64,000 bases of DNA from an uncultured Acidobacteriota bacterium (GTDB lineage: Bacteria > Acidobacteriota > Vicinamibacteria > Vicinamibacterales > JAHECP01). The translations under genes and the position numbers were made by a program. The stretch spans positions 32,405 through 96,404 of the forward strand of contig CAWEUE010000005.1 of assembly GCA_963812185.1 (NCBI GenBank). The letters are read 5' to 3'. The notes beneath the pieces are model-generated. The model searched no databases. It had not been told where the DNA came from and worked only from the letters and a program-made list of their open reading frames with translations. This document shows, in pieces, positions 1 to 64,000 of the stretch (positions within the stretch are counted from its first letter, which is position 1; each line of letters starts with the position of its first letter).

Positions 1-713
1 CCGAGGCCAGGAACCGCGCGTACCTCCGGCTGGCCGATGCGGAGCGCCGGGACGACCCGGCCTATCGCGCGGAGTGGAACGCGACGCACCCGCTGGGCTG
101 GGTGGAGCACCGGGAGGCGTTCTCGGACCGCGGGCGGTACGGCCGCTGGATTCGCCAGCATCTCACCGCGGTGACGATCGACCGGTACCTCTTCATGCAC
201 GGCGGGATCTCCCCGGCGCTGGCGACCAGTTCGGTGGACGAGATCAACCGGCGCGTCAGCGAGGAGATCCAGAGCGCCAGTCCGCCGGACGAGGGGCTCG
301 CGGTCGGGCGGAGCGGGCCGCTGTGGTACCGGGGCCTGGCGCAGGGGGACGAAGACGCCCTGCGGCCGCACGTGCAGCAGCTCCTGTCCACGCACGACGT
401 CGACCACATCGTGATCGGGCACACGACAGCCCCTGGAGCGGTGCTCCCGCGCTTCGGCGGCGCCGTGTTGATGATCGACGTGGGGCTGTCGAATCACTTC
501 GGTGCGCGCGCGGCCTGCCTGGTGATCGAGCGCGGCGAGGCCTTCGCGTTGCACCGCGGGCAGATGCTGCGGCTGCCCGTGAACGGGACCGCGGGCCTGG
601 TCGCCTATCTTCGGGCCGCGGCCGCGCTGGATCCGCCGCCGTCCCCGCTGGCACCCCTCATCGCCGCCGGCGGAGAGTTCCCGCTCGTCTCCGAGACGGT
701 CCGAGAGCACTGA
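1..713 (+). CDS. metallophosphoesterase (calcineurin-like), 5'-partial at window edge
   Basis: The frame is open from base 3 to the stop at 711-713. Motifs LFMHGGIS and HIVIGHTT are typical of the metallophosphoesterase fold. Confidence 0.7.
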   Translation, partial: EARNRAYLRLADAERRDDPAYRAEWNATHPLGWVEHREAFSDRGRYGRWIRQHLTAVTIDRYLFMHGGISPALATSSVDEINRRVSEEIQSASPPDEGLAVGRSGPLWYRGLAQGDEDALRPHVQQLLSTHDVDHIVIGHTTAPGAVLPRFGGAVLMIDVGLSNHFGARAACLVIERGEAFALHRGQMLRLPVNGTAGLVAYLRAAAALDPPPSPLAPLIAAGGEFPLVSETVREH

Positions 714-791
714 TCTCCTGCCTGCGGCGGCCGCGCGCCGACGTGCCTTTCGATCGCGAACGGTTCGTCGGAGTCGCGCGGCCGGCCGAGG

Positions 792-1207
792 TCAGCGGCC
801 CTGGGGCCGCGGTCTTGCGACGAAGCCGAACGTCGCCCCGACCTCGTTCTTGACGCGCACGGTGCCGCCGCCCGCCGTGACCGGCTGGATGCCGAAGTCG
901 GTCTGCTTGATCACGAGCGTGCCCGCCGCGGTGAGCCGATCCGGCCCGACCTCGACGTCGATCCCCACGGTGACCGGTCTGGTCACCCCGTGCAGCGTCA
1001 GATCGGCAACCAGCCGCAGGCGATACGTCACGAGCGCGCGCAGGGTCGCCGAAGGTGTGCGCGTTGGTCTGGAACGCGTTGTCGACGAACGTGCCACGCG
1101 TCCTGGACGACATCCTCGGCTTCGCTGGTGCTGCCGAGCATTCTGTACGCGATCGAGAACAACAGCGGCCGCTGCGCTTCGAACGTCGCCTCGTCCGTCG
1201 CTGCCAT
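792..1207 (-). pseudogene. chimeric remnant: ECF (SigJ-like) sigma factor N-terminus abutting a YceI-like C-terminal half
   Basis: A minus-strand ATG at 1207 gives MAATDEATFEAQRPLLFSIAYRMLGSTSEAEDVVQDAW (sigma-70 region 2 start), and that frame then terminates after 59 codons. From ~1092 down to 792, other frames read FVDNAFQTNAHTFG / TLRALVTYRLRLVADLTLHGVTRPVTV...IKQTDFGIQP (YceI-like), with an extra base near 1047. Confidence 0.5.
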
Positions 1208-1318
1208 GGCTCACCTCGTCTTGCGCTGCTCCTTCTCTCTAGACGAATGACGGGGACCTTCTGTGACAGCGGGGTGTCAGAGCAATCTGCCCTCAGCAGA
1301 AGAAGTCGCCATGCCAAT

Positions 1319-1855
1319 CTATCCGGGTGACTGTTGTGGTGCGACCGGCGAATCAAATGGCGAGCTCAGCACGCTTGCCATCGCCTCCGAAGACAGCCCC
1401 GAATACTCGCAGGAGACCTCGGACTCGGCCACGTCGTCGGCCGCCGTCGTCTGGACCAGCTTCCTGCCCGGATCGAGGGTGAACTTCAGCGTCGCGGTGG
1501 CGTCCGGTTCCGCCGCGAGACCCTCCGGAAGCGTGAGCGCCAGCGTCACCCGGCCGTCCCAGGCCTCCGGGGGCACGCGGGCCGGCCCGCTGGACGTCAA
1601 GGTCGCCATCGCCTCACAGGCCTCGTTCAGGCGGATCCCCGCGACGGCCAGGTTGGGCAGTCGCGCCCGGCCGACCGCCTCCAGGTTCTTGGTCGACGAA
1701 GTGGCCCTTCGCGTAGACCAGGTCGTTCCCTCATCACTCGAGACGTAGAAGGCGCCCTCGCGGCCCGCCATGACCAGCCTGGCGGCGGCGTGGGCGGCGT
1801 TCCCGGCGCAGAACACGGCCGTGAGCAGGGCCAGGCTCCGGATCACTCTCGACAT
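1319..1855 (-). CDS. secreted hypothetical protein with one BNR/Asp-box (SSDEGTTW)
   Basis: The ATG at 1855 is followed by a signal-peptide-like MSRVIRSLALLTAVFCAGNAAHA. The protein carries a single S-x-D-x-G-x-T-W motif. Confidence 0.5.
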   Translation of the reverse strand: MSRVIRSLALLTAVFCAGNAAHAAARLVMAGREGAFYVSSDEGTTWSTRRATSSTKNLEAVGRARLPNLAVAGIRLNEACEAMATLTSSGPARVPPEAWDGRVTLALTLPEGLAAEPDATATLKFTLDPGRKLVQTTAADDVAESEVSCEYSGLSSEAMASVLSSPFDSPVAPQQSPG

Positions 1856-1990
1856 GGCTTCCCCAGGGAGTGTGCAGAAGAGCACAGACCCGGCGGCGGA
1901 GACCCCGTACCATGGCTGATGTCGGAGCCGATCTGCCGAGAGGTGGCGGATCGGACGGGATTCGTGCCCGGCGAAACGGAGCGAGACACG

Positions 1991-2152
1991 ATGTCTGCCC
2001 TGAATGGCGACAGAGCGAGATTCCGGAAGCAGAGATTGGCCCGCCTGCGACGCCGCGAACGATCGCGGCTGGCGTTTGCCGCTCTCAAGGCGCGGGCCGC
2101 CCGCGCCCGGGCGCCGGACCGTTCCCTCGAGACGAAGACGGAGGCCGTATGA
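1991..2152 (+). CDS. small basic hypothetical protein (53 aa)
   Basis: ATG at 1991. Its stop overlaps the next ATG in an ATGA at 2149-2152. Codon bias is only moderate. Confidence 0.3.
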   Translation: MSALNGDRARFRKQRLARLRRRERSRLAFAALKARAARARAPDRSLETKTEAV

Positions 2153-2391
2153 CTGGATACATCAATCGCTGGACGATGGTGGGCGCGTGGGCGGTCCTGA
2201 TGGGCGTCGTGTGGGCGCTGTTCGTGCCGCACGGCGTGTCCGTCATCAACTTCGTCCTTCTCAGCCTGACCGGCGTCGTCTTCGTGGTCGCCGCTTCGGC
2301 GTTGTGGAGCGCCCACGAACCGACGCCGTCGCTCGGGCAGACGCGCGTCACGTTGGAAGCGGACGAAGCCGCCGCCAGGGCGCGGCGATGA
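2149..2391 (+). CDS. small membrane protein (80 aa, 2 predicted TM helices)
   Basis: High third-position GC. Two hydrophobic stretches are present (WAVLMGVVWALFV, VINFVLLSLTGVVFVVAASALW). ATGA overlaps link it to both neighbours. Confidence 0.5.
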   Translation: MTGYINRWTMVGAWAVLMGVVWALFVPHGVSVINFVLLSLTGVVFVVAASALWSAHEPTPSLGQTRVTLEADEAAARARR

Positions 2392-2639
2392 CGCTGCTGC
2401 CTCCGGCGCGCCTCGACGCGCGGATGCCAACGGACCGGGTTCGCCAGGCCGGGCAGGCCAGCGCGCAGCAACTCGTCACGCGCCTGCGGGGCGCGGCGGC
2501 CGAGATGGTGCCGTTCTCCGGCACGAAGACGCTGCTCCGGGAAGCCGCCTCGACAATCGAGCGGCTGGACGGCAGCGCGCGGCGTCACGCGGCCGAGCTC
2601 GATCACCTGAACGCGGAGCTGGCACAGGCGCGCCGTTGA
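2388..2639 (+). CDS. hypothetical protein (83 aa), coiled-coil-like C-terminus
   Basis: High third-position GC. The ATG at 2388 overlaps the upstream stop (ATGA). Confidence 0.45.
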   Translation: MTLLPPARLDARMPTDRVRQAGQASAQQLVTRLRGAAAEMVPFSGTKTLLREAASTIERLDGSARRHAAELDHLNAELAQARR

Positions 2640-2776
2640 CGCGCGGACGTGTGGTGCCGATCGTCTGCGCCAGGACTGCCTGAGATCTTCGGCAGCACGC
2701 GCTTCGACTCCTCATCCGACAGCCCGCGCTCCTCGCGGAGCACGCGCATCATCTCGCTCTTTCGAGCACGGTACAG

Positions 2777-5700
2777 GTGACCAAGCTCTTCCGCTGGATC
2801 TGGCCGCATCGGGCACCGCCGGCGGACAACCCGCTGCGCGACGAGCTGCTCAGCATCGAACGATTGGAGGAGCGCGCCAAAGCGCTGGCCGCCAGCTTCA
2901 TCGTCGATCCGCGGCGCCGCGCGCGCGACATCTTCCCCCGGTTCGAGGACAACGGCCGCGTCCTGCGCAGGGCGTATCGGACCCTGGCCGACGATGTGCG
3001 GCGCGGGGAGTTCATCACCGCCGCGTCGGAGTGGCTGCTCGACAACTTCTACCTGGTCACGTCCGAAATCAGGGACATCCGTCAGAACCTCCCGCGGACC
3101 TACTACCGCTCGCTGCCGACGCTCGCGCCGCGCGAGCAGGCGGGACACGCGCGGGTCTACGCGATCGCCATCGAGCTCATCCGCCACAGCGACAGCCGGC
3201 TGGACCGTCACGGGCTCACGCACTTCCTCGACAGCTATCAGCGCATCGCGCCGCTGACGATCGGGGAGCTCTGGGCCTGGCCGAGCATGCTGAAGCTGGC
3301 GCTCATCGAGAACCTGAGACGACTGGCCGACCAGACGCTGCGGGCCCGCGCCGCGCGGCGGGCCGCCGACGCCGACGTGTCGCGGATGGAGGGGCGGGCA
3401 CGCGGCCGGGCGCCGGTGCTGCCGCCCGTTCTCCATCCCGCGTACGTCGTTCAGCTGCTTCACCGCATGCGCGAATACGGTCCGCGTCTGTTGCCGTTGC
3501 ACCGCGCCGTCGAGGCGCACCTGGCTTCCCTGCAGACGACCACCGAGGACGCGGTGCGGGAAGAGAACCAGCGCGAGGCGGCCGCCCAGGTGTCGGTGGC
3601 CAACGTCGTCGCCAGCCTTCGCCTGTGCTCGACGCTCGACTGGGGGAAGTACTTCGAGGCGGTGAGCCTCGTCGAGCAGGTGCTGCAGCGCGATCCCGCG
3701 GGCGTGTACGGGCGCATGGACTTCCTGAGCCGGGACCGCCTGCGCCAGGCGGTGGAGAGCATGGCCGCGCCCGACGGCGACGCCCAGATCCGGGTCGCGC
3801 TGAAGGCGGTCGAGAACGCCCGCGAGCGGGCCGTGGACGGCTCGACCGCCGACCGCGCCGCTCACGTGGGCTACCACCTGATCGATCTGGGGCGCCGCGA
3901 CCTCGAAGCCGACGTCGCGTATCGTCCTCCTCTCGCCGGGCGCCTGCGCCGTCTCGCGTTCGCCCATGCGACCGCCGTCTACCTTGGAGCGATCGGGCTC
4001 CTGACGACGCTGCTGGTCGCCGCCGGTGTCTGGTACCTCCGGCGCGGCGGCGGGTCCCTCCCCGCGCAGGTCGCCGCGGCGCTGCTCCTCTTGCTGCCCG
4101 CGAGTGAAGTCGCGGTCTCATTCGTCCAACGTCTGGCGGCGCGTCTGGCGCCGCCGAGACGCCTGCCGCGCCTCGAGTTCGCCGGCCGGATTCCCGAGAC
4201 CGCACGCACCATGGTGATCGTGCCGACGATGCTGACGAGCGTCCAGGCCGTGGAGGCGCTCGTCGAGCATCTCGAGGTGCTCGCGCTCGGGAACCTGGAC
4301 CCGTGCATTCACTTCGCGATCCTCAGCGACTTCACCGACGCCGCCCTCCGCGACGTTCCCGGGGACGCCGCCATCCTCTCGGCCGCCCGCGCCGGCGTCG
4401 AGGCCCTCAATGCGCGGTTCGGCCCCGAGCACGCCGACCGTTTCTATCTCTTCCATCGCGCCCGGCGGTGGAACGACCGCGAACAGGCGTGGATGGGCTG
4501 GGAGCGCAAGCGCGGCAAGATCGAGGAATTCAACCGTCTGCTGCGCGGCGCGACGGACACGAGCTTCGCCGTGCAGGTCGGGCAGCGCGACATCCTGCCC
4601 ACCGTGCGCTACTGCATCACGCTCGATTCCGACACCCGCCTGCCGCGGGACGCGGCGAAGAAGCTCATCGGCATCATCGAGCACCCGTTGAACCGCCCGC
4701 AGGTCGATCGACGGCTCGGCCGCGTGACGGAGGGCTACGGCATCCTGCAGCCCCGCGTCAGCGTGACGATGGCGAGCGCGGCGGGCTCGCTCTTCGCCCG
4801 AACCTACGCCGGACATACCGGCGTGGATCCGTACACCACCGCCGTGTCGGACGTCTACCAGGATCTCTTCGAGCGAAGGCATCTTCACCGGCAAGGGCCT
4901 CTACGACGTGGACGCGTTCATCGCCGCCCTCGAGGGTCGGGTGCCCGAGAACGCGCTGCTGTCGCACGACCTGTTCGAGGGGATCTACGCGCGCACCGCG
5001 CTCGTCAGCGACGTCGAAGTGGTGGATGACTACCCGTCGAGCGTCCTCGCCCACGCGAGACGCCAGCACCGCTGGGTGCGCGGCGACTGGCAGATCCTGT
5101 GGTGGCTGTGGCCCTTCGTCCCGACCCGCGCGGGCATCGAGCGCAACCGGTTGCCGCTCATCTCGCGCTGGAAGATCCTCGACAACCTGCGGCGAAGCCT
5201 GCTGGCGCCGGCGACCGCCGCCCTGCTCCTGCTCGGGTGGACCGTGCTTCCGGGGCGCGCGGCGGCCTGGACGGCGATCGGCCTCGCGGCGATCGCCTTT
5301 CCCCTCCTCTCGCGGGCGCTGGAGACGCTCGGTGGTCCGGGCCGGGACCAGGCCTGGTCCGTGTTCCTGCGGGCCGCCGCCGACGACCTGAGGACCGCCG
5401 CCGCGCAAGCGGCCCTGCAGCTCGCGTTCATGGCCAATCAGGCGTACCAGATGCTGCACGCGATCGGCATCACGCTCGTGCGCCTCGGGATCACCCAGCA
5501 CGGGCTCCTGGAGTGGGAGACCGCGGCGGCGAGCGCCACCCGGGGCGGACCGCCCGACCTGCGCCTGTTCCTGAGGGGCATGATGGCGAGCCCGTCCATC
5601 GCCCTCGCCGGTCTCGTCCTGGTGTCGCTGGCCCAGCCGCGCGCGCTGCCCGTGGCGCTCCCCGTCCTGGCCCTGTGGGCGGCCGCGCCGTTCATCGCGT

Positions 5701-8700
5701 TCGCGCTCAGCCGGCCGATGCCCGCGCGCCGGCTGGTCCTCGCCGCGGGCGACCGCGAGTTCCTGCGTCAGGTGGCGATCCGGACCTGGCGCTACTTCGA
5801 CGACGTTCGTGGGGCCCGAGGACCACGGCCTGCCGCCGGACAACATCCAGACCGTGCCCGAGCTCCGGGTGACGCACCGCACGTCGCCCACCAACATCGG
5901 GATGGGGCTGCTGGCCGCGCTGGCGGCCCACGACTTCGGCTTCATCGGCCGCGATGATCTCGCCGGCCGGATCGAGACGACGCTCGACACCGTCGAGAGC
6001 CTGGACCAGTTCGAGGGCCACCTGCTGAACTGGTACGACACGCGCACGCTGGCGCCGCTGCCGCCCGCGCTACGTGTCCACGGTGGACAGCGGCAACCTC
6101 GCGGCCGCGCTCCTCACGCTCGCCGTCGGGCTGCGGCGGCTGGCCGACGGCGCCCCCACGCCGGAGGACGGCGCGCGCCTCGAGCGGTCGGCGGCGCGCG
6201 CGACGGCGCTGCTCGACGGCATGCGCTTCGGGTTCCTCTACGACTCGCGGCGGCACCTCTTCGCGATCGGCTATCGCCTCGCCGACGCCGAAGGGCCGGG
6301 CCGCCTGGACGACTCCTACTACGACCTCCTGGCCTCCGAAGCGCGCCTGGCGAGCTTCATCGCCATTGCGAAAGGCGACGTTCCCGAGCTGCACTGGTTC
6401 CATCTGGGGCGCTCCGTCACCGGCGTCCGGGGCCGGCCCGTGCTGCTGTCGTGGAACGCTACGATGTTCGAGTACCTGCTGCCGCTGCTCCTGATGCGCA
6501 GCTACCCGGAGACGCTCCTCGACGAATCCTGCCGCATGGTCGTCGGCCGCCAGATCGACTACGCGGCCACCCGCGGCGTGCCGTGGGGCATCTCGGAGTC
6601 GGCCTACAATCTCGTGGACCGGCACGACACCTATCAGTACAAGGCCTTCGGCGTCCCCGGCCTCGGCCTGAAGCGTGGCCTGGGCGACGAGCTGGTGGTG
6701 GCGCCCTACGCGACGGCCCTGGCCGCGATGATCGATCCGGTGCAGAGCGCCGCCAACCTGCGGCGGCTGGCCGCCGCGGGTCTCGAGAGCGAGTACGGCT
6801 TCTACGACGCCATCGACTACACGAACCGCGACCCCGAGCGTCACGAGCGTGAAGCGGGCGAGCCGGCTCGCTTCAGGGGCGCGGTCGTCCGTGCCTGTCT
6901 GGCGCATCACGAGGGCATGACCCTCGTTGCGCTGGCGAACGCTCTGCTCGGCGACACGATGGTGGAGCGGTTCCACGCGGACCCGCGGGTGCAGGCGACC
7001 GAGCTGCTGCTGCAGGAGCGCATGCCGCGCGGAACGCCGACGGCCGAGCCGCGGCCGCTCGACGAGATGCGGGTGGCCGCGCCCCTGGCCGCCGTCCCGG
7101 TCCGGCGCTATCGGTCGCCGCACACCGTCTTTCCGCACGCGCAGTTCCTCTCGAACGGCACCTACGTCGCGGTCGTGACCAACGCCGGCGGCGGCGCCAG
7201 CTTCTGGCGCGGTCTCGCGGTGACGAGGTCGCGCCACGACTCGACGTGCGACCCGGGCGGCCAGTTCGTCTACCTGCGCGACGTCTGGAGCGGTTCGACC
7301 TGGTCCGCGACGCACCATCCAATGGACCGGGAGCCCGACGACTACACGGTCACCTTTCTGGCGGAGCGCGCGACGTTCCAGCGCCGGGACGGCGCGGTGT
7401 CGACGCGGCTCGATGTGGCGGTCTCGACCGAGGACGACGTCGAGGTGCGGCGGGTGACGGTGACCAATCACGGCGCCCGCGTTCGCGAGATCGACGTCAC
7501 GAGCTACGCGGAGATCGTCCTGGCGCCGCCGGCCGCGGACCTCGCCCACCCGGCCTTCGGCAAGCTCTTCGTCGAGACGGAGTACCTGCCCGCGAGCGCC
7601 GCGCTCGTCGGCCACCGGCGGCGTCGGGAGCCCGGTGAGCCGGGTGCGTGGGCGATGCACGTGCTCAGCCTCGAAGGCCGGCCGCAGGGACCGATCGAGT
7701 GGGAAACGGATCGCGCGCGTTTCCTCGGCCGCGGGCGGACGGTCGGCAGCCCGCTGGCGCTCGACGGGCGCACCCTGTCCGGGACGACGGGCGTCGTGCT
7801 CGACCCCGTGCTCAGCCTGCGGCAGCGCATCAGGCTGCCCCCGGGCGCGTCGGTGCGGCTCTCGTTCGCCACCGGCATGGCGTCGGACCGTGAGACGGCC
7901 GTGGCGCTCGCGCAGAAGTACCACGACCCCAGCGCCGTCGTCGCGGGCCTTTGCGCTCGCCTTCACCCACGCGCAGAGCGGCCTGCGCCATCTGGGCGTC
8001 TCGAGGGAGGAGGCGCGCCTGTTCGAGCGGCTGGCCTCACGCGTGCTGTTCACCGACGGATCGCTCCGGGCGAGCCCGGAGACGCTCGCGTCGAACGAGC
8101 TCGGTCAGGCGAGCCTGTGGCCGCACGGCATCTCGGGCGACCTGCCCATCCTGCTCGTGCGTGTCGTCGCGGACGACGACCTGCTGCTCGTGCGTCAGGT
8201 CCTGCAGGCGCAGGAGTACTGGCGCCTGAAGGGCCTCATCGCCGACGTCGTGATCCTCAACGAGCACCCGGTCGGCTACCTGGACGAGATGCAGGCGCAG
8301 CTGGCGGCGCTTCTCGACAGCGGCCCGTGGAGCGCGTGGAAACACCGGCCGGGCGGCGCGTACCTGCTCCGCGGGGATCGGATGGGCGGCGCGGAACGCA
8401 CGCTGCTCGAGGCGGTCGCGCGCGCGGTCCTCAGCGGCGACCGGGGCGACCTCCGCGCGCAGCTCGATCGACCGCATCCCGTCCGGGCGATCGCGGCGCC
8501 GGACGTGCTGGCCGCGGCGCCGTCGGATGCCGGCCTCGCGCCGACCCCGCCCGGCACGCGCCTGTCCGTGCCGGCCCTGACGCTCGCCAACGGCCTCGGC
8601 GGGTTCGCGGACGAGGGCCGGGAGTACGTGATCACCCCGGACGGCGACGAGAACACCCCGTTGCCGTGGGCGAACGTGATCGCCAACCCGTCTTTCGGCA

Positions 8701-11051
8701 CGATCGTCACCGCCTCGGGTTCCGCGCACACGTGGTCGGACAACAGCCGGGAGAACCGCCTCACGCCGTTCGCCAACGACCCGGTCTCCGACCCGACCGC
8801 GGAGGCCCTCTTCGTTCGCGACGACGACTCGGGAGAGGCCTGGTCGCCCACGCCGGGGCCCATGAGCCGGGGGCCGCTGAGCGGACGGTTCATCGTGCGC
8901 CACGGCGCGGGGGTCTCGCGCTTCTCGCGGGCGTCGCATGGCATCAGCCACGAGCTCGACGTGTTCGTGGACGCCGCCGATCCGGTGAAGTTCTCGGCTC
9001 CTCAGCCTGACGAACGACGGCGCCGCGCCGCGCACGCTGAGCGTCTTCGCCTACAACGACTGGGTGCTCGGACCGCCGAGGGACGGCGAGCACCTGCACG
9101 TCGTCACCGCGCGCGACGAGAGGACGGGCGCCGTCCTCGCCCGGAACGCGTACAACCAGGAGTTCGCGCGCCGCGTGGCGTTCGCGTGCGCGAGCGAGAC
9201 GCCGTGTTCCGCGACGGGGGACCGTCTGTCGTTCATCGGACGCAACGGCTCGCTCGCGCGGCCGGCGGCGCTCGGCCACGTGGCGCTCTCAGGGCAGTTC
9301 GGGGCCGGACTCGACCCGTGCGCGGCGCTCCACGTCCGGATCGTCCTGAACCCCGGAGAGAGCCGTCGCGTCGTGTTTCTGCTGGGCCAGGGCGACGATG
9401 CGCGACCACGCCCGCGCGCTGATCGATCGCCACCGATCGGTGGACGACGCCGCCGCGGCCGCTCGCGAAGGTGCGGGCGGCCTGGAACCGCACGCTCGAC
9501 ACCGTCCACGTCCGGACGCCGGACGACTCGTTCGACGTCCTGATGAACCGGCTGGCTCCTGTACCAGGACGTCAGCTGCCGCCTCTGGACCCGCGCGGGC
9601 TACTACCAGCCGGGCGGCGCCTTCGGCTTCCGCGACCAGTTGCAGGACGTGATGGCCCTGTCGTTCGCGCGGCCGGATCTCACGCGCGCGCACCTGCTGC
9701 GCGCCGCGGGCCGGCAGTTCGTCGAGGGGGACGTGCAGCACTGGTGGCACGAGCCGTCGGGGCGCGGACTCCGCACGCCGCTGCTCCGACGACCTGCTCT
9801 GGCTCCCGTACGCGGTCGCCGACTACGTGCGCACGACGGGCGACGTGGCCGTGCTGGAGGAACGGGCGCCGTTCCTGGAGGCGCCGCCGCTGGCGCCTGA
9901 CGCGCAGGAGGCGTACGCGCAGCCCGGCATCTCGTCCGAGGACGGCACGCTCTTCGAGCACTGCGTGCGCGCGATCGACAGAAGCCTGACCGCCGGCGCG
10001 CACGGCCTGCCGCTCTTCGGCAGCGGCGACTGGAACGACGGCATGAACCGCGTCGGGGCGCGCCGGACGCGGCGAGAGCACCTGGCTCGGGTTCTTCCTC
10101 CACCGCGTGCTCGACGATTTCGCGCCGCTGTGCGACGCGCGCAACGACCGCGTCAGGGGCGACCGCTACCGGCACGAGGCCCGCCGCCTCGCGACGGCGC
10201 TCCAGCAGTCCTGGGACGGTGAGTGGTATCGGCGCGGGTACTACGACGACGGGACGCCGCTCGGATCCGCGCAGAACGACGAGTGCCGGATCGACTCGAT
10301 CGCGCAGTCCTGGGCGGTGCTCTCGGGCGCGGTCCCGCAACGGTTCGCCGAACGCGCGATGGACGCGGTCCGCACGTCCCTGGTCTCGCGCGGCTCGCAG
10401 ATCCTGCTGCTGCTCAGCCCGCCGTTCGATCGATCGGAGCGGGATCCCGGGTACATCAAGGGCTACCCGCCGGGCGTTCGCGAGAACGGCGGCCAGTACA
10501 CGCACGCGGCGGTGTGGATTGTGATGGCGCTGGCGCGGCTGGGAAGCGGCGACGAAGCGGCCGAGCTGTTCCACATGCTCAACCCCGTCAACCACGCGCG
10601 CACGCCCGCCGACGTGGCCCGATACCAGACGGAGCCCTACGTGATGGCCGGTGACGTGTACGCCCGCGCGCCGCACGCGGGCCGCGGCGGCTGGAGCTGG
10701 TACACGGGTTCGGCCGGCTGGATGTATCGCGCGGGGCTGGAGAGCATTCTCGGGCTGCGGCGCCACGGCGCGACGTTCGCCGTCGATCCGTGCATCCCGT
10801 CGTCGTGGCCCGAGTACCGGATCGACTGGCGGTTCGGCTCGGCCCGCTACGAGATCGCGGTCGCGAATCCGGACCGCCGCTGTCGAGGGGTCGCGAGCGC
10901 GGACCTGGACGGGGCCCCGGTGAGCGCGGTCGCGATTCCCCTCGTCGATGACGGCCGCACCCATCAGGTGCGGGTCGTGCTGGGCGACTCCGCCGAGGTC
11001 GGCCGTCAGACCAGTCTGACGTCTTCCGCGCGCGGGCCCTTCGGTCCCTGA
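2777..11051 (+). pseudogene. cgs: cyclic beta-1,2-glucan synthase (Cgs/NdvB/ChvB-like), ~2750 codons interrupted by 10 +1 frameshifts (real or assembly artefact)
   Basis: The N-terminal region has TM helices. A GT84-like core follows (CITLDSDTRLPRD, QHRWVRGDWQ), then a C-terminal GH94-like domain ([27 protein letters not shown]). The protein continues seamlessly across 11 frame segments, with breaks at ~4872, 5805, 6067, 7946, 8997, ~9402, ~9463, 9552, 9779 and 10058. The last ~15 codons overlap the convergent csp gene and have poor codon bias, so the true stop is uncertain. Confidence 0.85.
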
Positions 11052-11212
11052 CCTCGCTCGAAGGTCACGGCCTGGCCTTCCTGCAGGTCGTCGAACTGCA
11101 CGCCGTTGCAGGCGGACTGGTGGAAGAAGTACTCGTTGCCGTCTCCCGCCGCCACGAAGCCGAAGCCCTTGTCGCTCACCAGCCGCTTGATCGTTCCGTT
11201 CATTGCTGACAT
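11006..11212 (-). CDS. cspA: cold-shock protein, CspA family (68 aa)
   Basis: GTIKRLVSDKGFGFV (RNP1-like) and NEYFFH (RNP2-like) are present. An AGGAG RBS sits 7 nt before the ATG at 11212. Confidence 0.92.
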   Translation of the reverse strand: MSAMNGTIKRLVSDKGFGFVAAGDGNEYFFHQSACNGVQFDDLQEGQAVTFERGQGPKGPRAEDVRLV

Positions 11213-11357
11213 ACACGTCTCCTGTCGAATTGACGGTCCCGGCGTGCGTTTCCGCCGCGCCGGGTCGCTGAGCTTTGATGACGCTGAGGCAGGTTCCCGG
11301 CGGACGCCGGGGTAGCGACAGGGTTCAGGAAAGCAGAATCGGGCTACAGTATAGCAC
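11213..11357 (-). promoter_or_regulatory. csp promoter (extended -10 TGCTATACT at 11348-11356) plus ~130-nt conserved 5' leader
   Basis: An 87-nt block (11271-11357) and a 17-nt RBS-proximal block (11221-11237) are nearly identical to the leader of the second csp gene. Conservation stops immediately upstream of TGCTATACT. Confidence 0.55.
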
Positions 11358-11455
11358 ATCTGCGGCCGTGGCGAGCCGCATCCTTTTGGGCGGCTTCCTC
11401 GTCTAAGCCCTTAGCGCGCCGTTGCAGAAGATAATCTCCTGGAGTCACGTGCCCC

Positions 11456-11809
11456 ATGCCGAAACGTGGAAGCGCCGCGCTCGAAGGCGAGTTGCTGCAG
11501 GGAACCCTGGACCTGCTCGTCCTGAAGACCCTGCTGCTCGGCCCCGCTCACGGCCACACCATCGCGCACGACATCGAGCACCGCTCGGACGCGGTGCTGC
11601 AGGTCGAATACGGATCGCTCTACCCGGCCCTGCACCGTCTCGAGGACCGGCGATGGATCGCGTCGTACTGGGGCACCTCCGAGAACAACCGCCGCGCGCG
11701 CTACTACCGCCTGACGTCTCTCGGCCGCCGGCAGCTCCTCAAGCAGGAGAGCCGCTGGGACGACCTGGTGCGCGCCGTCAACCGCATCGTCAAGCCTGCC
11801 ACCGAGTGA
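11456..11809 (+). CDS. PadR family transcriptional regulator
   Basis: LDLLVLKTLLLGPAHGHTIAHDI...GSLYPALHRLEDRRWI. It lies 4 nt upstream of an ADOP permease, which is the usual pairing. Confidence 0.85.
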   Translation: MPKRGSAALEGELLQGTLDLLVLKTLLLGPAHGHTIAHDIEHRSDAVLQVEYGSLYPALHRLEDRRWIASYWGTSENNRRARYYRLTSLGRRQLLKQESRWDDLVRAVNRIVKPATE

Positions 11810-11813
11810 TCGC

Positions 11814-14504
11814 ATGGGATGGGCCCGCTTCTTCCGCCGCAGCCGATGGGACGCCGAACGGGCGCGGGAGCTCGAGGCGCACCTCGAGATCGAGACCGAC
11901 GAGCTCATCGCGCGCGGCGTGGCGCCCGACGAGGCCCGGTGGGCCGCGCAGCGCAAGCTGGGGAACCCGCTCCGGATTCGCGAGGAGATCTACGAGATGA
12001 ACACGCTCGCCCTTGTCGAGACCATCTGGCAGGACCTCCGCTACGCGGCGAGACGGCTGCGACACGACCGCGCCTTCACGGCGGTGGCCCTGCTGTCGCT
12101 CATGCTGGGCATCGGCGCCAACACCGCGATCTTCCAGCTGCTCGACGTCGTGCGCCTGCGATCGCTGCCGGTCAAGGACCCGAGCCAGCTCGTGGAGGTG
12201 CGGCCCGCCGGCACCCAGCCACGCCCCGGCAACGTCATCACCCGGTACGCCCAGCTGACCAACCCGCAGTGGGAGCGGCTCCGCGCCGACCAGCGGGCGT
12301 TCTCCAGCATGCTGGCGTGGGCGCCGATGCGTCTCAATCTCGCGGCGGGCGGCGAGGTCAGATACGCGCAGGCCATCCTCGTCAGCGGCGGCTTCTTCGA
12401 GATGCTCGGCGTGTCGGCGTCCCGCGGCCGCCTCCTCGGCGCCGCCGACGACCAGCGCGGCTGCGGCTCGCGCGCGGCGGTCATCAGTGACGCGTTCTGG
12501 CGGCGCGAGTACGGCGGCGCCCCGGACATCGTCGGGCGTCCGATCCGGCTGGAGCACCAGGCGTTCGACATCGTGGGCGTCACGCCGGCGGGCTTCTACG
12601 GCGTCGAGGTGGGCCGCCAGTTCGACGTGGCGGTCCCGATCTGCGCGGCCGCGGTGCTTCGCGGCGACTCCGGCCTGCTCGACGACAGCTTCAACTGGTG
12701 GCTCTCCGCCATGGGACGCCTTCGTCCCGGCTGGTCGGTCGAACAGGCGACCGCGCAGCTGCAGGCGATCTCCCCGGCCCTGTTCCGGGAGACGGCGTCG
12801 GAGCGCCTGGATCCGGAACAGGTCGAGGTGTACCGGAAGTACCGGTTGGAGGCCGTCCCGCGCGGCGGCGGCTTCTCCTCGCTGCGCACGAGGTACGAGG
12901 CGCCGCTGTGGCTGCTCCTTGGACTGTCCGCGCTCGTCCTGCTCGTGGCGTGCGCCAATCTCGCCAACTTGCTGCTGGCGAGGGCGGGCGCCCGCACGCG
13001 TGAGATGGCCGTGCGCCTGGCCATCGGCGCGTCGCGCGGCCGGGTGGTGCGCCAGCTGCTGTCCGAGAGCCTGTTGCTGGCCGCCATCGGCACGCTGCTG
13101 GGCGCCATCCTGGCACGCGAGATCAGCGCCCTGCTGGTCAGGTTCCTGAGCACCGGCCGCGATCCGCTGTCCGTGCCCATCGCCCTCGACTGGCGACTCC
13201 TCGCCTTCACGGCGGCGACGGCGCTCGCGACGACGATGCTCTTCGGGCTCGCGCCGGCGCTGCGCGCGACCTCGGCGCCGCTCGAGTCGGTGATGCGCAT
13301 GAGCAGCCGGGGGCTGAGCGCGGGCCGCGGGCGGTCCGGGTGGCAGCGCGGGCTCGTCGTGGCGCAGGTCGCCCTGTCGCTCGTGATGGTCCTGGTCGCC
13401 CTGCTCTTCACGCTCAGCCTGCGCAACCTGACCGGAGTGAACACCGGTTTCAGCGGCGACAACCTGGCGGTGGCCGACATCGACTTCGGCGGCGCCGCGA
13501 TTCCCGTCGAGCGGCGGCTGCCCCTGCAGCGCGAGCTGGTCGACGGCGTGCGGTCGATTCCCGGCGTGACATCCGCGGCCCAGGTGTCCATCGTGCCGCT
13601 CGGCGGGTGGAGCTGGCGAGACGAGGTGCGGCTGGAGGAGCGCCCCGAGACGCCTCTCCCCGCCAGCTTCAATGCCGTGAGCGCGCGGTACTTCGAGACG
13701 ATGCGGATACCGCTCGCCGCGGGGCGTGATTTCGACGATCGCGACACCAGCGGATCGCCTGCCGTCGCGATCGTCAATCAGACGTTCGCCCGGCGCTATC
13801 TCAAAGGCCTGCCGGTCATCGGGCAGCGGATTCAGATACGGACCGGACCGCAGCAGTGGTCGACCATGGAGATCGTCGGCCTGGTGAACGACACGACCTA
13901 CGCCGATCTGAGGCAGCCGTTCCCGCCGATCGTCTACAGGGCCGCGGCGCAGGAGCGCGACCCCGGCACGGACCTTCGCGTCGTGCTGCGATCGGGGCTG
14001 TCGCTGGCCGGGGTGCGGTCCGCGGTCGCGAAGATGGCCGCGAGCCACGATCCCCGGATCACGTTGAGCTTCCGCGCCTTCCCGACCATGGTGCGCGAGA
14101 CGCTCCTGCGGGACTGGCTGATGGCCACCCTGTCGGGGTTCTTCGGCGTGCTGGCCATCGTGCTGGCCAGCATCGGGCTCTACGGCGTGATGGCCTACAT
14201 GGTGGCCCGCCGCCGAAGCGAGATCGGCATCCGTCTCGCGCTCGGAGCCAGCCGGCGATCCATCGTCCGGATGGTGATGCGAGAGGCCATCGTCCTGGTG
14301 GGCATCGGCCTGGCGCTCGGCGCCCTGCTGGCGCTGGTCGCGTCCAGGGCGGCGACGGCGATGCTGTTCGACGTGAGGCCGACCGATCCGATCGCCGTCA
14401 CCGCCGCCGTCGGTCTGCTGACGACGGTCGGGTTCATCGCCAGCTACCTGCCCGCCCGCCGGGCCGCGCGGCTTCAGCCCACGCACGTCCTCCCGGAGGA
14501 CTGA
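11814..14504 (+). CDS. ADOP-family duplicated FtsX/MacB-type ABC permease (896 aa)
   Basis: The N-terminal MGWARFFRRSRWDAERARELEAHLE extension is followed by WQDLRYAARRLRHDRAFTAVALLSLMLGIGANTAIF. It has two FtsX-like TM bundles and is intact over 2.7 kb. Confidence 0.85.
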   Translation: MGWARFFRRSRWDAERARELEAHLEIETDELIARGVAPDEARWAAQRKLGNPLRIREEIYEMNTLALVETIWQDLRYAARRLRHDRAFTAVALLSLMLGIGANTAIFQLLDVVRLRSLPVKDPSQLVEVRPAGTQPRPGNVITRYAQLTNPQWERLRADQRAFSSMLAWAPMRLNLAAGGEVRYAQAILVSGGFFEMLGVSASRGRLLGAADDQRGCGSRAAVISDAFWRREYGGAPDIVGRPIRLEHQAFDIVGVTPAGFYGVEVGRQFDVAVPICAAAVLRGDSGLLDDSFNWWLSAMGRLRPGWSVEQATAQLQAISPALFRETASERLDPEQVEVYRKYRLEAVPRGGGFSSLRTRYEAPLWLLLGLSALVLLVACANLANLLLARAGARTREMAVRLAIGASRGRVVRQLLSESLLLAAIGTLLGAILAREISALLVRFLSTGRDPLSVPIALDWRLLAFTAATALATTMLFGLAPALRATSAPLESVMRMSSRGLSAGRGRSGWQRGLVVAQVALSLVMVLVALLFTLSLRNLTGVNTGFSGDNLAVADIDFGGAAIPVERRLPLQRELVDGVRSIPGVTSAAQVSIVPLGGWSWRDEVRLEERPETPLPASFNAVSARYFETMRIPLAAGRDFDDRDTSGSPAVAIVNQTFARRYLKGLPVIGQRIQIRTGPQQWSTMEIVGLVNDTTYADLRQPFPPIVYRAAAQERDPGTDLRVVLRSGLSLAGVRSAVAKMAASHDPRITLSFRAFPTMVRETLLRDWLMATLSGFFGVLAIVLASIGLYGVMAYMVARRRSEIGIRLALGASRRSIVRMVMREAIVLVGIGLALGALLALVASRAATAMLFDVRPTDPIAVTAAVGLLTTVGFIASYLPARRAARLQPTHVLPED

Positions 14505-14567
14505 GGAGCGGATTCACAACCCGATGGGGCGGGTAAGCGGACCTGTCGGTCGGCGGGAACTTTGATT

Positions 14568-14586
14568 TAATCCAATCTTTGGATTA
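14568..14586. promoter_or_regulatory. AT-rich inverted repeat TAATCCAA-tct-TTGGATTA, candidate Fur-family operator
   Basis: Perfect 8-bp arms in the only AT-rich patch of the intergenic region, 13 nt upstream of the furA start. Confidence 0.55.
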
Positions 14587-14598
14587 TTCTACCGTCCC

Positions 14599-17397
<2,799 letters not shown>

Positions 17398-17432
17398 TGA
17401 TCGGCTTAACCGAACGGCTCGTCGAGACGACG

Positions 17433-18053
17433 ATGTGGCTGGCCGTCGTGGGGCTGGTCCAGGCGGGATGCGCGGCGGCGCCCGGCAACCCGGCCGATCC
17501 ACAGACGCCGTCGTGCCTGGAGCACGCCACGTTCGGCGACCCGGCCGACTCGCCCTATCGGCTTCCGTACCCGGCCGGGAAGACCTACGAGGTCTTCCAG
17601 ACCTACTGCGGTCCGGTCAGTCACGGGCGCGACGGGCAGATGTCGATCGACTTCCTCATGCCGGTCGGGGCGGTGGTCGCCGCCGCCCGCGACGGCGTCG
17701 TGAGGCGCGTCATCGACGGGTATCCCGACGGAGGCCGCCGCTTCAACGGCATCTACATCGAGCACCCGGACGGGTCGTCGTCTTTCTATGGTCACCTCGA
17801 GAAGGGCAGCATCGCCGTGAAGGTGGGCGAGACGGTGTCGGCGGGCCAAGCCGTCGCGCGCAGCGGCTCGTCGGGCACGTCGCTGCCCCACCTGCACTTC
17901 GGCGTCGCCCGGACCTGGCCCGTCCGCCATCCCGACGATCTGCCGGTGAACTTCAACAACGCGGACGGCCCGCTCGACGAGCGCGGCGGCCTCGTTCGCG
18001 CGGCGTCCTACCGCGCGCTGCCCGACGCGCGCGAGCCGAGGTCCGATCGGTAG
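17433..18053 (+). CDS. M23 family metallopeptidase, lipoprotein
   Basis: Lipobox LVQAGC. Motifs SIDFLMPVG, IEHPDGSSSFYGHL and SLPHLHFGV are present. Confidence 0.8.
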   Translation: MWLAVVGLVQAGCAAAPGNPADPQTPSCLEHATFGDPADSPYRLPYPAGKTYEVFQTYCGPVSHGRDGQMSIDFLMPVGAVVAAARDGVVRRVIDGYPDGGRRFNGIYIEHPDGSSSFYGHLEKGSIAVKVGETVSAGQAVARSGSSGTSLPHLHFGVARTWPVRHPDDLPVNFNNADGPLDERGGLVRAASYRALPDAREPRSDR

Positions 18054-18126
18054 AGAAGGGGTTCGACGGTCGCGTGCTCCTCTGGGAGTCGATCGCGGGC
18101 CGTGCCGGACGGCGTCTTCGTCCGGT

Positions 18127-18154
18127 CGGATCGAGCCCATCCGGGCTCGATCCG
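18127..18154. terminator. 12-bp hairpin CGGATCGAGCCC-atcc-GGGCTCGATCCG, second copy of the REP-like stem
   Basis: It lies between the M23 gene stop (18053) and the convergent csp stop (18209). Confidence 0.5.
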
Positions 18155-18208
18155 CCCGACGCGAGATGGTGTCGCGGGTCGTGAGAGACCCGGCGGGGCG
18201 CCGGCCCC

Positions 18209-18415
18209 TCAGGCCAGTCTGACGTCTTCTGCGCGGGGGCCCTTCGGACCCTGCCCCTTCTCGAAGGTCACGGCCTGACCTTCCTGCAGGTCGTCGAACT
18301 GCACGCCGTTGCAGGCGGACTGGTGGAAGAAGTACTCGTTGCCGTCTTCCGCCGCCACGAACCCGAAACCCTTGCCGCTCACCAGCCGCTTGATCGTCCC
18401 GTTCGTTGGTGCCAT
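18209..18415 (-). CDS. cspA: cold-shock protein, CspA family (68 aa), paralog of 11006-11212
   Basis: It differs from the first copy at 7 of 68 residues. An AGGAG RBS is present. Confidence 0.92.
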   Translation of the reverse strand: MAPTNGTIKRLVSGKGFGFVAAEDGNEYFFHQSACNGVQFDDLQEGQAVTFEKGQGPKGPRAEDVRLA

Positions 18416-18653
18416 GACCGCTCCTGTCGAATTGACGGTGCCCCGTCGTGTCGTTCTGCCTCGCCGAACCCGCCGCGCCCTCCCACCAACCTCACCGGCC
18501 GTCCCCGGCCCGCCCTTCCGGTGTCCGGCGCGGGGACGCGGGGGAATGCACCCCCGCAGTGACCGAAGCTCTGATGACGCTGAGGCAGGATCCCGGCGGA
18601 CGCCGGGGCGGCGACAGGGTTCAGAAAAGCAGAATCGGCAGGCAGTATAGCAC
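18416..18653 (-). promoter_or_regulatory. csp promoter (TGCTATACT at 18644-18652) plus ~225-nt leader carrying a ~94-nt GC-rich insertion relative to copy 1
   Basis: Conserved blocks at 18567-18653 and 18423-18439 match the first csp leader. The spacer between them is 127 nt here and 33 nt in copy 1. Confidence 0.55.
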
Positions 18654-18761
18654 GTTTCTGGGCCCGGGCGCCGTGGTTCCGCCGCGCCGGGCGTTCTCCT
18701 GGGCCGCTTGGGAGCCGGGCGGGCAGCCACGCGGCGCCGGCGGATGGGCTGCTCCGCGGCT

Positions 18762-20153
18762 TCAGCGCTCGCGGTAGACGTACGGCTCCATGACCGAGCC
18801 CAGGCGCCTCAGCGCGCTCATCGTCCGCGACATGAACAGCAGCGCGTCGGGCGACGCGTACCGGTCGATGGCGGGCGTCCACGTCGCCACGAGCTTCGCC
18901 CGCGCCCGCGCCTGCGCGACGAAGTCGTTGCCGGCCGTCTGCATCTCCCGCGTGAAGGTCGGCATCGAGGCGAGCAGGGGGCGCGTGTCGATCCCGAGAT
19001 ACGCGTCGATGCCCTTCGTCATTCCGGAGAGGTCGCGGCGGATGCCGCGCATCTCTCCGGCCAGCGACTGCCCCTGACGGGCATCGAGGCCGCCTTCCCG
19101 GGTGATCCAGGTTATCGTGCTCGTGAGCGCGACGGACAGCGTGCGCCCGTGCCGCGCGAACTGGTCGCTGTCGTCGAGAAACACCTTGAACGAGCCGAAG
19201 GCCTTGCGCTCGAGCGGCTCGAGCAGCTGGCGGGCCGCGGCCGGATCGTTCTGGAGGGTCCGATCCCCGAGGAGCTGCTGATAGAAGGGACGCAGCGCCA
19301 TGAACGCCAGCTGCGTGGCGTACGCCGAACGTTGCATCCCGTCGAGGATCGCGGCCATGCCCGCCGACTCGCCCATGAACCGTTCGAAGATCTCGGCCGC
19401 GTCGGGGTTCACGACGACCGCGCTCCGCAGATTGCTCCAGGGCCTCGCCAGGAGCCCGAGAGGCGGCCATCTCACGTCGCCCGGCGCGGCGTTGACATGA
19501 GTCCAGCCGATCTGGTGGAGATACTTCGTCGGGATCGCCCAGCCGATGCCACCTCCTTCCTCATAGCTCCCGAAGAGCACGCCGACGACCCCTCGCGAAC
19601 CGACGACGGGCCCGCCGCTCAGGCCGGAGTAGATGGAGAGATCGAGCTGGATGACGTCGAGCGGGTGCTGGAACAGCCGGCCTCCGAGCCGGTCGCGGAT
19701 CGACTCGGCGTGGATGAATTCCGGGCTCGTGGACCGTCCCTGGAACCGCCCGAGCATTCCGTTGCGCGGAAAGCCGGCCAGCTCGAGGTCGCCTGAGAGG
19801 CTCGAGCTGTAGTCGATCGGCAGCGAGGGCGTCTTGTCGATGGGGTGCTTCACCCGCAGCACCGCGAGGTCGAACGCCGGCGCAATCCGCTCCACCTGGA
19901 CGTCCGTGACCGTTCCGAGCCTGCCGGAGGATACGACCGTGATCGTATCCGCGCCCTCGACGACGTGGTACGCGGTGATCACCTGGCCGTGGTCGTCGCT
20001 GAAGAACCCCGTGCCCTGGTCGCCGTTCACCGCCGAGGCCCGCTTCACGACGAGCTTCACGATCGGGCCCTCGGGCACGGCGTCCGGCCGGACGGCCAGC
20101 AGCGCGACGGGAACCGAGACGCCGACGATCAGCGCGGGGACCAGGGGCTTCAC
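18762..20153 (-). CDS. trypsin-like (S1/S1C) serine protease with N-terminal anchor and ~240-aa helical C-terminal domain of unknown function
   Basis: GTGFFSDDHGQVITAYHVV (His) and IYSGLSGGPVV (Ser) are present. The start is GTG at 20153. I recognise nothing in the C-terminal half. Confidence 0.75.
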   Translation of the reverse strand: MKPLVPALIVGVSVPVALLAVRPDAVPEGPIVKLVVKRASAVNGDQGTGFFSDDHGQVITAYHVVEGADTITVVSSGRLGTVTDVQVERIAPAFDLAVLRVKHPIDKTPSLPIDYSSSLSGDLELAGFPRNGMLGRFQGRSTSPEFIHAESIRDRLGGRLFQHPLDVIQLDLSIYSGLSGGPVVGSRGVVGVLFGSYEEGGGIGWAIPTKYLHQIGWTHVNAAPGDVRWPPLGLLARPWSNLRSAVVVNPDAAEIFERFMGESAGMAAILDGMQRSAYATQLAFMALRPFYQQLLGDRTLQNDPAAARQLLEPLERKAFGSFKVFLDDSDQFARHGRTLSVALTSTITWITREGGLDARQGQSLAGEMRGIRRDLSGMTKGIDAYLGIDTRPLLASMPTFTREMQTAGNDFVAQARARAKLVATWTPAIDRYASPDALLFMSRTMSALRRLGSVMEPYVYRER

Positions 20154-20578
20154 TGGCCCTCCGTTCCGGCGGTCGTGACCAGCCGATACAGGGCCTCGTA
20201 CGCCCGCTCGGCGGTCAGCTCTCCGCTCTTGTACTGCCCGTCGATCAGGTTGGCCCGCGACAGGACGTTCGAGCGGAGTACGGTCTCCCCGACGACCTGT
20301 CCGCCGCCGGGGCCCGTCGTCGTCCGATGCGAGACGCCGAGCCCGGCGCTGATGCCGGCGACAACGATCACCGCCCCGAAGAGGGCGAAGAACGTGCCGG
20401 GCGCCGCCTGCTTCAGCAGGAGGCTCCGATCGCCCCAGGCGGCCTTGAGATCGCCGGCGCGCTCGTAGACGCCGACCGAGAAGAGCCGATAGCCCATTGC
20501 CAAGGCCGCGAGCCCGCAGAAGACCGTGGCGGCCCTGAAGAAGGCGACGACGATGGTGAGCTGGACCAACTCAGTCAT
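20150..20578 (-). CDS. membrane protein (142 aa, ~3 TM) translationally coupled to the protease
   Basis: ATG at 20578. The stop overlaps the protease GTG (GTGA). Hydrophobic segments include LTIVVAFFRAATVFCGLAALAMG and GTFFALFGAVIVVAGISAGLG. Confidence 0.6.
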   Translation of the reverse strand: MTELVQLTIVVAFFRAATVFCGLAALAMGYRLFSVGVYERAGDLKAAWGDRSLLLKQAAPGTFFALFGAVIVVAGISAGLGVSHRTTTGPGGGQVVGETVLRSNVLSRANLIDGQYKSGELTAERAYEALYRLVTTAGTEGQ

Positions 20579-20744
20579 GGCGCGTCTCCGCGTGATCGGC
20601 CTCGACGGTCGCGCGGAACGGCCGTCGCGGCCCCCGGGCGGCGCCGGCCGCAGCCAGCCGGCGGCAGGATCGAAGATTCGCCGGAATGGACGGATTTCGC
20701 GACAAGTTTGGGGTGAATCGTGGCGCCTGTCAAGGCGGGCGTGG

Positions 20745-20924
20745 CGGCGCCACGACACGCGCGAGTCGCCGACGCCGAGGGACGCGTGGAGTTCGAGGAC
20801 GATCCTTTACAAGGCCGCTGCCGGCGGCCGCGCCATGGCGGTCCTGACCGAGTGAGACCTCTATCAGGGCCTCGATTTCCGGCGGATTCTCGACTCGATG
20901 GAGCAGCCCGCGTTCGTGTTCGAT
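20745..20924 (+). pseudogene. orphan 3' fragment of a UDP-glucose dehydrogenase paralog
   Basis: About 180 nt align by eye to 22213-22392 of the intact ugd ([13 protein letters not shown]...[16 protein letters not shown]), with an indel and an in-frame TGA. Homology ends abruptly at 20924, where the hairpin repeat begins. Confidence 0.7.
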
Positions 20925-20925
20925 A

Positions 20926-20990
20926 AGGTGTGCGCTACGAAAGAGCAGGTGACGTGGCGCAGGGCTTCAGCCCTGCGCCGTGAGGGCGCA
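20926..20990. repeat. degenerate single copy of the 72-bp triple-hairpin repeat unit
   Basis: AAGGTGTGCGCTACGAAAGAGCAGGTGACGTGGCGCAGGGCTTCAGCCCTGCGCCGTGAGGGCGCA aligns with GGTCTGCGCTACGTACGGAAGATGGTACGTAGCGCAGGGCTTCAGCCCTGCGTCGTGCGGCGCA at 42.2-42.4 kb. Confidence 0.65.
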
Positions 20991-21099
20991 CACCTCGGTG
21001 CCCGCGCCACGCGAGGAGGGCTGGGTCGGGCGACGTTCGTCCTCTTGTGGCGGCACGGTGAGTGTGTTAAGAGGAGAGAGCCTTCGAGCCCGATCGCCC

Positions 21100-22477
21100 A
21101 TGAGTCACGCACTGCGAATCCTCTGCATCGGCGCCGGCTACGTCGGGGGACCCACCATGGCGGTGATCGCCGATCGCTGTCCCCACATCCGGGTCACAGT
21201 GACCGACGTCAACCACCAGCGGATCGAGGCGTGGAACAGCGACGCCCTGCCCATCTACGAGCCGGGCCTGGACGCGGTCGTGCGCCGGGCGCGGGGGCGC
21301 AATCTCTTCTTCTCGACCGACGTCGCGACCGGCATCCGGGAGGCCGACGTGATCTTCGTGTCGGTCAACACGCCGACCAAGTCCTTCGGGGAGGGGGCCG
21401 GCCGCGCGGCCGATCTGCAGGTACTGGGAGAAGACGGCGCGCGAGATCGTCGCGCACGCGGATGCGGGCAAGATCGTCGTCGAGAAGTCGACGCTGCCGG
21501 TCCGGACCGCGGCCGCGATGACGCGCATTCTGGCGTCGAACCGCAAGGGCCTCGAGTTCCAGATCCTGTCGAATCCGGAGTTCCTCGCCGAGGGCACGGC
21601 CATCCGCGACCTCGAGGAGCCCGACCGGGTGCTGATCGGCTCGGAGGAGACCGCCGCCGGCCTCGAGGCCCGCCGCACGCTGGTCGAGCTCTACGCGACC
21701 TGGGTCCCGCGTGACCGGATCATCGAGTCCAGCGTCTGGAGCGCGGAGCTGTCGAAGCTGACGGCCAACGCGTTCCTCGCGCAGCGGATCTCGTCGATCA
21801 ACGCGATCTCCGCGCTGTGCGAGCAGGCCGGCGCCGACGTGGCGGAAGTCGCCCACGCGATCGGCACCGACTCGCGGATCGGACCGAAGTTCCTCAGGGC
21901 GAGCGTCGGCTTCGGCGGGTCGTGCTTCAAGAAGGACATCCTGAACCTGGTGTACATCGCGCAGGGCTACGGCCTGCAGGAGGTTGCCGACTACTGGGAA
22001 TCCGTCATCCGCATGAACGAGTGGCAGCAGGCCCGCTTCGTCCGCACCATGGTGGCCAGCATGTTCAACACGGTGGCGGGTAAGCGCATCGCGCTGTTCG
22101 GCGTCGCGTTCAAGGCCGACACCAGCGACACGCGCGAGTCGCCGGCGCTGGCGGTGGCGCGCGGGCTGCTCGCCGAGCACGCCCGCGTCGTGATCACCGA
22201 TCCCAGGGCGCTCCCGACGGCACGCGTGGATCTCGCCGACGCCAAGGGACGCGTCGAGTTCGAGGACGATCCCTACAAGGCCGCTGCCGGCGCCCACGCC
22301 ATTGCGGTCCTGACCGAGTGGGGCCTCTATCGGGGCCTCGACTTCCGGCGGATTCTCGACTCGATGGAGCAGCCCGCGTTCGTGTTCGATGGGCGCAACG
22401 TCCTCGATCACGCGGCGCTCTTCGAGATGGGGTTCAACGTATTCCCCGTCGGCCAGGCGCCGCTCCGGCACGTCTGA
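21100..22477 (+). CDS. ugd: UDP-glucose 6-dehydrogenase (eukaryote-like UGDH type); +1 frameshift at 21421
   Basis: [35 protein letters not shown] | [19 protein letters not shown] and [14 protein letters not shown] are present. Confidence 0.88.
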
Positions 22478-22497
22478 GGCGGTCCGCCGGGCCCGCG

Positions 22498-22797
22498 CTA
22501 CCCGCCGGCAATCGCGCCGATGATCAGGAAGGGCTCGCGGCCGCTCGCCACCTCGTCCGGCAGCGGCGCGTCCGGCGGGTCGTGCGAGACGTCCTGGGAA
22601 CAGGCGAAGTAACGCACGAACGGCCGGCGGCGCAGGGAGACGTGATCGCGGATCGTGCCCTGCAGCACGGGGTAGCGCGCCTCCAGCGCGTCGAGGATCG
22701 CGCGCGGCGTCGCGGCGCCTTCCACCTCGACCGCGACCTCGCCGTTCACCCGCACCAGCGTCTTCAGGTGCGCCGGCAGCTCCACACGGATGGTCAT
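22498..22797 (-). CDS. MoaD/ThiS-family ubiquitin-like protein ending in Gly-Gly
   Basis: 99 aa with a C-terminal ...IIGAIAGG*. The length and GG terminus fit sulfur-carrier / Ubl proteins. Confidence 0.7.
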   Translation of the reverse strand: MTIRVELPAHLKTLVRVNGEVAVEVEGAATPRAILDALEARYPVLQGTIRDHVSLRRRPFVRYFACSQDVSHDPPDAPLPDEVASGREPFLIIGAIAGG

Positions 22798-22819
22798 GGT
22801 GTAACTCTGTCAGTCGTCA

Positions 22820-22929
22820 GTTGTGAGTTGTGAGTCATGAGTTATGAGTTGTGAGTTCTGAGTTATGAGCGACTCAGGACTCAGAACTCAGAACTCACGA
22901 CTCGGAACTCAAGACTCAAGACTCACAAC
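22820..22929. repeat. palindromic heptamer array: 7 x GTTNTGA, centre gcgac, 8 x TCANNAC
   Basis: Read directly from the sequence. It is markedly AT-richer than its surroundings and fills most of the 141-nt gap between two co-oriented genes. It places TGA in all three frames on both strands. Confidence 0.85.
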
Positions 22930-22938
22930 CAACGTCAG

Positions 22939-24051
22939 CTACAACGTCTGCACCTCCACCGACAACACGGCCGGCAGGTCGCGGACGATCGGCGCCCACG
23001 AGTCGCCGGCGTCGTGCGACGCGTACACCTGCCCGCCCGTCGTGCCGAAGTACACGCCGCACGGGTCCATCCGGTCCACGGCCATCGCGTCGCGCAGCAC
23101 GTTCACGTAGCAGTCCTGCTGCGGCAGCCCGTTCGTGAGCGCCTCCCACTCGTCGCCGCCCGTGCGGCTGCGGTACACGCGCAGCTTGCCGTCGGGCGGG
23201 TAGTGCTCGGAGTCGCTCGTGATCGGGACGACGAAGATCGTCTCGGGCTCGTGGGCGTGGACGTCGATCGTGAAGCCGAAGTCGGAGGGCAGGTTGCCGC
23301 TCACTTCCCGCCACTGGTCGCCGCCGTTGTCGCTGCGCATGACGTCCCAGTGCTTCTGCATGAACAGCACGTCGGGCCGCGACGGGTGCCGGGCGATGCG
23401 GTGCACGCAGTGGCCGACCTCGGCCGCCGGCTCCGGCAGGAACTGCGAGTGGAGCCCGCGGTTGATCGGCCGCCACGTCTTCCCGCCGTCGTCGGTGCGG
23501 AACGCGCCGGCGGCGGAGATCGCCACGACGATCCGTTCGCGGCTCGCCGGGTCGAGCAGGATCGTGTGCAGGCACAGCCCGCCGGCGCCCGGCTGCCAGC
23601 GCGAGCCCGTGCCGTGGCCGCGGAGGCCGGCGAGCTCGTGCCACGTCGCGCCGCCGTCGGTCGTGCGGAAGAGCGCGGCGTCCTCGACGCCCGCGTAGAC
23701 CGTGTCGGGGTCGTCCGGCGAGGGCTCGAGGTGCCAGACCCGCTTGAACTCCCACGGGTGCGGCGTGCCGTCGTACCACTGGTGCGTGCCGGGCACGCCG
23801 TCGTAGACGAACTTGTTGCCGACCGCCTCCCACGAGCGGCCGCCGTCGTTCGACCGCTGCATGAGCTGGCCGTGCCAGCCGGTGGACTGCGACACGTACA
23901 GGCGGTTCGGGTCGGCCGGCGACCCGGCGAAGTGGTAGATCTCCCAGCCGCCGAAGTGAGGGCCGCTCACGTCCCAGCGCGCGCGCGCGCCGTCGGCGGT
24001 GAGCACGAACGCGCCCTTGCGCGTCCCGACGAGGACACGGACCCCGCTCAT
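22939..24051 (-). CDS. BNR/Asp-box beta-propeller protein (sialidase-like / Ycf48-like fold)
   Basis: Repeated S/T-x-D-x-G-x-(T/S)-W boxes are present: [40 protein letters not shown]. There is no signal peptide. Confidence 0.75.
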
Positions 24052-24141
24052 GTCGATCTCCTTTGGCTCACGTGACGGGTGTAGGACTGATGTTGCGCCG
24101 GGGGCCGGCGCGTCGTCAAGAGGGAGGGATCACGGGACAGG

Positions 24142-24561
24142 TCATGAGGCCGACCCCACGGCGTCGCCGTGAGCCGCGTCCTCCACCGGCGGCCGGATGG
24201 CCTTCCGCTCCTTGAGGAAGAGGGCGACGGTGTCCGCGGCGGCGACCACCAGCAGGACGGCGCCGACCCAGGTTCGCCAGCCACCCACCTGCTCCGGTCG
24301 GGCGAGGACCGTGTTGAGGAGGCCGACGATCCAGAACAGCACCGTGCGCTGGACGTGCCAGACATCCTTGGCGCCGCCGGCGCGGTGCAGCCGCCGGCTC
24401 AGCTGAACGACGTTCCAGAGGATCGCCAGCGAGACGGCGCCGATGACGGCATAGTCGATGAAGGTGCGATCCCCGGCGCTCAGGTCGAGCACCCAGTAGA
24501 GGACCGCGCTCGCAAGGCAGGCGTTGACGACCTGCGACTCAACCCTCTTCTTCATCTTCAT
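24142..24561 (-). CDS. membrane protein (139 aa, 4 TM), hypothetical
   Basis: Hydrophobic helices and good codon bias. Confidence 0.55.
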   Translation of the reverse strand: MKMKKRVESQVVNACLASAVLYWVLDLSAGDRTFIDYAVIGAVSLAILWNVVQLSRRLHRAGGAKDVWHVQRTVLFWIVGLLNTVLARPEQVGGWRTWVGAVLLVVAAADTVALFLKERKAIRPPVEDAAHGDAVGSAS

Positions 24562-24592
24562 CGTTCGGTCTCCGTCTGGCTCGTGGCTCGTT

Positions 24593-24904
24593 CTAGTCGG
24601 GCAGCGTCTCGAGCAGCGCGCTCATCTCCGCCTTGTAGGCGCGCAGCGCCGCGCGTCCTTTCCCCGTGAGCGCATAGACGGTGCGCGGCCGGTTGGCGAC
24701 GAAGCTCTTCTCGATCTCCACCAATCCCGCCTCGGCGAGCTTGGTCATCTGCACCGACAGGTTGCCGCGGCTGAGGCCGGTCTGCCGCAGCAGGTACACG
24801 AAGTCGGCCCGCTTGATCGCCGAGAGGAACACGAGCAGCCGCAGCCGTACCAATTCGTGCAGGAATGCGTCGACGCGCGGGACCGGCGGCTTGACGTCGT
24901 GCAT
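24593..24904 (-). CDS. winged-helix transcriptional regulator (ArsR/MarR-like)
   Basis: FLHELVRLRLLVFLSAIKRADFVYLLRQTGLSRGNLSVQMTKLAEAGLVEIEK. Confidence 0.7.
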   Translation of the reverse strand: MHDVKPPVPRVDAFLHELVRLRLLVFLSAIKRADFVYLLRQTGLSRGNLSVQMTKLAEAGLVEIEKSFVANRPRTVYALTGKGRAALRAYKAEMSALLETLPD

Positions 24905-24915
24905 GTGCCGGTTAC

Positions 24916-25495
24916 TCAGCTCTCGGCCTCGAGGCGCAGGAACCGGTTCATGCGCCAGGCTCCGCTCGCGAGCACGAGAAGCCCGGCCGCGAGAATCGCC
25001 ACCTCGGGCCGGCTGTCGGTCGCCGCCACGCCCAGGCCGGCGACCGAGAAGAGACCGGCGTAGACGACGAACCTGAGCAGGCCGAGGATGAGGCCGGCCA
25101 CGACCGCTAGCAGACCCAGGAGCAGCGCGGGCAGCGCCGGCGCCATCGCCCGCCAGGGGCCGCCCGGGTTGGGGGCGGCCCAGAAGGCGAGCGCCGCGAA
25201 GGCGGCGAGCGCGGCGAGGCCGAGCAGGGCGCTTCCGACCAGCCCCCGGCGGTTTCGCTCGACCCGCTGATCGGCGAACTCCACCAGGCCGGCGCGGGGC
25301 TCCACGAGGCGGCGCCGGAGCGGGACCCACAGCGCCGCGAGCACTGCCGGCACGGCAGCGCCGAGCGCCACGAGATCGACCGCCCAGCTGAGGCCGACGG
25401 CCAGCGCGCCGACGCCCGACAGGACGTCGAGCAGGCCGTCGTCCCAGGTACTGCCGGAAGAGCCGCCGCTCGAGCTGGTCCGCGTGTCCGGTCAT
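24916..25495 (-). CDS. membrane protein, upstream partner of the wHTH regulator; +1 frameshift near 25444
   Basis: MTGHADQLERRLFRQYL continues in the shifted frame as DDGLLDVLSGVGALAVGLSWAVDLVALGAAVPAVLAALW... Confidence 0.55.
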
Positions 25496-25654
25496 GCCGG
25501 TCCTCCCACAGGCTCAATGGCCATGGTTCAAGTACGGGAATTAGTTTATGTCGTGAACTACACGACGTCAAGATGCTCCTTCTGGCGCTCCTCGCCAGAA
25601 GTCTGGCGCGATCCGCTGTCTCGCGGGCGCCTCGCGGTAGTAACTTGGACGGCC

Positions 25655-26596
25655 ATGACCTTCGACCTCGGCGCCATTCCCTCCCAACGAGGACGGCTCG
25701 CCATCGTGACCGGCGCCAACACCGGTCTCGGCTACGAGACGACGCGCGACCTGGCCCAGAAGGGCATGACGGTCGTGATGGCCTGCCGGAGCGAGGACCG
25801 GGCCCTGCGGGCCCGGGCCAGGATCGAAGCCGACGTGCCCGGCGCCGACCTCGAGTTCATGCATCTCGACCTCAGCGCGCTGTCGTCGGTCCGTGAGTTC
25901 GCGAGCGCCTTCCGGAGCGGGCACGAGCGGCTCGATCTGCTCATCAACAACGCCGGCGTCATGTGGATCCCCTATACGAGGTCGGCCGACGGTTTCGAAG
26001 GCCACATGGCGGCCAACTACTTCGGCCACTTCCTGCTGACCTCGCTGCTGCTGGACGTGATGCCCGACGGTCCCTCCTCGCGAGTGGTGACGCTCAGCAG
26101 CATCGCGCACCGGCAGCCGCCCAAGCGGATCCGGTTCGAGGACCTGAACTGGGAGCGGGGCTACAACAAGTACCAGGCGTACGCGCAGACGAAGCTGGCG
26201 TGCCTGCTGTTCGCGAAGGAGCTCCAGAGGCGTCTGGAGCGCTCGGGAAGACGGATGCTCTCGGTGGCCGCGCATCCCGGCGTGTCCGAGACGGAGCTCG
26301 CTCGGACGGTGAAGCCCTGGCTGCGGGCGCTGGTCCGCTACACGGCCGGACCGTTCGTCTTTCACCCGCCGCGGGAGGCCGCGCTCTCCACCGTCATGGC
26401 GGCGCTGGCCCCGGACGTGGCCGGCGGCGACTACCTCGGTCCGCAGGGCCGTCGCGAGATGAAGGGCCCGCCGGGAAGGGCGAAGGTTGCGCCCTGGGCG
26501 CAGGACGAGGACGCGGCTCGCAGACTGTGGGAGGTTTCCGAGGAGCTCACGGGCGCCCGGTTCGCCCTGGCGCCGCCCGGACCGCCCGCGCGCTGA
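25655..26596 (+). CDS. short-chain dehydrogenase/reductase (SDR)
   Basis: TGANTGLGYET (Rossmann), NNAG and YAQTK (catalytic YxxxK) are present. Confidence 0.85.
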   Translation: MTFDLGAIPSQRGRLAIVTGANTGLGYETTRDLAQKGMTVVMACRSEDRALRARARIEADVPGADLEFMHLDLSALSSVREFASAFRSGHERLDLLINNAGVMWIPYTRSADGFEGHMAANYFGHFLLTSLLLDVMPDGPSSRVVTLSSIAHRQPPKRIRFEDLNWERGYNKYQAYAQTKLACLLFAKELQRRLERSGRRMLSVAAHPGVSETELARTVKPWLRALVRYTAGPFVFHPPREAALSTVMAALAPDVAGGDYLGPQGRREMKGPPGRAKVAPWAQDEDAARRLWEVSEELTGARFALAPPGPPAR

Positions 26597-26682
26597 CGGG
26601 ACGGCCCGGCTCGATGGTTGCGCATTCGGCCAGCCGCCGCTAGAGTGAAGCTTCGGCCTCACACTCACAAAGGAGACGAGCC

Positions 26683-27213
26683 ATGTCGCCCCGACACCTG
26701 CTCTGGATACCTGTGTTGCTCGTCGCCGCGTCCACGTCCGGCCAGACCCCATCGCGCGCGACGGCCACGCTGGTGAACGCCGCCGGCGTGCGGGTGGGCA
26801 CCGCGACCCTCGTGCCGGCGATGCCCGGCCCGGGCGTCACGATCACCCTGTCGGTGACCAACCTGCCGCCGGGCACGCACGCGCTGCACATTCACGCCGT
26901 CGGCACGTGCGAGGCGCCGGGCTTCACGAGCGCGGGCGGCCACTTCAACCCCACGATGAAGCAGCACGGGAAGGACAACCCGGCGGGCCCGCACGCCGGC
27001 GACCTGCCGAACTTCGAGACCGACAGCCGGGGCGCGGCCACCTTCTCCTACACCGATCCCGACGTCACGCTGGGCGGCGGGCCGAACTCGCTGTTCCATT
27101 CCGGCGGCACGGCGCTGGTGATCCACGCCGGGGCCGACGACTACAGGAGCGACCCTTCAGGGAATGCCGGCGCGCGGATCGCCTGCGGCGTGGTCGAGAA
27201 GCTGGGTTCCTGA
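26683..27213 (+). CDS. sodC: periplasmic Cu/Zn superoxide dismutase
   Basis: It has a signal peptide plus [26 protein letters not shown] and RIACGVV. Confidence 0.9.
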
Positions 27214-27266
27214 GCTCACCGACGCGCATCGCCGGAGGAACCCGCGGTCGTCTGGAGGTGCTACCG

Positions 27267-27647
27267 ATGGTGCGACGAAACTGGCGGCGCGCGCTCGGCG
27301 TCTGCGTCGCCTCGGCGGGCGCGCTCGTCGCGGCGGCCTGCGTGACCCCGATCGACAAGATTCTCGCGGACCCTTCTCACTACCGGAACCACGACGTCGA
27401 GGTGGTCGGCACCGTGAGGGACAGCTTCTCGGTCGCCGATCGCGGGGCGTACCGGATTGCCGACGGGACGGGACAGCTCTGGGTGGTCTCCGACCGCGGC
27501 GTGCCGCGCGACGGGGCGCGCGTGAAGGTGAAGGGCACGATCCGCGAGGGGATCGACCTCGGGCGGCTGGCCGGCCGCCTCAACCTGCCGCCAGGCGTCG
27601 GCGCGGGCGTGGTGCTGGTGGAATCGGAGCACCGCGCCGAGCGCTGA
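27267..27647 (+). CDS. lipoprotein, possible OB-fold domain
   Basis: GGAGG RBS and lipobox LVAAAC. The beta-rich core is VEVVGTVRD...GQLWVVS...RVKVKGTI. Confidence 0.55.
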   Translation: MVRRNWRRALGVCVASAGALVAAACVTPIDKILADPSHYRNHDVEVVGTVRDSFSVADRGAYRIADGTGQLWVVSDRGVPRDGARVKVKGTIREGIDLGRLAGRLNLPPGVGAGVVLVESEHRAER

Positions 27648-27720
27648 GCTCCACGGGTACGGCTATGATAGCCATGCGAGGAGCCGGTCCGGCCCGGCCT
27701 CCGAGTTCCCGGATCTTCCC

Positions 27721-28896
27721 ATGGCGAAATCTCTCCACCCGTCGCGGGCGACGACCCGGACGGCGCGGCCGCTGCGCGCGCCCGGGCTGGCCGTGCACGC
27801 GTTCGTCGAGCCGGGGCAGGAGATCGTCAGCGCCGACACGGGCATCGCCTACCGCATCGACCGCCTGCTCGGCGCCGGGGGGTTCGGCCAGGCGTACCTC
27901 GCCACGCGCCTGAGCCGCGCGCGCGACGTGCCCCGGACGCTCTGCATCAAGGTCAGCCCGCGCATCGACGGCTGGCTGACCGAGGCGTACTTTGGCCAGC
28001 TCCTCGGCGGGCACCCGCGCGCGATCCGCGTGTACGACCGGTTCCCGCTGATGCGCCCGAACGGCGCGCTCCTCTACTGCCTCGCGCTCGAGTACGCGCG
28101 GCACGGCGACCTCAGCGCCTTCCTGGCGCGCCCCGGCCGGAAGTGGACCGAGCGGGCGGTGCGCCGCGAGATCGCGGGCGTCCTCGACGTGCTCGGCCGG
28201 CTGCACCGCGGCCAGATGCTCCATCGCGACCTCACGCCGGTCAACGTGTTCGTGTGCGACGGCCACGCCCTCAAGCTCGGCGACTTCGGCATCGTCCGGC
28301 CGCAGAGCGACCGGCGCGGCGTCACCGCGCACACCCTGAACGTGATGACCGCGCCGAGCGACATCCTGGCGGGCGCCGCGCCGAAGTGGCAGGCGCGCGA
28401 CGACGTGTACCAGGTGGGGCAGCTCGTCGGCATGCTGGTGAAGGGCGACGCGCGCGAGCGGATCCTCAAGCACGAGATCCGCGGCCTCGAGTGCAGCGAC
28501 CACCTGAAGGAGGTCATCTACCGCTGCATCGGGGAGCGGCGGAAGCGCTACGAGAGCGCCGACGAGCTGATCGACGCCCTGCGCAACCCGCCGCGCGTGC
28601 TGAAAGCCGGCGCGGTCCGCTCGCTGAAGGGCGTCCACCTGGCGTTCACCGGCATCCTCAGCAAGCCGCGCGCGGACGCGGCGCGCGCGGCGAAGCGCGC
28701 GGGCGCCATCGTCCACGGCGCGCCCTCGTCGCAGACGACGGTGGTCGTGCGCGGCCGCCCCAACCCGCTGCAGGCGGCCGGCCGGAACGCGGGGCTGAAG
28801 CTGATGGAGATCAAGCGCCTGCGCGAGCGAGGCCATCGCATCACCCTGCTGAACGAGACCCAGTTCTGGCGACTGGTTGCCCGGGGCCGGGGCTGA
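27721..28896 (+). CDS. Ser/Thr protein kinase fused to a C-terminal BRCT domain
   Basis: GAGGFGQAY, CIKV, HRDLTPVNVFV and LGDFGI mark the kinase. The C-terminal GVHLAFTGILSKPRADAARAAKRAGAIVHGAPSSQTTVVVRG...ETQFWRLV resembles the LigA-type BRCT. Confidence 0.75.
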   Translation: MAKSLHPSRATTRTARPLRAPGLAVHAFVEPGQEIVSADTGIAYRIDRLLGAGGFGQAYLATRLSRARDVPRTLCIKVSPRIDGWLTEAYFGQLLGGHPRAIRVYDRFPLMRPNGALLYCLALEYARHGDLSAFLARPGRKWTERAVRREIAGVLDVLGRLHRGQMLHRDLTPVNVFVCDGHALKLGDFGIVRPQSDRRGVTAHTLNVMTAPSDILAGAAPKWQARDDVYQVGQLVGMLVKGDARERILKHEIRGLECSDHLKEVIYRCIGERRKRYESADELIDALRNPPRVLKAGAVRSLKGVHLAFTGILSKPRADAARAAKRAGAIVHGAPSSQTTVVVRGRPNPLQAAGRNAGLKLMEIKRLRERGHRITLLNETQFWRLVARGRG

Positions 28897-29650
28897 ACCC
28901 TGGCGACCCGGGCGATCTGCCGGGCGGGCGCGTCGCCGTCACGCGCACCATGCCGCGCGCCCCTCCCTCCACGACGGTCGTCAACCCGACCCGCTCGAGC
29001 ATGCGCGCGACCCACCGGGGCGACAGCCGCAGCTTGCGGTAGTGGCTCACCCGCATCCGCCATCGGGCGCCCTGGCGTTGGTGGACGATGTCGTGCACGA
29101 GGACATGACGCCGGCGCGCCTCGAGGAAGCACGTGTGGATCCGCTCCGGATCGCTCCGGACCGGGATGAACCGCGCGTCGCCCTCCGGCAGCGCGGTGGA
29201 GTCGCGAAACGTCGCCAGGAACCGGCCTCCGTCGGCCAGCGCGTCGGCGACCTCGTCGAAGAGCCTGAGGACCAGCGCTACGTCCGTCAGGTGCGTCAGC
29301 GTGTCGCCCATGCACACGATGACGTTCGGCCGGGCGTCGAGGTGCGCCCGGAAGTCGACCAGGTCGGCCTGCACCGCCCGCACGTCGAGGCCCGCCGCGT
29401 GGCGGCGCAGCTCGCCGAGCAGGTGCGCCGATTGATCGATGGCGATGACGCGAAAGCCGCTCCGCGCGAGGGGGACGGCATGCGCGCCGGCGCCGGCGCC
29501 GAGATCGACGGCGACCGCACCATCCGGCGGCGCCGGCCCGAGCGGAGCGACGTCGCCGGCGCCACGGGCGAGGGCGGCCTCCATGCCGCCCTCCGCCCAG
29601 GTGTAGACCGGCGCCAGGCACGACGCGTAGTGCTCGATGACAGAAGCCAC
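28841..29650 (-). CDS. class I SAM-dependent methyltransferase
   Basis: The GTG start follows a GAGGTGA RBS. VDLGAGAGAHAVPLA (motif I) is present. The last ~28 codons are antisense to the kinase 3' end and have poor codon bias, so the true stop is uncertain. Confidence 0.7.
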   Translation of the reverse strand: MASVIEHYASCLAPVYTWAEGGMEAALARGAGDVAPLGPAPPDGAVAVDLGAGAGAHAVPLARSGFRVIAIDQSAHLLGELRRHAAGLDVRAVQADLVDFRAHLDARPNVIVCMGDTLTHLTDVALVLRLFDEVADALADGGRFLATFRDSTALPEGDARFIPVRSDPERIHTCFLEARRRHVLVHDIVHQRQGARWRMRVSHYRKLRLSPRWVARMLERVGLTTVVEGGARGMVRVTATRPPGRSPGSPGFSPGPGQPVARTGSRSAG

Positions 29651-29655
29651 GGATC

Positions 29656-30531
29656 TCACCTCGTGATCACGGTCTCCACGTACTCGCCCGGCACGACGAG
29701 GCCTGAGGCCCCACCGCGGTCGAGCGACCGGAGCAGCGCGAGGAGATCCGCCTCGAGGGCGGCCTGGCGGTCGGCGTCGAGCGCGCGGAACGCGGTGTAC
29801 GCAGGACCGTAGAAGTTCCGGAACACCTCCACGAAGTGCTCCGCCGACCGGTACCGGAAGGCGAACGTGCGCGTCGTGTGCGCGATCGCCGCCGCGTCCG
29901 GAAACAGCGCCCGCACGTGATCGGCGGTGCCCCACAGCAGCGGCGACAGGACCCCCGGCGCGGGCGGCACGTAGCTCGCCACCAGGCGCAGCATCTGCCC
30001 GACGAAGCCGGCCGGCGTCCAGCTCGCCAGCCCGATGCGGCCGCCCGGCCGGCACACGCGCGCCAGCTCGGCGGCGGCGCGCGCGTGATCGGGCGTGAAC
30101 ATCACGCCGAACGTGGAGACGACGACGTCGAAGCTCGCGTCCGGGTAGGGCAGCGCCTCGACGTCGGCCACCTCGAAGGTGACGTTGCCGAACCCCTCGC
30201 CCTCGGCGCGGCGGCGGCCCCGGTCGAGCAGCGCCGGCACGTAGTCGGTGGACGTCACGGTCGCGAAGCGCCGCGCGGCGGCGAGCGTCGCGTTGCCGTT
30301 GCCGGCCGCCACGTCCAGCACCCGATCGAGCGCGCGCACGTCCACCGCCTCGTTCAGCAGCTCGCCCACGATCTGCAAGGTCGCGCCGATCACCGCGTAG
30401 TCCCCGGACGCCCAGATCGCCTGCTGGCGAGACTTGATCGCGCGCAGACGGTCCGGCGGGATGGCCGGATCGCACAGCACCATGTTCGGGACCGGCGGGA
30501 CGCCGGACGCCTGTGAAGCCACGGTTGTCAT
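29656..30531 (-). CDS. class I SAM-dependent methyltransferase (UbiE/COQ5-like)
   Basis: VLDVAAGNGNATLAAA (motif I) and FDVVVSTFGVMF are present. ATG at 30531. Confidence 0.8.
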   Translation of the reverse strand: MTTVASQASGVPPVPNMVLCDPAIPPDRLRAIKSRQQAIWASGDYAVIGATLQIVGELLNEAVDVRALDRVLDVAAGNGNATLAAARRFATVTSTDYVPALLDRGRRRAEGEGFGNVTFEVADVEALPYPDASFDVVVSTFGVMFTPDHARAAAELARVCRPGGRIGLASWTPAGFVGQMLRLVASYVPPAPGVLSPLLWGTADHVRALFPDAAAIAHTTRTFAFRYRSAEHFVEVFRNFYGPAYTAFRALDADRQAALEADLLALLRSLDRGGASGLVVPGEYVETVITR

Positions 30532-30694
30532 ATACTCACCCTCCAAGCGGGCCGCGCGGCAGTGCGCGGCGCCTCCCCAAGGTAGGCGAGCGGCGGTGTG
30601 AGAGCCATGCGCGAGCGTCCGATTCGCGCGGCAGGGCATCCGAATGTGCGCCAGACCTGCTCATCCGTCCGACCCCGATGCCCGCGCGTCCGAC
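30532..30694. repeat. copy A of a ~160-bp upstream-leader repeat (core 30604-30694)
   Basis: The core differs from 35747-35837 at about 6-7 of ~88 positions by manual alignment. Weaker homology continues to the RBS and start codon of the minus-strand gene. Confidence 0.75.
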
Positions 30695-31675
30695 GCGCGA
30701 GGCGCCGGCGCGCCGGCTGACGTCCTGTCGGACGTCCTGCGGTCGGTCCACCTGACCAGCGCGGTCTACTTCGACTTCGAGCTCAGCTCGCCGTGGGTGG
30801 CGGAGGCCCCGCCCTCGCGGGAGATCGCGGCGCTCGTGATGCCGGGCGTCGAACGCGTCATCGAGTACCACCTCGTGGTCCGCGGCGCGTGCTGGGCGCA
30901 CGCGGTCGGCGACGAGCCCATCCGCCTCGACGAGGGCGATCTGATCGTCTTCCCGCAGGGCGACGCGCACGTGCTGTCGAGCGCGCCGGGCCTGCGGTCC
31001 ACGCCCGACCTGTCGATCTTCGGCCGCCCGGGCACGCCGCTGCCGCTGGTGTACGAGCGCGGCGGTGGCGGCCCCGACCGCGCCCGGCTCGTGTGCTGCT
31101 TCCTCGGGTGCGACGAGCGGCCCTTCAACCCGCTGCTCGCGGCGCTGCCGAGGGTGATCCACGTGCCCGGCGCGGGCCGCGAGGCCGCGAGCGGGTGGCT
31201 CGCCACCCTGATCCATATCGCCGTGCGGGAGTCGGGCAACGCGCGCGCCGGCCGCGACAACATCCTGGCGCGGCTGTCGGAGCTGATGTTCGTCGAGGCG
31301 GTGCGGCGCTACGTCGAGGGGCTCCCGCCCGCCCAGACCGGCTGGCTGGCGGGCCTGCGCGACCCGGTCGTCGGGCAGGCGCTGGCCGCGCTGCACGCAG
31401 CGCCGGCCGAGGCGTGGACGCTCGAGCGGCTCGCGCGATCGGCCGGCGTCTCGCGATCGGTCCTGGCCGACCGGTTCGCCGAGATGGTCGGACAGCCGCC
31501 GATGCAGTACCTCGCCATGTGGCGCATGCAGCTCGCCTCCCGGCGGCTGCGCGAGGGCGGGCGCGTGGCGGAGGTGGCCGGCGCGGTGGGCTACGAGTCG
31601 GAGGCGGCCTTCAGCCGGGCGTTCAAGAAGCTCGTGGGCGAGTCGCCGGCGGTGTGGCGGAGAGGGCAGCAATGA
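30644..31675 (+). CDS. AraC family transcriptional regulator (cupin N-domain + HTH)
   Basis: DVLSDVLRSVHLTSAVYF and GDLIVFPQGDAHVL mark the N-domain. The C-terminal region is ERLARSAGVSRSVLADRF...GYESEAAFSRAFKK. The only canonical start lies inside repeat copy A. Confidence 0.8.
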   Translation: MCARPAHPSDPDARASDARGAGAPADVLSDVLRSVHLTSAVYFDFELSSPWVAEAPPSREIAALVMPGVERVIEYHLVVRGACWAHAVGDEPIRLDEGDLIVFPQGDAHVLSSAPGLRSTPDLSIFGRPGTPLPLVYERGGGGPDRARLVCCFLGCDERPFNPLLAALPRVIHVPGAGREAASGWLATLIHIAVRESGNARAGRDNILARLSELMFVEAVRRYVEGLPPAQTGWLAGLRDPVVGQALAALHAAPAEAWTLERLARSAGVSRSVLADRFAEMVGQPPMQYLAMWRMQLASRRLREGGRVAEVAGAVGYESEAAFSRAFKKLVGESPAVWRRGQQ

Positions 31676-32902
31676 CCCGGTTCGCGCGCGCCATCGGCAC
31701 GCTCGTCCTGCTCCTCCTCTGGTCCGGTCCCGGCGACGGCGCGGCGGCGCAGAAGCCCGACGCCGGCCTGAAGGCGCGGGGCCTGTCGGGCAACCCGGTG
31801 ATCGAGGGCTGGTACGCCGACCCCGAGGCCGTGGTCTACGGCCGCGAGTACCTGGATCTATCCCACCTGGTCGGACGACTACCCGACCGGGCGCCCGCTG
31901 GACGCGGCGCACGTCACCGCGCGGCAGAAGCAGGCCATCAACCCGCAGTACCTGAAGCAGACTTTCTTCGACGCGTTCTCGTCCGACGACCTGGTGCACT
32001 GGACGAAGCACCCGCGCGTGCTGGACATCAAGGACGTCCCGTGGGCGGCCTACGCGCTCTGGGCGCCGTCGGCCGTGCACGCCAACGGCAAGTACTATCT
32101 GTTCTTCGCGGCGAACGACATCCAGAGCGACGCGGAGGAGGGCGGCATCGGCGTGGCCGTCGCGGATCGGCCCGAAGGTCCGTACAGGGACGCGCTCGGC
32201 AAGCCGCTCGTGAACGCGTTCCACCACGGCGCGCAGCCCATCGACCCGTTCGTCTTCCACGACGACGACGGGCAGTACTATCTCTATTACGGCGGCTGGA
32301 GGCACTGCGTCGTCGCGCGCCTCACGCCGGACCTGCTCGCCTTGAGGCCGTTTCCCGACGGCGAGACGTTCAAGGACGTGACGCCCGAGCATTACGTCGA
32401 GGGGCCGTTCGTGTTCCGGCGCGGGGGCAAGTACTACCTGATGTGGTCGGAGGGCGGGTGGACGGGGCCGGACTACAGCGTGGCCTACGCCGTCGGCGAC
32501 TCACCGACGGGCCCCTTCACGCGCGTCGGCAAGGTGCTGCAGCAGGACCCGAAGGTCGCGACCGGCGCCGGGCACCACTCGGTCATCCCGGTGCCCGGCT
32601 CCGACACCTGGTACATCGTCTACCATCGCCGCCCGCTCGGCGACACGAACGGCAACCACCGCGAGGTGTGCATCGACGAGATGCGCTTCCGCCCGGACGG
32701 CGCGATCGCACCGGTGCGGATCACGTTCGAGGGCGTGAAGGCGAGGCGAATCGGACGACCGCGAATCGATCGGCCGGCCCGTCACGTCGCCCGGCGCAGC
32801 TCGGCGTCCACCTCGCGCCCGACCCGGGCGGCGATGTCCACGGTCGCCTCCACGTCGGCGCGCGTGGTGTGGAAGTTGACGATGCACGCTCTCAGGAAGT
32901 AG
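31672..32902 (+). CDS. glycoside hydrolase family 43 (secreted); +1 frameshift at 31852
   Basis: It has a signal peptide and NPVIEGWYADPE | WIYPTW..., ALWAPSAVHANGKYYLFF, IDPFVFHDDDGQYYLYYGG, EGPFVFRRGGKYYLMWSEG. The ATG overlaps the AraC stop (ATGA). The final ~55 codons overlap the convergent decarboxylase with poor codon bias, so the true stop is probably near 32740. Confidence 0.8.
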
Positions 32903-34311
32903 CGCCCGCCGACGACGGCGTTGGAGACGAAGGCCTCGCCGCCGCGCTGCAGACGGTCGAGGATCGTGCGGTTGAGCGCGTCGAGGTGGCGTTCGACGGC
33001 CGGGTCTCCGACGTTCGGCCGCAGATCGCGCGGCACGTAGCGGAACGTGGTGATGCTCAGCTCGCGGCTCACCAGTTCCAGCTCGTCGCAGCCGCGGACC
33101 GCGTCCGCCATGGCTCCCGCCAGGCGGATGTCGTCGGCGATCATCCTGCGGTAGCCCTCCGCTCCAACCTGCCTCAACGCGAGCCACACCTTGAGGGCGC
33201 GGAACCCTCTCGAGTTCTGCGGCCCGTAGTCGAGGTAGTTGGTCGCCTGCTCGTCGAAGTGGTAGTAGGGCGGGTGATAGGCGAACGCCGCTCGCAGCCG
33301 TTCGGGGTCGCGCACCAGCGCGCAGCCGGCCTCGAGCGGCGCGTAGAGCCACTTGTGCGGATCGACCGCGACCGAGTCGGCCGCGGTCAGGCCGCGCAGG
33401 TCGCCGGATGCGTCGGGAAGGGCGGCGGCGAACGCGCCGTAGGCCCCGTCGACGTGGAACCAGGCGCCGTGCTCCGTGCACACCGCGCGGATGTCGCGCA
33501 GGGGATCGACCGCGCCCGTGCTCACCGACCCCGCCGTGCCGACCACCAGGCACGGCACGTCTCCTTCCGCCCGGTCCGCCTCAATCTGGCGGCGCAGCGC
33601 GGAGACGTCCATGCGGAGGCCGGCGTCGGTCGGAATCCACCGGATCGCCGCGGTGCCGAGGCCGGTGATGTCAGCGGCCTTCTGCAGCCAGGTGTGGGTC
33701 TCGACCGACGCGTACACCCGCAGCCGCCGCCCGTCGCCGCCGCCGACGCCGCGCTCCCGGACGTCCCACCCGGCCTTCGCGGCGCGCGCGGCCAGGAAGC
33801 ACGCGACGTTGGCCATGTTGCCGCCGCTCACGAGGAGGCCGCCGCAGTCAGCGGGATAGCCGATGAGCCCGGCAATCCAGCGCACGGTCTGCGCCTCGAT
33901 TTCGGTGGCGGCCGGCGACAGGGCCCACGCGCCGACGTTGGCGTTCAGGGCCGCGGCCAGGAAGTCGCCGAGCACGCCGATGGGCGCCGGCGGCGCCGTG
34001 ATGTAGCCGAAGAAGCGGGGGTGCGCGTTGAACAGCGAGTGCTCGAACAGCAGTCGCGCGGTCCGCTCCAGCAGGGGGCCCGGATCGGTTCCCGACTCGG
34101 GAAGCGGACCCGACAGATCGAGCGTCTGCCGCAGCGCGGTCGGCGACTCGTCACGCGTGACCGGGCCGCGCGGCACCGCGTCGAGCGACTCGGCCAGCTG
34201 GTCGACCAGGCGGTGCCCCAGCGCGCGGAAGGTCGCCGCGTCCATGGCGAGCGGCGCCCGCCGGACGGAGTCGTCCGCCGCCGGCGCGTGTCCGTGTGAG
34301 CGCTTCGTCAT
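32782..34311 (-). CDS. PLP-dependent group II (aromatic-L-amino-acid type) decarboxylase
   Basis: SGGNMANVACFLAAR, HVDGAYGAF and VDPHKWLYAPLEAGC (PLP lysine) are present. Confidence 0.85.
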   Translation of the reverse strand: MTKRSHGHAPAADDSVRRAPLAMDAATFRALGHRLVDQLAESLDAVPRGPVTRDESPTALRQTLDLSGPLPESGTDPGPLLERTARLLFEHSLFNAHPRFFGYITAPPAPIGVLGDFLAAALNANVGAWALSPAATEIEAQTVRWIAGLIGYPADCGGLLVSGGNMANVACFLAARAAKAGWDVRERGVGGGDGRRLRVYASVETHTWLQKAADITGLGTAAIRWIPTDAGLRMDVSALRRQIEADRAEGDVPCLVVGTAGSVSTGAVDPLRDIRAVCTEHGAWFHVDGAYGAFAAALPDASGDLRGLTAADSVAVDPHKWLYAPLEAGCALVRDPERLRAAFAYHPPYYHFDEQATNYLDYGPQNSRGFRALKVWLALRQVGAEGYRRMIADDIRLAGAMADAVRGCDELELVSRELSITTFRYVPRDLRPNVGDPAVERHLDALNRTILDRLQRGGEAFVSNAVVGGRYFLRACIVNFHTTRADVEATVDIAARVGREVDAELRRAT

Positions 34312-35141
34312 TCGTCGATCCCTTCGAACAGATCCGTCTCCAGAGCGCGCCCGCCGTTGACGGTGCTGAACGCGCGGTAGAACGACTGCCGGCCCCAGAG
34401 CGCCCGGTGGTGCTCGGGCGGCAGGTCCCTCAGCCGCTCGTAGGCGGCCACCTGCGACTCGTGACACGACACCGCGCGCCAGACCACGGGCCACACGTCG
34501 CCGGTATCGATGACGGTGGTGATGGCCCAGTCCGGCCAGGGTACCGCATGGCGTTCGACGCCGTCGACCGCCGACGACAGCGTGCCGACGGCGGCCTGGT
34601 AGGCGCGCCACGTCGATTCCGGCCAGGCCAGGTAGTAGAGCTTCGACACGGCATGCGGCGGCGCCCCGGCGTCCGCGCCGCCGGAGTCGAACCCTCCGTC
34701 CGCCGCCGCCACGACCGCCGCCGTCGCGAGCTGCGAGATCGCGATGTGATCCGGATGCCCGTACGCGCCGTCCGGCCCGAACGTGACGACGACGTCGGGC
34801 CGCGTCCGCCTGAGCTCCCCGACGATGCGCCGGATCGCCTCGCGCGGCTCGGCGCGGTCGAGGTGCTGGTCGGGGTAGCCCAGCAGCGAGAGCCCGCGCA
34901 CGCCCAGCGCCGCCGCGGCCGCCCGCAGCTCGGCCTCGCGGAGGGTCGCCAGCGCCTCCGGGCCGGGGTGGCGGGGATCGCCGCGGCGAAGGCCGCGGAA
35001 GCGGCCGCCGTCGCCGCGCGTCGCCGTGACCAGGAACACGTCCACCCCGTCCGACGCGTACCGGGCCAGCGTGCCGCCCACCCCCAGGGACTCGTCGTCC
35101 GGGTGGGCCAGCACCGCCATCAGCCTCGCGCGTCTCGTCAT
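34308..35141 (-). CDS. PIG-L / LmbE-family deacetylase
   Basis: MAVLAHPDDESLGVGGTLA and GYPDQHL...GHPDHIA are present. ATGA overlaps link it to both neighbours. Confidence 0.85.
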   Translation of the reverse strand: MTRRARLMAVLAHPDDESLGVGGTLARYASDGVDVFLVTATRGDGGRFRGLRRGDPRHPGPEALATLREAELRAAAAALGVRGLSLLGYPDQHLDRAEPREAIRRIVGELRRTRPDVVVTFGPDGAYGHPDHIAISQLATAAVVAAADGGFDSGGADAGAPPHAVSKLYYLAWPESTWRAYQAAVGTLSSAVDGVERHAVPWPDWAITTVIDTGDVWPVVWRAVSCHESQVAAYERLRDLPPEHHRALWGRQSFYRAFSTVNGGRALETDLFEGIDE

Positions 35142-35677
35142 GCGGCCGCCCCGGCCAGCGCGGCACGGATCCGCGCCAGGTGGTGGTAGCTGTGACGGAC
35201 CGCGTGGTCCTCGAGAAAGAACTGGCACGTGAGCGGCGCGTCGGCGTAGAGGGAGACCGTCGCCGCCCGGTCGAGCTCCTCGTCGCTGAGCGCGCGAATG
35301 GCGGCGGCCGCCGCCGCGGCGTTGCGGCGAAGCAGGTCGAGCGCCGCGTCCTTCGTGGCCGCCTGGTTCTCGTCGGCGTGCCTGGCGTTGAGCTCGTGCA
35401 CCGTGCTCCACGTCACGTCGGCGATGGCCTCGCCGGCGGCGAGGACCTGCGCCAGCTGGATCTCCAGCGGGTACATCGTCGCGACGTGGTGAACCACCAC
35501 GCCGATCGCGCGACCGTCTCCAGGGACGCGGGTTCGCCACTCGACGTCGGTGAGCGCGCTCGCGGCGGCGTCGAGCGCGCGGGCTCCCTGTTCGAGGCGT
35601 TCGGCGAGAGCGTGTGCGCGCGTGCTGACCGCCGTCAGCGGCGAGGCAACGGATACGGGCGAGGCAACGGCTGGCAT
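35138..35677 (-). CDS. DinB-superfamily (DinB_2-like) protein
   Basis: The size and four-helix pattern fit, with His-containing motifs (VVVHHVATMYP, HSYHHLARI). Confidence 0.65.
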   Translation of the reverse strand: MPAVASPVSVASPLTAVSTRAHALAERLEQGARALDAAASALTDVEWRTRVPGDGRAIGVVVHHVATMYPLEIQLAQVLAAGEAIADVTWSTVHELNARHADENQAATKDAALDLLRRNAAAAAAAIRALSDEELDRAATVSLYADAPLTCQFFLEDHAVRHSYHHLARIRAALAGAAA

Positions 35678-35837
35678 GTGTCATCCTCCATGACGGCCGC
35701 GCGGAATTGCGCGGCACGTCCACGGTATCCGAGGCCCGAGCCCGCAGCCATGCGCGAGCGTCCGGTTCGCGTGGCAGGGCATCCGAATGTGCGCCCGACC
35801 TGCTCGTCCGTCCGACCGCGATGCCCGTGCGTCCGGC
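35678..35837. repeat. copy B of the ~160-bp upstream-leader repeat (core 35747-35837)
   Basis: See copy A. It has the same orientation and sits 70 nt from the minus-strand start codon, against 73 nt for copy A. Confidence 0.75.
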
Positions 35838-35974
35838 CCGCGGGCGACCCGGGCGCGAGAAGGGCGACCTTCGCGGTGGTCCGGCCGCTGGACCAGACGG
35901 CGGAGCTGGGCCGCGCGAGTGCTCCTACAATATCCGCACCCGCTCATCCGTCTACACCCATAGAAGCAGGCCCC

Positions 35975-36038
35975 GCCTTCGCCGCAGCTACGGCGGGGCA
36001 GGCGGCGCCTTCGCGGCAGCTACGGCGGGGCAGGCGGC
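35975..36038. repeat. tandem duplication, 2 x 32 bp (GCCTTCGCSGCAGCTACGGCGGGGCAGGCGGC)
   Basis: There is one mismatch between the units. It ends 16 nt before the ECF sigma ATG. Confidence 0.85.
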
Positions 36039-36054
36039 GGCGAGTTGGGAGCCG

Positions 36055-36615
36055 ATGACGCTCGAACAGGACCGGCGAATCGCCGACGTCGTCGACCGGG
36101 AGCAGTCCCGGCTCCGCCGGTTCATCCGGCGCCGGGTGCCCGACCCGGGCGACGTCGAGGACATCCTCCAGGACGTGTTCGTCGAGCTGGTGGAGGCGAA
36201 CCGCCTGCTGATGCCGATCGACCACGTCACCGGCTGGCTGTTCCGCGTCGCGCGCAACCGCATCATCGATCTCTTCCGGAAGAAGAAGCCGGACCGGCTC
36301 GGCGACGCCGCCGTGGCTGACGACGCCGGCGAGGCGGCGCCGCGGGTGGAGGACCTGCTGCCGTCGCCGGACGCCGGGCCCGACGCGCTCTACGCCCGCC
36401 GCGTGCTGCTCGAGGCGCTGGACCTGGCGATCGACGAGCTGCCGCGGGACCAGCGCGAGGTGTTCGTGGCGCACGAGCTCGACGGGCGCAGCTTCAAGGA
36501 GATGGCGGCCGCGACCGGCGTGAGCGCGAACACGCTGCTGTCGCGCAAACGCTACGCCGTGCGGCGGCTGCGCGAGCGGCTGCAGACCGTCTACGACGAG
36601 TTCACCCGGACGTGA
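36055..36615 (+). CDS. ECF-type RNA polymerase sigma factor
   Basis: EDILQDVFVELV and TGWLFRVARNRIIDLFRKK mark region 2. LPRDQREVFVAHELDGRSFKEMAAATGVSANTLLSRKRYA marks region 4. Confidence 0.88.
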   Translation: MTLEQDRRIADVVDREQSRLRRFIRRRVPDPGDVEDILQDVFVELVEANRLLMPIDHVTGWLFRVARNRIIDLFRKKKPDRLGDAAVADDAGEAAPRVEDLLPSPDAGPDALYARRVLLEALDLAIDELPRDQREVFVAHELDGRSFKEMAAATGVSANTLLSRKRYAVRRLRERLQTVYDEFTRT

Positions 36616-36625
36616 GGAGCCGATC

Positions 36626-37009
36626 ATGAGCACGAAGAAGTGGTTCGTCTTTGCCCCGCTGGCGATTCTGGGCCTGGCGCTGTTCGTCGTCGTGGGCGGC
36701 GAGGTCGTCAAGCTGCTGTGGAACTGGCTGCTGCCGCCGCTCTTCGGCTGGCCGGCGATCGGCTTCTGGCAGGGCCTGGGCATCCTGGCGCTGTGCCGGA
36801 TCCTGTTCGGCGGCTGCGGGTTCGGCGGCTCCAGCCGCTCGCGGGTCCGCGATCGCGTCCACGCGCGCGTGGGCGAGCGCATGGCCGACCGCATGGCGGA
36901 GCGCATGGAGCGCATGACAGACGAGGAACGGGAGCGCTTCCGGCAACGCGTCCGCGAGCGCTTCGGTTTCGGGCCCTCCGGGGGGCGCGAGGCCGCGCCG
37001 GAGGAGTGA
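36626..37009 (+). CDS. membrane protein downstream of the ECF sigma (candidate anti-sigma or regulon member)
   Basis: Two TM helices are followed by an Arg/Glu-rich tail. It starts 10 nt after the sigma stop. Confidence 0.55.
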   Translation: MSTKKWFVFAPLAILGLALFVVVGGEVVKLLWNWLLPPLFGWPAIGFWQGLGILALCRILFGGCGFGGSSRSRVRDRVHARVGERMADRMAERMERMTDEERERFRQRVRERFGFGPSGGREAAPEE

Positions 37010-37072
37010 TGCCGTGCTGAGCCATGCGCCGGTTGATGCGGTGCGCCGATCGGTGGGATAACTGACGCGGGT

Positions 37073-37264
37073 ATGCAGCCCCGCCGTTCCCTCTCCGCCG
37101 GCTTCCGTCTGGGCCCCTGGACCGTGACGCCGGAGGACGGTTCGCTGGCCTCCGGCGGCAGGACGGCCCGCCTCGAGCCGCTCGTCATCGAGGAGCCGTT
37201 CGGGATTCCCGCGGGCATCGCCCGGCAGGCGCTCGAGGGCGTCGCGCTGAGCGAGGAGCCTTAG
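37073..37264 (+). pseudogene. N-terminal remnant of a CadC/OmpR-type winged-helix (Trans_reg_C) protein
   Basis: FRLGPWTVTPEDGSLASGGRTARLEPLV matches the start of that DNA-binding domain. The match is then lost and the ORF stops after 63 codons. Confidence 0.4.
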
Positions 37265-37290
37265 GCCCCGGGGGCTGGAGGGTCGTCAGC

Positions 37291-37306
37291 GCCGGCTGAA
37301 GCCGGC
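37291..37306. terminator. hairpin GCCGGC-TGAA-GCCGGC followed by CCCTAC
   Basis: It lies between convergent 3' ends. The TGAA loop and CTAC tail resemble the 72-bp repeat hairpins. Confidence 0.35.
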
Positions 37307-37329
37307 CCCTACACCCGACTACACTCGAC

Positions 37330-39790
37330 TCACGTCCGCACGCGAACGACGACGCCCGACGAGCCGTCGACGCGGACGACGTCTCCGTCGCGCAGCAGGC
37401 GCGTGACGCCGTCGATGTTCGCGACGCACGGAATGCCGTACTCGCGCGCGACGATCCCGGCGTGACTGAGCGCCCCGCCGATCTCGACGACAACGCCGGC
37501 GGCCCGCGCGAAGAGCGGCGTCCAGGCCGGGTCGGTGGCGGGCGCGACGAGCACCGCTCCGGCCGGGAACCGCGGGCTCTCGACCGGCGACGCGAGCACG
37601 CAGACCTCGCCTTCCACGACACCCGGGCTGATGCCGTTGCCCCGCAGGACCGCGGGGCCGGCGCCGTCCGGCGGGTCGAGAAGGGCCATCGACGCAATCT
37701 CCTCGCTCGTGAAGCGGTTCGGCACCTCGATGCGGCGCCAGGCCGCGACGCGCGTCCGTTCCCTGGCCACGGCGACGTCGGCGGCGAAGGCCGCGTCGGT
37801 CACGGCGCGCGTCAGCTCGTCGAGGCTCAGGCGCCAGACGTCCTCGCGCGCGCGCAGCCGGCCCCGCGCGGTGAGCCTGCTTCCCAGCTCGAGCCCGACA
37901 CGGCGCAGCCGCGTGATGACCTTGACCACCGCGCTCCGCAAGAGCTCCCGCAGCGCCATGAGCCGTTTGAGATCGCCGACGCCACGCTCGACCCGGCGGC
38001 GCGCCGCGGGCCCGCACAGCCGCTCGACTTCCTTCCAGGCCTGCGCGGAGTCCAGGCGGCGCCGCTCGCGGCTCGACTCGGCCGGCGGTCCCTCCAGGAT
38101 TATGGGGAACAACACGCGCGCCAGCTCTCGCAGGTCCTCACCGTAACGCGGGTAGGAGAGGTCGCTCTCGAACGGCCCCCGGTGGCCGTAGCGGGCGAGC
38201 CACTGCTCCACCTCCTGCCAGAGCCCGGCGGGAAGCCCGTCTTGCCAGTAGCGGGCGGCCGCGTGGGCCGGCGTCACCGCGCGCGCGAACGCGCCGGCTC
38301 CGCCCCATGTGCGCATCGAGTCGGCCAGCGCGAGCAGATCGTCCAGCTGCTGCGAAGAGACCGACAGCGTCCCGCCGGCCAGGAGGCGCGCGAGCAGGGC
38401 CCGCGGCGTGGGATGCGCGCGCAGCTTCATCAGCACGTTGTACTGAACGTTCGTCATGACGCCGGCGACGGTGATGGCGTGGACCGCCCACTGGCGCGGC
38501 ATGCCGCCGGCGAGCTCGCCGAGCAGGTCGAGCAGCTGCCGGTCGTCCGCCGCCGCAACGTCCACCGCCGCCAGCCGGCCTTCGATCTCGTCCATCCTCG
38601 AGATGAAGCCGGTCGCGTCGCGCTCGGCCCGTACCCACACCGCGAGGGCGCGCAGCAGGAGGCCGGGATGACGCAGGAGCTTCGTCATCTTCACCGGCGC
38701 CACGCGGTCGTCGGGCTGCGCCGAGCCGCCGAACTCGGCCTGCGTCGCCTGCTGCGAGACGCCGAAGAGCTCGGCGACCGCGAAGATCCGCTCGTTGAAG
38801 ACGGGGCGCCCGTGAACGGTCGTGAAGAGCGGCACCTCGGCGTCCGATTCGAAGGCGGTAGCGGTGCAGGATGTCCCGCTCCGCCCCGTCGAGCGCGGGG
38901 CAGAGCACCGAGCGCGCGAACGCCGAGGGGATGTCGGGGAGGACGTCGCGAACGTTCGCCCGCGTCCAGGTTTCGCCGGCGGGGACGTCCGCCTGGAGGG
39001 GGCGCGTCGCGGGCCGCGCCTGCAGGAACCACAGCGCGCCGCCGGCGCAGGCCCACTCGACGTCGAGGGGGCGGCCGGCGAGCCGCTCGAGGCGGTCGAC
39101 GCCGTCGGCCAGCTCGCCCGCGAGGCGGTCGTCGAGGACGCGGCCGTGCTGGCGGTCCGGCGCGAGCGGGACGCGAGCGAGGCGCTGGTTGCGGAGCGTG
39201 ACCGCGTGCGTCTGCGTCGGCGCCGTTCGGCGCTCCACCCGCCAGTCCGTGCCGGCGCGGCGCATGACGAGCGCCTCGGGCGTCGCCTGGCCGTCCACTG
39301 CCGTCTCGCCGAGCCCGATGACGGCCTCGACGACCACCCGATCGCCGCCCGCGCCGAACGCGACGCCCGCGCACTCGCTCGGGATCATCTCCTGGACGAT
39401 CACGCCGCACGGGCCGGTGGGCGGCGGGAGGCCGAGCTGCCCGCGATAGGCGCGCGCGCGACTGGACAGGGCCGATGCGGCCACCCGGCGGATCGCGTCC
39501 TGAAGCCCTTCGAGCCGGACCCCCAGCAGCGTGTCGTGGATGCCGGCGAAGCTGGAATCGCGCGCGTCCTCGTCACCCGCGGAGCTCCGCACGGCGAACA
39601 GGTCGCGGCCGCCGCGCTCGAGTGTCGCTTCGAGCCGCCCGATCTCCTCGCGCGACGCGCCGGGCAGCACGACCCACGCCGGCGGCACGGGCAGGCGCGC
39701 GCGCATGACGAGCTGCAACCCCCGGGCCTTGCCGCCGGCCGCGGCCGGCGGCAAGGCCTCCGAATCGAGGCGTAGGATGCGCGAGTCCAT
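37330..39790 (-). CDS. PEP-utilising enzyme with rifampicin-phosphotransferase-like architecture (N-terminal ATP-grasp/PPDK_N, C-terminal swivel His domain); +1 frameshift at 38860
   Basis: AAGGKARGLQ, VRSSAGDEDARDSSFAGIHDT and DVEWA mark the N-terminal part. The C-terminal region is GISPGVVEGEVCVL...ATDPAWTPLFARAAGVVVEIGGALSHAGIVAREYGIPCV. Confidence 0.8.
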
Positions 39791-39801
39791 GAGAAGGCCT
39801 T

Positions 39802-40443
39802 TCACGACAACCCCGGTAGGCGTCCCTCGGCTGGCGCCGTGAGGCCGGCCGCGCAAAACGTCACCAGCTCCTGGAGGAGCGCTTCGCCCCGCGGCGCGTC
39901 GAAGCGCCCGCGGGCCATCAGCTCGAGGTCGGAGTAGTTGGTCAGGGTGAGGATGAGGGCGCCGAGCATGAAGTGGGCGCGGCTGATGATCTGCGGGCCG
40001 GAGAGCCCGGCGGGCAGGGCGCGCTTGATGGCGTCCGAGAACCGGGGCAGCACGCTCTCGAACAGCTCGATGAACACCTGGCGCTGGGCCGGCGTGTAGG
40101 CGACGTGCATCTGTCCGAGCAGACGCGCGAAGTCCGGGTGCTCGCTCAGCAGATCGATCGCCGGCGCGAAGAACGCGCGGAGCACCGGCTCGATCGGCGG
40201 CCCGGCGGGGCCGGCCGCGGCTTCGATCTGGTCGAGCCGCCGCAGGCGTTCCGCGTTGAGCGGCTCCGTCCGCCGCCGCAGCACGTCGCGGATCAGGCCG
40301 TCGCGGCTGCCGAAGTAGTAGTGGGCCAGGGCGACGTTGGCGCCGGCCTCGGCGAGGACCGCGCGCACCGAAACCCCGTCGACGCCGCGGGCGGCGAACA
40401 GCCGCTCGGCCGAATCGAGGATGGCCGTCTTCGTGTCCGTCAT
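39802..40443 (-). CDS. TetR/AcrR family transcriptional regulator
   Basis: ILDSAERLFAARGVDGVSVRAVLAEAGANVALAHYYFGSRDGL. Confidence 0.88.
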   Translation of the reverse strand: MTDTKTAILDSAERLFAARGVDGVSVRAVLAEAGANVALAHYYFGSRDGLIRDVLRRRTEPLNAERLRRLDQIEAAAGPAGPPIEPVLRAFFAPAIDLLSEHPDFARLLGQMHVAYTPAQRQVFIELFESVLPRFSDAIKRALPAGLSGPQIISRAHFMLGALILTLTNYSDLELMARGRFDAPRGEALLQELVTFCAAGLTAPAEGRLPGLS

Positions 40444-40490
40444 CTCGTGAAGGTCCCGTGGATTTCCAGCGTGCCCATGCTCATATTAAA

Positions 40491-40506
40491 TTAATCAATT
40501 GATTAA
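40491..40506. promoter_or_regulatory. perfect 16-bp palindrome TTAATCAATTGATTAA, candidate TetR operator
   Basis: It is the only AT-rich patch in the TetR / GNAT divergent intergenic region. Confidence 0.6.
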
Positions 40507-40591
40507 TAGAAATCAAGCCCAAAGTCCGCCTTGTGGGAGGAGGGCGCTTCGCCTACGATCCCGGGGCCTCGGACCAAGGAGGGAACCGAAC

Positions 40592-40993
40592 GTGGTCACC
40601 TACCAACTCGAACCGGCTCTGGATGTCGACGAGTTCGTCGACGTGCTCGTCCGTTCCACCCTCGCCGAACGGCGCCCGGTCGATCGGCGGGACATCATCG
40701 CCGGCATGCTCGCGCGAGCCGACATCATCCTGACGGCCAGGATCGGCCCGGAGCTGGCAGGTGTGTCGCGCGCGCTCACCGACTTCAGCTACTGCACGTA
40801 CCTGTCGGATCTGGCCGTGGATCGCGCGCACCAGGGAAAGGGCATCGGGCGGGAGCTGGTCCGGCGGACGCACGAGGCCGCCGGGCTGCACACGTACCTG
40901 CTCCTGCTGGCCGCCCCCGCCGCGCGCACCTACTACCCGCACATCGGCATGCAGCCGCACGACTCGGCGTGGATCATTCCCCGCCGGCCGTAA
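40592..40993 (+). CDS. GNAT family N-acetyltransferase
   Basis: The GTG start follows an [28 protein letters not shown] (acetyl-CoA motif A) is present. Confidence 0.75.
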
Positions 40994-41023
40994 GGGCGCG
41001 ACGCCGGACCGGACGGTCCCTGC

Positions 41024-41290
41024 TTGACTCTCCTGAACAGGGCAGGGCATATCTTCGGTCACCCCCCCGAGATCGGCGGGCACACCGACAACGTGGAGAC
41101 GCCGGCCTACAACCAGACGCTGTCCGAGAAGCGCGCCGCGGCGGTCAAGGACTGGCTGGTCGCGCACGGCGTGGCGGCGTCGCGCCTGACCTCGCGCGGC
41201 TACGGCGAGACCCGGGCCGACTTCGGCATGGAGATCCTCGGACCGCCCCTTCCGCCGAGCCCGCGTGACACCAGAACGACGCTGGTGTAA
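41024..41290 (+). pseudogene. OmpA_C-like domain fragment lacking its N-terminal part
   Basis: Only IGGHTDNVETPAYNQTLSEKRAAAVKDWLVAHGVAASRLTSRGYGETR is recognisable. There is no preceding domain or signal peptide, and the C-terminal end is degenerate. Confidence 0.5.
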
Positions 41291-41383
41291 ACTGCGCGAG
41301 CTTTTCCCGGCCCCACAGCTCAACCAGCCACACGGAGGAACGCTCGAGGCTTGCTCGAGCTCGGCAAGGAGGAGGGTGTGTCG

Positions 41384-42025
41384 ATGAGCCCCAACGGACG
41401 TCACGGTTCGGCGAACCTTCGGGAAATCCTGTGCCGCCGCCTGCTGGCGGCGGCGTCCCTGGCGGTGGCGGCGGCGGTTGCCGCGTGCGGTCAGCCCGCG
41501 CCCCCGGCCGCGTCGGTGGCCTCGTCGGCGCCCGCCCAGTCCCAGATCGAGCGCGGCCGCGTGCTCGTGGTCGCCGGCGGCTGCCACGACTGCCACTCAC
41601 CCAAGAAGATGGGCCCGAACGGACCGGAGCCCGACATGAGCCGGATGCTCTCGGGCCATCCCGAGGGAGAAGCCGTCCCGGCTCCTTACCAGCCGGCGCC
41701 GGGCAGCCCGTGGGTCGTGGCGACGACCGCCGACCTCACGGCGTGGAGCGGGCCGTGGGGCGTCTCGTTCCCGGCGAATCTCACGCCCGACCCGAACACG
41801 GGTCTGCGCAGCGGCGTGTGGACGGAGGAGCTCTTCATCAAGGCGCTCAGGACCGGCAAGCACATGGGCACCGCGCGCGACATCCTGCCGCCGATGCCCT
41901 GGCAGCTCTACAGCCAGCTGAGCGACGATGATCTCAAGGCCATCTGGGCGTACCTGGGCAGCATCCCGCCCATCGCCAACCACGTGCCGGACCCGATTCC
42001 GCCCGCCGCGGCGCCCGCGAAGTGA
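41384..42025 (+). CDS. c-type cytochrome lipoprotein (single CHDCH haem site)
   Basis: AAGGAGGAGGG RBS, lipobox-like AAVAAC, GGCHDCHSPK, and a C-terminal PPMPW...LKAIWAYL. Confidence 0.75.
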   Translation: MSPNGRHGSANLREILCRRLLAAASLAVAAAVAACGQPAPPAASVASSAPAQSQIERGRVLVVAGGCHDCHSPKKMGPNGPEPDMSRMLSGHPEGEAVPAPYQPAPGSPWVVATTADLTAWSGPWGVSFPANLTPDPNTGLRSGVWTEELFIKALRTGKHMGTARDILPPMPWQLYSQLSDDDLKAIWAYLGSIPPIANHVPDPIPPAAAPAK

Positions 42026-42073
42026 CGCCCGGCGGGACGCCCGCGTGGCGTCCCACCTGGGTCTGTGATACGA

Positions 42074-42175
42074 GCCTACCTGCCGCTGCCGGCCGCGTCG
42101 GCCGCGCGCGGCTACTACCCGTACGTCGGCATGCAGCCGCACGACTCGGCGTGGATCATCCCCCGGCGGCCGTAG
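42074..42175 (+). pseudogene. orphan 3' fragment of a GNAT paralog
   Basis: It encodes ...[32 protein letters not shown], compared with the intact gene end ...[32 protein letters not shown] at 40993. Confidence 0.7.
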
Positions 42176-42204
42176 CAGGGTCAGCGCCGGGCCGCCGCCT
42201 CGAA

Positions 42205-42419
42205 GGGCTTGAGCCCTGCGCCGTGCGGCGCAGACCTGAAGGTCTGCGCTACGTACGGAAGATGGTACGTAGCGCAGGGCTTCAGCCCTGCGTCGTGCGG
42301 CGCAGACCTGAAGGTCTGCGCTACGTACGGAAGATGGTACGTAGCGCAGGGCTTCAGCCCTGCGTCGTGCGGCGCAGACCTGAAGGTCTGCGCTACGTAC
42401 GGAAGATGGTCTGCGCTAC
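42205..42419. repeat. tandem array of a 72-bp unit (2 full copies + 62 nt + restart), each unit made of three perfect hairpins
   Basis: Units run 42205-42276, 42277-42348 and 42349-42410. The three hairpins are CGCAGGGC-TTCA-GCCCTGCG, GCGCAGACC-TGAA-GGTCTGCGC and CTACGTAC-GGAAGATG-GTACGTAG. The acylase stop codon (42416-42418) lies inside the last partial unit. Confidence 0.9.
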
Positions 42420-44845
42420 TTCTCCGGCTGCAGGTCCAGCCGCAACTCGGTGACCGACTCGACCTTGCCCCGGCTGAAGAAGATCGGGAAGTAGCGGCCG
42501 CGCGACCAGAGCCGATAGAGGTCGCGGTAGTGCGGGTCGTTCACGTCGCCCGACTGCCCCGGGTTGTTGAGCCCGACGGAGTTGTCCCAGTCGCTCGCGT
42601 CCGCGATGATCTTGAACGACCCGCCGGAGCGCTGGTTGTCGGTGCTGCCCGTGGCGTCGATGGTGTAGCTGTCACCGCTGCGCGGCTCGTGGCCGACGTC
42701 GTATTTCGCGCGTTGGTCCGCGTTCAGGGCGGGGCTCAGCGGGTGATGGATGAGCGCGCGATGGTACGCGCCGAGCGTCCACTTCGCCGGGTCCGGCCCG
42801 AACCGCTTCGTCAGCTCGTCCACGCTCTCGACGAGGCTCCGCTCCAGCAGCGCGTCCCGCCCGGCCGTCGGGTCGTCGCCGAACCGGCCGTCGGGCGCCT
42901 GCATCCAGCCGATGACCTTGGTGAGGCCGGGCGTCCCGATGAAGGCCCGCGCCTTCTCCGGCACCACCACGTCTCTCACGTCCGCCTGGAGGTGGCGCTG
43001 CCACTGCTCGTAGATGCCGGCCGCCACCGAGTCCTTGTCGAGCACGTCGTCCCAGTCGAGCAGGCGCCGGCGCGCGTCCTCGGCGCGCGCGTCCTTCATC
43101 GGCAGGTCGCGCAGGAGCGGCACCAGCGACCGCGCGGGGATCGACAGCACGTCGTTCTGCAGCTGCACCATGTCCGCCACGGTGAAGCGCCGGCCCGACC
43201 CCAGCACCTCGGCGACGCGCGACGCGCGGAACGCATCGGCCCAGAGATAGTGCATGGCCGCCGGATACGGATAGTCCGGCGGCATCAGGTATTCATTGGA
43301 CGTGTTCCAGAAACCCTGGGCCGGATTGACGACGTGGGGGAGCGCCTCGATGGGGAGGTAGCCGTCCCACTCGTAGCGGCCGTCGCCCGGCACCGGGACC
43401 AGCCCGCTCCAGTGGCGGCGCAGCGGCTCGATGCCGACGGCCTGGTAGCCGATCGTGCCGTCCACGCCGGCCCACACCATGTTCTCGGCGGGGATCCGGC
43501 TGTAGCTGCAGGCGTCGCGGAATTCCTTCCAGTCGCGCGCCTGGTCCATGCGCAGGCTCGCCAGGTACGGCGCCGATCCAATCTCCATCCACGCGGCGCG
43601 CACGGCGTACGCCTTGTGGTGCGCCGTGTCCTCGTAGATCACGGGCCCGTGGCGCGTGTACTTCAGGTCCACCGTCGCCGGCGCCCGCCCCTTCACCGCG
43701 ATCGTGTCCTTGACGACGCGCATCGGCTCCCACGCGCCCTGGTACCTGTACTCGAGCGGGTTGGCGGGGTTCGTGTCGTAGACGTACAGGTCCTCGTTGT
43801 CGTTGCCGAAGACCGTCAGCCCCCACGCGCCGTACTGGTTGTGGCCGATCGACACGCCCGGCAGCGCCGGCTCGCCGCCGCCGATCACGTCCCAGCCCGG
43901 CGCGACGAGGTGCACCCAGTAGCGCAGCGACGGCACCTGCTGCACGCGATGCGGGTCGTTCGCCATCATGGGCAGGCGGCTGGCCGTGCGGCGGCCGGCG
44001 ACGATCCAGTTGTTGCTCCCGATGTCGCGCCGCGCCGCGCGCGGGTCCGCCGCCCAGGCGCCGCTCGCTTCGTCCAGCCGCGCGACCGCGCCGGCGCCTC
44101 CTCTGTACTGCGGCGCGAGCTCGTCCGGCGTGAACCGGATCGGCCGGCGGAAGGCGTTGTAGAGGTCGAGGACGTGGTTCGTGAGCAGGCCGGCGTCGAT
44201 CGCCGGGTCCAGGTCCAGCACGGGGTTCGGCGGCTGGAAGTGCTCGAGGTCCTTCACGCCGTCGGCGCCGAGCAGGTCGACCGCCCGCGCCATCGGGATC
44301 TCCTCGGTGACGTTCTCGAGCAGGCCGTTGAAGCGCGAAATCACGACGGCGGGCGTCCAGTGGCCCGGCGTGACGCCGAGCATGGCGAACTCGGGCGTCA
44401 GCAGGCTCGGGTCCTTCCGCGTGCGGTCGATGTAGGCGTTGATGCCGTCGACGAACGCGCCGACGATCGCCGCGCCGCGCGGGTGGTACCAGGCCAGTTC
44501 CTGCGCGAGGTCGCCGCGGAACATGAAGAGGCGCGTGCCCCGGTCGCGCTCGATCTCGGCCGGCCCGAGGATCTCGGCCACGGTGCCCGTCGCCTGGCGC
44601 CGCCACAGCTCGAGCTGGAACAGGCGGTCGCGCGCCACGTTGTAGCCCTGGGCGAAGAACAGGTCGTGCTCGCTCTTCGCGTAGATGTGCGAGACGCCCC
44701 AGCGGTCCTTCAGGATCTCGACGGGCTGCTCGAGGCCGGCCGCCTGCAGCGTCTGCGACGCGGGCGGCGCGGGCGCCGCGGCCGACAGCGGGACGAGCGT
44801 GACGGCCAGCGCGAGGAACCGGCAGGTGAGCTTCGTGATTCGCAT
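42416..44845 (-). CDS. penicillin acylase family (Ntn hydrolase, S45) protein, secreted
   Basis: It has a signal peptide, RDRLFQLELWRR, and GSNNWIVAGRRT (nucleophile Ser). It is intact over 809 aa. Confidence 0.85.
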   Translation of the reverse strand: MRITKLTCRFLALAVTLVPLSAAAPAPPASQTLQAAGLEQPVEILKDRWGVSHIYAKSEHDLFFAQGYNVARDRLFQLELWRRQATGTVAEILGPAEIERDRGTRLFMFRGDLAQELAWYHPRGAAIVGAFVDGINAYIDRTRKDPSLLTPEFAMLGVTPGHWTPAVVISRFNGLLENVTEEIPMARAVDLLGADGVKDLEHFQPPNPVLDLDPAIDAGLLTNHVLDLYNAFRRPIRFTPDELAPQYRGGAGAVARLDEASGAWAADPRAARRDIGSNNWIVAGRRTASRLPMMANDPHRVQQVPSLRYWVHLVAPGWDVIGGGEPALPGVSIGHNQYGAWGLTVFGNDNEDLYVYDTNPANPLEYRYQGAWEPMRVVKDTIAVKGRAPATVDLKYTRHGPVIYEDTAHHKAYAVRAAWMEIGSAPYLASLRMDQARDWKEFRDACSYSRIPAENMVWAGVDGTIGYQAVGIEPLRRHWSGLVPVPGDGRYEWDGYLPIEALPHVVNPAQGFWNTSNEYLMPPDYPYPAAMHYLWADAFRASRVAEVLGSGRRFTVADMVQLQNDVLSIPARSLVPLLRDLPMKDARAEDARRRLLDWDDVLDKDSVAAGIYEQWQRHLQADVRDVVVPEKARAFIGTPGLTKVIGWMQAPDGRFGDDPTAGRDALLERSLVESVDELTKRFGPDPAKWTLGAYHRALIHHPLSPALNADQRAKYDVGHEPRSGDSYTIDATGSTDNQRSGGSFKIIADASDWDNSVGLNNPGQSGDVNDPHYRDLYRLWSRGRYFPIFFSRGKVESVTELRLDLQPEK

Positions 44846-44981
44846 CGGATGGGCCCTTCCTTCTGTGCGCGCGGGAGACGTGAAGTGGGCCGATTATTCG
44901 GGCGGGGCGCGAGGGTGTCAAGCGACTGGCGCGGCTGAGGCCGGCGTCGCGCGCTCGATCCTAGGGTGGGCTCCGACGGCG

Positions 44982-44990
44982 TGATATACT
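44982..44990 (+). promoter_or_regulatory. extended -10 promoter TGATATACT for the RRM gene (implies a ~215-nt leader)
   Basis: The GTGNTATACTG context is the same as upstream of both csp genes. Confidence 0.4.
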
Positions 44991-45211
44991 GTTCGAGTCA
45001 GGTTGGATAGCGCATTTCCGCACTGCCCCGCGTCAGAGTCGAACCGAGCCTCACCCCCTCGTTTTTGCCCACGCACGGCATCAGTTCTGGAAGGGCCTTT
45101 CTCCATCCCGCTCGAGATCCGATTCCGGATGCTCGGCGATTGCACACCGATGAACGGGCGTTGACGGTCCGCCATCGAAACCTCCCGCACGAGCGGGCAG
45201 GAGAGTGACCC

Positions 45212-45523
45212 ATGGCTCGTAAGCTCTACGTAGGAAACCTGCCGTACGAAGTCGGCGAAACGGACCTCCAGCAGCTGTTCGCGGAGGCCGGGACCGTCGA
45301 GAGCGTGAACATCATGCGCGACATGTCCACCGGCCGCGCGCGCGGGTTCGCGTTCGTCGAGATGGCCTCCGACGAGGACGCCGGGAAGGCGATCGCCCAG
45401 TTCAACGACTACCAGATGGGCGGGCGCAACCTCACGGTCAACGAGGCGCGGCCGAAGCCGGAGCGGTCGGGCGGGTTCGGCGGCGGCGGCGGAAATCGCC
45501 GCCGGTCCGAGCCGCGCTGGTAG
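45212..45523 (+). CDS. RRM-type (RNP-1) RNA-binding protein with Gly/Arg tail
   Basis: KLYVGNLPY (RNP2), RGFAFVEM (RNP1), and a C-terminal GGFGGGGGNRRR. Confidence 0.9.
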   Translation: MARKLYVGNLPYEVGETDLQQLFAEAGTVESVNIMRDMSTGRARGFAFVEMASDEDAGKAIAQFNDYQMGGRNLTVNEARPKPERSGGFGGGGGNRRRSEPRW

Positions 45524-45545
45524 CGCGCCGCTGACCACACCAGTT

Positions 45546-45604
45546 GGGGGCGGTTCTTCCGCCGCGCCGCATGGGCGCGCACCGGAAGGACCGCCCCCTT
45601 TCTT
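45546..45604 (+). terminator. rho-independent terminator
   Basis: GGGGGCGGT...ACCGCCCCC is the outer stem, with internal CTTCCG/CGGAAG pairing, followed by TTTCTT. It lies 22 nt after the stop. Confidence 0.75.
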
Positions 45605-45715
45605 CGTACGACGGGGCACAAAACCTGCACAGGGACGAGGTTTGGCCGATAATCGTTGAGAAGGCCCGACATCGATGAAACCAAGCCCGCGCTCCCGCCC
45701 CGGGGCCGCACGGCC

Positions 45716-47368
45716 ATGAAGTGGATCCGGCCCCTGCCCCGCCGCGTCACCGCACCGCTGAGCGTCCTCGTCCTCGTGGCCTGGGCGGTCCAGATGGCCG
45801 CGCTGGTCGACCGGTCCTACCTGCAGGCCTCGGTGAGCCTCGCCGCCGATCTGGGCCGCTACGGATCGGACGCCGAGTGGCACGGCGTCTACTACCGCGG
45901 CGCGAAGATCGGATTCACCGTCAGCCAGATCGTTCCTCGAGACGACGGGTTCGAGCTGCAGGAGGACGGGCGGCTGGAGATGACGCTGCTCGGCGCGACG
46001 GCCGCCGCGAAGATCCGCACGACCGCGCGCGTGGACCGGGCGTTCGTGCTCCGCTCGTTCGAGTTCTCGCTCGATCCCGGAACCGGTCCGGTGGCCGTCG
46101 CCGGCCGCGTCGAGCGCGCCGGCCCGGACGCGGCCCGGCCGTGGACGCTCGTGCTCGACATCACGTCATCGGGCGCGACGCGGACCGAGTCGCGCGGCCT
46201 CGACGAGCCGCCCCTGCTGACGCTCAACCTGGGCCGGCGCCTGGCGAGCGCGGGACTCACGACCGGCGCCCGGTACCGGTGGATGGCGTTCGATCCGGCC
46301 ACGCTCAGAAACGCGCCCGTCGTGCTCGAGGTGGGACGCCGTGAGCTGGTGCGCGTGGGCGACGTGCCGACCCCCGCGTTTCGCGTCGCGCTCGAGTTCG
46401 CGGGACTGCGCACGACCTCCTGGGTCACCGACACCGGCGATGTGGTGCGCGAGGAGAGCCCGCTGGGGCTCCTGACCGTCCGCGAGCCCGCGTCGACAGC
46501 CACCGTCATGGCCGTGTCCGGCCAGGTGCAGGCCGATCTGCTCAGGGCCGCCGCGGTGGTGCCGGCGACCGGCACGCCCTTCGACGAGCCGCGCAACGTG
46601 CTGCGGATGCGCCTGCGTCTGGACGGCGCCGATCTCTCGAGCCCCGATCTGACCGGCGCCGGCCAGACCGTGGACGGGGACACCATCGAGATCGTCAATC
46701 CGACGAGCCTGACGCCCGGACCGGCGGATCCCGACGCGGCGCGCTACCTCGCGCCGGAGCCGTTCATCGAGAGCGACGCGCCCGAGATCCGCGCCGAGGC
46801 CCGGAAGGCCGCGGGAGACGCCACGGACCGCCGGGTGCAGGCCGAGCGGCTCACCCGGTACGTCAACGGCCTCCTCGACAAGAAGCCGACGATCGGCCTG
46901 CCCTCGGCCCTCGAGGTGCTGCGCACGAAGGTCGGCGACTGCAACGAGCACACCGCGCTCTACGTGGCGATGGCCCGCGCGCTGGGCATCCCCGCGCGCA
47001 TCGCCGTCGGCCTGGCCTACGTGCGCGGCGCGTTCTACTACCACGCGTGGCCGGAGGTGTACCTCGAGGAGCCGGACGGCCGGGGCCTGTGGCTGCCCGT
47101 CGATCCGACGTTCAACGAGTTTCCCGCCGATGCCACGCACGTGCGGCTGGCGCGCGGCGGGCTCGACAAGCAGACGGTCATCCTGCCGCTCATCGGACGT
47201 CTGAAGATGACGATCGTCGAGCTGGATCTGGTTCCCGGGTCGACGCCGATCGTGGTCGGCGCGCCGTCACCGGCGGCGCCGGCGTTCGCGCTGCCCGCGC
47301 TCCCGCTGCCCGCGTCGGGGCGCAAGTCGGACGGATGGTGCGGCTTCCGCTGGTGCTGCGGGAAGTAG
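45716..47368 (+). CDS. transglutaminase-like cysteine protease domain protein with N-terminal anchor
   Basis: GDCNEHTALYVAMARALGIPARIAVG...YYHAWPEVYL (Cys-His core). Confidence 0.8.
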   Translation: MKWIRPLPRRVTAPLSVLVLVAWAVQMAALVDRSYLQASVSLAADLGRYGSDAEWHGVYYRGAKIGFTVSQIVPRDDGFELQEDGRLEMTLLGATAAAKIRTTARVDRAFVLRSFEFSLDPGTGPVAVAGRVERAGPDAARPWTLVLDITSSGATRTESRGLDEPPLLTLNLGRRLASAGLTTGARYRWMAFDPATLRNAPVVLEVGRRELVRVGDVPTPAFRVALEFAGLRTTSWVTDTGDVVREESPLGLLTVREPASTATVMAVSGQVQADLLRAAAVVPATGTPFDEPRNVLRMRLRLDGADLSSPDLTGAGQTVDGDTIEIVNPTSLTPGPADPDAARYLAPEPFIESDAPEIRAEARKAAGDATDRRVQAERLTRYVNGLLDKKPTIGLPSALEVLRTKVGDCNEHTALYVAMARALGIPARIAVGLAYVRGAFYYHAWPEVYLEEPDGRGLWLPVDPTFNEFPADATHVRLARGGLDKQTVILPLIGRLKMTIVELDLVPGSTPIVVGAPSPAAPAFALPALPLPASGRKSDGWCGFRWCCGK

Positions 47369-47407
47369 CCAGGGTCGGGTGGCCCAGGTCTCCGACCAGG
47401 GCCGCTC

Positions 47408-47432
47408 TGGCACAGGTCAGAGACCTGTGCCA
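47408..47432. repeat. perfect 11-bp hairpin TGGCACAGGTC-aga-GACCTGTGCCA
   Basis: It lies between the transglutaminase-like stop and the ABC ATPase start, with no U-tract. Confidence 0.5.
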
Positions 47433-47467
47433 CCGGAAGGCGGCGTATGGGGTGGGAACCCCTTGAC

Positions 47468-48220
47468 ATGATTGCAGTGTCCGACCTGGTCAAGACGTTC
47501 GGCGACTTCACCGCCGTCGACGGCGTGACGCTCGAGGCGCGGCCGGGCGAGATCCATGGCTTCCTGGGCCCCAACGGCGCCGGCAAGACGACGACCATCC
47601 AGATGATCGCCGGCCTGCTCAAGCCCACCGCCGGCCGCATCGTCGTCAACGGGCACGATCTGGCCACCGACACCGAGGCGGCCAAGGCCTCGCTCGGCTT
47701 CATCCCCGACCGGCCCTTCATCTACGAGAAGCTCACCGCGGGCGAGTTCCTGCGCTTCCACGGCGGCCTGTACGGCATGGACGGCGACGGCGTGGGCGAG
47801 CGCGTGGCGGAGATGCTCGATCTGTTCGAGCTCGCCGAGTGGGAGGACGAGCTGGTCGAGAGCTTCTCGCACGGCATGCGGCAGCGCCTGGTGATGAGCG
47901 CGGCCTTCCTCCATCGCCCGCGCGCCCTGCTGGTGGACGAGCCGATGGTCGGCCTGGACCCGCGCGGCGCCCGGCTGATCAAGGCCGTGTTCCGCCACAT
48001 GAGCGAGCGCGGGGTGGCCATCCTCATGAGCACGCACACCCTGGAGGTGGCCCAGGAGATGTGCGACCGCATCAGCATCATCGTGAAGGGCCGGATCATC
48101 GCGAGGGGAACCGTCGAAGAGCTGCAGCGGATGGCCGGCAGTCCGGACGCGCAGCTCACGCCGGTGTTCCTCAAGCTGACGGGCGGCAGCGGGCTGCAGG
48201 AGATCGATGAAGCCTTCTAG
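47468..48220 (+). CDS. ABC transporter ATP-binding protein
   Basis: GPNGAGKTTT (Walker A), FSHGMRQRL (signature) and LLVDEP (Walker B) are present. Confidence 0.9.
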   Translation: MIAVSDLVKTFGDFTAVDGVTLEARPGEIHGFLGPNGAGKTTTIQMIAGLLKPTAGRIVVNGHDLATDTEAAKASLGFIPDRPFIYEKLTAGEFLRFHGGLYGMDGDGVGERVAEMLDLFELAEWEDELVESFSHGMRQRLVMSAAFLHRPRALLVDEPMVGLDPRGARLIKAVFRHMSERGVAILMSTHTLEVAQEMCDRISIIVKGRIIARGTVEELQRMAGSPDAQLTPVFLKLTGGSGLQEIDEAF

Positions 48221-49931
48221 CCCCGACGCGCACGGCGCCTTCGCGTTTCCCTACCTGCTCCTGCCAGGCGTGTGGTCGTCCCGCAACCGCGCGCGCCGGC
48301 GCGAGCGGGGCGACCTGGCCCGCGCCCTGCTCTTCGGGGCCGTCGGCCTCGTGGTCTGCGCGACGCTGTTCGCGGGCGCGTTCTGGCTGACCCTGCAGCT
48401 CGACGCCTGGGAGGAGCTCGGCGACTTCCTGCTCCGCCTCGGCCTGTCCTGGGTGTTCCTGGCGGTCCTGTCCTTCCTCGCGTTCAGCGGCGTCGTCACG
48501 GCGCTCTCGACGTTCTTCCTGTCCGAGGACCTGCGTCTGCTGCTGGCCGCCCCGATCGCCGGGCGCCGGCTGTTTCACGCGCGGTTCGTCCGCACGGTGG
48601 GGCAGGCCTCGTGGATGGTCGTCATCTTCCTGATGCCTGTGCTGATGGGCGTGGGCGTGGCGCGGTGCGCGCCGGCCGGCTTCTATCTCACGGCGGCGCT
48701 GACGATCCCGCCCTTCGCCGTCATCCCGGTCGCGCTCGGGAGCGCCGTCACCCTGTTCCTGGTCAACGTGTTCCCGGCCCGGCGCGCGCGCGACATCCTG
48801 ATGCTCATGGGCCTGCTGTTCGCGGCCAGCCTCGTGCTGCTCCTGCGCTACGTGCGGCCGGAACAGCTCCTGCGCGTCGAGTCGCTGCCCGACATCATGG
48901 GCTTCTTCAGGACGCTGCAGTCGCCGATCACACCGCTCCTCCCGTCGTCCTGGGCGGGCGAGGCGCTGTTCGCAGGTCTCAAGGGCGGCTTCGACCTGTT
49001 CCATGGCGGCGCGCTGTGGACCACCGCCCTGGGCATGACGGTGCTGCTCGGCGCGGCCCACGAACGGTGGTACTTCGCCGGCTTCAGCAAGTCCCAGGAG
49101 GCGCGCAAGGCGCGCTTCACGCGGCTGGCGCTCGTCGACCGCGTGGCGCCCCGGCTGCCGCTGTCGGCCGTGCGCCGCCACCTGCTGATCAAGGACCTCA
49201 AGGTCTTCCTGCGGGACGTCACGCAGTGGTCGCAGCTCCTGCTGCTGTGCGCCCTCGTGCTGGTCTACCTGTACAACTTCCGCGTGCTGGACCTCGGGCG
49301 CATTCCGTACATGAGCGGGGTGATCAAGAACGTGTACGCGTTCGTCAACCTGGGCCTGGCCGGCCTGGTGATGGCGACCGTGGCGGTGCGGTTCGTCTTT
49401 CCGGCGGTCTCGGCCGAGGGCGCCGCCTTCTGGATCATTCGCGCCGCGCCGATCTCGCTCGGCGACTTCCTCTGGTCGAAGTTCTGGACGGGACTCGTGC
49501 CGGTGCTGGTCCTGACCGAGGGGCTGACCATCGTGGCCAACGAGCTCATGGGGATCGATCCGTTCCTCAAGGTCGTCACCGCCCTGGCGGTCGTCTTCAT
49601 GAGCCTGGCCCTCGTCGGGCTCGCCACCGGCCTCGGCGCCCGCTATCCGCGCTTCCGCGCCGACAACATCACCGAGGTCGCGGGATCCTACGGCGGGGTC
49701 GCGTTCATGATCGGCGCGGTGCTCTTCCTCGCGATCCTGCTCGTGCTCGTCGGCTGGCCTTCCTCCCTGTACCTCTGGCACCACCTGAGGCACCGGCCGT
49801 TCACAGTCCTCGAGCAGTCCCTCATGGCCGCGTCGCTTCTGGCGGCGGCCGGCGTGAGCCTCGCGACGTGGTGGCTGTCCATGCGGTGGGGCGTGCGCGC
49901 CCTCCAGCAGATGGACCGCACGCCCGTGTGA
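48207..49931 (+). CDS. polytopic ABC exporter permease (putative-ABC-exporter type)
   Basis: It overlaps the ATPase stop by 14 nt, has at least 10 hydrophobic helices, and is intact over 574 aa. Confidence 0.7.
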   Translation: MKPSSPDAHGAFAFPYLLLPGVWSSRNRARRRERGDLARALLFGAVGLVVCATLFAGAFWLTLQLDAWEELGDFLLRLGLSWVFLAVLSFLAFSGVVTALSTFFLSEDLRLLLAAPIAGRRLFHARFVRTVGQASWMVVIFLMPVLMGVGVARCAPAGFYLTAALTIPPFAVIPVALGSAVTLFLVNVFPARRARDILMLMGLLFAASLVLLLRYVRPEQLLRVESLPDIMGFFRTLQSPITPLLPSSWAGEALFAGLKGGFDLFHGGALWTTALGMTVLLGAAHERWYFAGFSKSQEARKARFTRLALVDRVAPRLPLSAVRRHLLIKDLKVFLRDVTQWSQLLLLCALVLVYLYNFRVLDLGRIPYMSGVIKNVYAFVNLGLAGLVMATVAVRFVFPAVSAEGAAFWIIRAAPISLGDFLWSKFWTGLVPVLVLTEGLTIVANELMGIDPFLKVVTALAVVFMSLALVGLATGLGARYPRFRADNITEVAGSYGGVAFMIGAVLFLAILLVLVGWPSSLYLWHHLRHRPFTVLEQSLMAASLLAAAGVSLATWWLSMRWGVRALQQMDRTPV

Positions 49932-50020
49932 TTCGCGCTGCGCCGCTCAGGCGCGGCAAGCCGGCCTCCGGTTTCCGGCCTCCGCCCCCTGGCCTCCGCC
50001 CGCGCTATACTCGCCCCGCC

Positions 50021-51325
50021 ATGCCTGACACCGTGAGCCACGGCGCGCGCGGGCCCCGCACTCCACTCACCGGCAATCAGATCCGCGGCTTCTGGGCGGC
50101 GTGGGCCGGCTGGGCGCTCGACGGGATGGACTCGTTCATCTACGCGCTGGTCCTCGTGCCGGCCATGACCGAGCTCCTGCCGCGCTCGGGCCTCGCGCCG
50201 ACGCCGGCCAACGTCGGCTTCTACGGCAGCGTGCTGTTCGCGCTCTTCCTCGTCGGCTGGGGCCTGTCGATGGCGTGGGGGCCGATCGCCGACCGGTTCG
50301 GGCGCGTGCGCACGCTGATGCTCACGATCCTCTGCTACTCGGTCTTCACCTTCCTGAGCGCGCTCGCCATGAACATCTGGCAGCTCGCCGCGCTGCGCCT
50401 GCTCGCCGGCGTCGGCATCGGCGGCGAGTGGTCGATGGGCGGGACGTTCGTCGCCGAGGAGTGGCCCGAGGACCGCCGCGCGAAGGGCGCCGGCTACATG
50501 CACACGGGCTACTACGTGGGCTTCTTCCTCGCCGCCATCGCCAACTCCACCATCGGCGCGTCGCTCGGCTGGCGCTGGATGTTCGCGGTGGGCGGCCTGC
50601 CGGCGCTCCTCATCGGGTTCATCCGCTACGGCGTGCACGAGTCGAAGCGCTGGGAGGCGAAGGCGTCCCGGGCGCGGCCGTCGCTCGGCCAGGCCTTCGG
50701 CGCGCTCTTCACGCCGAAGTACGTCAAGCGCACGATCCTCAACTCCACCTACCTGCTCGTCTCCATCGTCGGGCTGTGGGCGGGGTCGGTGTACGTGCCG
50801 GCGGCGGTCACGCAGATCGCCGCGCGGGCCGGGCACGCCGCGGCCGAGGCCGCGCGCCTCGCGTCCTACGGGACGATGCTGCTGTCGGTCGGGACGATCC
50901 TCGGATGCGTCGCGCTGCCGCCAATGGCGGATCGGCTGGGGCGCCGGCTGACGCTCGGCGTCTTCTTCCTGCTGATGTTCGCGGGGATCCTGGCGGGCTT
51001 CGGCTACATCTATTACTGGCAGACGGGCGCGCTCGCGTGGTTCATGGCGGACCTGTTCGTGCTGGGGTTCGGCGGCGCGAACTTCGCGATGTACACGTTG
51101 TGGCTGCCCGAGCAGTACGAGACGAGCTGCCGCGCCAGCGCCTTCGCGTTCGCCACCTCGATCGGCCGGTTCGCCGGCGCGGGCATCACCTTCCTCGTGG
51201 GCGCGGGCGTGGCGGCCTACGGCTCCCTCGGCGTGCCGGTCGCGTGGACCGCCGCGGCGTTCGCGATCGGGATCCTGCTCCTGCCCTTCGGCGAGGAGAC
51301 GACGGGGAAGCCGCTGCCGGCCTGA
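50021..51325 (+). CDS. MFS transporter
   Basis: GPIADRFGRVR (motif A-like) and 12 TM-like segments. Confidence 0.85.
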   Translation: MPDTVSHGARGPRTPLTGNQIRGFWAAWAGWALDGMDSFIYALVLVPAMTELLPRSGLAPTPANVGFYGSVLFALFLVGWGLSMAWGPIADRFGRVRTLMLTILCYSVFTFLSALAMNIWQLAALRLLAGVGIGGEWSMGGTFVAEEWPEDRRAKGAGYMHTGYYVGFFLAAIANSTIGASLGWRWMFAVGGLPALLIGFIRYGVHESKRWEAKASRARPSLGQAFGALFTPKYVKRTILNSTYLLVSIVGLWAGSVYVPAAVTQIAARAGHAAAEAARLASYGTMLLSVGTILGCVALPPMADRLGRRLTLGVFFLLMFAGILAGFGYIYYWQTGALAWFMADLFVLGFGGANFAMYTLWLPEQYETSCRASAFAFATSIGRFAGAGITFLVGAGVAAYGSLGVPVAWTAAAFAIGILLLPFGEETTGKPLPA

Positions 51326-51375
51326 GCCGCGGAGAGGACGACCGAACGGCGCGGTTCGGGTGTATCTTGTCGCGC

Positions 51376-52452
51376 ATGAAGCACATGCTCGTCGCCGTTG
51401 CCATCGTCGCGATCGTCGTCTCGGCGCCACGGCCCGCGTCCGCCCAGGCTGCCGCCTGCACCTCGGCGACCGCGGGCTGCACCGAATGGGTGCCGCTCGG
51501 CACGGGCGCCGCGCGGTCGCTCGTCTATCGCACGTACCCGCTCACGGTCCGCAACGACCGGATCCATCGTGCCCTGGTCATGGTCCACGGCACGCTCCGC
51601 AACCCGGACCGCTACTTCCGCACGGCCACGACGGCCGCCTTCCTGGCCGGCGCGCTCGACGACACCGTCGTGATCGCGCCGCGCATCGCCTCGGCCGACG
51701 GACGGTGTCATGACGCGCTCGCCCCGAACGAGGTGAGCTGGGCGTGCGGCGGCGACAGCTGGCGCTCGGGCGGCGTGGCCGCGAGCGACAAGAGCCTCAC
51801 GTCGTTCGACTTCATGGACGCCATCCTGCGCGAGCTGGCCGACAAGCGGATCTTCCCGAACCTCACTGCGATCGTCATCGCGGGCCACTCGGCGGGCGGG
51901 CAGTTCGTCGCGCGCTACGCGATGGCCAACCGGATTCACGAGACGCTCGGCGTCGCGGTCACCTACGTCGTGGCGAACCCGTCCAGCTACGCGTGGCCCG
52001 ACGCGACGCGGCCGCTGCCGGCCGGCGACGGAGCGCCGGCGAACGCGGTGCTGGGCTGGAAGACCGAGGCGCCGCACACGGACTTCTCGTACGGCGCGTT
52101 CGACGCCAGCGGCTGCCCGAACTACGACCTGTGGCCGTACGGCATCGAGCAGCGCACGAGCGGCTACACCGTGGGTGAATCCGACGCGCAGCTGAAGAAG
52201 CAGCTCGCGTCGCGGCCGACGACGTACCTGCTGTCGCAGGTGGACACGCTGCCGCTCGGCGGGTTCGACTCGTCGTGCCGGGCGATGGCCCAGGGCGCGA
52301 CGCGCCGCGCGCGGGGCGAGGCGTTCGTGAGGTACGTGAACGAGCACCTCGGCGGGGCGCAGCACGTGCAGATCGTGCCCGAGTGCGGGCACAACGATCG
52401 GTGCGTCTACACGACCGACGAGGTGCTGCCGGTCATCTTCCCGGGAAAGTGA
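51376..52452 (+). CDS. secreted alpha/beta hydrolase
   Basis: A signal peptide and the nucleophile elbow AGHSAGG. Confidence 0.7.
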   Translation: MKHMLVAVAIVAIVVSAPRPASAQAAACTSATAGCTEWVPLGTGAARSLVYRTYPLTVRNDRIHRALVMVHGTLRNPDRYFRTATTAAFLAGALDDTVVIAPRIASADGRCHDALAPNEVSWACGGDSWRSGGVAASDKSLTSFDFMDAILRELADKRIFPNLTAIVIAGHSAGGQFVARYAMANRIHETLGVAVTYVVANPSSYAWPDATRPLPAGDGAPANAVLGWKTEAPHTDFSYGAFDASGCPNYDLWPYGIEQRTSGYTVGESDAQLKKQLASRPTTYLLSQVDTLPLGGFDSSCRAMAQGATRRARGEAFVRYVNEHLGGAQHVQIVPECGHNDRCVYTTDEVLPVIFPGK

Positions 52453-52684
52453 GGTCCGGGCCGGCTTCGGCGGATTCCAGTCCATCCGCAGGGTCTCCTA
52501 CGGCTTCGTCATTCGGCACACCGGGCTCGAAGGCGCCCTGGCGTATAGTTGTCGGCAGCGGCCGGCGGCAGGGAGATGAGCTGGCTGGCCGGGCATCCAC
52601 ACGTAAACCTACCGGCGCCATTCGGGACATGTGCGGTGCGATGGCGAGCCTTTGCGGACGTTCGCGCTGAGCTGGCGAGGGTCC

Positions 52685-54070
52685 ATGCCCCTGACTGAGA
52701 GCACTCCGCGGCTGCTGGTGGTCGACGACGAGCCGTCCGTGCTCAAGCTCGTCGAGCGATTTGCCAGGCTCCAGGGCTTCGAGGTCGTCGTTCGAGACAG
52801 CGGGCAAGAGGCGCTCGCGTGTTTCAACGATGTGAGGCCGGACGCCGCGCTGGTCGACCTTCGCATGTCCGGCCTCACCGGCATCGACGTGCTCCGGGCC
52901 ATCCGCGCGATCGATCCCGACTGCGAGGTCATCCTCATGACCGGCGACGCGACCGTGGACACCGCGATGGACGCCGTCAAGGCTGGCGCGCTCGACTACC
53001 TGGGCAAACCGCTGGACTTCGACCGGCTGCGCGAGCTCCTCGTCACGGTCCGCGAGAAGATCGGTCGGCGCGAGCGGCTGCTGGAAGTCGACGCTGTCCT
53101 CGCGAAGCGATTCGAGTTCCACGGGATGATCGGTCGCAGCCCCGCGATGCAGGAGCTGTTCGACTTGATTCGGCGACTGGCGCCGCACGTGCACACCGTG
53201 CTCATCGTCGGGGAAACCGGCACCGGCAAGGAGCTGGTCGCCAGGGCGCTCCAGAAGCTGGGCTCGCGCCGCGATCGGCGGTTCGTCACGGTGAACTGCT
53301 CGGCCGTCGTGGAGACGCTGTTCGAGAGCGAGCTGTTCGGCCACGTCCGCGGGGCGTTCACCGGGGCGACCGAGACGAAAGTCGGGCTCTTCGAGCACGC
53401 CGACGGGGGGACGCTGTTTCTCGATGAAGCGGGCGAGCTGCCGCTCACGCTCCAGGCGAAGCTGCTGCGGGCGGTCGAGCAGGGTGAGGTGCAGCGCGTC
53501 GGGTCGCTCGACAGCCGCCGCGTCGACGTGTGCGTGATTGCGGCGACCAATCGCGATCTCAGGGCCGAATCGGCGGCGGGACGGTTTCGCGCCGATCTGT
53601 TCTACCGTCTCAGCACCCTCGAGCTCCGCATCGCGCCGCTGCGCGAGCGCGCGGCGGACATCCCGTATCTGACCGCTTATTTCGTGGGGCAGTTCGCCAA
53701 GCGGCTGAAACGCACGATCACCGGCGTGACGCCCGCCGCCGAGCGGCTCCTGCAGCAGGCGCCGTGGCCCGGCAACGTCCGCGAGCTCAAGAACATCGTC
53801 GAGCGGGCGTGCATCATGAGCGAGAGCCGGATTCTGACCGAACGCGAGTTCGCCGCCGCGATGTCGACAGCGCCGCCCGCGGTCGCGGCGGGCGCGAGCG
53901 CGTCCGGCGCGCCGCCCTCCGACCCGCACCTGTTCTCGACCGCGCAGCGGGATCAGATCGAACACGTCCTGCGTGAGGCTCACGGCAACAAGACCGCGGC
54001 GGCGCAGCTCCTCGGCATCAGCCGTCGCTCGCTCTACCGGTGGCTCGACCGGTTGAACATCGGCAGGTGA
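52685..54070 (+). CDS. sigma-54-dependent response regulator (NtrC family), no adjacent kinase
   Basis: A receiver domain (LLVVDDEP...DLRMSG), an AAA+ domain (GETGTGKE, ESELFGH, GGTLFLDE) and a Fis-type HTH (AAAQLLGISRRSLYRWL). Confidence 0.9.
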   Translation: MPLTESTPRLLVVDDEPSVLKLVERFARLQGFEVVVRDSGQEALACFNDVRPDAALVDLRMSGLTGIDVLRAIRAIDPDCEVILMTGDATVDTAMDAVKAGALDYLGKPLDFDRLRELLVTVREKIGRRERLLEVDAVLAKRFEFHGMIGRSPAMQELFDLIRRLAPHVHTVLIVGETGTGKELVARALQKLGSRRDRRFVTVNCSAVVETLFESELFGHVRGAFTGATETKVGLFEHADGGTLFLDEAGELPLTLQAKLLRAVEQGEVQRVGSLDSRRVDVCVIAATNRDLRAESAAGRFRADLFYRLSTLELRIAPLRERAADIPYLTAYFVGQFAKRLKRTITGVTPAAERLLQQAPWPGNVRELKNIVERACIMSESRILTEREFAAAMSTAPPAVAAGASASGAPPSDPHLFSTAQRDQIEHVLREAHGNKTAAAQLLGISRRSLYRWLDRLNIGR

Positions 54071-54180
54071 GCCTGCGAGTGCGCCAGGCCGTGCGCGGCT
54101 GGCACACCTGCACGGTTCCGGCAGAACGTCCCTCGGCGGTAACCCCAATCCCCGCAGGCAATTCCCAGGTTTTCGGCTAG

Positions 54181-54196
54181 CGGCACGGCCCTGGCT
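54181..54196 (+). promoter_or_regulatory. candidate sigma-54 promoter CGGCAC-N5-TGGCT
   Basis: GG-N10-GC spacing is correct. It lies 57 nt upstream of the 54253 ATG and directly downstream of an NtrC-type activator gene. Confidence 0.35.
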
Positions 54197-54252
54197 CTAC
54201 TCCAGATCGACCGGCGTGATGACGCGCACGGCCTTTCCCGGAGGAGCCAGCC

Positions 54253-54735
54253 ATGTTCCGCACGTCAATTGCGCTGTTCTTGACCACGTTCCTCCTGGCA
54301 ACGCCCGTCGCGGCCGCCGGACAGAGCTCACTCGCCACCGCCGCCACCGATGCCGCCGCGAGCGTGGCGGTGTCTTCGGCCGGTGCGACCGTGGCGCCGC
54401 CGGTGCACACCCTGCTCCGCCCCAACGCGCGGCCGTCAGTCCTTCCGTCGATGTATGTGGGCCTCGCGGCACTGCAGGGCTACGATGCGTATTCCACGCT
54501 GAAGGCCTTGAATCAGGGAGCGGTGGAAGCCAATCCGTTGATGGGCGGAGTCGCCGGCCATCCGGCCGCGCTGATCGCCGTCAAGAGTGCGGCGACGTTC
54601 GCGTCGATCTACGCGTCGGAGCGCCTGTGGCGCGACCATCATCACAAGGCCGCGATCGTGCTGATGGCCGTGACGACTGGCGCGATGGCCATGGTCGCCG
54701 CGCACAACGCGTCCGTCATCCGCGTGCAGCGCTAG
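54253..54735 (+). CDS. small exported/membrane protein (possibly DUF5658-like)
   Basis: It has a signal peptide, EANPLMGG, and C-terminal TM helices. Confidence 0.5.
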   Translation: MFRTSIALFLTTFLLATPVAAAGQSSLATAATDAAASVAVSSAGATVAPPVHTLLRPNARPSVLPSMYVGLAALQGYDAYSTLKALNQGAVEANPLMGGVAGHPAALIAVKSAATFASIYASERLWRDHHHKAAIVLMAVTTGAMAMVAAHNASVIRVQR

Positions 54736-54786
54736 ACAGGACCCCGTTACATCTACCTGCGCCGGCGGAGGCCTGACGCGACGAGG

Positions 54787-56169
<1,383 letters not shown>

Positions 56170-56176
56170 GTGTGCG

Positions 56177-57490
56177 TCACTCCCGTGAGAGCGTCAGGGC
56201 GAACGTGACACGGCCGGGCTCGTTCGCGGCCACCCGCAGGTCGCCGCCGTGGCCGCGGGCGACGTTCTTCGCGATCGCCAGCCCGAGACCGGTGCCGTGG
56301 CGCCTGGTGGTGAAGAACGGCTCGAAGATCCGCGACAGCGCGTCGGGGGGAATGGGGTCGCCGGAGTTCTCCACCTCCAGCACGACGCCGGGCCCGTCGG
56401 CGCGGGCGCGCAGCTCGATCCGCCCGCCGGCAGGCGTGGCCTCGACGGCGTTGAGCAGCAGGTTCAGCAGCGCGCGCTCGATCTGCCCGCGGTCGACGGT
56501 CGCGGCGAGCGCCGCGTCGGCGTCCACGGCAATCGCGAGGTCCTTCTGCGAGGCCTGGACCCCGGCGATCTCCGCCACGTACCCGAGGATCTCCGCCAGC
56601 GACAGCGCGCTCCGCTGCGGCGGGTTCGGCCGCGCGTAGGAGAGAAAGTCGCCGGTGAGCCGCTCGAGCCTCGCCGCCTCGCCGCCCGCGATGCCCAGCA
56701 GCTCGCGGCGCTCCGGCTCGCCCAGCTCGGGGCGCGCCGCCGTCGCCAGCGCGCTGCTGATGACGGCCACCGGGTTGCGGATCTCGTGCGCGACGGCGCT
56801 CGACAGGCGGCCGACCACGGCCAGCTTCTCCTCGATCATCAGCTGCTCGCGCGTGCGCTCCAGCTCGTCGAGGTTCTCGGCCAGGCGGCGCCGGCCGCCG
56901 CGCAGCTGGCTCATGAGCAGCCAGACCGTGAGCCCCATGAGCGCGTAGACGAGCGAGATCACGCCCGCCTCGAAGTACTCGCTGACGGGCACCGGCGGGT
57001 GGAACCGCGCGAAGTGCCACACCCAGAGGAACGTCACCGAGTCGGCCACGAGGATGACCCCGACCGAGACCGGCAGGCTGAAGCGGAAGGCGGCCTGGAG
57101 CACGGGCAGGGCGAGCAGCACGAAGTACGGGCTGTCCTCGCGGTTGGTCAGGAACGTCAGCAGGATCGCCAGGCCGACGTCGAGCACGATCACCGTCCAG
57201 ACGGTGGCGTCCTGGCCGCGCGGGCCGAGCGGCGTCTGGCGGGCCCAGAGCCACAGCAGCGCGAGCATCTGCAGCAGGAACGCGGCGCCCAGCGTGACGA
57301 GGAGCGTCGGCGACGGCGGCCCGAGGAGTGACGAGAAGACGGCGTGCAGCAGCAGGAGCGCCGCCAGCACGAACAGGTTCAGCGCGGCGAAAGCGATCGC
57401 CTGCTGGCGGAACGACTCGAAGTCGTCGCCCGTCAGGACCGGAATCGCCCGCCGCGCTGGTCCCGCCTCATCGCCGTGGCGCGCCCGCAT
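56177..57490 (-). CDS. sensor histidine kinase with polytopic N-terminal membrane domain
   Basis: About 6 TM helices, an H-box (SSAVAHEIRNP), an N-box (LLNLLLNAVEA) and a G-box (GTGLGLAIA). Confidence 0.88.
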   Translation of the reverse strand: MRARHGDEAGPARRAIPVLTGDDFESFRQQAIAFAALNLFVLAALLLLHAVFSSLLGPPSPTLLVTLGAAFLLQMLALLWLWARQTPLGPRGQDATVWTVIVLDVGLAILLTFLTNREDSPYFVLLALPVLQAAFRFSLPVSVGVILVADSVTFLWVWHFARFHPPVPVSEYFEAGVISLVYALMGLTVWLLMSQLRGGRRRLAENLDELERTREQLMIEEKLAVVGRLSSAVAHEIRNPVAVISSALATAARPELGEPERRELLGIAGGEAARLERLTGDFLSYARPNPPQRSALSLAEILGYVAEIAGVQASQKDLAIAVDADAALAATVDRGQIERALLNLLLNAVEATPAGGRIELRARADGPGVVLEVENSGDPIPPDALSRIFEPFFTTRRHGTGLGLAIAKNVARGHGGDLRVAANEPGRVTFALTLSRE

Positions 57491-58044
57491 CAGCGCCTAT
57501 CGTGCTCGGTTTCTCCCAGATGCGCAACGCCGGCCTCGGCGATTGGAGCCGGGGGCATGAGCGCGCGCACGCCGAACTGGTGCACCAACCGGCCGCCGTT
57601 GTGCGCCGTGTTGACGAGCAGCAGCGCGCCGGCGCCGTAGAGCACCAGGAACGCCAGCGGCAGCACCGTCGTCGTGAGCCGCGTGTCGGTCCGCTTGAGC
57701 AGGCGCGGCGCGGCCAACAGGACGACGAAGACCGCCGACAGCACCGCGAACACGACGCGCGTGCGCTCGGCCATCGACTCGTGCGTCTCGAGCACCTGGG
57801 CCATGCCGGGGCTCCGCTCGGCGAGCTGGCCGGCCGCTTCGCCGGTCTCGACCGCGACGAAGACGGCCGCGGTCCCCAGGAGCAGCAGCACCATCGCCGC
57901 CACCAGGTACGGCCGGGCCCTGGCCGGCGCCTTCATTGCGCCAATCAGGATGAAGACGGGGGCGACGAGCAGCAGCGCGATCGGGAAGTGGACGATCAGC
58001 GGGTGCAGACCGTCCCAGCTCGGAATGGGCGGAAACTGAAACAT
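57490..58044 (-). CDS. DUF2231-like membrane protein
   Basis: HPLIVHFPIALL N-terminal motif and 4 TM helices. Its stop overlaps the kinase ATG by 1 nt. Confidence 0.6.
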   Translation of the reverse strand: MFQFPPIPSWDGLHPLIVHFPIALLLVAPVFILIGAMKAPARARPYLVAAMVLLLLGTAAVFVAVETGEAAGQLAERSPGMAQVLETHESMAERTRVVFAVLSAVFVVLLAAPRLLKRTDTRLTTTVLPLAFLVLYGAGALLLVNTAHNGGRLVHQFGVRALMPPAPIAEAGVAHLGETEHDRR

Positions 58045-58101
58045 GGCTCGCTCCTCGGATCGAAGACACGAGGGCCGTCGCGGACGACGGCCCCCCTGGG
58101 C

Positions 58102-58707
58102 TCAGTTGACCGCGACGTACTTGTCCTTGGGGTTGAAGCAGGACGGGCACTTCTCGAAGTTCATCTGGACCGTCGTGTAGCCGCAGATCGTGCACACGTA
58201 GTAGTCCATCGCCTTCGAGCCCTTGAGCGTGTCGAGCTTGTTCAGCGTCTCGGTGTACAGCCTGGCGTGCTCCGCCTCGGCCGTCTTCGCGTAGTTGAAG
58301 GTCTGGATCGCCGCGCGGTTCCCCTCGGTGCGGGCCAGCTGGAGGAACGACGGATACATCGTGTCGCGCTCGTAGGTCTCGCCCTTGATGGCGGCCTCGA
58401 GGTTCTCCCGCGTGGACTTCACGTCCGGGGTCTCGATGTCGGCCTTGGGCGCTCCGCCCATCTGCGTGATCACCACCGCGTGGTTGCCGGCGTGAATCTC
58501 CTCCGCGCGGGCCGCGGCCCGGAAGAGGCTCGCCACCGCGCCGTAGCCTTCCTGGTCGGCCTTCTGGGCGAACGCGAGGTAGCGGGCGTGGGCGTTGCTC
58601 TCGCCGTTGTAGGCGGCCTGGAGGTTGTCGAGGGTCCCGGCGGCGGCCGCGCCTGGCGCGAGCAGCGCCACCGCGAGGGCCAGCGAAGCGAACATGAAGC
58701 TCTTCAT
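58102..58707 (-). CDS. rubrerythrin-family protein with an N-terminal Sec-type signal peptide
   Basis: MKSFMFASLALAVALLAPGAAAA, then ferritin-like E...EXXH pairs (GESNAHARY, EEIHAGNH, GETYERD, EAEHARLY) and a C-terminal CTICGY...CPSC rubredoxin-like site. Confidence 0.8.
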   Translation of the reverse strand: MKSFMFASLALAVALLAPGAAAAGTLDNLQAAYNGESNAHARYLAFAQKADQEGYGAVASLFRAAARAEEIHAGNHAVVITQMGGAPKADIETPDVKSTRENLEAAIKGETYERDTMYPSFLQLARTEGNRAAIQTFNYAKTAEAEHARLYTETLNKLDTLKGSKAMDYYVCTICGYTTVQMNFEKCPSCFNPKDKYVAVN

Positions 58708-58768
58708 TTCGGGTCGTCTCCGTTCGTGAAATGGCGATTCGGACATCGATCTCGCCCTTGCCCTGTAG

Positions 58769-58784
58769 GGCACGGACGATGCCA
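58769..58784 (-). promoter_or_regulatory. candidate sigma-54 promoter TGGCAT-N5-GTGCC
   Basis: On the minus strand it reads TTGGCATCGTCCGTGCCCT. GG-N10-GC spacing is correct. It lies ~60 nt upstream of the rubrerythrin ATG, and the operon ends with an NtrC-type activator. Confidence 0.5.
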
Positions 58785-58866
58785 ACCGGAGGCTCCCGGC
58801 AAGTGCTTGACAGGAAAGGACAGGCGGGAAGATGGCCGCGGCCGGGCCGTCCCGGCGTCCGAGGAT

Positions 58867-60333
58867 TCAGACCGCGGCGTCTGAAAGTTCGGACACGTCT
58901 GCCGCGTTTGGCGCGCGCCGGCCCGCAATGGTCAGCACCACCAGCGGCGGCGCGGCCACGGCCCAGCCCCTGACGAGCAGCACCGGCACGTCGAGACCGA
59001 GCGTCGCGTGCAGGCCGCCGAGCGCCGCGAGCAGCAGGATCTGCGACGCGAAGACGAGCGCCGCGCCCGCCGCGAGGGTGGTCCACCGGCGCGCGAGCCC
59101 CGCGGCCCACAGCAGCGCCAGGAGCAGGCTCGCCTGGTACACCGGCAGGATGTGCAGCGCGCCTTGCGCGTCGCCGGGCGCCGCGAGCGTCGCGAGGGTC
59201 CACGGCAGCAGCCGCTGGACGAGGCGCGCCGCGAAGAGCAGCGTTCCCGCGTAGAGCGAGCCCGCCACGAGCGCGAACGCGAGCGCGGCGGCGATGGCCG
59301 CGAGCGTCCGGCGCACCGCGTCCTGTGCGCGGACGGCTCCAGCGCCCGAGGCGCGCAGGCCCCAGAACGCCGCGCCGAGGACGAGCGCGGCAAAGACCAG
59401 GAACTGATAGAAGCCGTGCGCGACGAAGAGCGGCTCGGCGGCGAGCGCCGGCGGCAGCGCCAGCGCCAGCAGGCGGAGCACGCCGAGGGCGGCGAACAGC
59501 GGGATCGTCACCGCGACGCCCACCCAGCGCGCCGCGCGCGGGATCGGGGCCGTCAGCACGCCGGCCAGGTAGACGGGGACGAGCGGCGTCGCGATGCAGG
59601 CCTGCGTGACGAGAAACGACCCGCGCGCGGTGACCAGCGTGTTGCCCGCCGCGGAGGCGCCGACACCGAGACCGGCGATCATGCGAGCCGCCGCGCGCGC
59701 GATCCAGCCGCCCGCGAGGGCAATCGTCGCGCTCGACATGATCCACGGCGCCAGCAGGCCGAAGGCCAGCAGCAGCGCCGCCGCCGCGGCGGCGAACCGT
59801 CCGAGCGTTCCCGGCGGCGTCCACTCCCGCAGGAGCGATCGGCCGGCCGCCGGCGACCACCGGATCCAGACCAGGAAACACGCCGCGACGGCCGCCACCA
59901 GGATCGACGGCCACACGTAGAGGTGCAGGGGCGTGAACCAGCTCGACGCGGGCCCCACGAACGCCAGCGTGACGATGCGGGCGATGTTGAACGGGACCAC
60001 GACCGCGAGCAGCCCGGCGCCGCCCGTGAGACGGCGCCGCCAGGGCGCCGGGTAGGCGAGGATGGCGCCGAGCCCCAGCGCGATCGCGTCGGCGCCGCTG
60101 CAGCTCAGCGTGACCGTCAGCGGGAGCGCGGGCCCGCCGCTGTACCAGAGCGCGATGGCCGCCTGGACGTGCGTGAACGGGACGAGCAACGCGGTCTTCA
60201 CCCAGTTGGCCTGCAGCAGGGCGAAGAAGAGCAGCTCGAGCGCGAGCGCCGACAGCAGATAGCGGACCGGCGACATCACCGCGTCTTCCGCGTGATCGCC
60301 GCCGCGAACGGCCGGTGTCGCGTGCCCGGTCAC
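58867..60333 (-). CDS. exosortase/archaeosortase-family membrane protein, apparently with two tandem exosortase-like modules
   Basis: Module 1 has TLSCSGADAIAL, VPFNIARIV and PLHLYVWP. Module 2 has LVTQACIATPLV, LGVLRLLAL and FVAHGFYQF. The start is GTG 60333 or ATG 60276. Confidence 0.6.
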   Translation of the reverse strand: MTGHATPAVRGGDHAEDAVMSPVRYLLSALALELLFFALLQANWVKTALLVPFTHVQAAIALWYSGGPALPLTVTLSCSGADAIALGLGAILAYPAPWRRRLTGGAGLLAVVVPFNIARIVTLAFVGPASSWFTPLHLYVWPSILVAAVAACFLVWIRWSPAAGRSLLREWTPPGTLGRFAAAAAALLLAFGLLAPWIMSSATIALAGGWIARAAARMIAGLGVGASAAGNTLVTARGSFLVTQACIATPLVPVYLAGVLTAPIPRAARWVGVAVTIPLFAALGVLRLLALALPPALAAEPLFVAHGFYQFLVFAALVLGAAFWGLRASGAGAVRAQDAVRRTLAAIAAALAFALVAGSLYAGTLLFAARLVQRLLPWTLATLAAPGDAQGALHILPVYQASLLLALLWAAGLARRWTTLAAGAALVFASQILLLAALGGLHATLGLDVPVLLVRGWAVAAPPLVVLTIAGRRAPNAADVSELSDAAV

Positions 60334-60632
60334 GACGGTCTCTCGATCGAGGAACGCAAGCTCACCTCGAGCGCCCAGTCGGCGGCGAGGGCGCGCACGC
60401 CGTAGCGGACGCGATCGGCGAGGCCCTCCCGCGACCGCCAGTGTACCCTGGACCAGGGGCGGACGCGGCGATCGAGCCGCCGCCCTTCGGCCTGCTCGTG
60501 CTCGGAAAGCGCTTCGAGCGCGTCGAGGCGCTGGCGCCGGCGACGATTGCCGTGCGCGGACGGGCGCTCCAGTCCGTGGACGTGCTGCGCGGCTGGCGCG
60601 CGCGGGCCGGGCTGGGCTAGGATGGCTGAAAC

Positions 60633-63056
60633 ATGCACGCCCTGTGGAGCGACTGGCGGCTCGCCGCCCGAAGCCTGCGCCGCGCGCCGGGCTTCACGGC
60701 GGTCGTCGTCCTGACGCTCGCCCTCGGCATCGGCCCGACCACGGCGATCTTCAGCGTCGTGTACGGCGTGCTGCTGCGGCCGTTCCCGTACCGCGCGCCG
60801 GAGTCGCTCGTCGTGATCTCGGCCGAGCGCACGTTCGCCGGCCAGGTGCGGGGCGCGAACTACTCGGCGCGCGAGCTCGACGGGTGGCTGGCGCGGGCGC
60901 GCGCGTTCTCGTCGCTCGGCATGTGGGGCGGAACCGGGTACAGCCTGCGCACGGACGCGGGCACGCAGACCGTCGGCGCCGCCTACGTGTCGGACGGCTT
61001 CTTCGCGACGCTGGGCGTGCCGATGGCGCTCGGCCGCGCCATCGGCCCGGCGGACGCCGGCTCGCCGGTCGCCGTCGTCAGCCATCGGCTGTGGCGGCGC
61101 GAGCTCGGGTCGAGCCCGCAGGCCGTCGGCCGGTCGATCCGGCTCAACGGCCAGCCCTACACCGTCATCGGCGTCGCCCCGCCCGACTTCCGGTTTCCGT
61201 CCGAACGGGACGACGTGTGGACGCCGCTCGCCTACGCGCAGCGGCTCGGCCGCGAGCCGTGGGTGAACAACCCGGCGGGTGGCGGGTTCCATCTCGTCGG
61301 CCGGCTGCGCCCGGGCGTGACGCTGGCGGCCGCGCGTGACGACGCCGCGCGCGTGGCCCGCGCGATGGCGCCGGAGTTCGCGAGAATCAGCGGCGGGCGG
61401 CGGCCGCTCCTCTTCACGTTGGTCGGCTGGTTCACCGACACGACGAGACCCGCGCTGCTGATGCTCGCCGCCGCGGTCGGGCTCGTGCTCGTCGTCGCGT
61501 GCGCCAACACCGTCAACCTGCTGTTCGCCCGGCAGACGTCCCGCTCGCAGGAGATCGCCGTGCGCCGGGCGCTCGGCGCGCCGCCGTCGCGTCTGCTGTC
61601 GTCGGCGCTCGCCGAGGCCTCGCTCGTGGCCCTGGCCGGCGGCGGCGCGGGCGTGCTGCTGGCGGTCGGGGGCGTGAGGGCGCTGTTGTCGCTGTGGCCG
61701 GCCGGGCTGCCGAGGGTGGACGCCATCCGCGTGGACGGCCCGGTGCTGGCCTTCGCGCTGGCGCTGTCGATGGGGCTGGCGCTGGCGTGCGCGATCGGTC
61801 CCGGGGTCCGCGCGCTCGGCTACCGCCTGGCGGCGGGGTTGCGGCCGGCCGGCGCCGCCTCCACGCGCCGCGGCCGCCGCCTCCGCTCGGCGCTCGTCGT
61901 CGTGCAGATCGCCGCGTCGGTGATCCTGCTGGTCGGGGCGGGCCTCCTGGGCCGCAGCTTCGTCCGCCTGCTGCGGTCGGACGTCGGCGTCGGGACCAAC
62001 CGCGTCGCCCTCGCGGACCTGGCCTTGAGCGTCGACCGACAGGTCTCGCCCGCCATCCAGGTCGAGACGGTCGATCGCGTGCTGGACGGCGTTCGTCGGA
62101 TCCCCGGCGTCGTGCGCGCGGGCGTGGGCACCAGCCTGCCGCTCTACGGCGCCCGCTTCCGCTACACGCTGAAGGGCGTGCAGACGGGCGACGGCCCGCC
62201 GCGGGACTACGACGTGGACGCGATCGCCGTGACGCCCGGCTTCTTCGCGGCGCTGGAGCTGCCGCTCCTGCGCGGGCGGCTGTTCACGGACGGCGACACC
62301 GCGGCGAGCCCGCCGGTGATGATCATGAGCGCCCGCACCGCGCGGCGGTTCTTCGGCGACCGCGACGCGATCGGACGCACGCTGTCGCTGCCGACCGCCG
62401 GCGGGCCGGGCCGCGCCGCCGCGACCCTCGTGGGCGTCGTCGGCGACGTCAAGTACAACGCGCTCGACGCCGCCGCCGACGGCGGGATCTACCGCCCGTA
62501 CACGCAGCAGGCGTATCAGTACGTGTACCTGGCCGCGCGCACGGCGGGCGACCCGCGCGCCGTCGGCGGCGCCCTCCGCCGCGCCGTGGCGGCCGTGGAT
62601 CCGTCGATTGCGGTGGACCACGTGCGGACCTTCGACGACGAGGTGGCAAGCGCTTCGGCGGAGCCGCGGTTCCGCACGCTGCTGCTCGTCGCGCTCGCGG
62701 CGCTCGCGCTCGCGGTCGCGTCGGTGGGGCTCTACGGCGCCGTCGCCTACTCCGTGTCGCTGCGCCGGACCGAACTGGGGATCCGTGTGGCGCTGGGCGC
62801 GACGCCGGCGAACCTCGTGCGGCTGGTCGTCCGGGAGGGCATGGCGCTCGCGTGTGTGGGCGCCGGGATCGGCGTGGCGGGCGCCGCGGTCCTCTCGCGG
62901 GTGCTCCAGCGCTTCCTGTACGGCGTCACGCCGCACGACGCGGTGTCGCTGCTCGCCGCGCCCACCGGGCTGCTGCTCCTCGCCGCGCTGGCCAGCTACG
63001 TGCCGGCGCGCCGCGCGGCCGCGGCCGATCCGATCGCCGCGCTCAGGCGCGAGTGA
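60633..63056 (+). CDS. ADOP-family duplicated FtsX/MacB-type ABC permease (807 aa)
   Basis: WRLAARSLRRAPGFTAVVVLTLALGIGPTTAIF, two FtsX-like bundles, intact. No recognisable PadR gene lies upstream. Confidence 0.85.
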   Translation: MHALWSDWRLAARSLRRAPGFTAVVVLTLALGIGPTTAIFSVVYGVLLRPFPYRAPESLVVISAERTFAGQVRGANYSARELDGWLARARAFSSLGMWGGTGYSLRTDAGTQTVGAAYVSDGFFATLGVPMALGRAIGPADAGSPVAVVSHRLWRRELGSSPQAVGRSIRLNGQPYTVIGVAPPDFRFPSERDDVWTPLAYAQRLGREPWVNNPAGGGFHLVGRLRPGVTLAAARDDAARVARAMAPEFARISGGRRPLLFTLVGWFTDTTRPALLMLAAAVGLVLVVACANTVNLLFARQTSRSQEIAVRRALGAPPSRLLSSALAEASLVALAGGGAGVLLAVGGVRALLSLWPAGLPRVDAIRVDGPVLAFALALSMGLALACAIGPGVRALGYRLAAGLRPAGAASTRRGRRLRSALVVVQIAASVILLVGAGLLGRSFVRLLRSDVGVGTNRVALADLALSVDRQVSPAIQVETVDRVLDGVRRIPGVVRAGVGTSLPLYGARFRYTLKGVQTGDGPPRDYDVDAIAVTPGFFAALELPLLRGRLFTDGDTAASPPVMIMSARTARRFFGDRDAIGRTLSLPTAGGPGRAAATLVGVVGDVKYNALDAAADGGIYRPYTQQAYQYVYLAARTAGDPRAVGGALRRAVAAVDPSIAVDHVRTFDDEVASASAEPRFRTLLLVALAALALAVASVGLYGAVAYSVSLRRTELGIRVALGATPANLVRLVVREGMALACVGAGIGVAGAAVLSRVLQRFLYGVTPHDAVSLLAAPTGLLLLAALASYVPARRAAAADPIAALRRE

Positions 63057-63070
63057 CGCGCGAGGCCTTC

Positions 63071-64000
63071 ATGAACGGACCTGCCTATCCGCCCGGCCGC
63101 ATCGCGGCCCTCGCGGCGCACGAGCACCTCGTCCGCCAGCGGGCCGCATCCACGTCCGACGCTCCGGCGGCGGTGCCCGTCGCGCCCGCCGACGTCGTCG
63201 AGGCCGTCATCGACGTCGCGTTCTGGGCGAGCCTGCGTCGGGAGGAGGGGTACGTCCCGCGCATGTCGCTCGCGATCCTCCCGGCCGCCGCGGCCGAGCA
63301 CCCGCTCCTCTTCGAGCGCCAGCTGCCGCTGACCGCGAGCGGCCTCACGCGGGTGTCGCCCGCGGTGGAGCGGCCCAGCCTCCACGTCGGGGTGTGGCGG
63401 GAGGACGGCCGGCTGTGCGCGTGGGGCGTGGTCCGCTCGGTGCCGCCGTCCTGCTGCGTCGTCGAGGTGTCGGCGCCGGGCCTGCTGGTGGTCAAGCACC
63501 GGCCGAGCGACCAGTCGCGCAAGTTCGTCAACATCGCCGTGCTCGAGGGCGATCAGATCAAGCTCCTGGACGAGCGCGCGGCGGAGACCGGCGACTGCCC
63601 GCGGATCGTCTCGTCCCTGCTCGGGCGCGGCGCGCCCGCCGTCGGGGCCGACTCGGTGGACGTGCTGGTGGAGCTCGCCGTCTCGATGCGCGCGCACGGC
63701 CGCGGCGGGTCGTTGCTCGTCGTGCGCTCCAACGACGGGCCGTGGCGCGAGTCGGTCGTGCACCCGATGGCCTACGCCGTCCGGCCGGGGTTCTCGAAGC
63801 TCGGCGACCTGATGCGCGAGCGGCGCGAGCGGCCGGATCGTCCCTGGGAGGCCGCCGTCGGGGCCGCGGTGGATCTGATCGCGGGCCTCACCGCCGTCGA
63901 CGGCGCGACGGTGATCACGGATCAGTTCGAGCTCGTGGCCTTCGGCGCGAAGATCGCGCGGCGCGACGGGCACGCGCGCGTCGACGAGGTCACGGTGACC
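63071..64000 (+). CDS. DisA_N/DAC-like (diadenylate-cyclase fold) domain protein with ~190-aa unknown N-terminal domain; 3'-partial at window edge
   Basis: This ORF is absent from the ORF track because it has no stop before the window ends. It runs in frame from the ATG at 63071 with strong GC3 bias. HGRGGSLLVVRS and LTAVDGATVITDQFELVAFGAKI resemble the GALIVI / DGAVII...A motifs of DisA_N. Confidence 0.4.
   Translation, partial: MNGPAYPPGRIAALAAHEHLVRQRAASTSDAPAAVPVAPADVVEAVIDVAFWASLRREEGYVPRMSLAILPAAAAEHPLLFERQLPLTASGLTRVSPAVERPSLHVGVWREDGRLCAWGVVRSVPPSCCVVEVSAPGLLVVKHRPSDQSRKFVNIAVLEGDQIKLLDERAAETGDCPRIVSSLLGRGAPAVGADSVDVLVELAVSMRAHGRGGSLLVVRSNDGPWRESVVHPMAYAVRPGFSKLGDLMRERRERPDRPWEAAVGAAVDLIAGLTAVDGATVITDQFELVAFGAKIARRDGHARVDEVTVT

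Follow-up and report, generated by a model that had tools for sequence, protein, structure and literature searches.

The intergenic element at 22820-22929 of the window (the whole 64-kb stretch of DNA analyzed here) is a heptameric simple-sequence repeat (SSR) of the convergent-pair type, a class already described, and comparison with close relatives indicates that it is a young, hypervariable 142-nt insertion at a junction where the stop and start codons of two genes formerly overlapped. Assignment to the class follows from period-7 arrays beyond chance expectation, from their position near the end of the upstream ORF, from units that vary among relatives, and from the convergent pairing of the arrays, while the insertion reading follows from an intact ATGA empty site in one relative together with carriers whose units differ. 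Because the variable positions change without compensation and a near-identical strain lacks the element, we favor, with moderate confidence, a near-neutral origin in slippage-prone heptamer-repeat dynamics over a selected regulatory device.

A heptad palindrome between two minus-strand genes

The features of the junction are listed below in transcript order, with the basis of each in parentheses (L205, L206 and L207 are contigs of close relatives).

22939-24051, minus strand: BNR/Sortilin-Vps10-type beta-propeller gene, 370 aa, ending ...VEVQTL (ORF list; Pfam PF02012, PF15902)
22939-22941, minus strand: TAG, the new stop codon of BNR, given by the first three bases of the insert (comparison with orthologues)
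22800-22941, minus strand: 142-nt insert, flanked by the TTG codon of Leu370 and the relic CC-ATGA (window against L207)
22815-22934, minus strand: predicted 49-bp imperfect RNA hairpin (RNA fold)
22874-22929, minus strand: 5' arm in the mRNA, eight units GTYNTGA, G/U-rich (sequence, TRF)
22869-22873, no strand assigned: five central nt at the hairpin loop, reading GTCGC on the minus strand, identical in L205 (sequence, fold)
22820-22868, minus strand: 3' arm in the mRNA, seven units TCANNAC, A/C-rich (sequence, TRF)
22800-22819, minus strand: degenerate terminal units TGACGAC TGACAGA GTTACA (identical in L205 and L206)
22794-22799, minus strand: relic CCATGA of the ancestral overlap, now holding the MoaD start codon alone (L207, orthologues)
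22498-22797, minus strand: MoaD/ThiS-like ubiquitin-fold gene, 99 aa, C-terminal GG (ORF list; homologue names)

Read on the plus strand, seven GTTNTGA-type heptads (22820-22868) are followed by gcgac (22869-22873) and by eight TCANNAC-type heptads (22874-22929), exactly the 7 + 8 palindrome around a 5-nt center that the initial annotation had described. Both arrays have period 7 in TRF, with 7.3 copies at 22819-22869 and 7.9 copies at 22871-22925, and their units are regularly spaced and keep five invariant positions in every 7 nt. The pattern GAGTYNTGAGTYNTGAGT, with up to two mismatches allowed, gives 14 matches in the 64-kb window, all of them inside 22811-22931, against 0.03 expected from shuffles. 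No second array of the heptad pattern occurs in the window, and a stretch at 37312-37330 that had been put forward as related has period 10, does not match the pattern and is unrelated to the element. The center of the element reads CTGAGTCGCTCAT and its flank TGACGACTGACAGAGTTACA, and the arms lie on opposite strands in convergent orientation. In the direction of transcription the non-coding array begins 9 nt past the BNR stop codon, and its 5' arm holds TGA in all three sense frames; the broader statement that TGA falls in three frames on both strands agrees with the sequence, as does the AT-richness remarked upon earlier (GC 0.53 in the element against 0.60-0.79 across 20-26 kb).

The flanking genes share the minus strand, the BNR gene lying upstream and the MoaD-like gene downstream. 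The BNR protein has thousands of homologues at about 80% identity; the 99-aa protein has no Pfam match, a weak match to SAMP1, and homologues named at source as MoaD/ThiS or sulfur-carrier proteins. A sigma-70 promoter consensus was not found in the gap, nor was any intrinsic terminator in 22300-24700 (0 sites), with a T-run after the hairpin absent on both strands, and this lack of consensus signals in the gap, combined with the ancestral 4-nt overlap, suggests that the two genes are co-transcribed. The 20 nt 5' of the MoaD-like start contain no Shine-Dalgarno-like sequence (GACUGACAGAGUUACACC-AUG). A 14-codon uORF, running from an AUG at 22838 in the 3' arm to a UGA that overlaps the MoaD AUG, was treated as a chance occurrence since it is not conserved in L205, where TCATAAC replaces TCATGAC in the arm.

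Convergent with the MoaD-like gene lies a UDP-glucose 6-dehydrogenase gene (20980-22477, plus strand), which one frameshift divides into two ORFs; the frame changes near 21412-21420, around ...AADL, and the split reflects either a pseudogene or an assembly indel error. Several duplicated MacB_PCD/FtsX permeases are present at 11814-14504 and 60633-63056 of the window and at 307-3025 of a relative's contig (L204), where the permease adjoins a PadR regulator, a gene content typical of Acidobacteriota or Gemmatimonadota and in agreement with the source names of the closest BNR homologues. The window also holds other repeats. At 42201-42410, immediately downstream of a penicillin-amidase gene, the intergenic DNA holds 2.9 copies of a 72-bp unit (98% identity); the unit is composed of short G+C-rich hairpins (AGGGCTTCAGCCCT, GCGCAGACCTGAAGGTCTGCGC, TACGTACGGAAGATGGTACGTA), and the whole looks like a REP-like tandem. 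This tandem and the heptad palindrome are the longest short-spacer inverted repeats in the window. The arms of an inverted repeat between two ORFs at 47375-47437 are 29 nt long, 83% complementary and joined by a 5-nt loop, and a 32-bp unit is repeated 2.3 times at 92% identity at 35966-36039.

A polymorphic insertion at a stop/start overlap

Four short contigs of other samples (L204, L205, L206 and L207) were reached through the 90% cluster of the MoaD-like protein; their MoaD gene is about 96% identical to that of the window. Two of these, the independent assemblies L205 and L206, carry the same palindrome directly 5' of MoaD and have in common with the window the center gtcgc and the right flank TGACGAC TGACAGA GTTACAC C ATG. 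The units themselves vary, with eight TCA-units in L205 against seven in the window and differing variable bases in both arms, and even L205 and L206, whose MoaD genes are 100% identical, hold two and three copies, respectively, of the terminal TCACAAC. The contigs L205 and L206 stop inside the array and L204 stops 3 nt short of the start codon, breaks that are short-read assembler behavior at such a repeat.

The fourth contig, L207, matches the carriers L204-L206 at 99.5% identity through 600 nt downstream, yet reads ...GTGGAGGTGCAGACACTGCC followed immediately by ATGACCATT, so that the end of BNR leads directly into the ATGA overlap, with nothing inserted. Judged from carriers L205 and L206 against the empty L207, presence of the element is thus polymorphic among near-identical strains. 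The MoaD protein of L207 is identical to that of the window, and the 13 synonymous and 0 nonsynonymous differences between the genes indicate that MoaD is still under purifying selection. The MoaD variable sites of the window, L205 and L207 are star-like apart from an L205/L207 patch at 153-219, and therefore do not fix the order of gain and loss of the element. Within that patch of 66 nt fall 9 of the 11 differences between the L205 and L207 MoaD-like genes, which bring about four amino-acid changes, and the patch, lying beside the polymorphic element, looks like a small recombination or gene conversion.

Aligning the filled with the empty site also shows what the junction has lost. BNR orthologues end in ...TLP-TGA or similar, and the window BNR protein is minus its terminal residue. 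The cistrons are now 141 nt apart and the ATGA coupling is gone, and the GGAGG that the BNR 3' end contains has moved from 13 nt before the MoaD start (empty site) to about 155 nt before it (window). Neither a target-site duplication nor defined termini were identified between filled and empty sites, the sole local repeat at the insert being GACGTTG, present twice, 12 nt apart, at the left end; the empty site of L207 contains no heptad seed.

A metagenome scan with the BNR protein returned 80 loci at 74-83% identity, and in 75 of them the MoaD-like gene lies directly downstream. The MoaD start codon overlaps the BNR stop in 63 of these 75 junctions (...CC ATGA TC... or GTGA), and the ancestral junction is therefore a stop/start overlap of 4 nt, as is classic for translationally coupled genes. 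In the 12 remaining junctions 5-68 nt separate the two genes, and several of these spacers include a clear ribosome-binding site of the GGAG type. Heptads are present at none of the 75 junctions. The initial annotation had suggested looking for a comparable element at orthologous MoaD/BNR pairs, and none is there; it had also listed a small inserted element among several possible roles, an option that gains from this absence and from the empty ATGA site in L207. Absence at orthologous loci together with a lack of processing or structure signals in transcripts had been taken in advance as pointing to a neutral local expansion, and of this pairing the orthologue part is what the 75 junctions display.

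Relatives whose MoaD-like protein is 80-86% identical to that of the window have lost the overlap in other ways. In two of them (L211 and L208) the genes are separated by 141 nt of G+C-rich sequence that includes GGGAGG, MoaD starts with GTG, and the spacer has no significant structure (z 0.06 in L211). At 2290-2500 of L209, and likewise in L210, a 211-nt spacer, with arms made up of GTKCYTG-like heptads, forms a long hairpin (-112.5 kcal/mol, z -5.4), and at 3625-3857 of L202, whose BNR protein is 88% identical to that of the window, a 233-nt spacer consists of one long non-heptad hairpin (-138.9 kcal/mol, z -8.05); in both L202 and L209 the hairpin spacer continues with GGGAGG and then a GTG start. 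All three spacer types in these relatives place a strong ribosome-binding site before MoaD, whereas the window spacer has none. The BNR/MoaD junction has acquired hairpin-forming spacers repeatedly in this clade.

Overall, the locus provides a before-and-after comparison made by nature: strains that are nearly identical either have or lack a 142-nt self-folding repeat at a junction that is ATGA in most relatives, which allows translational coupling, ribosome-binding context and a long intercistronic hairpin to be weighed for the downstream gene.

A predicted intercistronic hairpin

On the minus (transcribed) strand the 141-nt gap folds as RNA at -74.6 kcal/mol (z -8.4), and its 49 pairs form stems of 4-14 bp split by internal loops of 1-2 nt at the variable heptad positions; the prediction matches the imperfect hairpin of about 50 bp that had been anticipated from the letters. 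The plus-strand RNA of the gap folds similarly (-76.2 kcal/mol, z -8.9), and the corresponding single-stranded DNA hairpin is predicted at -41 to -45 kcal/mol. The predicted RNA hairpin takes up 120 of the 141 nt and is set off from the BNR stop by 4 nt and from the MoaD start by 17 nt. No Rfam 15 model matches anywhere in the window at the gathering threshold; below threshold, eukaryotic miRNA-precursor models alone match, as they do with any long hairpin.

The variable heptad positions are mismatched in the stem and differ between carriers without compensation, so no selection on the helix is apparent beyond what the design of the unit would yield automatically. Identity as an intrinsic (Rho-independent) terminator was rejected, as 22300-24700 holds no terminator-like site and no U-tract follows the hairpin. 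A role in bringing the in-gene GGAGG near the MoaD start was rejected as well, the single-stranded path of 18 + 17 nt being too long for Shine-Dalgarno function.

These features suggest how a long insert might persist at such a site. The insert would loop itself out of the bicistronic RNA and leave stop and start about 21 single-stranded nt apart, and the G/U-rich arm, which comes first, would stop read-through in every frame; self-folding and all-frame stops together would make a long insert tolerable at the junction. Any effect would be to lower or retune MoaD translation relative to BNR, and the hairpin may be a target of RNase III.

Arrays of the same unit in other genomes and the polarity of inverted pairs

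By our own arithmetic, chance would yield four TGAGTYN units in a row about 0.1 times in a 596-Gb genome collection, and a scan of that collection for TGAGTYN x4 returned at least 120 loci. Among the matches listed these belong mostly to Cyanobacteria, Bacteroidota, Chloroflexota, Acidobacteriota and Planctomycetota, with cultured isolates included. Other heptamer families often adjoin the TGAGTYN arrays, as with the CCCCAGT arrays beside ACTCAAA arrays at the cyanobacterial loci examined.

Inverted pairs were scored with a symmetric definition, a chain of at least four units plus an opposite-strand chain of at least two units within 400 nt, in which the polarity of the window is TGAGT array first and ACTCA array second, an order that reads alike on both strands. 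Among the genome matches listed, inverted pairs occur at 25 loci, 25 with the window polarity and 0 with the opposite one. In an independent sample of 79 viral-contig loci the counts are 10 and 1, and the lone locus of opposite polarity also holds pairs of the window polarity, which brings the combined figure among the loci listed (L001-L120 and L212-L290) to 35 loci against 1. Direct scanning of viral contigs for palindromes of 3 + 3 units found 0 in either polarity and so carries no polarity information. By crude ORF calls, 16 of 19 inverted pairs lie between co-directional ORFs, and the upstream ORF ends -10 to +27 nt from the G-rich arm, a proximity that is partly forced because the arm stops every frame.

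Such strict pair polarity across phyla (35 against 1 among the loci listed) shows some constraint beyond neutral slippage. Single arrays downstream of ORFs are found in sense orientation 51 times and in antisense 28 times, a bias too weak to explain the polarity of the pairs. Folding back of the G/T-rich DNA strand was considered as a cause and rejected, since neither arm folds alone as DNA (0 to -1.6 kcal/mol); as RNA, the G/U-rich arm alone folds weakly. Pairing might instead hide the arm that is C-rich and G-poor and that, left unpaired, would serve for Rho loading in operons, or the polarity might arise from RNA- and RNase III-dependent repeat growth, as proposed for hmw. That convergent heptad palindromes with the G-rich, all-frame-stop arm first form a cross-phylum self-folding class, with polarity expressing a real constraint or function, is a proposal we advance only tentatively and regard as distinctly unlikely. 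If the class is real, the window element would be a caught-in-the-act case at a formerly coupled gene junction. The 35:1 polarity, which has no agreed explanation, is perhaps worth more than the locus.

Competing explanations

One alternative is that the element is a selected intercistronic RNA device, in which RNase III cleavage or a block to exonucleases or ribosomes would set the stability or translation of BNR relative to MoaD and the number of units would tune the ratio. A predicted 49-bp imperfect dsRNA is compatible with this, and the (ATCTTTC)n hairpin in the hmw 5'-UTR of H. influenzae, which is cut by RNase III and controls expression (PMC12721329), makes an RNase III site at the element plausible by analogy. 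The element is moreover kept in two diverged lineages, about 4% apart, and other long hairpins occupy the same junction in the sister contigs L209 and L202, so that selection for an intercistronic hairpin could be at work. Against it stand the absence of the element from near-identical L207 and from the 75 orthologous junctions, a 141-nt spacer in L211 without significant structure, and a stem in which pairing of the variable positions is not maintained, and overall we hold selection for such a device to be rather unlikely. The near-neutral reading has its own difficulties in the polarity of pairs across phyla and in an empty site without a heptad seed. That last point, along with clean presence and absence around an intact empty site, palindromic form, and other palindromic inserts at the same junction in relatives, would fit transposition into the junction of a small non-autonomous mobile element (a MITE, REP or REPIN-like hairpin) with the heptads as its terminal inverted repeats. 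Yet there is a single copy in 64 kb with no target-site duplication or defined termini identified, the arms change between strains by whole units as an SSR does, and in other genomes comparable elements have unrelated loops and flanks, all of which makes transposition improbable.

An action at the level of DNA, through an array bound by a heptad-recognizing protein or through a cruciform or replication-pausing structure affecting local transcription, could draw on the regular 7-nt spacing with five invariant positions per unit, on the energy of the predicted ssDNA hairpin (-41 to -45 kcal/mol), and on the binding proteins proposed for the heptamers of Nostoc and Beggiatoaceae (10.1101/2022.06.06.494920; PMC4679880). 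We consider it very unlikely, there being no candidate protein, no promoter-like site nearby and no second array in the window to hint at a regulon, and polymorphism between near-identical strains speaks against a needed site. An assembly artefact of the source genome might be suspected from the frameshift in the neighboring gene, which could be a sequencing error, and from the short-read contigs of relatives that break at the element, but the same center and flank recur in the independent assemblies L205 and L206 from other samples, which already refute it in practice, and arrays of the TGAGTYN unit are found in many isolate genomes; the chance of an artefact is accordingly negligible. Near-neutral growth of a slippage-prone heptamer repeat remains the reading we prefer. 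Of the interpretation first attached to the element, the predicted hairpin and the inserted element have held up; of its further suggestions, an RNase III processing site is plausible by analogy with hmw, and the results speak neither way on a protein-binding array.

Comparison with known systems

Among bacterial repeats in non-coding DNA, the STRR heptanucleotide repeats of heterocystous cyanobacteria (Mazel et al. 1990) reportedly consist of tandem heptamers with several unit families side by side. They are highly abundant in each genome and have served mainly for fingerprinting; the window element differs from them in unit and in phylum. REP/BIME and Correia-type elements form dispersed families of conserved sequence, REP with a cognate RAYT transposase. 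The window element resembles these as an intercistronic inverted repeat folding in mRNA, of a kind able to influence stability or to serve as an RNase III substrate, and differs from them in its single copy (64 kb), its SSR units and its variation in unit number.

The (ATCTTTC)n hairpin of the hmw 5'-UTR of H. influenzae is a substrate of RNase III, and the hairpin is required both for expression and for change in repeat number (Rapun-Araiz et al. 2025, PMC12721329). Common to both systems are a transcribed heptamer SSR within a long imperfect hairpin upstream of a gene and a varying number of repeats, whereas hmw has a non-repeat G-rich second arm, lies in a 5'-UTR and has experimentally demonstrated RNase III cleavage and effects on expression, and the window has two array arms at an intercistronic site with a predicted hairpin.

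In the TAACTGA arrays of marine Beggiatoaceae, Cyanobacteria and Bacteroidetes every frame contains a stop, and the arrays lie just upstream of start codons (MacGregor 2015, PMC4679880). Shared with the window are intergenic heptamers, all-frame stops in the "forward" orientation, a scattered distribution across phyla and strain-specific changes in 7-nt steps, and TAACTGA is one base away from the TAACTCA variant present in the window element. In Beggiatoaceae, in contrast, TAACTGA occurs as direct repeats of 2-6 copies, most of them ending no more than a few nt from a start codon, with only one inverted set in the genome studied, and TAACTCA was not found there as a direct repeat (PMC4679880). 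Membership in the Beggiatoaceae TAACTGA type was rejected, the window unit being NRACTCA/GTYNTGA, inverted, and 17-22 nt from the start codon.

Heptanucleotides are, according to Mrazek et al. 2007 as cited in PMC4679880 and PMC4692102, the most abundant long SSRs in most prokaryotic genomes, with slippage proposed as their cause. In Nostoc, heptamer repeats near start codons have been proposed to be regulatory (10.1101/2022.06.06.494920). The GGGAATC arrays of Xanthomonas are 89-93% intergenic and lie mostly between ORFs of the same direction, on average 28 nt from the 5' ORF (against 9 nt in the window), with 70-75 convergent pairs per genome that have stem-loop potential (PMC4692102). Most of them are transcribed, their length and sequence vary among close relatives, and no function was identified for them (Rehm et al. 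2015, PMC4692102). The window element shares with these arrays and with the GGGGAYT SSRs of Nostoc the intergenic 7-nt tandem arrays, convergent pairs and strain variation (PMC4692102). Unlike theirs, its unit GTYNTGA cannot form G-quadruplexes, its host is an uncultured soil-type bacterium of roughly 70% GC with one locus in 64 kb, and its insertion point is an ATGA-coupled junction with a documented empty site. The element thereby adds an uncultured high-GC lineage and the unit TGAGTYN to the heptameric palindromes, which have been described mainly in Xanthomonas and cyanobacteria.

Follow-up and report, generated by a model that had tools for sequence, protein, structure and literature searches.

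Two copies of a putative AraC-type control region accompany the halves of a split dinB-methyltransferase-PIG-L-decarboxylase operon in an uncultured Acidobacteriota bacterium

The window analysed here is a 64,000-nt stretch of contig CAWEUE010000005.1, from an uncultured member of the Vicinamibacterales (Acidobacteriota; assembly GCA_963812185.1, positions 32,405 to 96,404). Two copies of a repeat bracket a 5.1-kb segment with genes for an AraC-family regulator, a GH43 protein, a PLP-dependent decarboxylase, a PIG-L deacetylase and a DinB protein; copy 1 precedes two methyltransferase genes and copy 2 is flanked by an ECF sigma factor gene (Table 1). An earlier note, made from the letters alone, had named these genes, and Pfam bore the names out (SAM-methyltransferase, Cupin_6 AraC, GH43, PLP decarboxylase, PIG-L, DinB_2, ECF sigma). 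Where relatives have a conserved GTG start, the window araC has GCG, which makes its expression uncertain; its sole in-frame start is the ATG at 30644, which lies inside the repeat core.

Table 1. Features of the two repeat copies and the surrounding genes (window coordinates)
Feature	Position	Strand	Basis or remarks
Second SAM-methyltransferase gene, directly downstream of the chimeric one	28841..29650	-	Pfam; gene call in L002; outside the relatives' cluster
Chimeric SAM-methyltransferase ORF, 291 aa	29656..30531	-	Pfam, protein alignments
dinB codons 1-15 (MTTVASQASGVPPVP) joined in frame to methyltransferase codon 3	30487..30531	-	Protein alignments
Repeat copy 1	30487..30713	-	araC-proximal edge, four TCGGAYG repeats, -35/-10-like hexamers, 5' hairpin, RBS, ATG (30531), 15 dinB-derived codons
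GC hairpin GCCGCGC-N6-GCGCGGC, copy 1	30551..30570	-	Starts 6-8 nt past the -10-like hexamer, at the predicted mRNA 5' end
Predicted promoter, copy 1	30579..30608	-	-35-like ATGGCT 30603-08, variable 18-nt spacer, -10-like TACCTT 30579-84
Four direct TCGGAYG repeats, copy 1	30616..30693	-	At 30687-93, 30666-72, 30637-43, 30616-22; presumed AraC half-sites
Cupin_6/HTH_18 AraC-family regulator gene	30644..31675	+	Pfam
GH43 gene	31672..32902	+	Pfam; ATG overlaps araC stop; apparent frameshift near 31850-31860
PLP-dependent decarboxylase gene	32782..34311	-	Pfam; start approximate; 83% identity to L025 orthologue
PIG-L/LmbE-type deacetylase gene	34308..35141	-	Pfam; ATG overlaps dinB stop (gcATGAcg)
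DinB_2 family gene, intact	35138..35677	-	Pfam
Repeat copy 2	35633..35856	-	Same anatomy as copy 1, then intact dinB (ATG 35677)
GC hairpin GCCGCGC-N6-GCGCGGC, copy 2	35696..35715	-	Sequence
Predicted promoter, copy 2	35722..35751	-	ATGGCT 35746-51, 18-nt spacer, TACCGT 35722-27
Four direct repeats, copy 2	35759..35836	-	At 35830-36 (CCGGACG), 35809-15, 35780-86, 35759-65 (CCGGACG)
ECF sigma factor gene	36055..36615	+	Pfam; flanks copy 2; outside the relatives' conserved cluster

A repeat search recovers the pair 30603-30713/35746-35856 with 87% identity over 111 nt, and blastn aligns 30536-30713 with 35681-35856 (180 nt, 81.7% identity, E=8e-42). The ~160-bp repeat of the earlier note is therefore real, but the homologous unit is longer, ~225 nt, and runs ~15 codons into both downstream ORFs. 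Its cores (30604-30694 and 35747-35837) had been put at 88 nt with ~6-7 differences; each is in fact 91 nt, with exactly 7 differences and a longest identical run of 23 nt, as compared with a best match of 46/91 among 20,000 random pairs of 91-nt stretches of the window. Correctly reported were the core-to-ATG distances of 73 and 70 nt, and the GC hairpin and GGAGG RBS of both copies. Identity between the copies is highest in the core (91%), lower in the UTR (67%) and the coding remnant (63%), and lowest in the spacer (38%). A search of the window with an HMM made from the relatives alone picks out the two copies and nothing else (30535-30696, E=6e-25; 35683-35839, E=1.6e-24); blastn likewise yields no third copy there. 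Both junctions were recovered in independent Logan assemblies. With 18-mers in 185k genomes, 15/15 matches were to the seed only, and the single metagenome match of the repeat is an orthologue of copy 2. A mobile element, MITE, att site or target duplication was considered and rejected, there being only two copies in the window and the metagenome match being orthologous to copy 2.

The note regarded the genes behind the two copies as two unrelated operons. This is wrong, as both are halves of a conserved operon whose genes lie together in relatives. In all eight independent relatives examined a Cupin_6 AraC gene is divergent to one operon containing dinB and the methyltransferase gene. The pair is seen in L019, L021, L028, L029 and the P0055 contig, and the order dinB-methyltransferase-PIG-L-PLP decarboxylase in three relatives (L020, L022/23 and L024-27). 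Two homologues (P0221, 463 aa, and P0240, 460 aa) are full-length DinB-methyltransferase fusion proteins. The one intergenic region of the relatives can be aligned over its full length with each window copy, without indels across the ~91-92-nt core. The two repeat copies are thus best explained, on these alignments, as paralogues of a single control region, which lies between araC and the dinB-methyltransferase-PIG-L-PLP decarboxylase operon in related Acidobacteriota-like genomes. The copies have 10 derived states in common, while 11 and 10 are private. The two copies agree at 68/74 of the columns that are invariant in the relatives, as against 86/127 of the variable columns (OR 5.4, p=5.8e-5). 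Gene conversion, beyond selection alone, could account in part for the high identity of the cores.

The arrangement around the copies is complementary. At copy 1 araC is followed by the control region and then by the first 15 codons of dinB in frame with the methyltransferase gene. Relatives have DinB proteins whose N-termini (MTTVVSQTSRAPE and MTIVVSHASNAPLAP) match the N-terminal sequence of the window methyltransferase, MTTVASQASGVPPVP; the L024 methyltransferase aligns to the window protein only from residue 3, at 30486. Such a dinB-derived extension is absent from the nearest 119 methyltransferase homologues (277-282 aa, apart from the fusions P0221 and P0240). At copy 2 the control region is followed by dinB-PIG-L-decarboxylase, and the methyltransferase gene is cleanly deleted. 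Here, at the very place that the methyltransferase gene occupies in relatives, a new PIG-L ATG overlaps the dinB stop codon, and this overlap marks the junction left by the deletion. Each gene of the cluster is present once in the window, with no second copy or remnant of any of them, and the control region alone is present twice; on the far side of copy 2, beyond 35856, tblastn found no araC gene or remnant. As in a segmental duplication, both copies are paralogous to a single-copy region of the relatives and a remnant of the deleted gene persists at a junction. Neither the top 120 DinB homologues, nor the top 120 methyltransferase homologues, nor the loci examined include an intermediate genome with two complete clusters; the close lineage is thinly sampled, L018 being its only representative.

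We take the conserved core to be, most likely, promoter/operator DNA that lies ahead of the predicted start of transcription. In both copies it holds four TCGGAYG-type repeats on the same strand with start-to-start spacings of 21, 29 and 21 bp, a motif which is not enriched across the window. The presumed half-site extends to TCGGACG-N3-G-N-GCA; the third site is weaker than the other three, reading TCGGATG and having no GCA box. Across all 10 aligned sequences GGACG is invariant and the core is free of indels, and CATGG and T-A-n-n-n-T are likewise invariant (10/10). Site 4 (TCGGACGCTCGCGC) directly precedes the invariant ATGG, which is followed by a spacer of 18-19 nt and the invariant TAnnnT; a scan with the strict sigma-70 consensus was negative in both copies, and the promoter is a predicted one. 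From conservation and position we infer the promoter and operator assignments, the binding of AraC to the repeats and the position of the transcript start. The 5' UTR is likely to consist only of the short GC hairpin and the RBS, ~45 nt in all. Copy 1 and the control regions of 8/8 relatives adjoin a divergent AraC-family gene. Copy 2 does not, and its control would therefore act in trans.

Could the repeat instead be a structured cis-regulatory RNA, that is, a riboswitch-like 5' UTR of ~180 nt through which both units sense a common metabolite? It does directly adjoin the RBS and start codon of each unit. Over 9 sequences, pairing in the small GC hairpin amounts to 96.8%; its changes are only one-sided, from G-C to G.U, and produce no compensatory pairs. 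Of two further stems described in the earlier note, GGGCATC/GATGCCC is 89% paired and shows a single switch, from G-C to U.G, and GCGCGA-N9-TCGCGC is only 67% paired in orthologues; the 7-bp hairpin is the only structure that is kept well. The Rfam and covariation checks which the note proposed yielded no family match, either at gathering thresholds over the whole window or at E<=1 for both copies, and an RNAalifold covariation term of only -1.26 kcal/mol. Fold energies equal those of shuffled sequences (z -0.21 and -0.10), double-change pairs number 2 versus 1.5 in shuffles, and pairing runs mostly through invariant columns. The conserved units are 7-mers, repeated directly at helical phasing, which is a signature of DNA binding, and the invariant TAnnnT hexamer is found downstream of the core, just ahead of the hairpin, so that the core would lie upstream of the likely transcript start. 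We consider an RNA leader very unlikely. The note's shared leader survives in spirit, as an element common to both units and co-regulating them, but its form would be promoter/operator DNA with four phased repeats beside araC. It is also quite improbable that copy 1 alone works, with copy 2 a decaying relic or a product of gene conversion and dinB-PIG-L-decarboxylase using another signal, e.g. an ECF sigma-dependent one. Copy 2 is indeed flanked by an ECF sigma gene and has no araC beside it, two of its four repeats read CCGGACG rather than TCGGACG, and the dinB gene of L018 has suffered a 264-nt internal deletion. Most relatives, however, have CCGGACG at site 1 too, as the ancestral state, the changes in copy 2 avoid positions invariant in the relatives (p ~5e-5), and the -35/-10-like hexamers, hairpin and RBS are kept both in copy 2 and in L018. 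Inspection of the orthologous regions shows no conservation of the positions that could form an ECF-type -10, and an ECF gene is absent from the cluster in relatives (L019-L029).

The second proposal in the note was that the repeats had been left by insertion or duplication of a 5-kb module. Duplication stands, but a foreign module does not: GC content is 0.70-0.75 throughout the segment and across its borders, its only genes by Pfam are araC, GH43, decarboxylase, PIG-L and DinB, with no integrase, recombinase, transposase or plasmid gene among them, and the synteny check intended to reveal a site without the module showed in relatives one intergenic region between araC and a complete operon. 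A particular form of integration, in which a 5.1-kb circle carrying dinB-PIG-L-decarboxylase-GH43-araC entered by Campbell-type homologous recombination at the control region and could be excised again, we regard as unlikely. The order ECF, region, dinB-PIG-L-decarboxylase-GH43-araC, region, dinB'::methyltransferase is the exact product of one crossover in the region; a circular form would place araC beside the region and dinB, as in relatives; the close relative L018 has the araC-side boundary of copy 2 in common and a different flank beyond it; and the copies have an identical run of 23 nt. This route nevertheless presupposes that the two complementary deletion derivatives were already present, each on its own molecule, and its pre-integration state is seen in no relative examined. 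The uniform composition and gene content of the segment also speak against it. Outside the constrained core, divergence between the copies has reached saturation (38-67% identity), so that any integration would be ancient and efficient excision is now unlikely. There is very little probability, in our estimation, that the araC-GH43-decarboxylase-PIG-L-dinB segment is a recombination cassette, integrated by an operator-region crossover and still able to loop out between the 91%-identical cores. Were it one, excision would remove the regulator and half of the pathway, leaving a dinB'::methyltransferase unit without a regulator, and the cassette would represent an operator-mediated on/off rearrangement of a metabolic cluster.

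Our preferred explanation, which we hold to be probable, is an old duplication of the cluster followed by complementary gene loss, with both half-operons remaining under the same presumed AraC operator/promoter. The cluster would have been duplicated in the lineage of the window, most simply in tandem. In the copy-1 cluster araC and the control region would have been kept, an in-frame deletion would have removed most of dinB by joining its codon 15 to methyltransferase codon 3, and PIG-L and the decarboxylase gene would also have been lost. The copy-2 cluster would have lost araC and the methyltransferase gene and kept the control region with dinB-PIG-L-decarboxylase. As to the order of events, the alternatives are that a tandem duplication was followed by four deletions, or that a second copy of the cluster came in through recombination at the control region. 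A single AraC protein would bind the four phased direct repeats as two pairs of sites 21 bp apart, the promoter-proximal site abutting a weak -35, and in each copy would drive transcription from the TAnnnT promoter; the mRNA probably begins with a stem-loop, formed by the short GC hairpin at the predicted +1. Acting at both copies, the same AraC would therefore keep the dinB-PIG-L-decarboxylase unit under common control with the methyltransferase unit, despite the loss of co-transcription.

A split operon with a duplicated control region is tidy but ordinary genome evolution, and does not overturn current understanding. Its value is that of a clean, sequence-resolved case in which an operon is split with, as predicted, no loss of regulation, the whole promoter/operator having been copied, along with the RBS, start codon and 15 initial codons of the gene that originally came first, and now driving a different gene. 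It also provides a phylogenetic footprint of an uncharacterised regulator, the Cupin_6 AraC protein of Vicinamibacterales-like soil bacteria, in which four phased TCGGAYG sites are combined with a -35/-10 pair and a 5' hairpin. In addition, it suggests that the genes for DinB, the SAM-methyltransferase, the PIG-L deacetylase and the PLP decarboxylase are functionally linked, fusions being found in some relatives.

AraC-family activators are commonly encoded divergently to their target operon and bind direct-repeat half-sites. The region described here resembles those of the araC-araBAD type, for example the AraC/XylS-family divergent control region CdhR-caiX of Pseudomonas aeruginosa (PMC5806209), in that the regulator gene is divergent to the target operon and several intergenic direct-repeat half-sites form pairs two helical turns apart, the proximal one beside the (here predicted) -35; the extra upstream half-sites could serve autoregulation or looping, as in AraC/XylS regions. 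It differs from characterised systems of this family in the Cupin_6 sensor domain of its uncharacterised regulator, in a motif (TCGGAYG-N3-G-N-GCA) defined by conservation alone, and in having two copies of the operator/promoter, one without an adjacent regulator gene. Lysine riboswitches (PMC5584792) offer an example of duplicated leader copies upstream of split biosynthetic operons, and here too two cis-regulatory copies precede genes that elsewhere share one operon; unlike the riboswitches, which act as RNA, the present element has neither RNA family match nor covariation and appears to behave as DNA, its phased repeats being followed by a -10-like hexamer. Price, Arkin & Alm 2006, 'The Life-Cycle of Operons' (PMC1480536), described operon death by rearrangement, insertion, inversion or replacement, and found reduced co-expression in 'dead' operons. 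As in their cases, a conserved operon of functionally linked genes has been split in one lineage, here with all genes kept nearby. Unlike in them, the split comes with a duplicated promoter/operator and with a relocated gene that is fused to the initial 15 codons of the operon's first gene, which argues for duplication with complementary loss rather than for insertion, inversion or replacement. Duplication with complementary loss would thus add a route to the usual list of operon deaths, one for which preserved co-regulation is predicted in place of reduced co-expression.

The direct repeat at the head of the methyltransferase and dinB operons is very probably the duplicated control region of one operon that has since been split in two. 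Repeat detection pairs 30603-30713 with 35746-35856 (111 nt, 87%) and blastn gives a longer match between 30536-30713 and 35681-35856 (180 nt, 81.7%, E=8e-42), in a 64-kb window of 71.6% GC. These searches and the comparison of the cores bear out the repeat pair described in the earlier note; its best-conserved core, put there at 88 nt with some 6-7 differences, is 91 nt long with exactly seven, and its longest identical run is 23 nt. By comparison, the best of 20,000 random 91-nt window pairs agreed at 46/91 positions. Each copy was recovered with its flanks at 100% identity in two independent Logan assemblies, which excludes an assembly artefact as the source of the arrangement.

Genomic context was compared in eight independent relatives. 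The DinB homologues number in the thousands at 71-80% identity, and belong to Vicinamibacterales MAGs wherever a source is named. In 8/8 relatives a Cupin_6 AraC gene is divergent from an operon beginning dinB-methyltransferase; this pair is seen in contigs L019, L021, L028, L029 and that of P0055, and dinB-methyltransferase-PIG-L-PLP decarboxylase in L020, L022/23 and L024-27. The genes of the window's two operons, considered unrelated in the earlier note, are therefore members of one conserved operon. The single araC-dinB intergenic region of the relatives can be aligned over its whole length to both window copies and to the region in L018, a metagenome contig from a close relative, the core alignment comprising 92 nt with zero indels. 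Exactly two sites in the window, both minus-strand, match an HMM made from relatives only: 30535-30696 (E=6e-25) and 35683-35839 (E=1.6e-24). L019, L021, L028 and the P0055 contig carry just araC and dinB-methyltransferase, without PIG-L or decarboxylase (L029, which ends inside the methyltransferase gene, was left out of this count), and in L028 the methyltransferase is itself split between two short ORFs; in several lineages, then, the cluster is evolutionarily labile. Full-length DinB_2-methyltransferase fusions are also encoded by some relatives (P0221, 463 aa; P0240, 460 aa, with 22 member sequences), which suggests that the two enzymes act together. Features of the control region, common to 10/10 aligned sequences and read in the operon sense, are listed below with the neighbouring genes.

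Features of the two repeat copies and of the genes around them (window positions; gene identities from Pfam)
Feature	Position	Strand	Remarks
Repeat copy 1	30487-30713	−	
Repeat copy 2	35633-35856	−	
Four TCGGAYG direct repeats (sites 1-4), copy 1	30687, 30666, 30637, 30616	−	spacing 21, 29, 21 bp start-to-start
−35-like hexamer ATGGCT	directly 3' of site 4		CATGG invariant
Spacer between −35-like and −10-like hexamers			18-19 nt, variable
−10-like hexamer	3' of spacer		TACCTT copy 1, TACCGT copy 2; T-A-n-n-n-T invariant
GC hairpin GCCGCGC-N6-GCGCGGC	starts 6-8 nt past −10-like hexamer		
RBS, then ATG	3' of GC hairpin		
Second methyltransferase	28841-29650	−	Pfam
SAM-methyltransferase	29656-30531	−	Pfam
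Cupin_6/HTH_18 AraC	30644-31675	+	Pfam
GH43	ATG 31672 to stop 32902	+	Pfam
PLP decarboxylase	stop at 32782	−	Pfam
PIG-L	34308-35141	−	Pfam
DinB_2	35138-35677	−	Pfam
ECF sigma	36055-36615	+	Pfam

The junctions record how the operon was divided. The window methyltransferase has 291 aa, while its 119 nearest homologues (P0221 and P0240 excepted) have 277-282 aa and cover 93-97% of it. Its extra N-terminus, MTTVASQASGVPPVP, matches the DinB N-terminus of relatives (MTTVVSQTSRAPE in L019, MTIVVSHASNAPLAP in L024), and the methyltransferase body joins at codon 3 (MTNV.SC in relatives vs ..NMVLC in the window), the tblastn match of the L024 methyltransferase beginning at residue 3, position 30486. 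Copy 1 thus consists of araC, the intergenic region and dinB codons 1-15 in frame with the methyltransferase (dinB'::MT), an arrangement found in none of the 119 nearest homologues. At copy 2 dinB is complete, and a new PIG-L start overlaps its stop (gcATGAcg), where relatives have the methyltransferase and two 13-15-nt spacers; the DinB C-terminus and PIG-L N-terminus are otherwise normal. Homology on the araC side of copy 2 ends just past the outermost repeat (~35856), and the L018 sequence beyond this boundary is unrelated to that of the window. In L018, dinB is shorter by 264 nt relative to window 35276-35570, an in-frame loss of 88 codons between two short, imperfect direct repeats at 35276-35306 and 35540-35570. 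No second copy or remnant of araC, dinB, methyltransferase, PIG-L or decarboxylase was detected in the window by tblastn; an araC remnant beside copy 2 and a PIG-L/decarboxylase remnant after the methyltransferase were looked for specifically, and neither was found.

Within the repeats GGACG is invariant in 10/10 sequences, and sites 1, 2 and 4 are extended as TCGGACG-N3-G-N-GCA. The 7-mer is not enriched across the window (39 found vs 47.7 expected), so the cluster is local. The core is free of indels, its direct repeats are helically phased, and an AraC gene lies beside it; together these are the classic signature of an AraC/XylS operator, a class in which the −35 adjoins the proximal site. 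The specific assignments of AraC sites and promoter, though putative, are somewhat favoured. A strict sigma-70 scan finds no promoter in either copy, as expected where the genome is 72% GC and the promoter depends on an activator, and we infer the promoter of each copy from its hexamers. The predicted transcript starts fall on the first base of the hairpin, at about 30571-30573 and 35716-35717 (minus strand). A promoter recognized by the ECF sigma factor was considered and rejected: the positions proposed for its −10 lack conservation, and the relatives' clusters are without an ECF gene.

That both copies are functional is supported by the way they have diverged, which follows the footprint seen between species: they are identical at 68/74 columns invariant in seven relatives vs 86/127 variable columns (odds ratio 5.4, p=5.8e-5; p=5.2e-5 with five relatives). 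Identity is 91% in the core vs 38% in the promoter spacer, with 67% in the UTR and 63% in the dinB codons. Copy 2 retains the four sites, both hexamers, the hairpin and the RBS without an adjoining araC. Most simply, the one AraC protein would work in trans on copy 2, so that the two half-operons would remain co-regulated; the retention of promoter/operator and translation-initiation region at both halves predicts the same.

The earlier note offered a shared cis-regulatory leader, such as an RNA element, and a duplicated or inserted module as non-exclusive readings. As to the first, the shared regulatory element stands, and an RNA leader, or riboswitch, is very unlikely. Rfam gave no match in the whole window at gathering thresholds and none on either copy at E<=1, the sense strand folds with no greater stability than dinucleotide-shuffled sequence (z = −0.21 and −0.10), and the RNAalifold covariation term is a weak −1.26 kcal/mol. 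Three stems had been proposed, and were scored by pair counts on nine orthologous sequences. The UTR hairpin is 96.8% paired, its changes being confined to one side (G-C to G·U) and none of them compensatory, and is compatible with either an RNA stem at the mRNA 5' end or a DNA palindrome. GGGCATC/GATGCCC is 88.9% paired, mainly via invariant columns belonging to sites 1-3, and GCGCGA-N9-TCGCGC, which contains site 4, reaches only 66.7%. Conservation through a small ORF or AraC N-terminal coding was likewise rejected: variable columns fall 16/13/16 by codon position, without periodicity, and in L020 and L022 the frame is interrupted by stop codons ahead of the conserved GTG start. By these stops and columns the araC-side stretch is non-coding in the ancestor. 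At that GTG, which all relatives keep (V-S-A/T-DVLSDVL), the window has GCG; in this stretch (30644-30720) the sole in-frame araC start is ATG 30644, 23 codons upstream and within the operator core, and the window AraC would either be poorly expressed or bear extra N-terminal residues translated from the operator.

Of the second reading the duplication survives, and the footprint of an inserted module is unlikely. The relatives show a single region flanked by the same cluster genes, instead of presence or absence of the 5-kb module, and a recently inserted foreign module is argued against by GC that is uniform across the borders, with no foreign composition, and by the lack of any Pfam-recognizable recombinase in the bracketed segment. 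A multi-copy or mobile element was rejected as well. Blastn and nhmmer yield no third copy in the window, and none is convincing in 185,579 species genomes, where an 18-mer from the most conserved block gave 15 matches vs ~17 expected by chance, 15/15 matching the seed only. A 21-mer metagenome scan matched one contig, L018, the orthologue of copy 2 (95% identical in PIG-L/dinB, 91% in the repeat). Since dinB is deleted at copy 1 and the methyltransferase at copy 2, at least region-dinB-methyltransferase once existed twice. The observed order, in operon sense region2-dinB-PIG-L-decarboxylase and then GH43-araC-region1-dinB'::MT, is what complementary losses after a tandem duplication of the entire cluster would leave; it would also arise if a second cluster copy had integrated by crossover at the control region, and no intermediate genome was found. 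Under tandem duplication, the junction would be expected at 32782-32902, where decarboxylase and GH43 converge. Judged from the sequences, the event is old, because outside the core the copies are no more alike than either is to relatives; ten derived states are common to both copies, and 11 and 10 are private. Changes specific to copy 2 are present in L018, which dates the split to before the two organisms diverged.

Several features of the surrounding genes may be recorded here. The 3' ends of the convergent decarboxylase and GH43 genes overlap by ~120 nt. The GH43 ATG overlaps the araC stop, window 31672-31993 being the GH43 5' region; the signal peptide and first conserved strand (MTRFARAIGTLVLLLLW...NPVIEGWYADPEAVVYGREY) lie in the frame of this ATG and the remaining protein (WIYPTWSDD...) in the frame opening at 31802, so that the gene appears frameshifted near 31850-31860, as a pseudogene or through assembly error. 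Just upstream of the ECF sigma start, a 32-nt unit occurs twice in tandem at 35966-36029 (91% identity between the units), and either unit contains the GC-rich inverted repeat CCCGCC...GGCGGG; a TACAAT hexamer lies at ~35927-35932. A Ser/Thr protein kinase ORF (27721-28896) with a marginal C-terminal BRCT match (E=2.8e-4, 21.5 bits vs 21.3 cutoff) converges on the second methyltransferase.

The region resembles divergent control regions of the araC-araBAD type in both regulator adjacency and phased direct repeats; site 4 here directly precedes the −35-like hexamer of a promoter that is predicted, the sigma-70 scan being negative. CdhR of P. aeruginosa is likewise an AraC-family regulator divergent from its operon which binds direct repeats, and its extra half-sites may serve autoregulation (PMC5806209). 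Price et al. described insertion, rearrangement and replacement as routes of operon death, with reduced co-expression afterwards (PMC1480536). Unlike these, the operon here would have been split via duplication with complementary loss, and preserved co-regulation is predicted, a variant and not a new principle.

Follow-up and report, generated by a model that had tools for sequence, protein, structure and literature searches.

The hairpin array at positions 42201-42419 of the window, by which we mean the whole 64-kb stretch of DNA under analysis, is very probably a BIME/REPIN-type cluster of GTAG-tagged REPs in alternating orientation that is linked to RAYT transposases. It is most like E. coli BIME-2; the kind of element is well known, and the present case is a new one from a soil acidobacterial lineage. 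A first-pass annotation of the same DNA had proposed a REP-like family that might be a non-autonomous mobile element, and this core idea was right.

The array consists of about three copies of a 72-nt tandem repeat. TRF reported a period of 72 for 42204-42410 (2.9 copies, 98% matches, score 400), while a repeat search returned three in-register 72-nt copies over 42201-42416 with identities of 100, 96 and 89%. Each unit is composed of REP-A (24 nt), a spacer of 8 nt, an inverted REP-B (24 nt) and a spacer of 16 nt. Both REPs combine GTAG with a perfect 8-bp stem and a TTCA loop (REP-A: GTAGCGCAGGGCTTCAGCCCTGCG; REP-B: GTAGCGCAGACCTTCAGGTCTGCG). The five perfect tagged REPs of the array follow the orientation string -+-+- with spacers fixed at 8 nt or 16 nt, and all five full copies carry GTAG while the copy at 20.9 kb carries GTGG. 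The REP pattern GTAGCGCAGNNNTTCANNNCTGCG was matched six times in the 64-kb window, with 0.07 matches expected. Units 2 and 3 are identical and unit 1 differs at three positions. The array opens with a degenerate REP-A, and its last partial unit has a distinct truncated end, closing with the tagged half-REP GGTCTGCGCTAC. The individual features are as follows.

42201-42419, no strand assigned: whole BIME-like REP cluster of about three 72-nt units (TRF, repeat search, folding, REP pattern)
42201-42220, plus strand: degenerate first REP-A, CGAAGGGCTTGAGCCCTGCG, without a GTAG tag and with a TTGA loop (sequence reading, repeat search)
42229-42252, minus strand: REP-B copy 1, GTAGCGCAGACCTTCAGGTCTGCG (REP pattern)
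42253-42268, no strand assigned: spacer GTACGGAAGATGGTAC between facing tags, repeated at 42325-42340 (sequence reading)
42269-42292, plus strand: REP-A copy, GTAGCGCAGGGCTTCAGCCCTGCG (REP pattern)
42301-42324, minus strand: REP-B copy 2 (REP pattern)
42341-42364, plus strand: REP-A copy (REP pattern)
42373-42396, minus strand: REP-B copy 3 (REP pattern)
42408-42419, minus strand: terminal tagged half-REP, GTAG plus CGCAGACC, without a partner arm (sequence reading)

The hairpins within a unit are not equivalent. When folded as single-stranded DNA, REP-A and REP-B reached -10.3 and -9.0 kcal/mol, respectively, and the third hairpin only -5.6 kcal/mol. This third structure arises from the 16-nt spacer GTACGGAAGATGGTAC plus the CTAC and GTAG tags on either side of it and is only a by-product, namely the junction of two facing GTAC-GTAG tags. 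The "three hairpins" per unit of the first-pass annotation are wrong; each unit is an inverted doublet of two GTAG-tagged REPs. The tandem 72-bp repeat noted there was borne out, with the array starting at 42201 instead of 42205, the first REP-A being degenerate and the last partial unit ending in a tagged half-REP. The array strand folds far more stably than shuffled sequences (z = -12.8, 0 of 200 shuffles equally stable). A REP-A/REP-B doublet is predicted to form a single hairpin of -22.9 kcal/mol (z = -6.5) as compared with about -19.3 kcal/mol for two separate hairpins, and the RNA minimum-free-energy fold of the array likewise contains long inter-REP helices. The make-up is not that of a CRISPR array, for the repeating block is the entire 72 nt and the spacers do not vary from unit to unit.

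Identical neighbouring units in a type of repeat that is error-prone in assembly, as seen for units 2 and 3, could also result from the collapse or expansion of one REP doublet during assembly. However, the three differences of unit 1 and the distinct truncated end of the last unit do not follow the pattern of a simple mis-expansion, and comparable alternating tandem arrays are present in independent assemblies (at least four units at locus L016, five REPs at locus L107). An assembly artefact is therefore extremely unlikely.

Far from being unique to this locus, the REP was matched in more than 103 genome loci among the matches listed, with 70 of 103 belonging to Acidobacteriota, mainly Vicinamibacterales. 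Together with the named homologues of the acylase described below, this distribution places the window in Acidobacteriota, probably Vicinamibacterales. Related genomes contribute repeatedly, with at least five 8-kb loci each in the OZ252227.1, CBDANB and CAXXNN assemblies among the matches listed. The REP hairpin is under selection, with compensatory changes maintaining the stem; the free stem triplets are perfectly complementary in 98 of 115 matches, across more than 10 stem variants. Over all loci, 212 tagged elements with a perfect 8-bp stem and a 4-nt loop were collected, 190 carrying GTAG and 22 GTGG. Close doublets are heterodimers in 68 of 69 cases, as is the A/B doublet of the array. 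Further, either orientation of the REP is found, its gene contexts are numerous and unrelated, and it brackets transposase genes. In Desulfacinum, the REP is embedded in a conserved repeat that is longer, at about 130 nt. An argument about the folding strand, based on raw counts of G·T versus A·C mismatches (39 versus 9), was dropped when the asymmetry was gone on unique sequences (10 versus 12, p = 0.83).

Covarying stems would also be in line with a structured non-coding RNA or a cis-regulatory RNA motif that acts as RNA, for example a relative of Rfam Acido-Lenti-1 or sbcD. Sub-threshold matches to both models were obtained (Acido-Lenti-1, RF01687: 24.8 bits, gathering score 37; sbcD, RF01757: 29.6-32.0 bits, gathering score 40), and the consensus of Acido-Lenti-1, which is found in Acidobacteria, likewise shows a hairpin of 8 bp, closed by a 4-nt loop, with GCUA behind it. 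The match to this model is, however, limited to its hairpin half (hairpin plus CUA), the tails differ (CUAA-like versus CTAC), and no Rfam match at gathering level was returned for the window or for 10 related loci. The presence of the REP in both orientations and varied gene contexts and its bracketing of transposase genes are what a DNA repeat would show, as opposed to a dedicated RNA gene, which makes an RNA motif a very unlikely explanation.

The link to RAYT transposases was established through related genomes. In an acidobacterial genome (locus L067), a Y1 transposase gene is preceded by three REPs identical to REP-A and followed by two inverted REPs. The encoded protein matches Pfam Y1_Tnp with 34 bits (gathering score 23) and, with one frameshift repaired, NCBIfam REP_Tyr_transpos with 95.4 bits (cutoff 80); among solved structures, E. 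coli TnpA-REP is its best relative (4ER8, E = 3e-7). The frameshift could indicate a pseudogene or a nanopore error. More than 500 RAYT relatives were found in metagenomes among the matches listed. For 80 metagenomic relatives of this RAYT, a GTAG hairpin was detected upstream in 54 of 74 and downstream in 53 of 73, and bracketing on both sides with GTAG pointing outward was observed for 44 of 67 relatives as opposed to 1 of 133 distal control windows. The loops of these flanking hairpins are TTCA (67) or TTTA (54), and at loci L105, L106, L108 and L178 the CGCAG-stem REPs themselves are present. Judging from sequence, REPs of the form GTAG, 8-9 bp perfect stem and TTCA or TTTA loop are likely the cognate substrates of a clade of RAYT/TnpA-REP enzymes (HUH-Y1), a clade that is abundant in soil Acidobacteriota. 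The first-pass annotation had suggested looking for a RAYT-type transposase elsewhere in the genome; within the 64-kb window no RAYT gene was found, and the search was positive in related genomes. At locus L107, eight 23-nt half-REP units lie directly 3' of a RAYT gene. The RAYT at locus L053, although genuine (107.8 bits), was rejected as the cognate enzyme, its closest flank being an unrelated GGGG-type inverted repeat that resembles the acidobacterial "TIRYTs" of PMC3733652; not every nearby REP is cognate.

A small, repeated, palindrome-rich and non-coding element could alternatively be a MITE, as the first-pass annotation had also proposed, i.e. a deletion derivative of an insertion sequence with a DDE transposase that is mobilised via terminal inverted repeats with target-site duplication, and the longer repeat in Desulfacinum would suit such an origin. 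However, no terminal inverted repeats were seen beyond the palindromes, and reading the sequence around the array (left ...GCCGCCT, right TTCTCC...) and around the 20.9 kb unit revealed no target-site duplication. What repeats is the 24-nt tagged palindrome itself, and the associated enzyme is an HUH-Y1 RAYT rather than a DDE transposase, so that we consider a MITE to be highly implausible.

The cluster lies between two convergent genes and reaches into the second of them, in agreement with the first-pass annotation.

41351-42025, plus strand: cytochrome c gene, convergent with the acylase gene, its stop 176 nt from the array (profile match)
42416-44845, minus strand: penicillin-amidase-family acylase gene, its 3' end abutting the array (PF01804, 657 bits)

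The acylase stop codon, TAG at 42416-42418, is located inside the last CTAC/GTAG tag of the array, that of the terminal half-REP. A REP element thus now supplies the stop codon of this gene. No REP follows the acylase gene in the four closest orthologous loci (80-92% identity), and the array marks a point of gene-order difference from the closest relative. All REP copies in the window lie outside genes or at their 3' ends. The idea that the array truncated the acylase was considered, given the longer, AAA-rich tails of the closest orthologues (80-92% identity). Homologues of about 71% identity, however, end in ...LEPGK and ...LEPEKKE before the stop codon; the tail varies naturally and truncation by the array is therefore not established. 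The stretch at 42026-42176, previously taken for the 3' fragment of a GNAT gene, gave no Pfam match and no tblastn match to the GNAT gene neighbouring an orthologous acylase; a GNAT fragment is not supported here.

Position between convergent genes, together with very stable, G+C-rich hairpins, would be expected of a non-mobile stack of bidirectional intrinsic terminators that had evolved at this site for these two genes. A terminator scan of 42201-42419 on both strands nevertheless yielded no terminator-like site, and no T/U run follows any of the hairpins on either strand, so that the terminator stack of the first-pass annotation is not of the classical intrinsic type. In addition, copies of the identical 24-mer are scattered across more than 100 loci in many genomes, and orthologous acylase loci exist without the array. 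We consequently give very little weight to a terminator that evolved in place. A secondary effect of the array on termination or mRNA stability is possible and compatible with a RAYT-linked REP cluster.

E. coli BIME-2 clusters are built from alternating Y and Z2 REPs that are reiterated in tandem. The acidobacterial array shares with them the two REP variants, the alternating inverted orientation, two fixed spacer types, the head-to-tail arrangement of doublets, the extragenic location at gene 3' ends and the GTAG tag. It differs in its unrelated sequence, in its acidobacterial host and in its perfect 8-bp stems with a conserved TTCA loop (group 3 style) compared with the bulged stems of E. 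coli (group 2). Host proteins known as BIME ligands are DNA gyrase, IHF and Pol I. The definition of BIMEs is cited in PMC2817692 and PMC6006769.

With respect to sequence format, the family falls into the superfamily of GTAG REPs (Di Nocera et al. 2013, PMC3733652), for which 24 family consensus sequences are given, which includes S. maltophilia SMAG and which is characterized by stems of 5-13 bp, tandem-reiterated dimers and a location mostly downstream of ORFs. Shared features are the terminal GTAG, sometimes GTGG, stem lengths (8-9 bp in our family) within this range, a short loop, complementary stem changes, doublets with GTAG outside or inside, clusters of tandem dimers and the association with RAYTs. 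An extra GTAC in front of GTAG, a recurrent 5' extension common in the family of the array (30 of 308), sets it apart. The statement that no described repeat family could be recognised holds, at most, for the particular sequence variant, CGCAG-NNN-TTCA, and not for the kind of element, since GTAG REPs (PMC3733652) and REPtrons (PMC6006769) have been described. The GTAG/CTAC tag, which places the element in a described superfamily, was missed in the first-pass annotation.

In group 3 REPs, the stems are perfect and the enzyme reads the loop sequence-specifically; in Marinomonas the REP loop is TTTA, and cleavage and strand transfer were assayed in vitro (PMC8266576). Perfect palindromes with a short, sequence-conserved loop are common to our family and the group 3 REPtrons of S. 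maltophilia and Marinomonas MWYL1 (Corneloup et al. 2021, PMC8266576); the loop is TTTA in Marinomonas and TTCA or TTTA here, and in both cases inverted REPs stand on either side of the RAYT gene. The RAYT at L067, on the other hand, is only remotely similar to characterised enzymes such as 4ER8. As in REPINs (Bertels and Rainey, as cited in PMC6006769), two inverted REPs and a short spacer form one long hairpin, and by analogy the REP doublet is presumably the replicative unit. Unlike in REPINs, the two halves are almost always different stem variants, giving a long hairpin with internal mismatches, and the doublet is not only dispersed but also amplified locally in tandem.

Work on REPs, BIMEs and RAYT transposases has dealt almost exclusively with Proteobacteria. 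Acidobacteria appear in PMC6006769 only with class 3 enzymes and CnGA feet, and in PMC3733652 only with "TIRYT" genes flanked by unrelated terminal inverted repeats. The array and its related loci represent a canonical GTAG REP/RAYT system in soil Acidobacteriota. The large number of RAYT relatives noted above, combined with one simple REP format, offers a large natural data set on the co-evolution of RAYT/REP specificity. For genome annotation, the REP assignment accounts for a class of hairpin arrays between genes that might be misread as sRNAs or terminators.

The history of the array may be envisioned as follows. REP doublets would have been seeded at the convergent intergenic site via RAYT-catalysed single-strand cleavage and rejoining, and the 72-nt unit would then have been amplified by slipped-strand or unequal recombination, probably recently, since units 2 and 3 are identical. 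In the last unit, 50 nt were likely lost between GGT microhomologies. The resulting stack of stable hairpins would form part of the 3' UTR of the cytochrome c and acylase transcripts alike. In other systems, REPs shield mRNA 3' ends or hinder read-through, and a comparable RNA-level role may be assumed here.

Overall, REP density in the window is low, with four REP loci in total, and the effects are local, consisting of the supplied stop codon and of copies at rearrangement junctions. Apart from the array, the following features were identified.

20808-20924, plus strand: truncated ugd duplicate, an orphan 3' fragment whose frame contains a TGA at 20853-20855 (comparison with intact ugd)
20926-20994, plus strand: solo diverged unit (alignment, folding)
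37289-37312, minus strand: single REP-format element GTAGGGGCCGGCTTCAGCCGGCGC, 18 nt past the stop of a PEP-utilising-enzyme gene
47379-47433, no strand assigned: inverted doublet of GTGG-tagged palindromes with 3-nt loops, between transglutaminase-like and ABC ATPase genes

The diverged copy that the first-pass annotation had noted at 20926 extends to 20994 and aligns end to end with one permuted unit of the array. Its order is REP-B' 3' arm with CTAC, spacer, GTGG-tagged REP-A, spacer and REP-B' 5' arm; the two outer arms form a stem around REP-A (fold of -27.2 kcal/mol), and a compensatory CAG/CTG to CAC/GTG change is present. The adjacent ugd 3' fragment, likewise recognised earlier, is 87% identical to an intact ugd gene over 39 aa, and the ugd homology stops exactly at the start of the REP unit.

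Tandem arrays and half-REP runs might instead be direct products of RAYT activity and not of passive replication slippage, with the enzyme carrying out repeated cleavage and strand transfer or a rolling-circle-like copying of a small single-stranded circle. This is hinted at by the 20.9 kb solo unit, a circular permutation bounded by two REP-B hairpin halves, by the tagged half-REP at the end of the main array and by the half-REP run next to the RAYT gene at L107. We view such an origin as improbable; if true, loci of this type would record the mechanism of REP spread. Permuted solo units bounded by half-REPs were dismissed as a recurrent form, as only 3 of 76 orphan tagged arms have a complementary arm on the 5' side and all three are explained by neighbouring REPs, leaving the 20.9 kb unit as a single case.

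Two further hairpins had been pointed out in the first-pass annotation. The one at 37.3 kb is the REP-format element at 37289-37312, and the one at 47408-47432 is real and makes up half of the inverted doublet at 47379-47433, which is either a diverged relative of the family or a second family.

The array at window positions 42201-42419 is a BIME-like tandem cluster of GTAG-tagged repetitive extragenic palindrome (REP) doublets, and the REP family in this window is associated with REP-associated tyrosine transposases (RAYTs, or TnpA-REP; HUH-Y1 type) and widespread in soil Acidobacteriota. The tandem 72-bp repeat described in the first-pass annotation is real, with TRF yielding a period of 72, 2.9 copies and 98% matches, while a repeat search returned three in-register 72-nt copies with identities of 100, 96 and 89%, units 2 and 3 being identical. 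Folding, which the annotation had suggested as a check, showed the array strand to be much more stable than shuffled sequences (z = -12.8). The annotation's three hairpins per unit gave way to two inverted REPs, arranged as follows.

Components of the 72-nt unit and ends of the array
REP-A, + strand, 24 nt: GTAG-CGCAGGGC-TTCA-GCCCTGCG
Spacer between REP-A and REP-B, 8 nt: TCGTGCGG
REP-B, - strand, 24 nt: GTAG-CGCAGACC-TTCA-GGTCTGCG, ending in ...CTAC when read on the + strand
Second spacer of the unit, 16 nt: GTACGGAAGATGGTAC
42201-42220: first REP-A copy, degenerate and without tag
42408-42419: terminal tagged half-REP at the end of the array, GGTCTGCGCTAC

REP-A and REP-B are one element, apart from compensated change in three stem pairs, and the generalised pattern GTAGCGCAGNNNTTCANNNCTGCG matched the window six times compared with 0.07 matches expected. 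The supposed third hairpin (CTACGTAC...GTACGTAG) consists of the facing tags of neighbouring REPs, each preceded by GTAC; as single-stranded DNA it is far weaker (-5.6 kcal/mol) than the two REPs (-10.3 and -9.0 kcal/mol). For the REP-A/REP-B doublet, a single long hairpin was preferred (-22.9 kcal/mol). The array end may derive from a fourth unit by a 50-nt deletion between two microhomologous GGT sites (GATGGT/ACGTAG... versus GAAGGT/CTGCGC).

A scan with the generalised REP pattern, in which each species was represented by a single genome, identified at least 103 loci. Among the loci listed, 70 of 103 were from Acidobacteriota, including 34 from Vicinamibacterales or Vicinamibacteria, and 19 from Desulfacinum, the remaining few being mostly chance matches without a palindrome. 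The unspecified stem triplets were perfectly complementary in 98 of the 115 listed matches, compared with ca. 1/64 by chance, and more than 10 stem variants were found among them; the REP hairpin is under selection. Many listed copies had another palindrome, in inverted orientation and with CTAC at its end, no more than a few bases further on. The collected locus sequence (1.03 Mb) contained 570 elements of REP format, some single, some in doublets and others in clusters with as many as 7 members. Nearly all close doublets with GTAG outside were heterodimers (68/69), as is the A/B pair in the window, and GTAC was the commonest 4-mer just 5' of GTAG (30/308, in 16 loci; ca. 1.2 expected). A strand-specific wobble asymmetry in the stems disappeared once only unique sequences were counted. 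Alternating tandem arrays like that of the window were found at the comparison loci L016 (at least 4 units, period ca. 73) and L107. An assembly artefact as the source of the tandem copies is unlikely because the first and last units of the array are non-identical and similar arrays occur in independent assemblies.

In the Desulfacinum loci (L007, L010, L013, L027 and 15 others), the same 24-nt REP, GTAGCGCAGCCCTTCAGGGCTGCG, forms the central part of a longer repeat of ca. 130 nt that is conserved on either side of the REP as well. The whole may represent a MITE-like or composite element with the REP at its core. In low-GC Flavobacteriales MAGs (L023:3276-3299, L047:707-730 and 2536-2559), a conserved CAGAGCCGTAGGCTCGACTTTATT motif, which by itself forms a small GTAG-loop hairpin, stands before the same REP core, GTAGCGCAGGA[CT]TTCA.... 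The occurrence of this REP across several phyla is a hint of horizontal spread.

Following the first-pass proposal of a RAYT search, all ORFs of the window and the comparison loci were screened, with an E. coli TnpA-REP sequence as lead query. No RAYT gene was found within the 64-kb window; a REP-bracketed one was present in a related genome. The screen first yielded L053 and then, by iteration, L067, a locus from an uncultured Acidobacteriota genome (5.35-Mb contig) and a textbook REPtron, i.e. a RAYT gene bracketed by inverted REPs. Three copies of GTAGCGCAGGGCTT[C/T]AGCCCTGCG precede its Y1-transposase gene, those with a TTCA loop being identical to REP-A of the window, and two inverted copies ending in CTAC follow directly downstream. 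For Pfam Y1_Tnp (gathering score 23), the gene reached 34 bits. Repairing one frameshift joined the HUH motif (PDHVHLL) to the YILANPVRAGL motif, and the repaired protein, at 95.4 bits, exceeded the cutoff of 80 for the NCBIfam equivalog REP_Tyr_transpos. Among solved structures, E. coli TnpA-REP (4ER8, E = 3e-7) was its best relative.

A metagenome scan with the L067 protein identified at least 547 relatives, and flanks were scored for the best 80 (41-53% identity). A GTAG hairpin was located within 300 nt upstream on the + strand in 54/74 cases and within 300 nt downstream on the - strand in 53/73; 44 of 67 relatives were bracketed on both sides with GTAG outward, compared with such a hairpin in 1 of 133 distal control windows. 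Stems of these hairpins were 8-9 bp long with no gap after the tag, and loops were TTCA (67) or TTTA (54). Further, the CGCAG-stem REPs themselves were present in L105, L106, L108 and L178, the last including a near-copy of REP-B. Taken with the flank survey, this indicates that the window REPs match exactly, in format, the REPs cognate to this RAYT clade. The L053 RAYT is genuine (NCBIfam, 107.8 bits). Its closest flank is a 38-nt inverted pair of GGGG type, GGGGTGGCCCATCCTTTGCGGCACGCAAAGGGTGGGGC (L053:4322-4362 and 4929-4970), matching the GGGGWSAS-type TIRs of acidobacterial "TIRYTs" (PMC3733652), and GTAG-CGCAG REPs lie further out inside a longer repeated stretch; this RAYT was left out of the evidence for the window's family. 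At L107 (1990-2170; also 1229-1446), eight tandem 23-nt half-REP copies (spacer GATACGA, 3' arm GCCCTGGG, then CCAC, GTAC) lie directly 3' of a RAYT gene, and upstream of the same gene is an alternating array of 91-nt period with GTGG-tagged REPs and the same GTAC extension. Tagged half-REP runs also occur in L002, L088 and L176.

Anatomy, distribution, covariation and RAYT association are those defining GTAG REPs and BIME/REPIN clusters. The closest analogue of the array is the E. coli BIME-2 cluster, and the closest formal class is the GTAG REP superfamily (PMC3733652), with perfect stems in group 3 style (PMC8266576). For Vicinamibacterales-type Acidobacteriota, a canonical REPtron system of the GTAG type appears to be undescribed, although its kind is known, since the text of the surveys consulted brings up Acidobacteria only with atypical systems (PMC3733652, PMC6006769). 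TnpA-REP enzymes bind the folded GTAG strand, recognising the tetranucleotide and, in group 3 systems, where stems are perfect, also the loop sequence; they cut at CT or CA dinucleotides on the 5' or 3' side of the REP, and in Marinomonas the REP loop reads TTTA (PMC8266576). The near-invariant TTCA/TTTA loop of the acidobacterial REPs fits this loop-reading mode.

The genes next to the array and the remaining REP copies of the window are listed below.

Genes flanking the array and other REP copies
41351-42025, + strand: cytochrome c gene, convergent with the acylase gene, array between them
42416-44845, - strand: penicillin-amidase-family acylase gene (PF01804, 657 bits)
20926-20994, + strand: solo diverged unit
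37289-37312: REP copy, intergenic
47379-47433: GTGG doublet, intergenic

The convergent arrangement and the overlap with the acylase stop noted in the first pass were confirmed, the TAG (42416-42418) falling within the last GTAG tag, while a GNAT fragment beside the array was unsupported. The REP following the acylase gene is absent from the four closest orthologues (L184-L187; 92, 81, 81 and 80% identity), nucleotide homology to these loci ending directly after ...CAGCCG, five bases before the tag. Gene order in L184, the closest relative, is acylase, a 578-aa gene and TetR. TetR is conserved in the window (39820-40443, 92% identity), and in place of the 578-aa gene, window 40444-42200 (counterpart L184:2463-4375) holds the cytochrome c gene, a 347-aa ORF and the REP array, which thus lies at the edge of a replaced segment. 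We make no claim of acylase truncation by the array: at ca. 71% identity, homologues end in ...LEPGK* and ...LEPEKKE*, so the tail is naturally variable.

REP doublets may have been seeded at this site through RAYT-mediated single-strand cleavage and joining, and the 72-nt unit, as suggested by the identical units 2 and 3, would then have been amplified via slippage or unequal exchange. Both transcripts of the convergent pair would now carry the hairpin stack in their 3' UTRs. Judging from enterobacterial REPs, the stack could shield the 3' ends of mRNAs, impede read-through or influence the termination of translation, the latter being possible because the first hairpin starts ca. 20 nt after the stop codon. 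No T-run was found 3' of the array hairpins, and a terminator scan of the array gave no match. No Rfam family reached its gathering score (Acido-Lenti-1, 24.8 versus 37; sbcD, 29.6-32 versus 40). The Acido-Lenti-1 consensus (RF01687; compared at window 42262-42292), an 8-bp hairpin with a 4-nt loop and GCUA, has tagged-REP architecture, and this Rfam "sRNA" could in fact be a DNA repeat of REP type.

The solo unit at 20.9 kb aligns end-to-end with the array unit in permuted form: a REP-B variant 3' arm with CTAC, a spacer, a GTGG-tagged REP-A, a spacer and the REP-B variant 5' arm. Its outer arms pair together (-27.2 kcal/mol) and carry a compensatory change relative to those of the main array. 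The ugd 3' fragment reported beside it was verified: immediately to the left of the unit, 39 codons (20808-20924), with an in-frame TGA in place of a Trp codon, match residues 253-291 of the intact UDP-glucose dehydrogenase, encoded ca. 1.5 kb downstream, at 87% identity. Homology stops exactly at the start of the unit, placing this REP copy at a duplication or rearrangement junction. Permuted solo units were not recurrent. An unlikely reading is that RAYT chemistry directly left the half-REP runs and permuted units as its footprints. In the ugd gene (window ca. 21100-22477), the N-terminal part and the central and C-terminal domains lie in different reading frames, which points to a frameshift or sequencing error near 21.5 kb. 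At window 22808-22929, heptamer tandem repeats, (GAGTTNT)n facing (ANAACTC)n, make up a long, imperfect inverted repeat with arms of ca. 60 nt; it is intergenic, AT-richer than the genome and lies a short distance upstream of the start of a minus-strand ORF near 22797.

Follow-up and report, generated by a model that had tools for sequence, protein, structure and literature searches.

A tandem exosortase-family protein with two putative XrtH-like modules in one chain

The 64-kb stretch of DNA analysed here, called the window, carries a gene whose product is probably best explained as a covalently fused pseudo-heterodimer, in which two XrtH-like minimal exosortase cores are followed by a family-specific four-helix domain. 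Computational comparisons established that the two modules are homologous, that their key residues are invariant, and that in relatives the gene is linked to IPTL-CTERM genes. The exosortase family itself is already known, and the new element is the two-core architecture. Members of the tandem family are currently labelled either 'hypothetical' or with the generic 'exosortase/archaeosortase family protein' (OFW22785.1, a canonical member, is annotated 'hypothetical protein'), and in NCBIfam release 20.0 the generic signature alone reaches its cutoff on them. A search of the literature found no account of tandem exosortases or of this two-module architecture, and nothing on an exosortase together with a SAM decarboxylase, on XrtH/IPTL-CTERM, or on DUF3494 together with an exosortase. 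An IPTL-CTERM S-layer protein, mentioned once, was the sole find.

The gene and its two modules

An earlier note on this DNA had proposed that the open reading frame at 58867..60333 of the reverse strand encodes two tandem exosortase modules. The reading frame belongs to a real gene: it is intact, a database protein (P0001) is 100% identical to its product, and its GC3 of 0.94 matches that of the real genes of the window (70-75% GC). P0001 is the 469-aa form that starts at M20, and the ATG at 60276 encoding this residue is the likelier start. The source of the gene is a soil bacterium. Two other sequencing runs carry the same gene with 0 nucleotide differences, and between-sample variation, considered as a test of selection on this copy, was set aside because both occurrences were identical. 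The coordinates of the features are collected in Table 1.

Table 1. Features of the tandem exosortase-family gene, in positions of the window
Feature	Position	Strand	Basis or remark
Tandem exosortase-family ORF	58867..60333	(-)	488 aa from GTG 60333
Module 1, complete minimal exosortase core, residues 20-165	59839..60276	(-)	TIGR04178, XrtH model
Cys78 codon, CSG motif, putative nucleophile of module 1	60100..60102	(-)	117/117 conserved
Arg119 codon, N-x-x-R motif, module 1	59977..59979	(-)	117/117 conserved
His137 codon, LHxYxWP motif, module 1	59923..59925	(-)	117/117 conserved
Inter-module linker, residues ~166-174, predicted cytoplasmic	59812..59838	(-)	Alignment, K/R count, pLDDT 59
Module 2, diverged second exosortase core, residues 175-335	59329..59811	(-)	XrtH, hhalign, AF2
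Cys246 codon, TQ[EA]C motif, putative nucleophile of module 2	59596..59598	(-)	117/117; hhalign onto Cys78
Arg287 codon, module 2	59473..59475	(-)	117/117; hhalign onto Arg119
His306 codon, VH[AG]F.Q motif, module 2	59416..59418	(-)	116/117; <=2 positions from His137 (hhalign)
C-terminal domain, four helices, residues 336-488	58870..59328	(-)	Outside known Pfam/NCBIfam

The chance that an error of sequencing or assembly fused two adjacent single-module genes is vanishingly small. Frameshifted long-read contigs do miscall genes here, but they do so by splitting them, which is the opposite direction, and independent assemblies supply 117 distinct sequences of the fused form. These sequences, together with the two identical occurrences, refute the artefact. 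Apparent natural split forms, in which module 2 and the C-terminal domain make up a protein of their own, were rejected as frameshift-fragmented gene calls from long-read contigs.

Pfam is blind to this protein, with no match to the whole sequence and an E value of just 0.15 for PF09721 on the first half, so the NCBIfam models were needed. Module 1 scored 46.1 bits on TIGR04178 against a curated cutoff of 23 (43.1 bits for the whole protein) and covered positions 1-154 of the 158 positions of the XrtH model at 59 bits. These matches identify module 1 as an exosortase core, as had been suggested for the first half. When module 2 of the window's protein was scanned alone, it matched XrtH (E 8e-5), XrtX (2e-4) and XrtY (9e-3), and its 14.9 bits on TIGR04178 fell under the cutoff. 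Among 31 family members, module 2 was matched by XrtH in 29, XrtX in 29, ArtB in 27, ArtE in 21 and TIGR04178 in 21, with best E values of 1.5e-12 for XrtH and 6.4e-7 for TIGR04178; that of member L009 was matched by ArtE at 2.1e-6. The matching models came from 11 families and were exclusively exosortase/archaeosortase models. Judged by these profiles, module 2 is an exosortase core too, although a diverged one, and the claim made for the second half likewise stands.

The alignment of module 1 with module 2 by hhalign reached 94.5% (E 1.6e-8 global over 141 columns; E 4.3e-7 local) and paired Cys with Cys, Arg with Arg, and the cytoplasmic WRxR loops with each other. This indicates that the two modules are homologous and bears out the internal duplication. 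BLASTP of one module against the other gave no match, and the duplication is visible to profile methods only. The Arg follows the Cys by 41 residues in both modules, and the His follows the Arg by 18 residues in the first and 19 in the second. All six motifs quoted in the earlier note are present in the order given, with their codon positions checked: LSCSGADA (C78), PFNIARIV (R119) and PLHLYVWP (H137) in the first set, and TQACIATP (C246), LGVLRLLAL (R287) and FVAHGFYQF (H306) in the second. The offset between the sets is 168 residues, however, and not the approximately 200 that had been estimated. On sequence grounds the two-set repeat is far beyond chance, given the separate HMM matches of the halves, the hhalign E value and the six invariant or nearly invariant residues.

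The 117 distinct homologues are only about 40% identical overall, and yet C78, R119, H137, C246 and R287 are each conserved in all 117 of them and H306 in 116. An ordered, nearly invariant Cys/Arg/His set is a trait of the superfamily, and it is found in both modules. The window's copy retains all 44 invariant columns of a 41-sequence alignment, and these columns are spread across all three domains. Because both triads are so strictly conserved, we infer that both active sites are catalytically used. It is unlikely that module 2 is instead a structural pseudo-enzyme, that is, a duplicated scaffold which performs no chemistry and serves to hold module 1 or the substrate. Many fused pseudo-dimers do have one decayed site, module 2 lies far further from the models than module 1 (14.9 versus 46.1 bits on TIGR04178), and its Cys motif is TQEC[IV]xTP where module 1 has CSGAD; decayed sites, however, normally lose their catalytic residues, and module 2 has kept all three, with the same Cys-to-Arg spacing as module 1, in a family of such low overall identity.

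Predicted architecture and the C-terminal domain

The linker between the modules is short in the window's copy, and in the relatives it is variable in length and rich in K/R and Pro, ranging in alignment columns 170-230 from a few to about 50 residues with a mean of 5.6 K/R. A linker of such variable length acts as a spacer joining two units that fold separately. The AF2 models were of good confidence, with a pLDDT of 81.7 for the full protein and 86.9 for module 2 alone. A comparison of the two modules by secondary structure and topology showed the same order of elements, and in both of them a helix follows just after the Cys, the Arg lies towards the end of a long helix, and another helix starts at the His. 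Neither a sequence-profile search of the PDB nor a Foldseek search with the model of the full protein found a relative, and the top matches were unrelated transporters with E > 0.1.

According to the description of TIGR04178, the transmembrane helices of this superfamily carry the Cys, Arg and His at their extracytoplasmic ends. In the tandem protein, K/R-rich and K/R-poor loops alternate, and the Cys and His loops of both modules are K/R-poor, which by the positive-inside rule would place both triads on the same, outer face. The two modules are thus predicted to lie parallel in the membrane with both Cys-Arg-His sets toward the outer side. Each core would start with a transmembrane helix, an amphipathic helix, the Cys-bearing loop and a short helix, would continue through a cytoplasmic Arg-rich loop ([YS]-x-x-W-R-x-R) into a long helix that carries the Arg close to its outer end, and would finish with a short loop on the outer side and a helix opening with the His.

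The protein also has a third domain, which the earlier note did not mention. This C-terminal domain had no match in Pfam or NCBIfam. Its invariant residues include D388-x-Q390-G391-A392 (DxQGA; codons 59158-59172) in a K/R-poor loop, and further P397, Q400, R455 (codon 58969-58971) and P462. A search of 1.84 billion representatives gave 267 matches, the best 150 of which were family members, fragments or fusions, and among these best 150 the four-helix domain appears to be confined to the tandem-exosortase family. The possibility that it is a third, degenerate module was rejected, as the hhalign probability was 0.4% and neither module 1 nor module 2 resembled it.

Genomic context and candidate substrates

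The relatives of the window's protein are mostly from Vicinamibacterales and have the three-domain architecture and the invariant residues in common. Their usual operon encodes AdoMetDC (SAM decarboxylase), the tandem exosortase, a YfhO-like/DUF6311 membrane protein and a methyltransferase; the AdoMetDC is bona fide, the methyltransferase is of class I but has DLWDE in place of its motif I, and Rosetta-stone fusions of the tandem exosortase to the methyltransferase and to the SAM decarboxylase exist. One example of a canonical operon lies on MELC01000044.1. A DUF3494 gene is adjacent in 67 of 91 relatives' loci, and among the 49 species-level loci with enough flanking DNA, 35 (~71%) encode an IPTL-like tail no more than 6 kb from the enzyme. 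When the C-terminal tails of DUF3494 proteins were scored on the TIGR04174 IPTL_CTERM model (cutoff 20.5), four reached 25-34 bits and a fifth 19.0. The tail consists of the motif V-P-T-L-[PS]-[EQ]-W, a transmembrane helix, and an Arg cluster.

A tail and an enzyme paired in this way are the classic hallmark of a substrate and the sorting enzyme dedicated to it. By analogy, the substrates of the tandem enzyme are likely to be secreted proteins with an IPTL-CTERM-type end, and its chemistry would be that of a protease/transpeptidase. The two sites could cooperate on one substrate, with one cleaving it and forming the acyl-enzyme and the other handing the product to an acceptor, or each site could take its own, different substrate. 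A very unlikely alternative is that the Cys/Arg/His residues act on something other than a protein, for instance a lipid- or glycan-bound intermediate whose synthesis involves the SAM decarboxylase, methyltransferase and YfhO-like partners, and that DUF3494 is merely co-regulated. The operon partners are indeed enzymes of small molecules or envelope polymers, three clades retain some partners with no IPTL-tail gene within 10 kb, and the window holds no substrate; set against this are the tripartite tail beside the enzyme in most of the species-level loci and the fact that both modules match the sorting-enzyme family exclusively.

Within the family the window's copy is the deepest singleton, and its identity to any relative does not exceed 45%. 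No partner gene was found within the 58 kb on one side and the 3.7 kb on the other side of it, and tblastn of the window with partners from three loci found no AdoMetDC, DUF6311, orthologous methyltransferase or DUF3494, its lone match being a generic SAM-binding motif at 30037-30363. The copy accordingly falls outside the canonical operons, which have the partners and an IPTL-CTERM DUF3494 within ~6 kb. Scans of the 64 kb in any frame found no PEP-CTERM or IPTL-CTERM-like tail, in agreement with the earlier observation that the window has no PEP-CTERM-type substrate. Since neither partner nor substrate is present, the function in this genome is read by analogy with these distant relatives, and since the copy is a divergent orphan, its substrates must be encoded outside the window.

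Its isolation and divergence are what would be expected of a functionless remnant, an orphan paralogue drifting after the loss of its operon. We nevertheless regard this as highly improbable, as the 488-codon frame is intact with its high GC3, and all 44 invariant columns are retained. In addition, another orphan clade (L072, L073, L080 and L083) is conserved at 86-96% identity among its members, which indicates that orphan copies can persist.

The sigma-54 two-component pair adjacent to the gene had been likened to PrsK/PrsR, but the comparison did not hold. The kinase scored 86 bits on PrsK (TIGR02916), over the kinase core only, against a cutoff of 300, and the regulator scored 363 on PrsR (TIGR02915) against 502.6, with higher scores for AtoC (420) and NtrC (410). 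Beside the homologues, no conserved adjacency was seen for the window's neighbours (rubrerythrin, DUF2231, kinase and regulator). Matches to a sigma-54 promoter occurred in the window at chance level, with none upstream of the gene, and no EPS genes were found in the window. ADOP permeases recur near homologues but are abundant in these genomes.

The fusion of two intact, strictly conserved cores suggests that small exosortases work in pairs, and it is direct evidence at the genetic level that a pair may be the functional unit. A bolder reading, which we consider doubtful, is that minimal exosortases are obligate dimers and that this family is such a dimer fixed in one chain, with the labour divided between its sites. 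The IPTL-CTERM signal would be cleaved at one site, which would keep the protein bound as a thioester, and the other site would present the acceptor. In canonical operons this acceptor would be an envelope molecule bearing an amine, and its synthesis would involve decarboxylated SAM supplied by the AdoMetDC, together with the unusual methyltransferase-fold protein and the YfhO-like membrane enzyme. If this reading is true, it would be the first exposure of what an exosortase attaches its substrate to. The tandem family offers a natural single-chain dimer for structural work, and the canonical relatives form a compact testable system of enzyme, adjacent IPTL-CTERM DUF3494 (ice-binding-like) substrate and three candidate anchor-building enzymes, which could make the attachment chemistry experimentally approachable.

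Comparison with known sorting enzymes

Canonical Vicinamibacterales members are mostly found in the AdoMetDC operon beside an IPTL-CTERM DUF3494 gene, whereas the window's copy lacks both. Among the known enzymes, XrtH (TIGR04177) scores best on both modules and shares the ordered Cys/Arg/His with them. It is the exosortase that NCBIfam pairs with IPTL-CTERM signals, and the tandem relatives adjoin tails that pass IPTL_CTERM. XrtH, however, is a single module of ~158 aa, while the tandem protein of 469-488 aa has two modules and a C-terminal domain of ~150 aa. Both the window's protein (62.7) and L009 (72.2) score below the XrtH cutoff of 86, and given these scores and the two modules, the protein is regarded as XrtH-like and is not filed as XrtH. 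The signal of XrtH systems is IPTLxxWG, and the V-P-T-L-[PS]-[EQ]-W of the tandem relatives differs from it. To our knowledge, the AdoMetDC/methyltransferase/DUF6311 operon is not part of XrtH systems, and we know of no XrtH-type enzyme that has been biochemically characterised.

XrtA/EpsH (PF09721, TIGR02602/TIGR03109) is a multi-pass membrane enzyme of the same superfamily. It has one core behind extra N-terminal helices and is sometimes fused to EpsI, and it is associated with PEP-CTERM substrates, EPS loci and PrsK/PrsR regulation. The window's tandem enzyme differs in its poor PF09721 match, and PEP-CTERM, an EPS locus and PrsK/PrsR are all absent from the window. For exosortases in general, the catalytic Cys/Arg/His triad has been inferred from conservation; these enzymes are widespread but have no solved structure, their transpeptidase nature is unsettled, and the attachment target is open (Haft preprint 10.1101/2023.06.07.544157).

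Among the archaeosortases, ArtA is experimentally supported, as a PGF-CTERM protein requires it for cleavage at the C-terminus and for attachment to lipid (10.1101/2023.06.07.544157). The models of ArtA, ArtB and ArtE (TIGR04125, TIGR04144 and TIGR04124) gave weaker matches to both modules, far under their cutoffs. Unlike the tandem family, these enzymes are archaeal and single-module, and they recognise PGF-CTERM or VPXXXP-CTERM signals.

Two exosortase-type modules in one protein

The observation of two exosortase modules in the window gene, and its main interpretation, are supported by profile matches, by hhalign comparison of the modules and by conservation of the catalytic triads. The coordinates given in the earlier note match an ORF exactly, and the third-position GC of the gene (0.94) agrees with that of genuine genes elsewhere in this window, where GC is 70-75%. 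A database protein of 469 aa (P0001) is 100% identical to the window protein. All six motifs previously named were found in the window protein, and the codons of C78, R119, H137, C246, R287 and H306 were confirmed by direct inspection. The second motif set is present, with a measured offset of 168 residues from the first rather than the estimated ~200, and the Cys-to-Arg spacing is 41 residues in both sets.

Both halves, searched separately, matched exosortase/archaeosortase models. The first half gave almost no signal with Pfam (PF09721, E 0.15); the NCBIfam models were decisive: on the exosortase/archaeosortase signature TIGR04178 it scored 46.1 bits versus a cutoff of 23, and it spanned positions 1-154 of the 158 in the XrtH model (59 bits), a near-full coverage that, with the TIGR04178 score, supports its identity as an exosortase. 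Module 2 of the window copy, scanned alone, matched XrtH (E 8e-5), XrtX (2e-4) and XrtY (9e-3), and reached 14.9 bits on TIGR04178, under the cutoff of 23. Because a single weak match was judged insufficient, module 2 was scanned separately in 31 family members. XrtH (best 1.5e-12) and XrtX were each matched in 29 of them, archaeosortase B in 27, and ArtE and TIGR04178 in 21 each. All 11 families matched by these copies are exosortases or archaeosortases, which supports an exosortase-type second half, and XrtH was the top model for both modules.

No similarity between the two modules was found by BLASTP. They were aligned by hhalign both locally (92.7%, E 4.3e-7) and globally (94.5%, E 1.6e-8, 141 of ~150 columns), and both results support the proposed internal duplication. 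The alignment placed Cys on Cys and Arg on Arg, superimposed the predicted cytoplasmic W-R-x-R loops and left the His pair at most 2 positions apart.

The database search returned 48 full-length relatives (435-496 aa, ~40% identity), and a survey with a single genome for each species gave 111 loci; the 80 retained come almost entirely from Vicinamibacterales or Acidobacteriota. Across 117 distinct sequences, C78, R119, H137, C246 and R287 are invariant (117/117) and H306 is present in 116. The reading of module 2 as a pseudo-enzyme is disfavoured by this invariance of its triad. The window copy is a deep singleton with no more than 45% identity to any relative; that it is a remnant is likewise disfavoured, given its complete set of invariant residues (44/44 invariant columns of a 41-sequence alignment) and its normal codon bias. 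An assembly artefact as the source of the fused architecture is excluded by the 117 distinct fused sequences and by the identical gene in two other sequencing runs. Many short database proteins matching module 2 only (100-286 aa; L092 3163-6199 and P0203-P0282) start inside the first helix of module 2; they are frameshift fragments of long-read assemblies rather than natural split forms, since their source contigs show strings of fragmented gene calls.

Operon partners and candidate substrate in the relatives

The gene neighbourhoods of the relatives are strikingly conserved. Among 49 species-level loci with sufficient flanks, a SAM decarboxylase (AdoMetDC) was found in 40, an orthologous class I methyltransferase in 42, a DUF6311/YfhO-like membrane protein of 655 aa in 34 and an ice-binding-like DUF3494 protein (PF11999) in 36. 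The decarboxylase is bona fide (TIGR03330, 83.5 versus a cutoff of 75.65). The usual order is a divergent DUF3494 gene, then AdoMetDC, the tandem exosortase, DUF6311 and the methyltransferase; examples among loci L003-L086 are L009 (8783-14110) and L003 (8753-12189). Two alternative orders were AdoMetDC, methyltransferase, exosortase, and DUF6311 divergent from exosortase and methyltransferase. Exosortase and methyltransferase are fused in P0006, P0026, P0033 and P0048, and the fusion protein P0037 additionally carries an AdoMetDC domain.

At their C-termini the DUF3494 proteins carry V-P-[TA]-L-[PS]-[EQ]-W-A (or Q-x-F), followed by a hydrophobic helix and then an Arg cluster. Four of five tails passed the IPTL_CTERM model TIGR04174 (25-34 bits, cutoff 20.5), the fifth scoring 19.0, and all five touched the "midcut-by-XrtH" model. 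The TIGRFAMs description pairs the IPTL-CTERM signal with exosortase H. Given these adjoining tails and the top rank of XrtH for both modules, the best interpretation of the family is a dedicated sorting enzyme, derived from XrtH, whose substrate is encoded next to it; the three partner enzymes may build or modify the acceptor. A non-protein substrate fits poorly with the adjacent sorting signals.

In the partner methyltransferases (L003 11365-12189, L009 13307-14110, L001 8730-9731 and 54 others) the Gly-rich SAM-binding motif I of class I methyltransferases is replaced by an invariant K-T-D-L-W-D-E-x-x-N-T-R, while the remainder resembles Methyltransf_11. Since an AdoMetDC gene lies close by, the acidic residues in this position may select decarboxylated SAM.

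Six tandem-exosortase loci on separate contigs of one Vicinamibacterales assembly, CBDHFM01 (L039, L043, L062, L063, L066, L069), are mutually 88-95% identical, each with the methyltransferase upstream, and represent either a recent amplification or redundant contigs. Near L062 and L069 lie larger proteins, of 570 and 721 aa, that bear VPALPL-type tails. In a partner-less clade (L072, L073, L080, L083) a large multi-pass membrane protein is retained downstream; this conserved 849-aa protein gave no Pfam match and resembles a membrane transferase of the GT-C type.

Genomic context of the window copy

None of the AdoMetDC, orthologous methyltransferase, DUF6311 and DUF3494 genes occurs in the 64 kb window, which also lacks an IPTL-like tail in any frame and any exopolysaccharide or glycosyltransferase cluster. 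Its sole methyltransferase match is a generic SAM-motif match at ~30.0-30.4 kb; the closest relatives, P0002 and P0004, retain the methyltransferase immediately downstream. Downstream of the window gene lie genes for a nigerythrin/rubrerythrin-like protein, a DUF2231 protein, a histidine kinase and a sigma-54 regulator, and a divergent ADOP permease gene lies upstream. ADOP permeases recur beside homologues but are abundant in these genomes; none of the other neighbours is conserved there.

Features of the window and of related loci
Feature	Location	Strand	Remarks
Tandem exosortase ORF	58867..60333	-	488 aa from GTG; 469 aa from ATG at M20
C-terminal domain of tandem exosortase	residues 336-488		four helices; invariant D388-x-Q-G-A, P397, Q400, R455, P462
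ADOP-family duplicated permease	60633-63056	+	TIGR03434, 792 bits versus cutoff 622
Rubrerythrin/nigerythrin-like protein	58102-58785	-	PF02915 and rubredoxin-like end; 82 bp downstream of exosortase gene, same strand
DUF2231 membrane protein	57490-58044	-	
Histidine kinase	56177-57490	-	multi-helix N-terminal membrane domain
Sigma-54 response regulator	54787-56169	-	
Small DUF5658 membrane protein	54253-54735	+	after second regulator; convergent with first regulator
Second sigma-54 response regulator	52631-54070	+	
ABC_tran_2 ATPase	48207-49931	+	
Transglutaminase-like protein	45656-47368	+	
Penicillin-amidase family protein	42416-44845	-	
Second MacB/FtsX-type duplicated permease	11814-14504	+	
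849-aa protein directly downstream of partner-less tandem exosortase	L072 11418-13967; L083 11411-13957		many TM helices, then soluble C-terminal part

Long false ORFs are frequent in this high-GC window. One of 868 aa (60330-62936, minus strand), which abuts the exosortase gene on its apparent upstream side, is spurious and antisense to the real ADOP permease gene.

The rubrerythrin-like protein scored 150 bits on the nigerythrin model (cutoff 340) and has a hydrophobic, signal-like N-terminal segment, MKSFMFASLALAVALLAPGAAAAG, which suggests export, unusual for rubrerythrins. The DUF2231, kinase and regulator genes follow one another closely, with an ATGA overlap and a gap of 7 bp, and the rubrerythrin gene probably belongs to the same operon. 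The analogy drawn earlier between the sigma-54 pair and PrsK/PrsR did not hold: both proteins failed the respective cutoffs and scored better on AtoS/AtoC/NtrC, indicating a generic AtoS/AtoC-like pair, which is moreover unconserved beside homologues. The window thus has two NtrC-type regulators within 3.5 kb, and no sigma-54 promoter match was found upstream of the exosortase gene.

Predicted architecture and relation to known exosortases

AlphaFold2 models were obtained with the family alignment for the whole protein (pLDDT 81.7, pTM 0.68) and for module 2 alone (pLDDT 86.9, pTM 0.72). The predicted order of elements is the same in both modules: helix, amphipathic helix, loop, Cys, short helix, long helix with Arg near its end, loop and a helix starting with His. 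In module 2 the predicted loop before Cys246 holds three short strands. No related solved structure was found by sequence or by fold. Across the 117 sequences, loops rich in K/R (N-terminus, 94-100, linker, 262-268, 327-345, 411-418, C-terminus) alternate along the chain with acidic, K/R-poor ones, on which C78, H137, C246, H306 and the DxQGA motif lie. The inter-module linker varies from a few to ~50 residues among relatives and is K/R- and Pro-rich, as would be expected between two units that fold separately.

The C-terminal domain matched no family in Pfam or NCBIfam and showed no relationship to modules 1 and 2. Only 267 sequences among 1.84 billion representative proteins were matched by it; the best 150 of the 267 are apparently full-length family members, fragments or methyltransferase fusions, and the domain appears to be specific to the tandem-exosortase family.

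We conclude that two XrtH-like cores, probably parallel, are fused in the window protein as a pseudo-heterodimer. Judging from the conserved residues, both cores are probably catalytic, and by analogy with the relatives the probable substrates are IPTL-CTERM-type proteins whose genes lie elsewhere in the genome.

No paper was found that treats tandem exosortases or that links an exosortase to SAM decarboxylase or to DUF3494, and no published description was found of the conserved AdoMetDC/tandem-exosortase/DUF6311/methyltransferase operon. Family members are labelled "hypothetical" or "exosortase/archaeosortase family protein" in their sources, and no specific NCBIfam model matched the tandem exosortase at its own cutoff. 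The tandem exosortase is a new architecture within a known enzyme family, and its canonical form is a new operon type.
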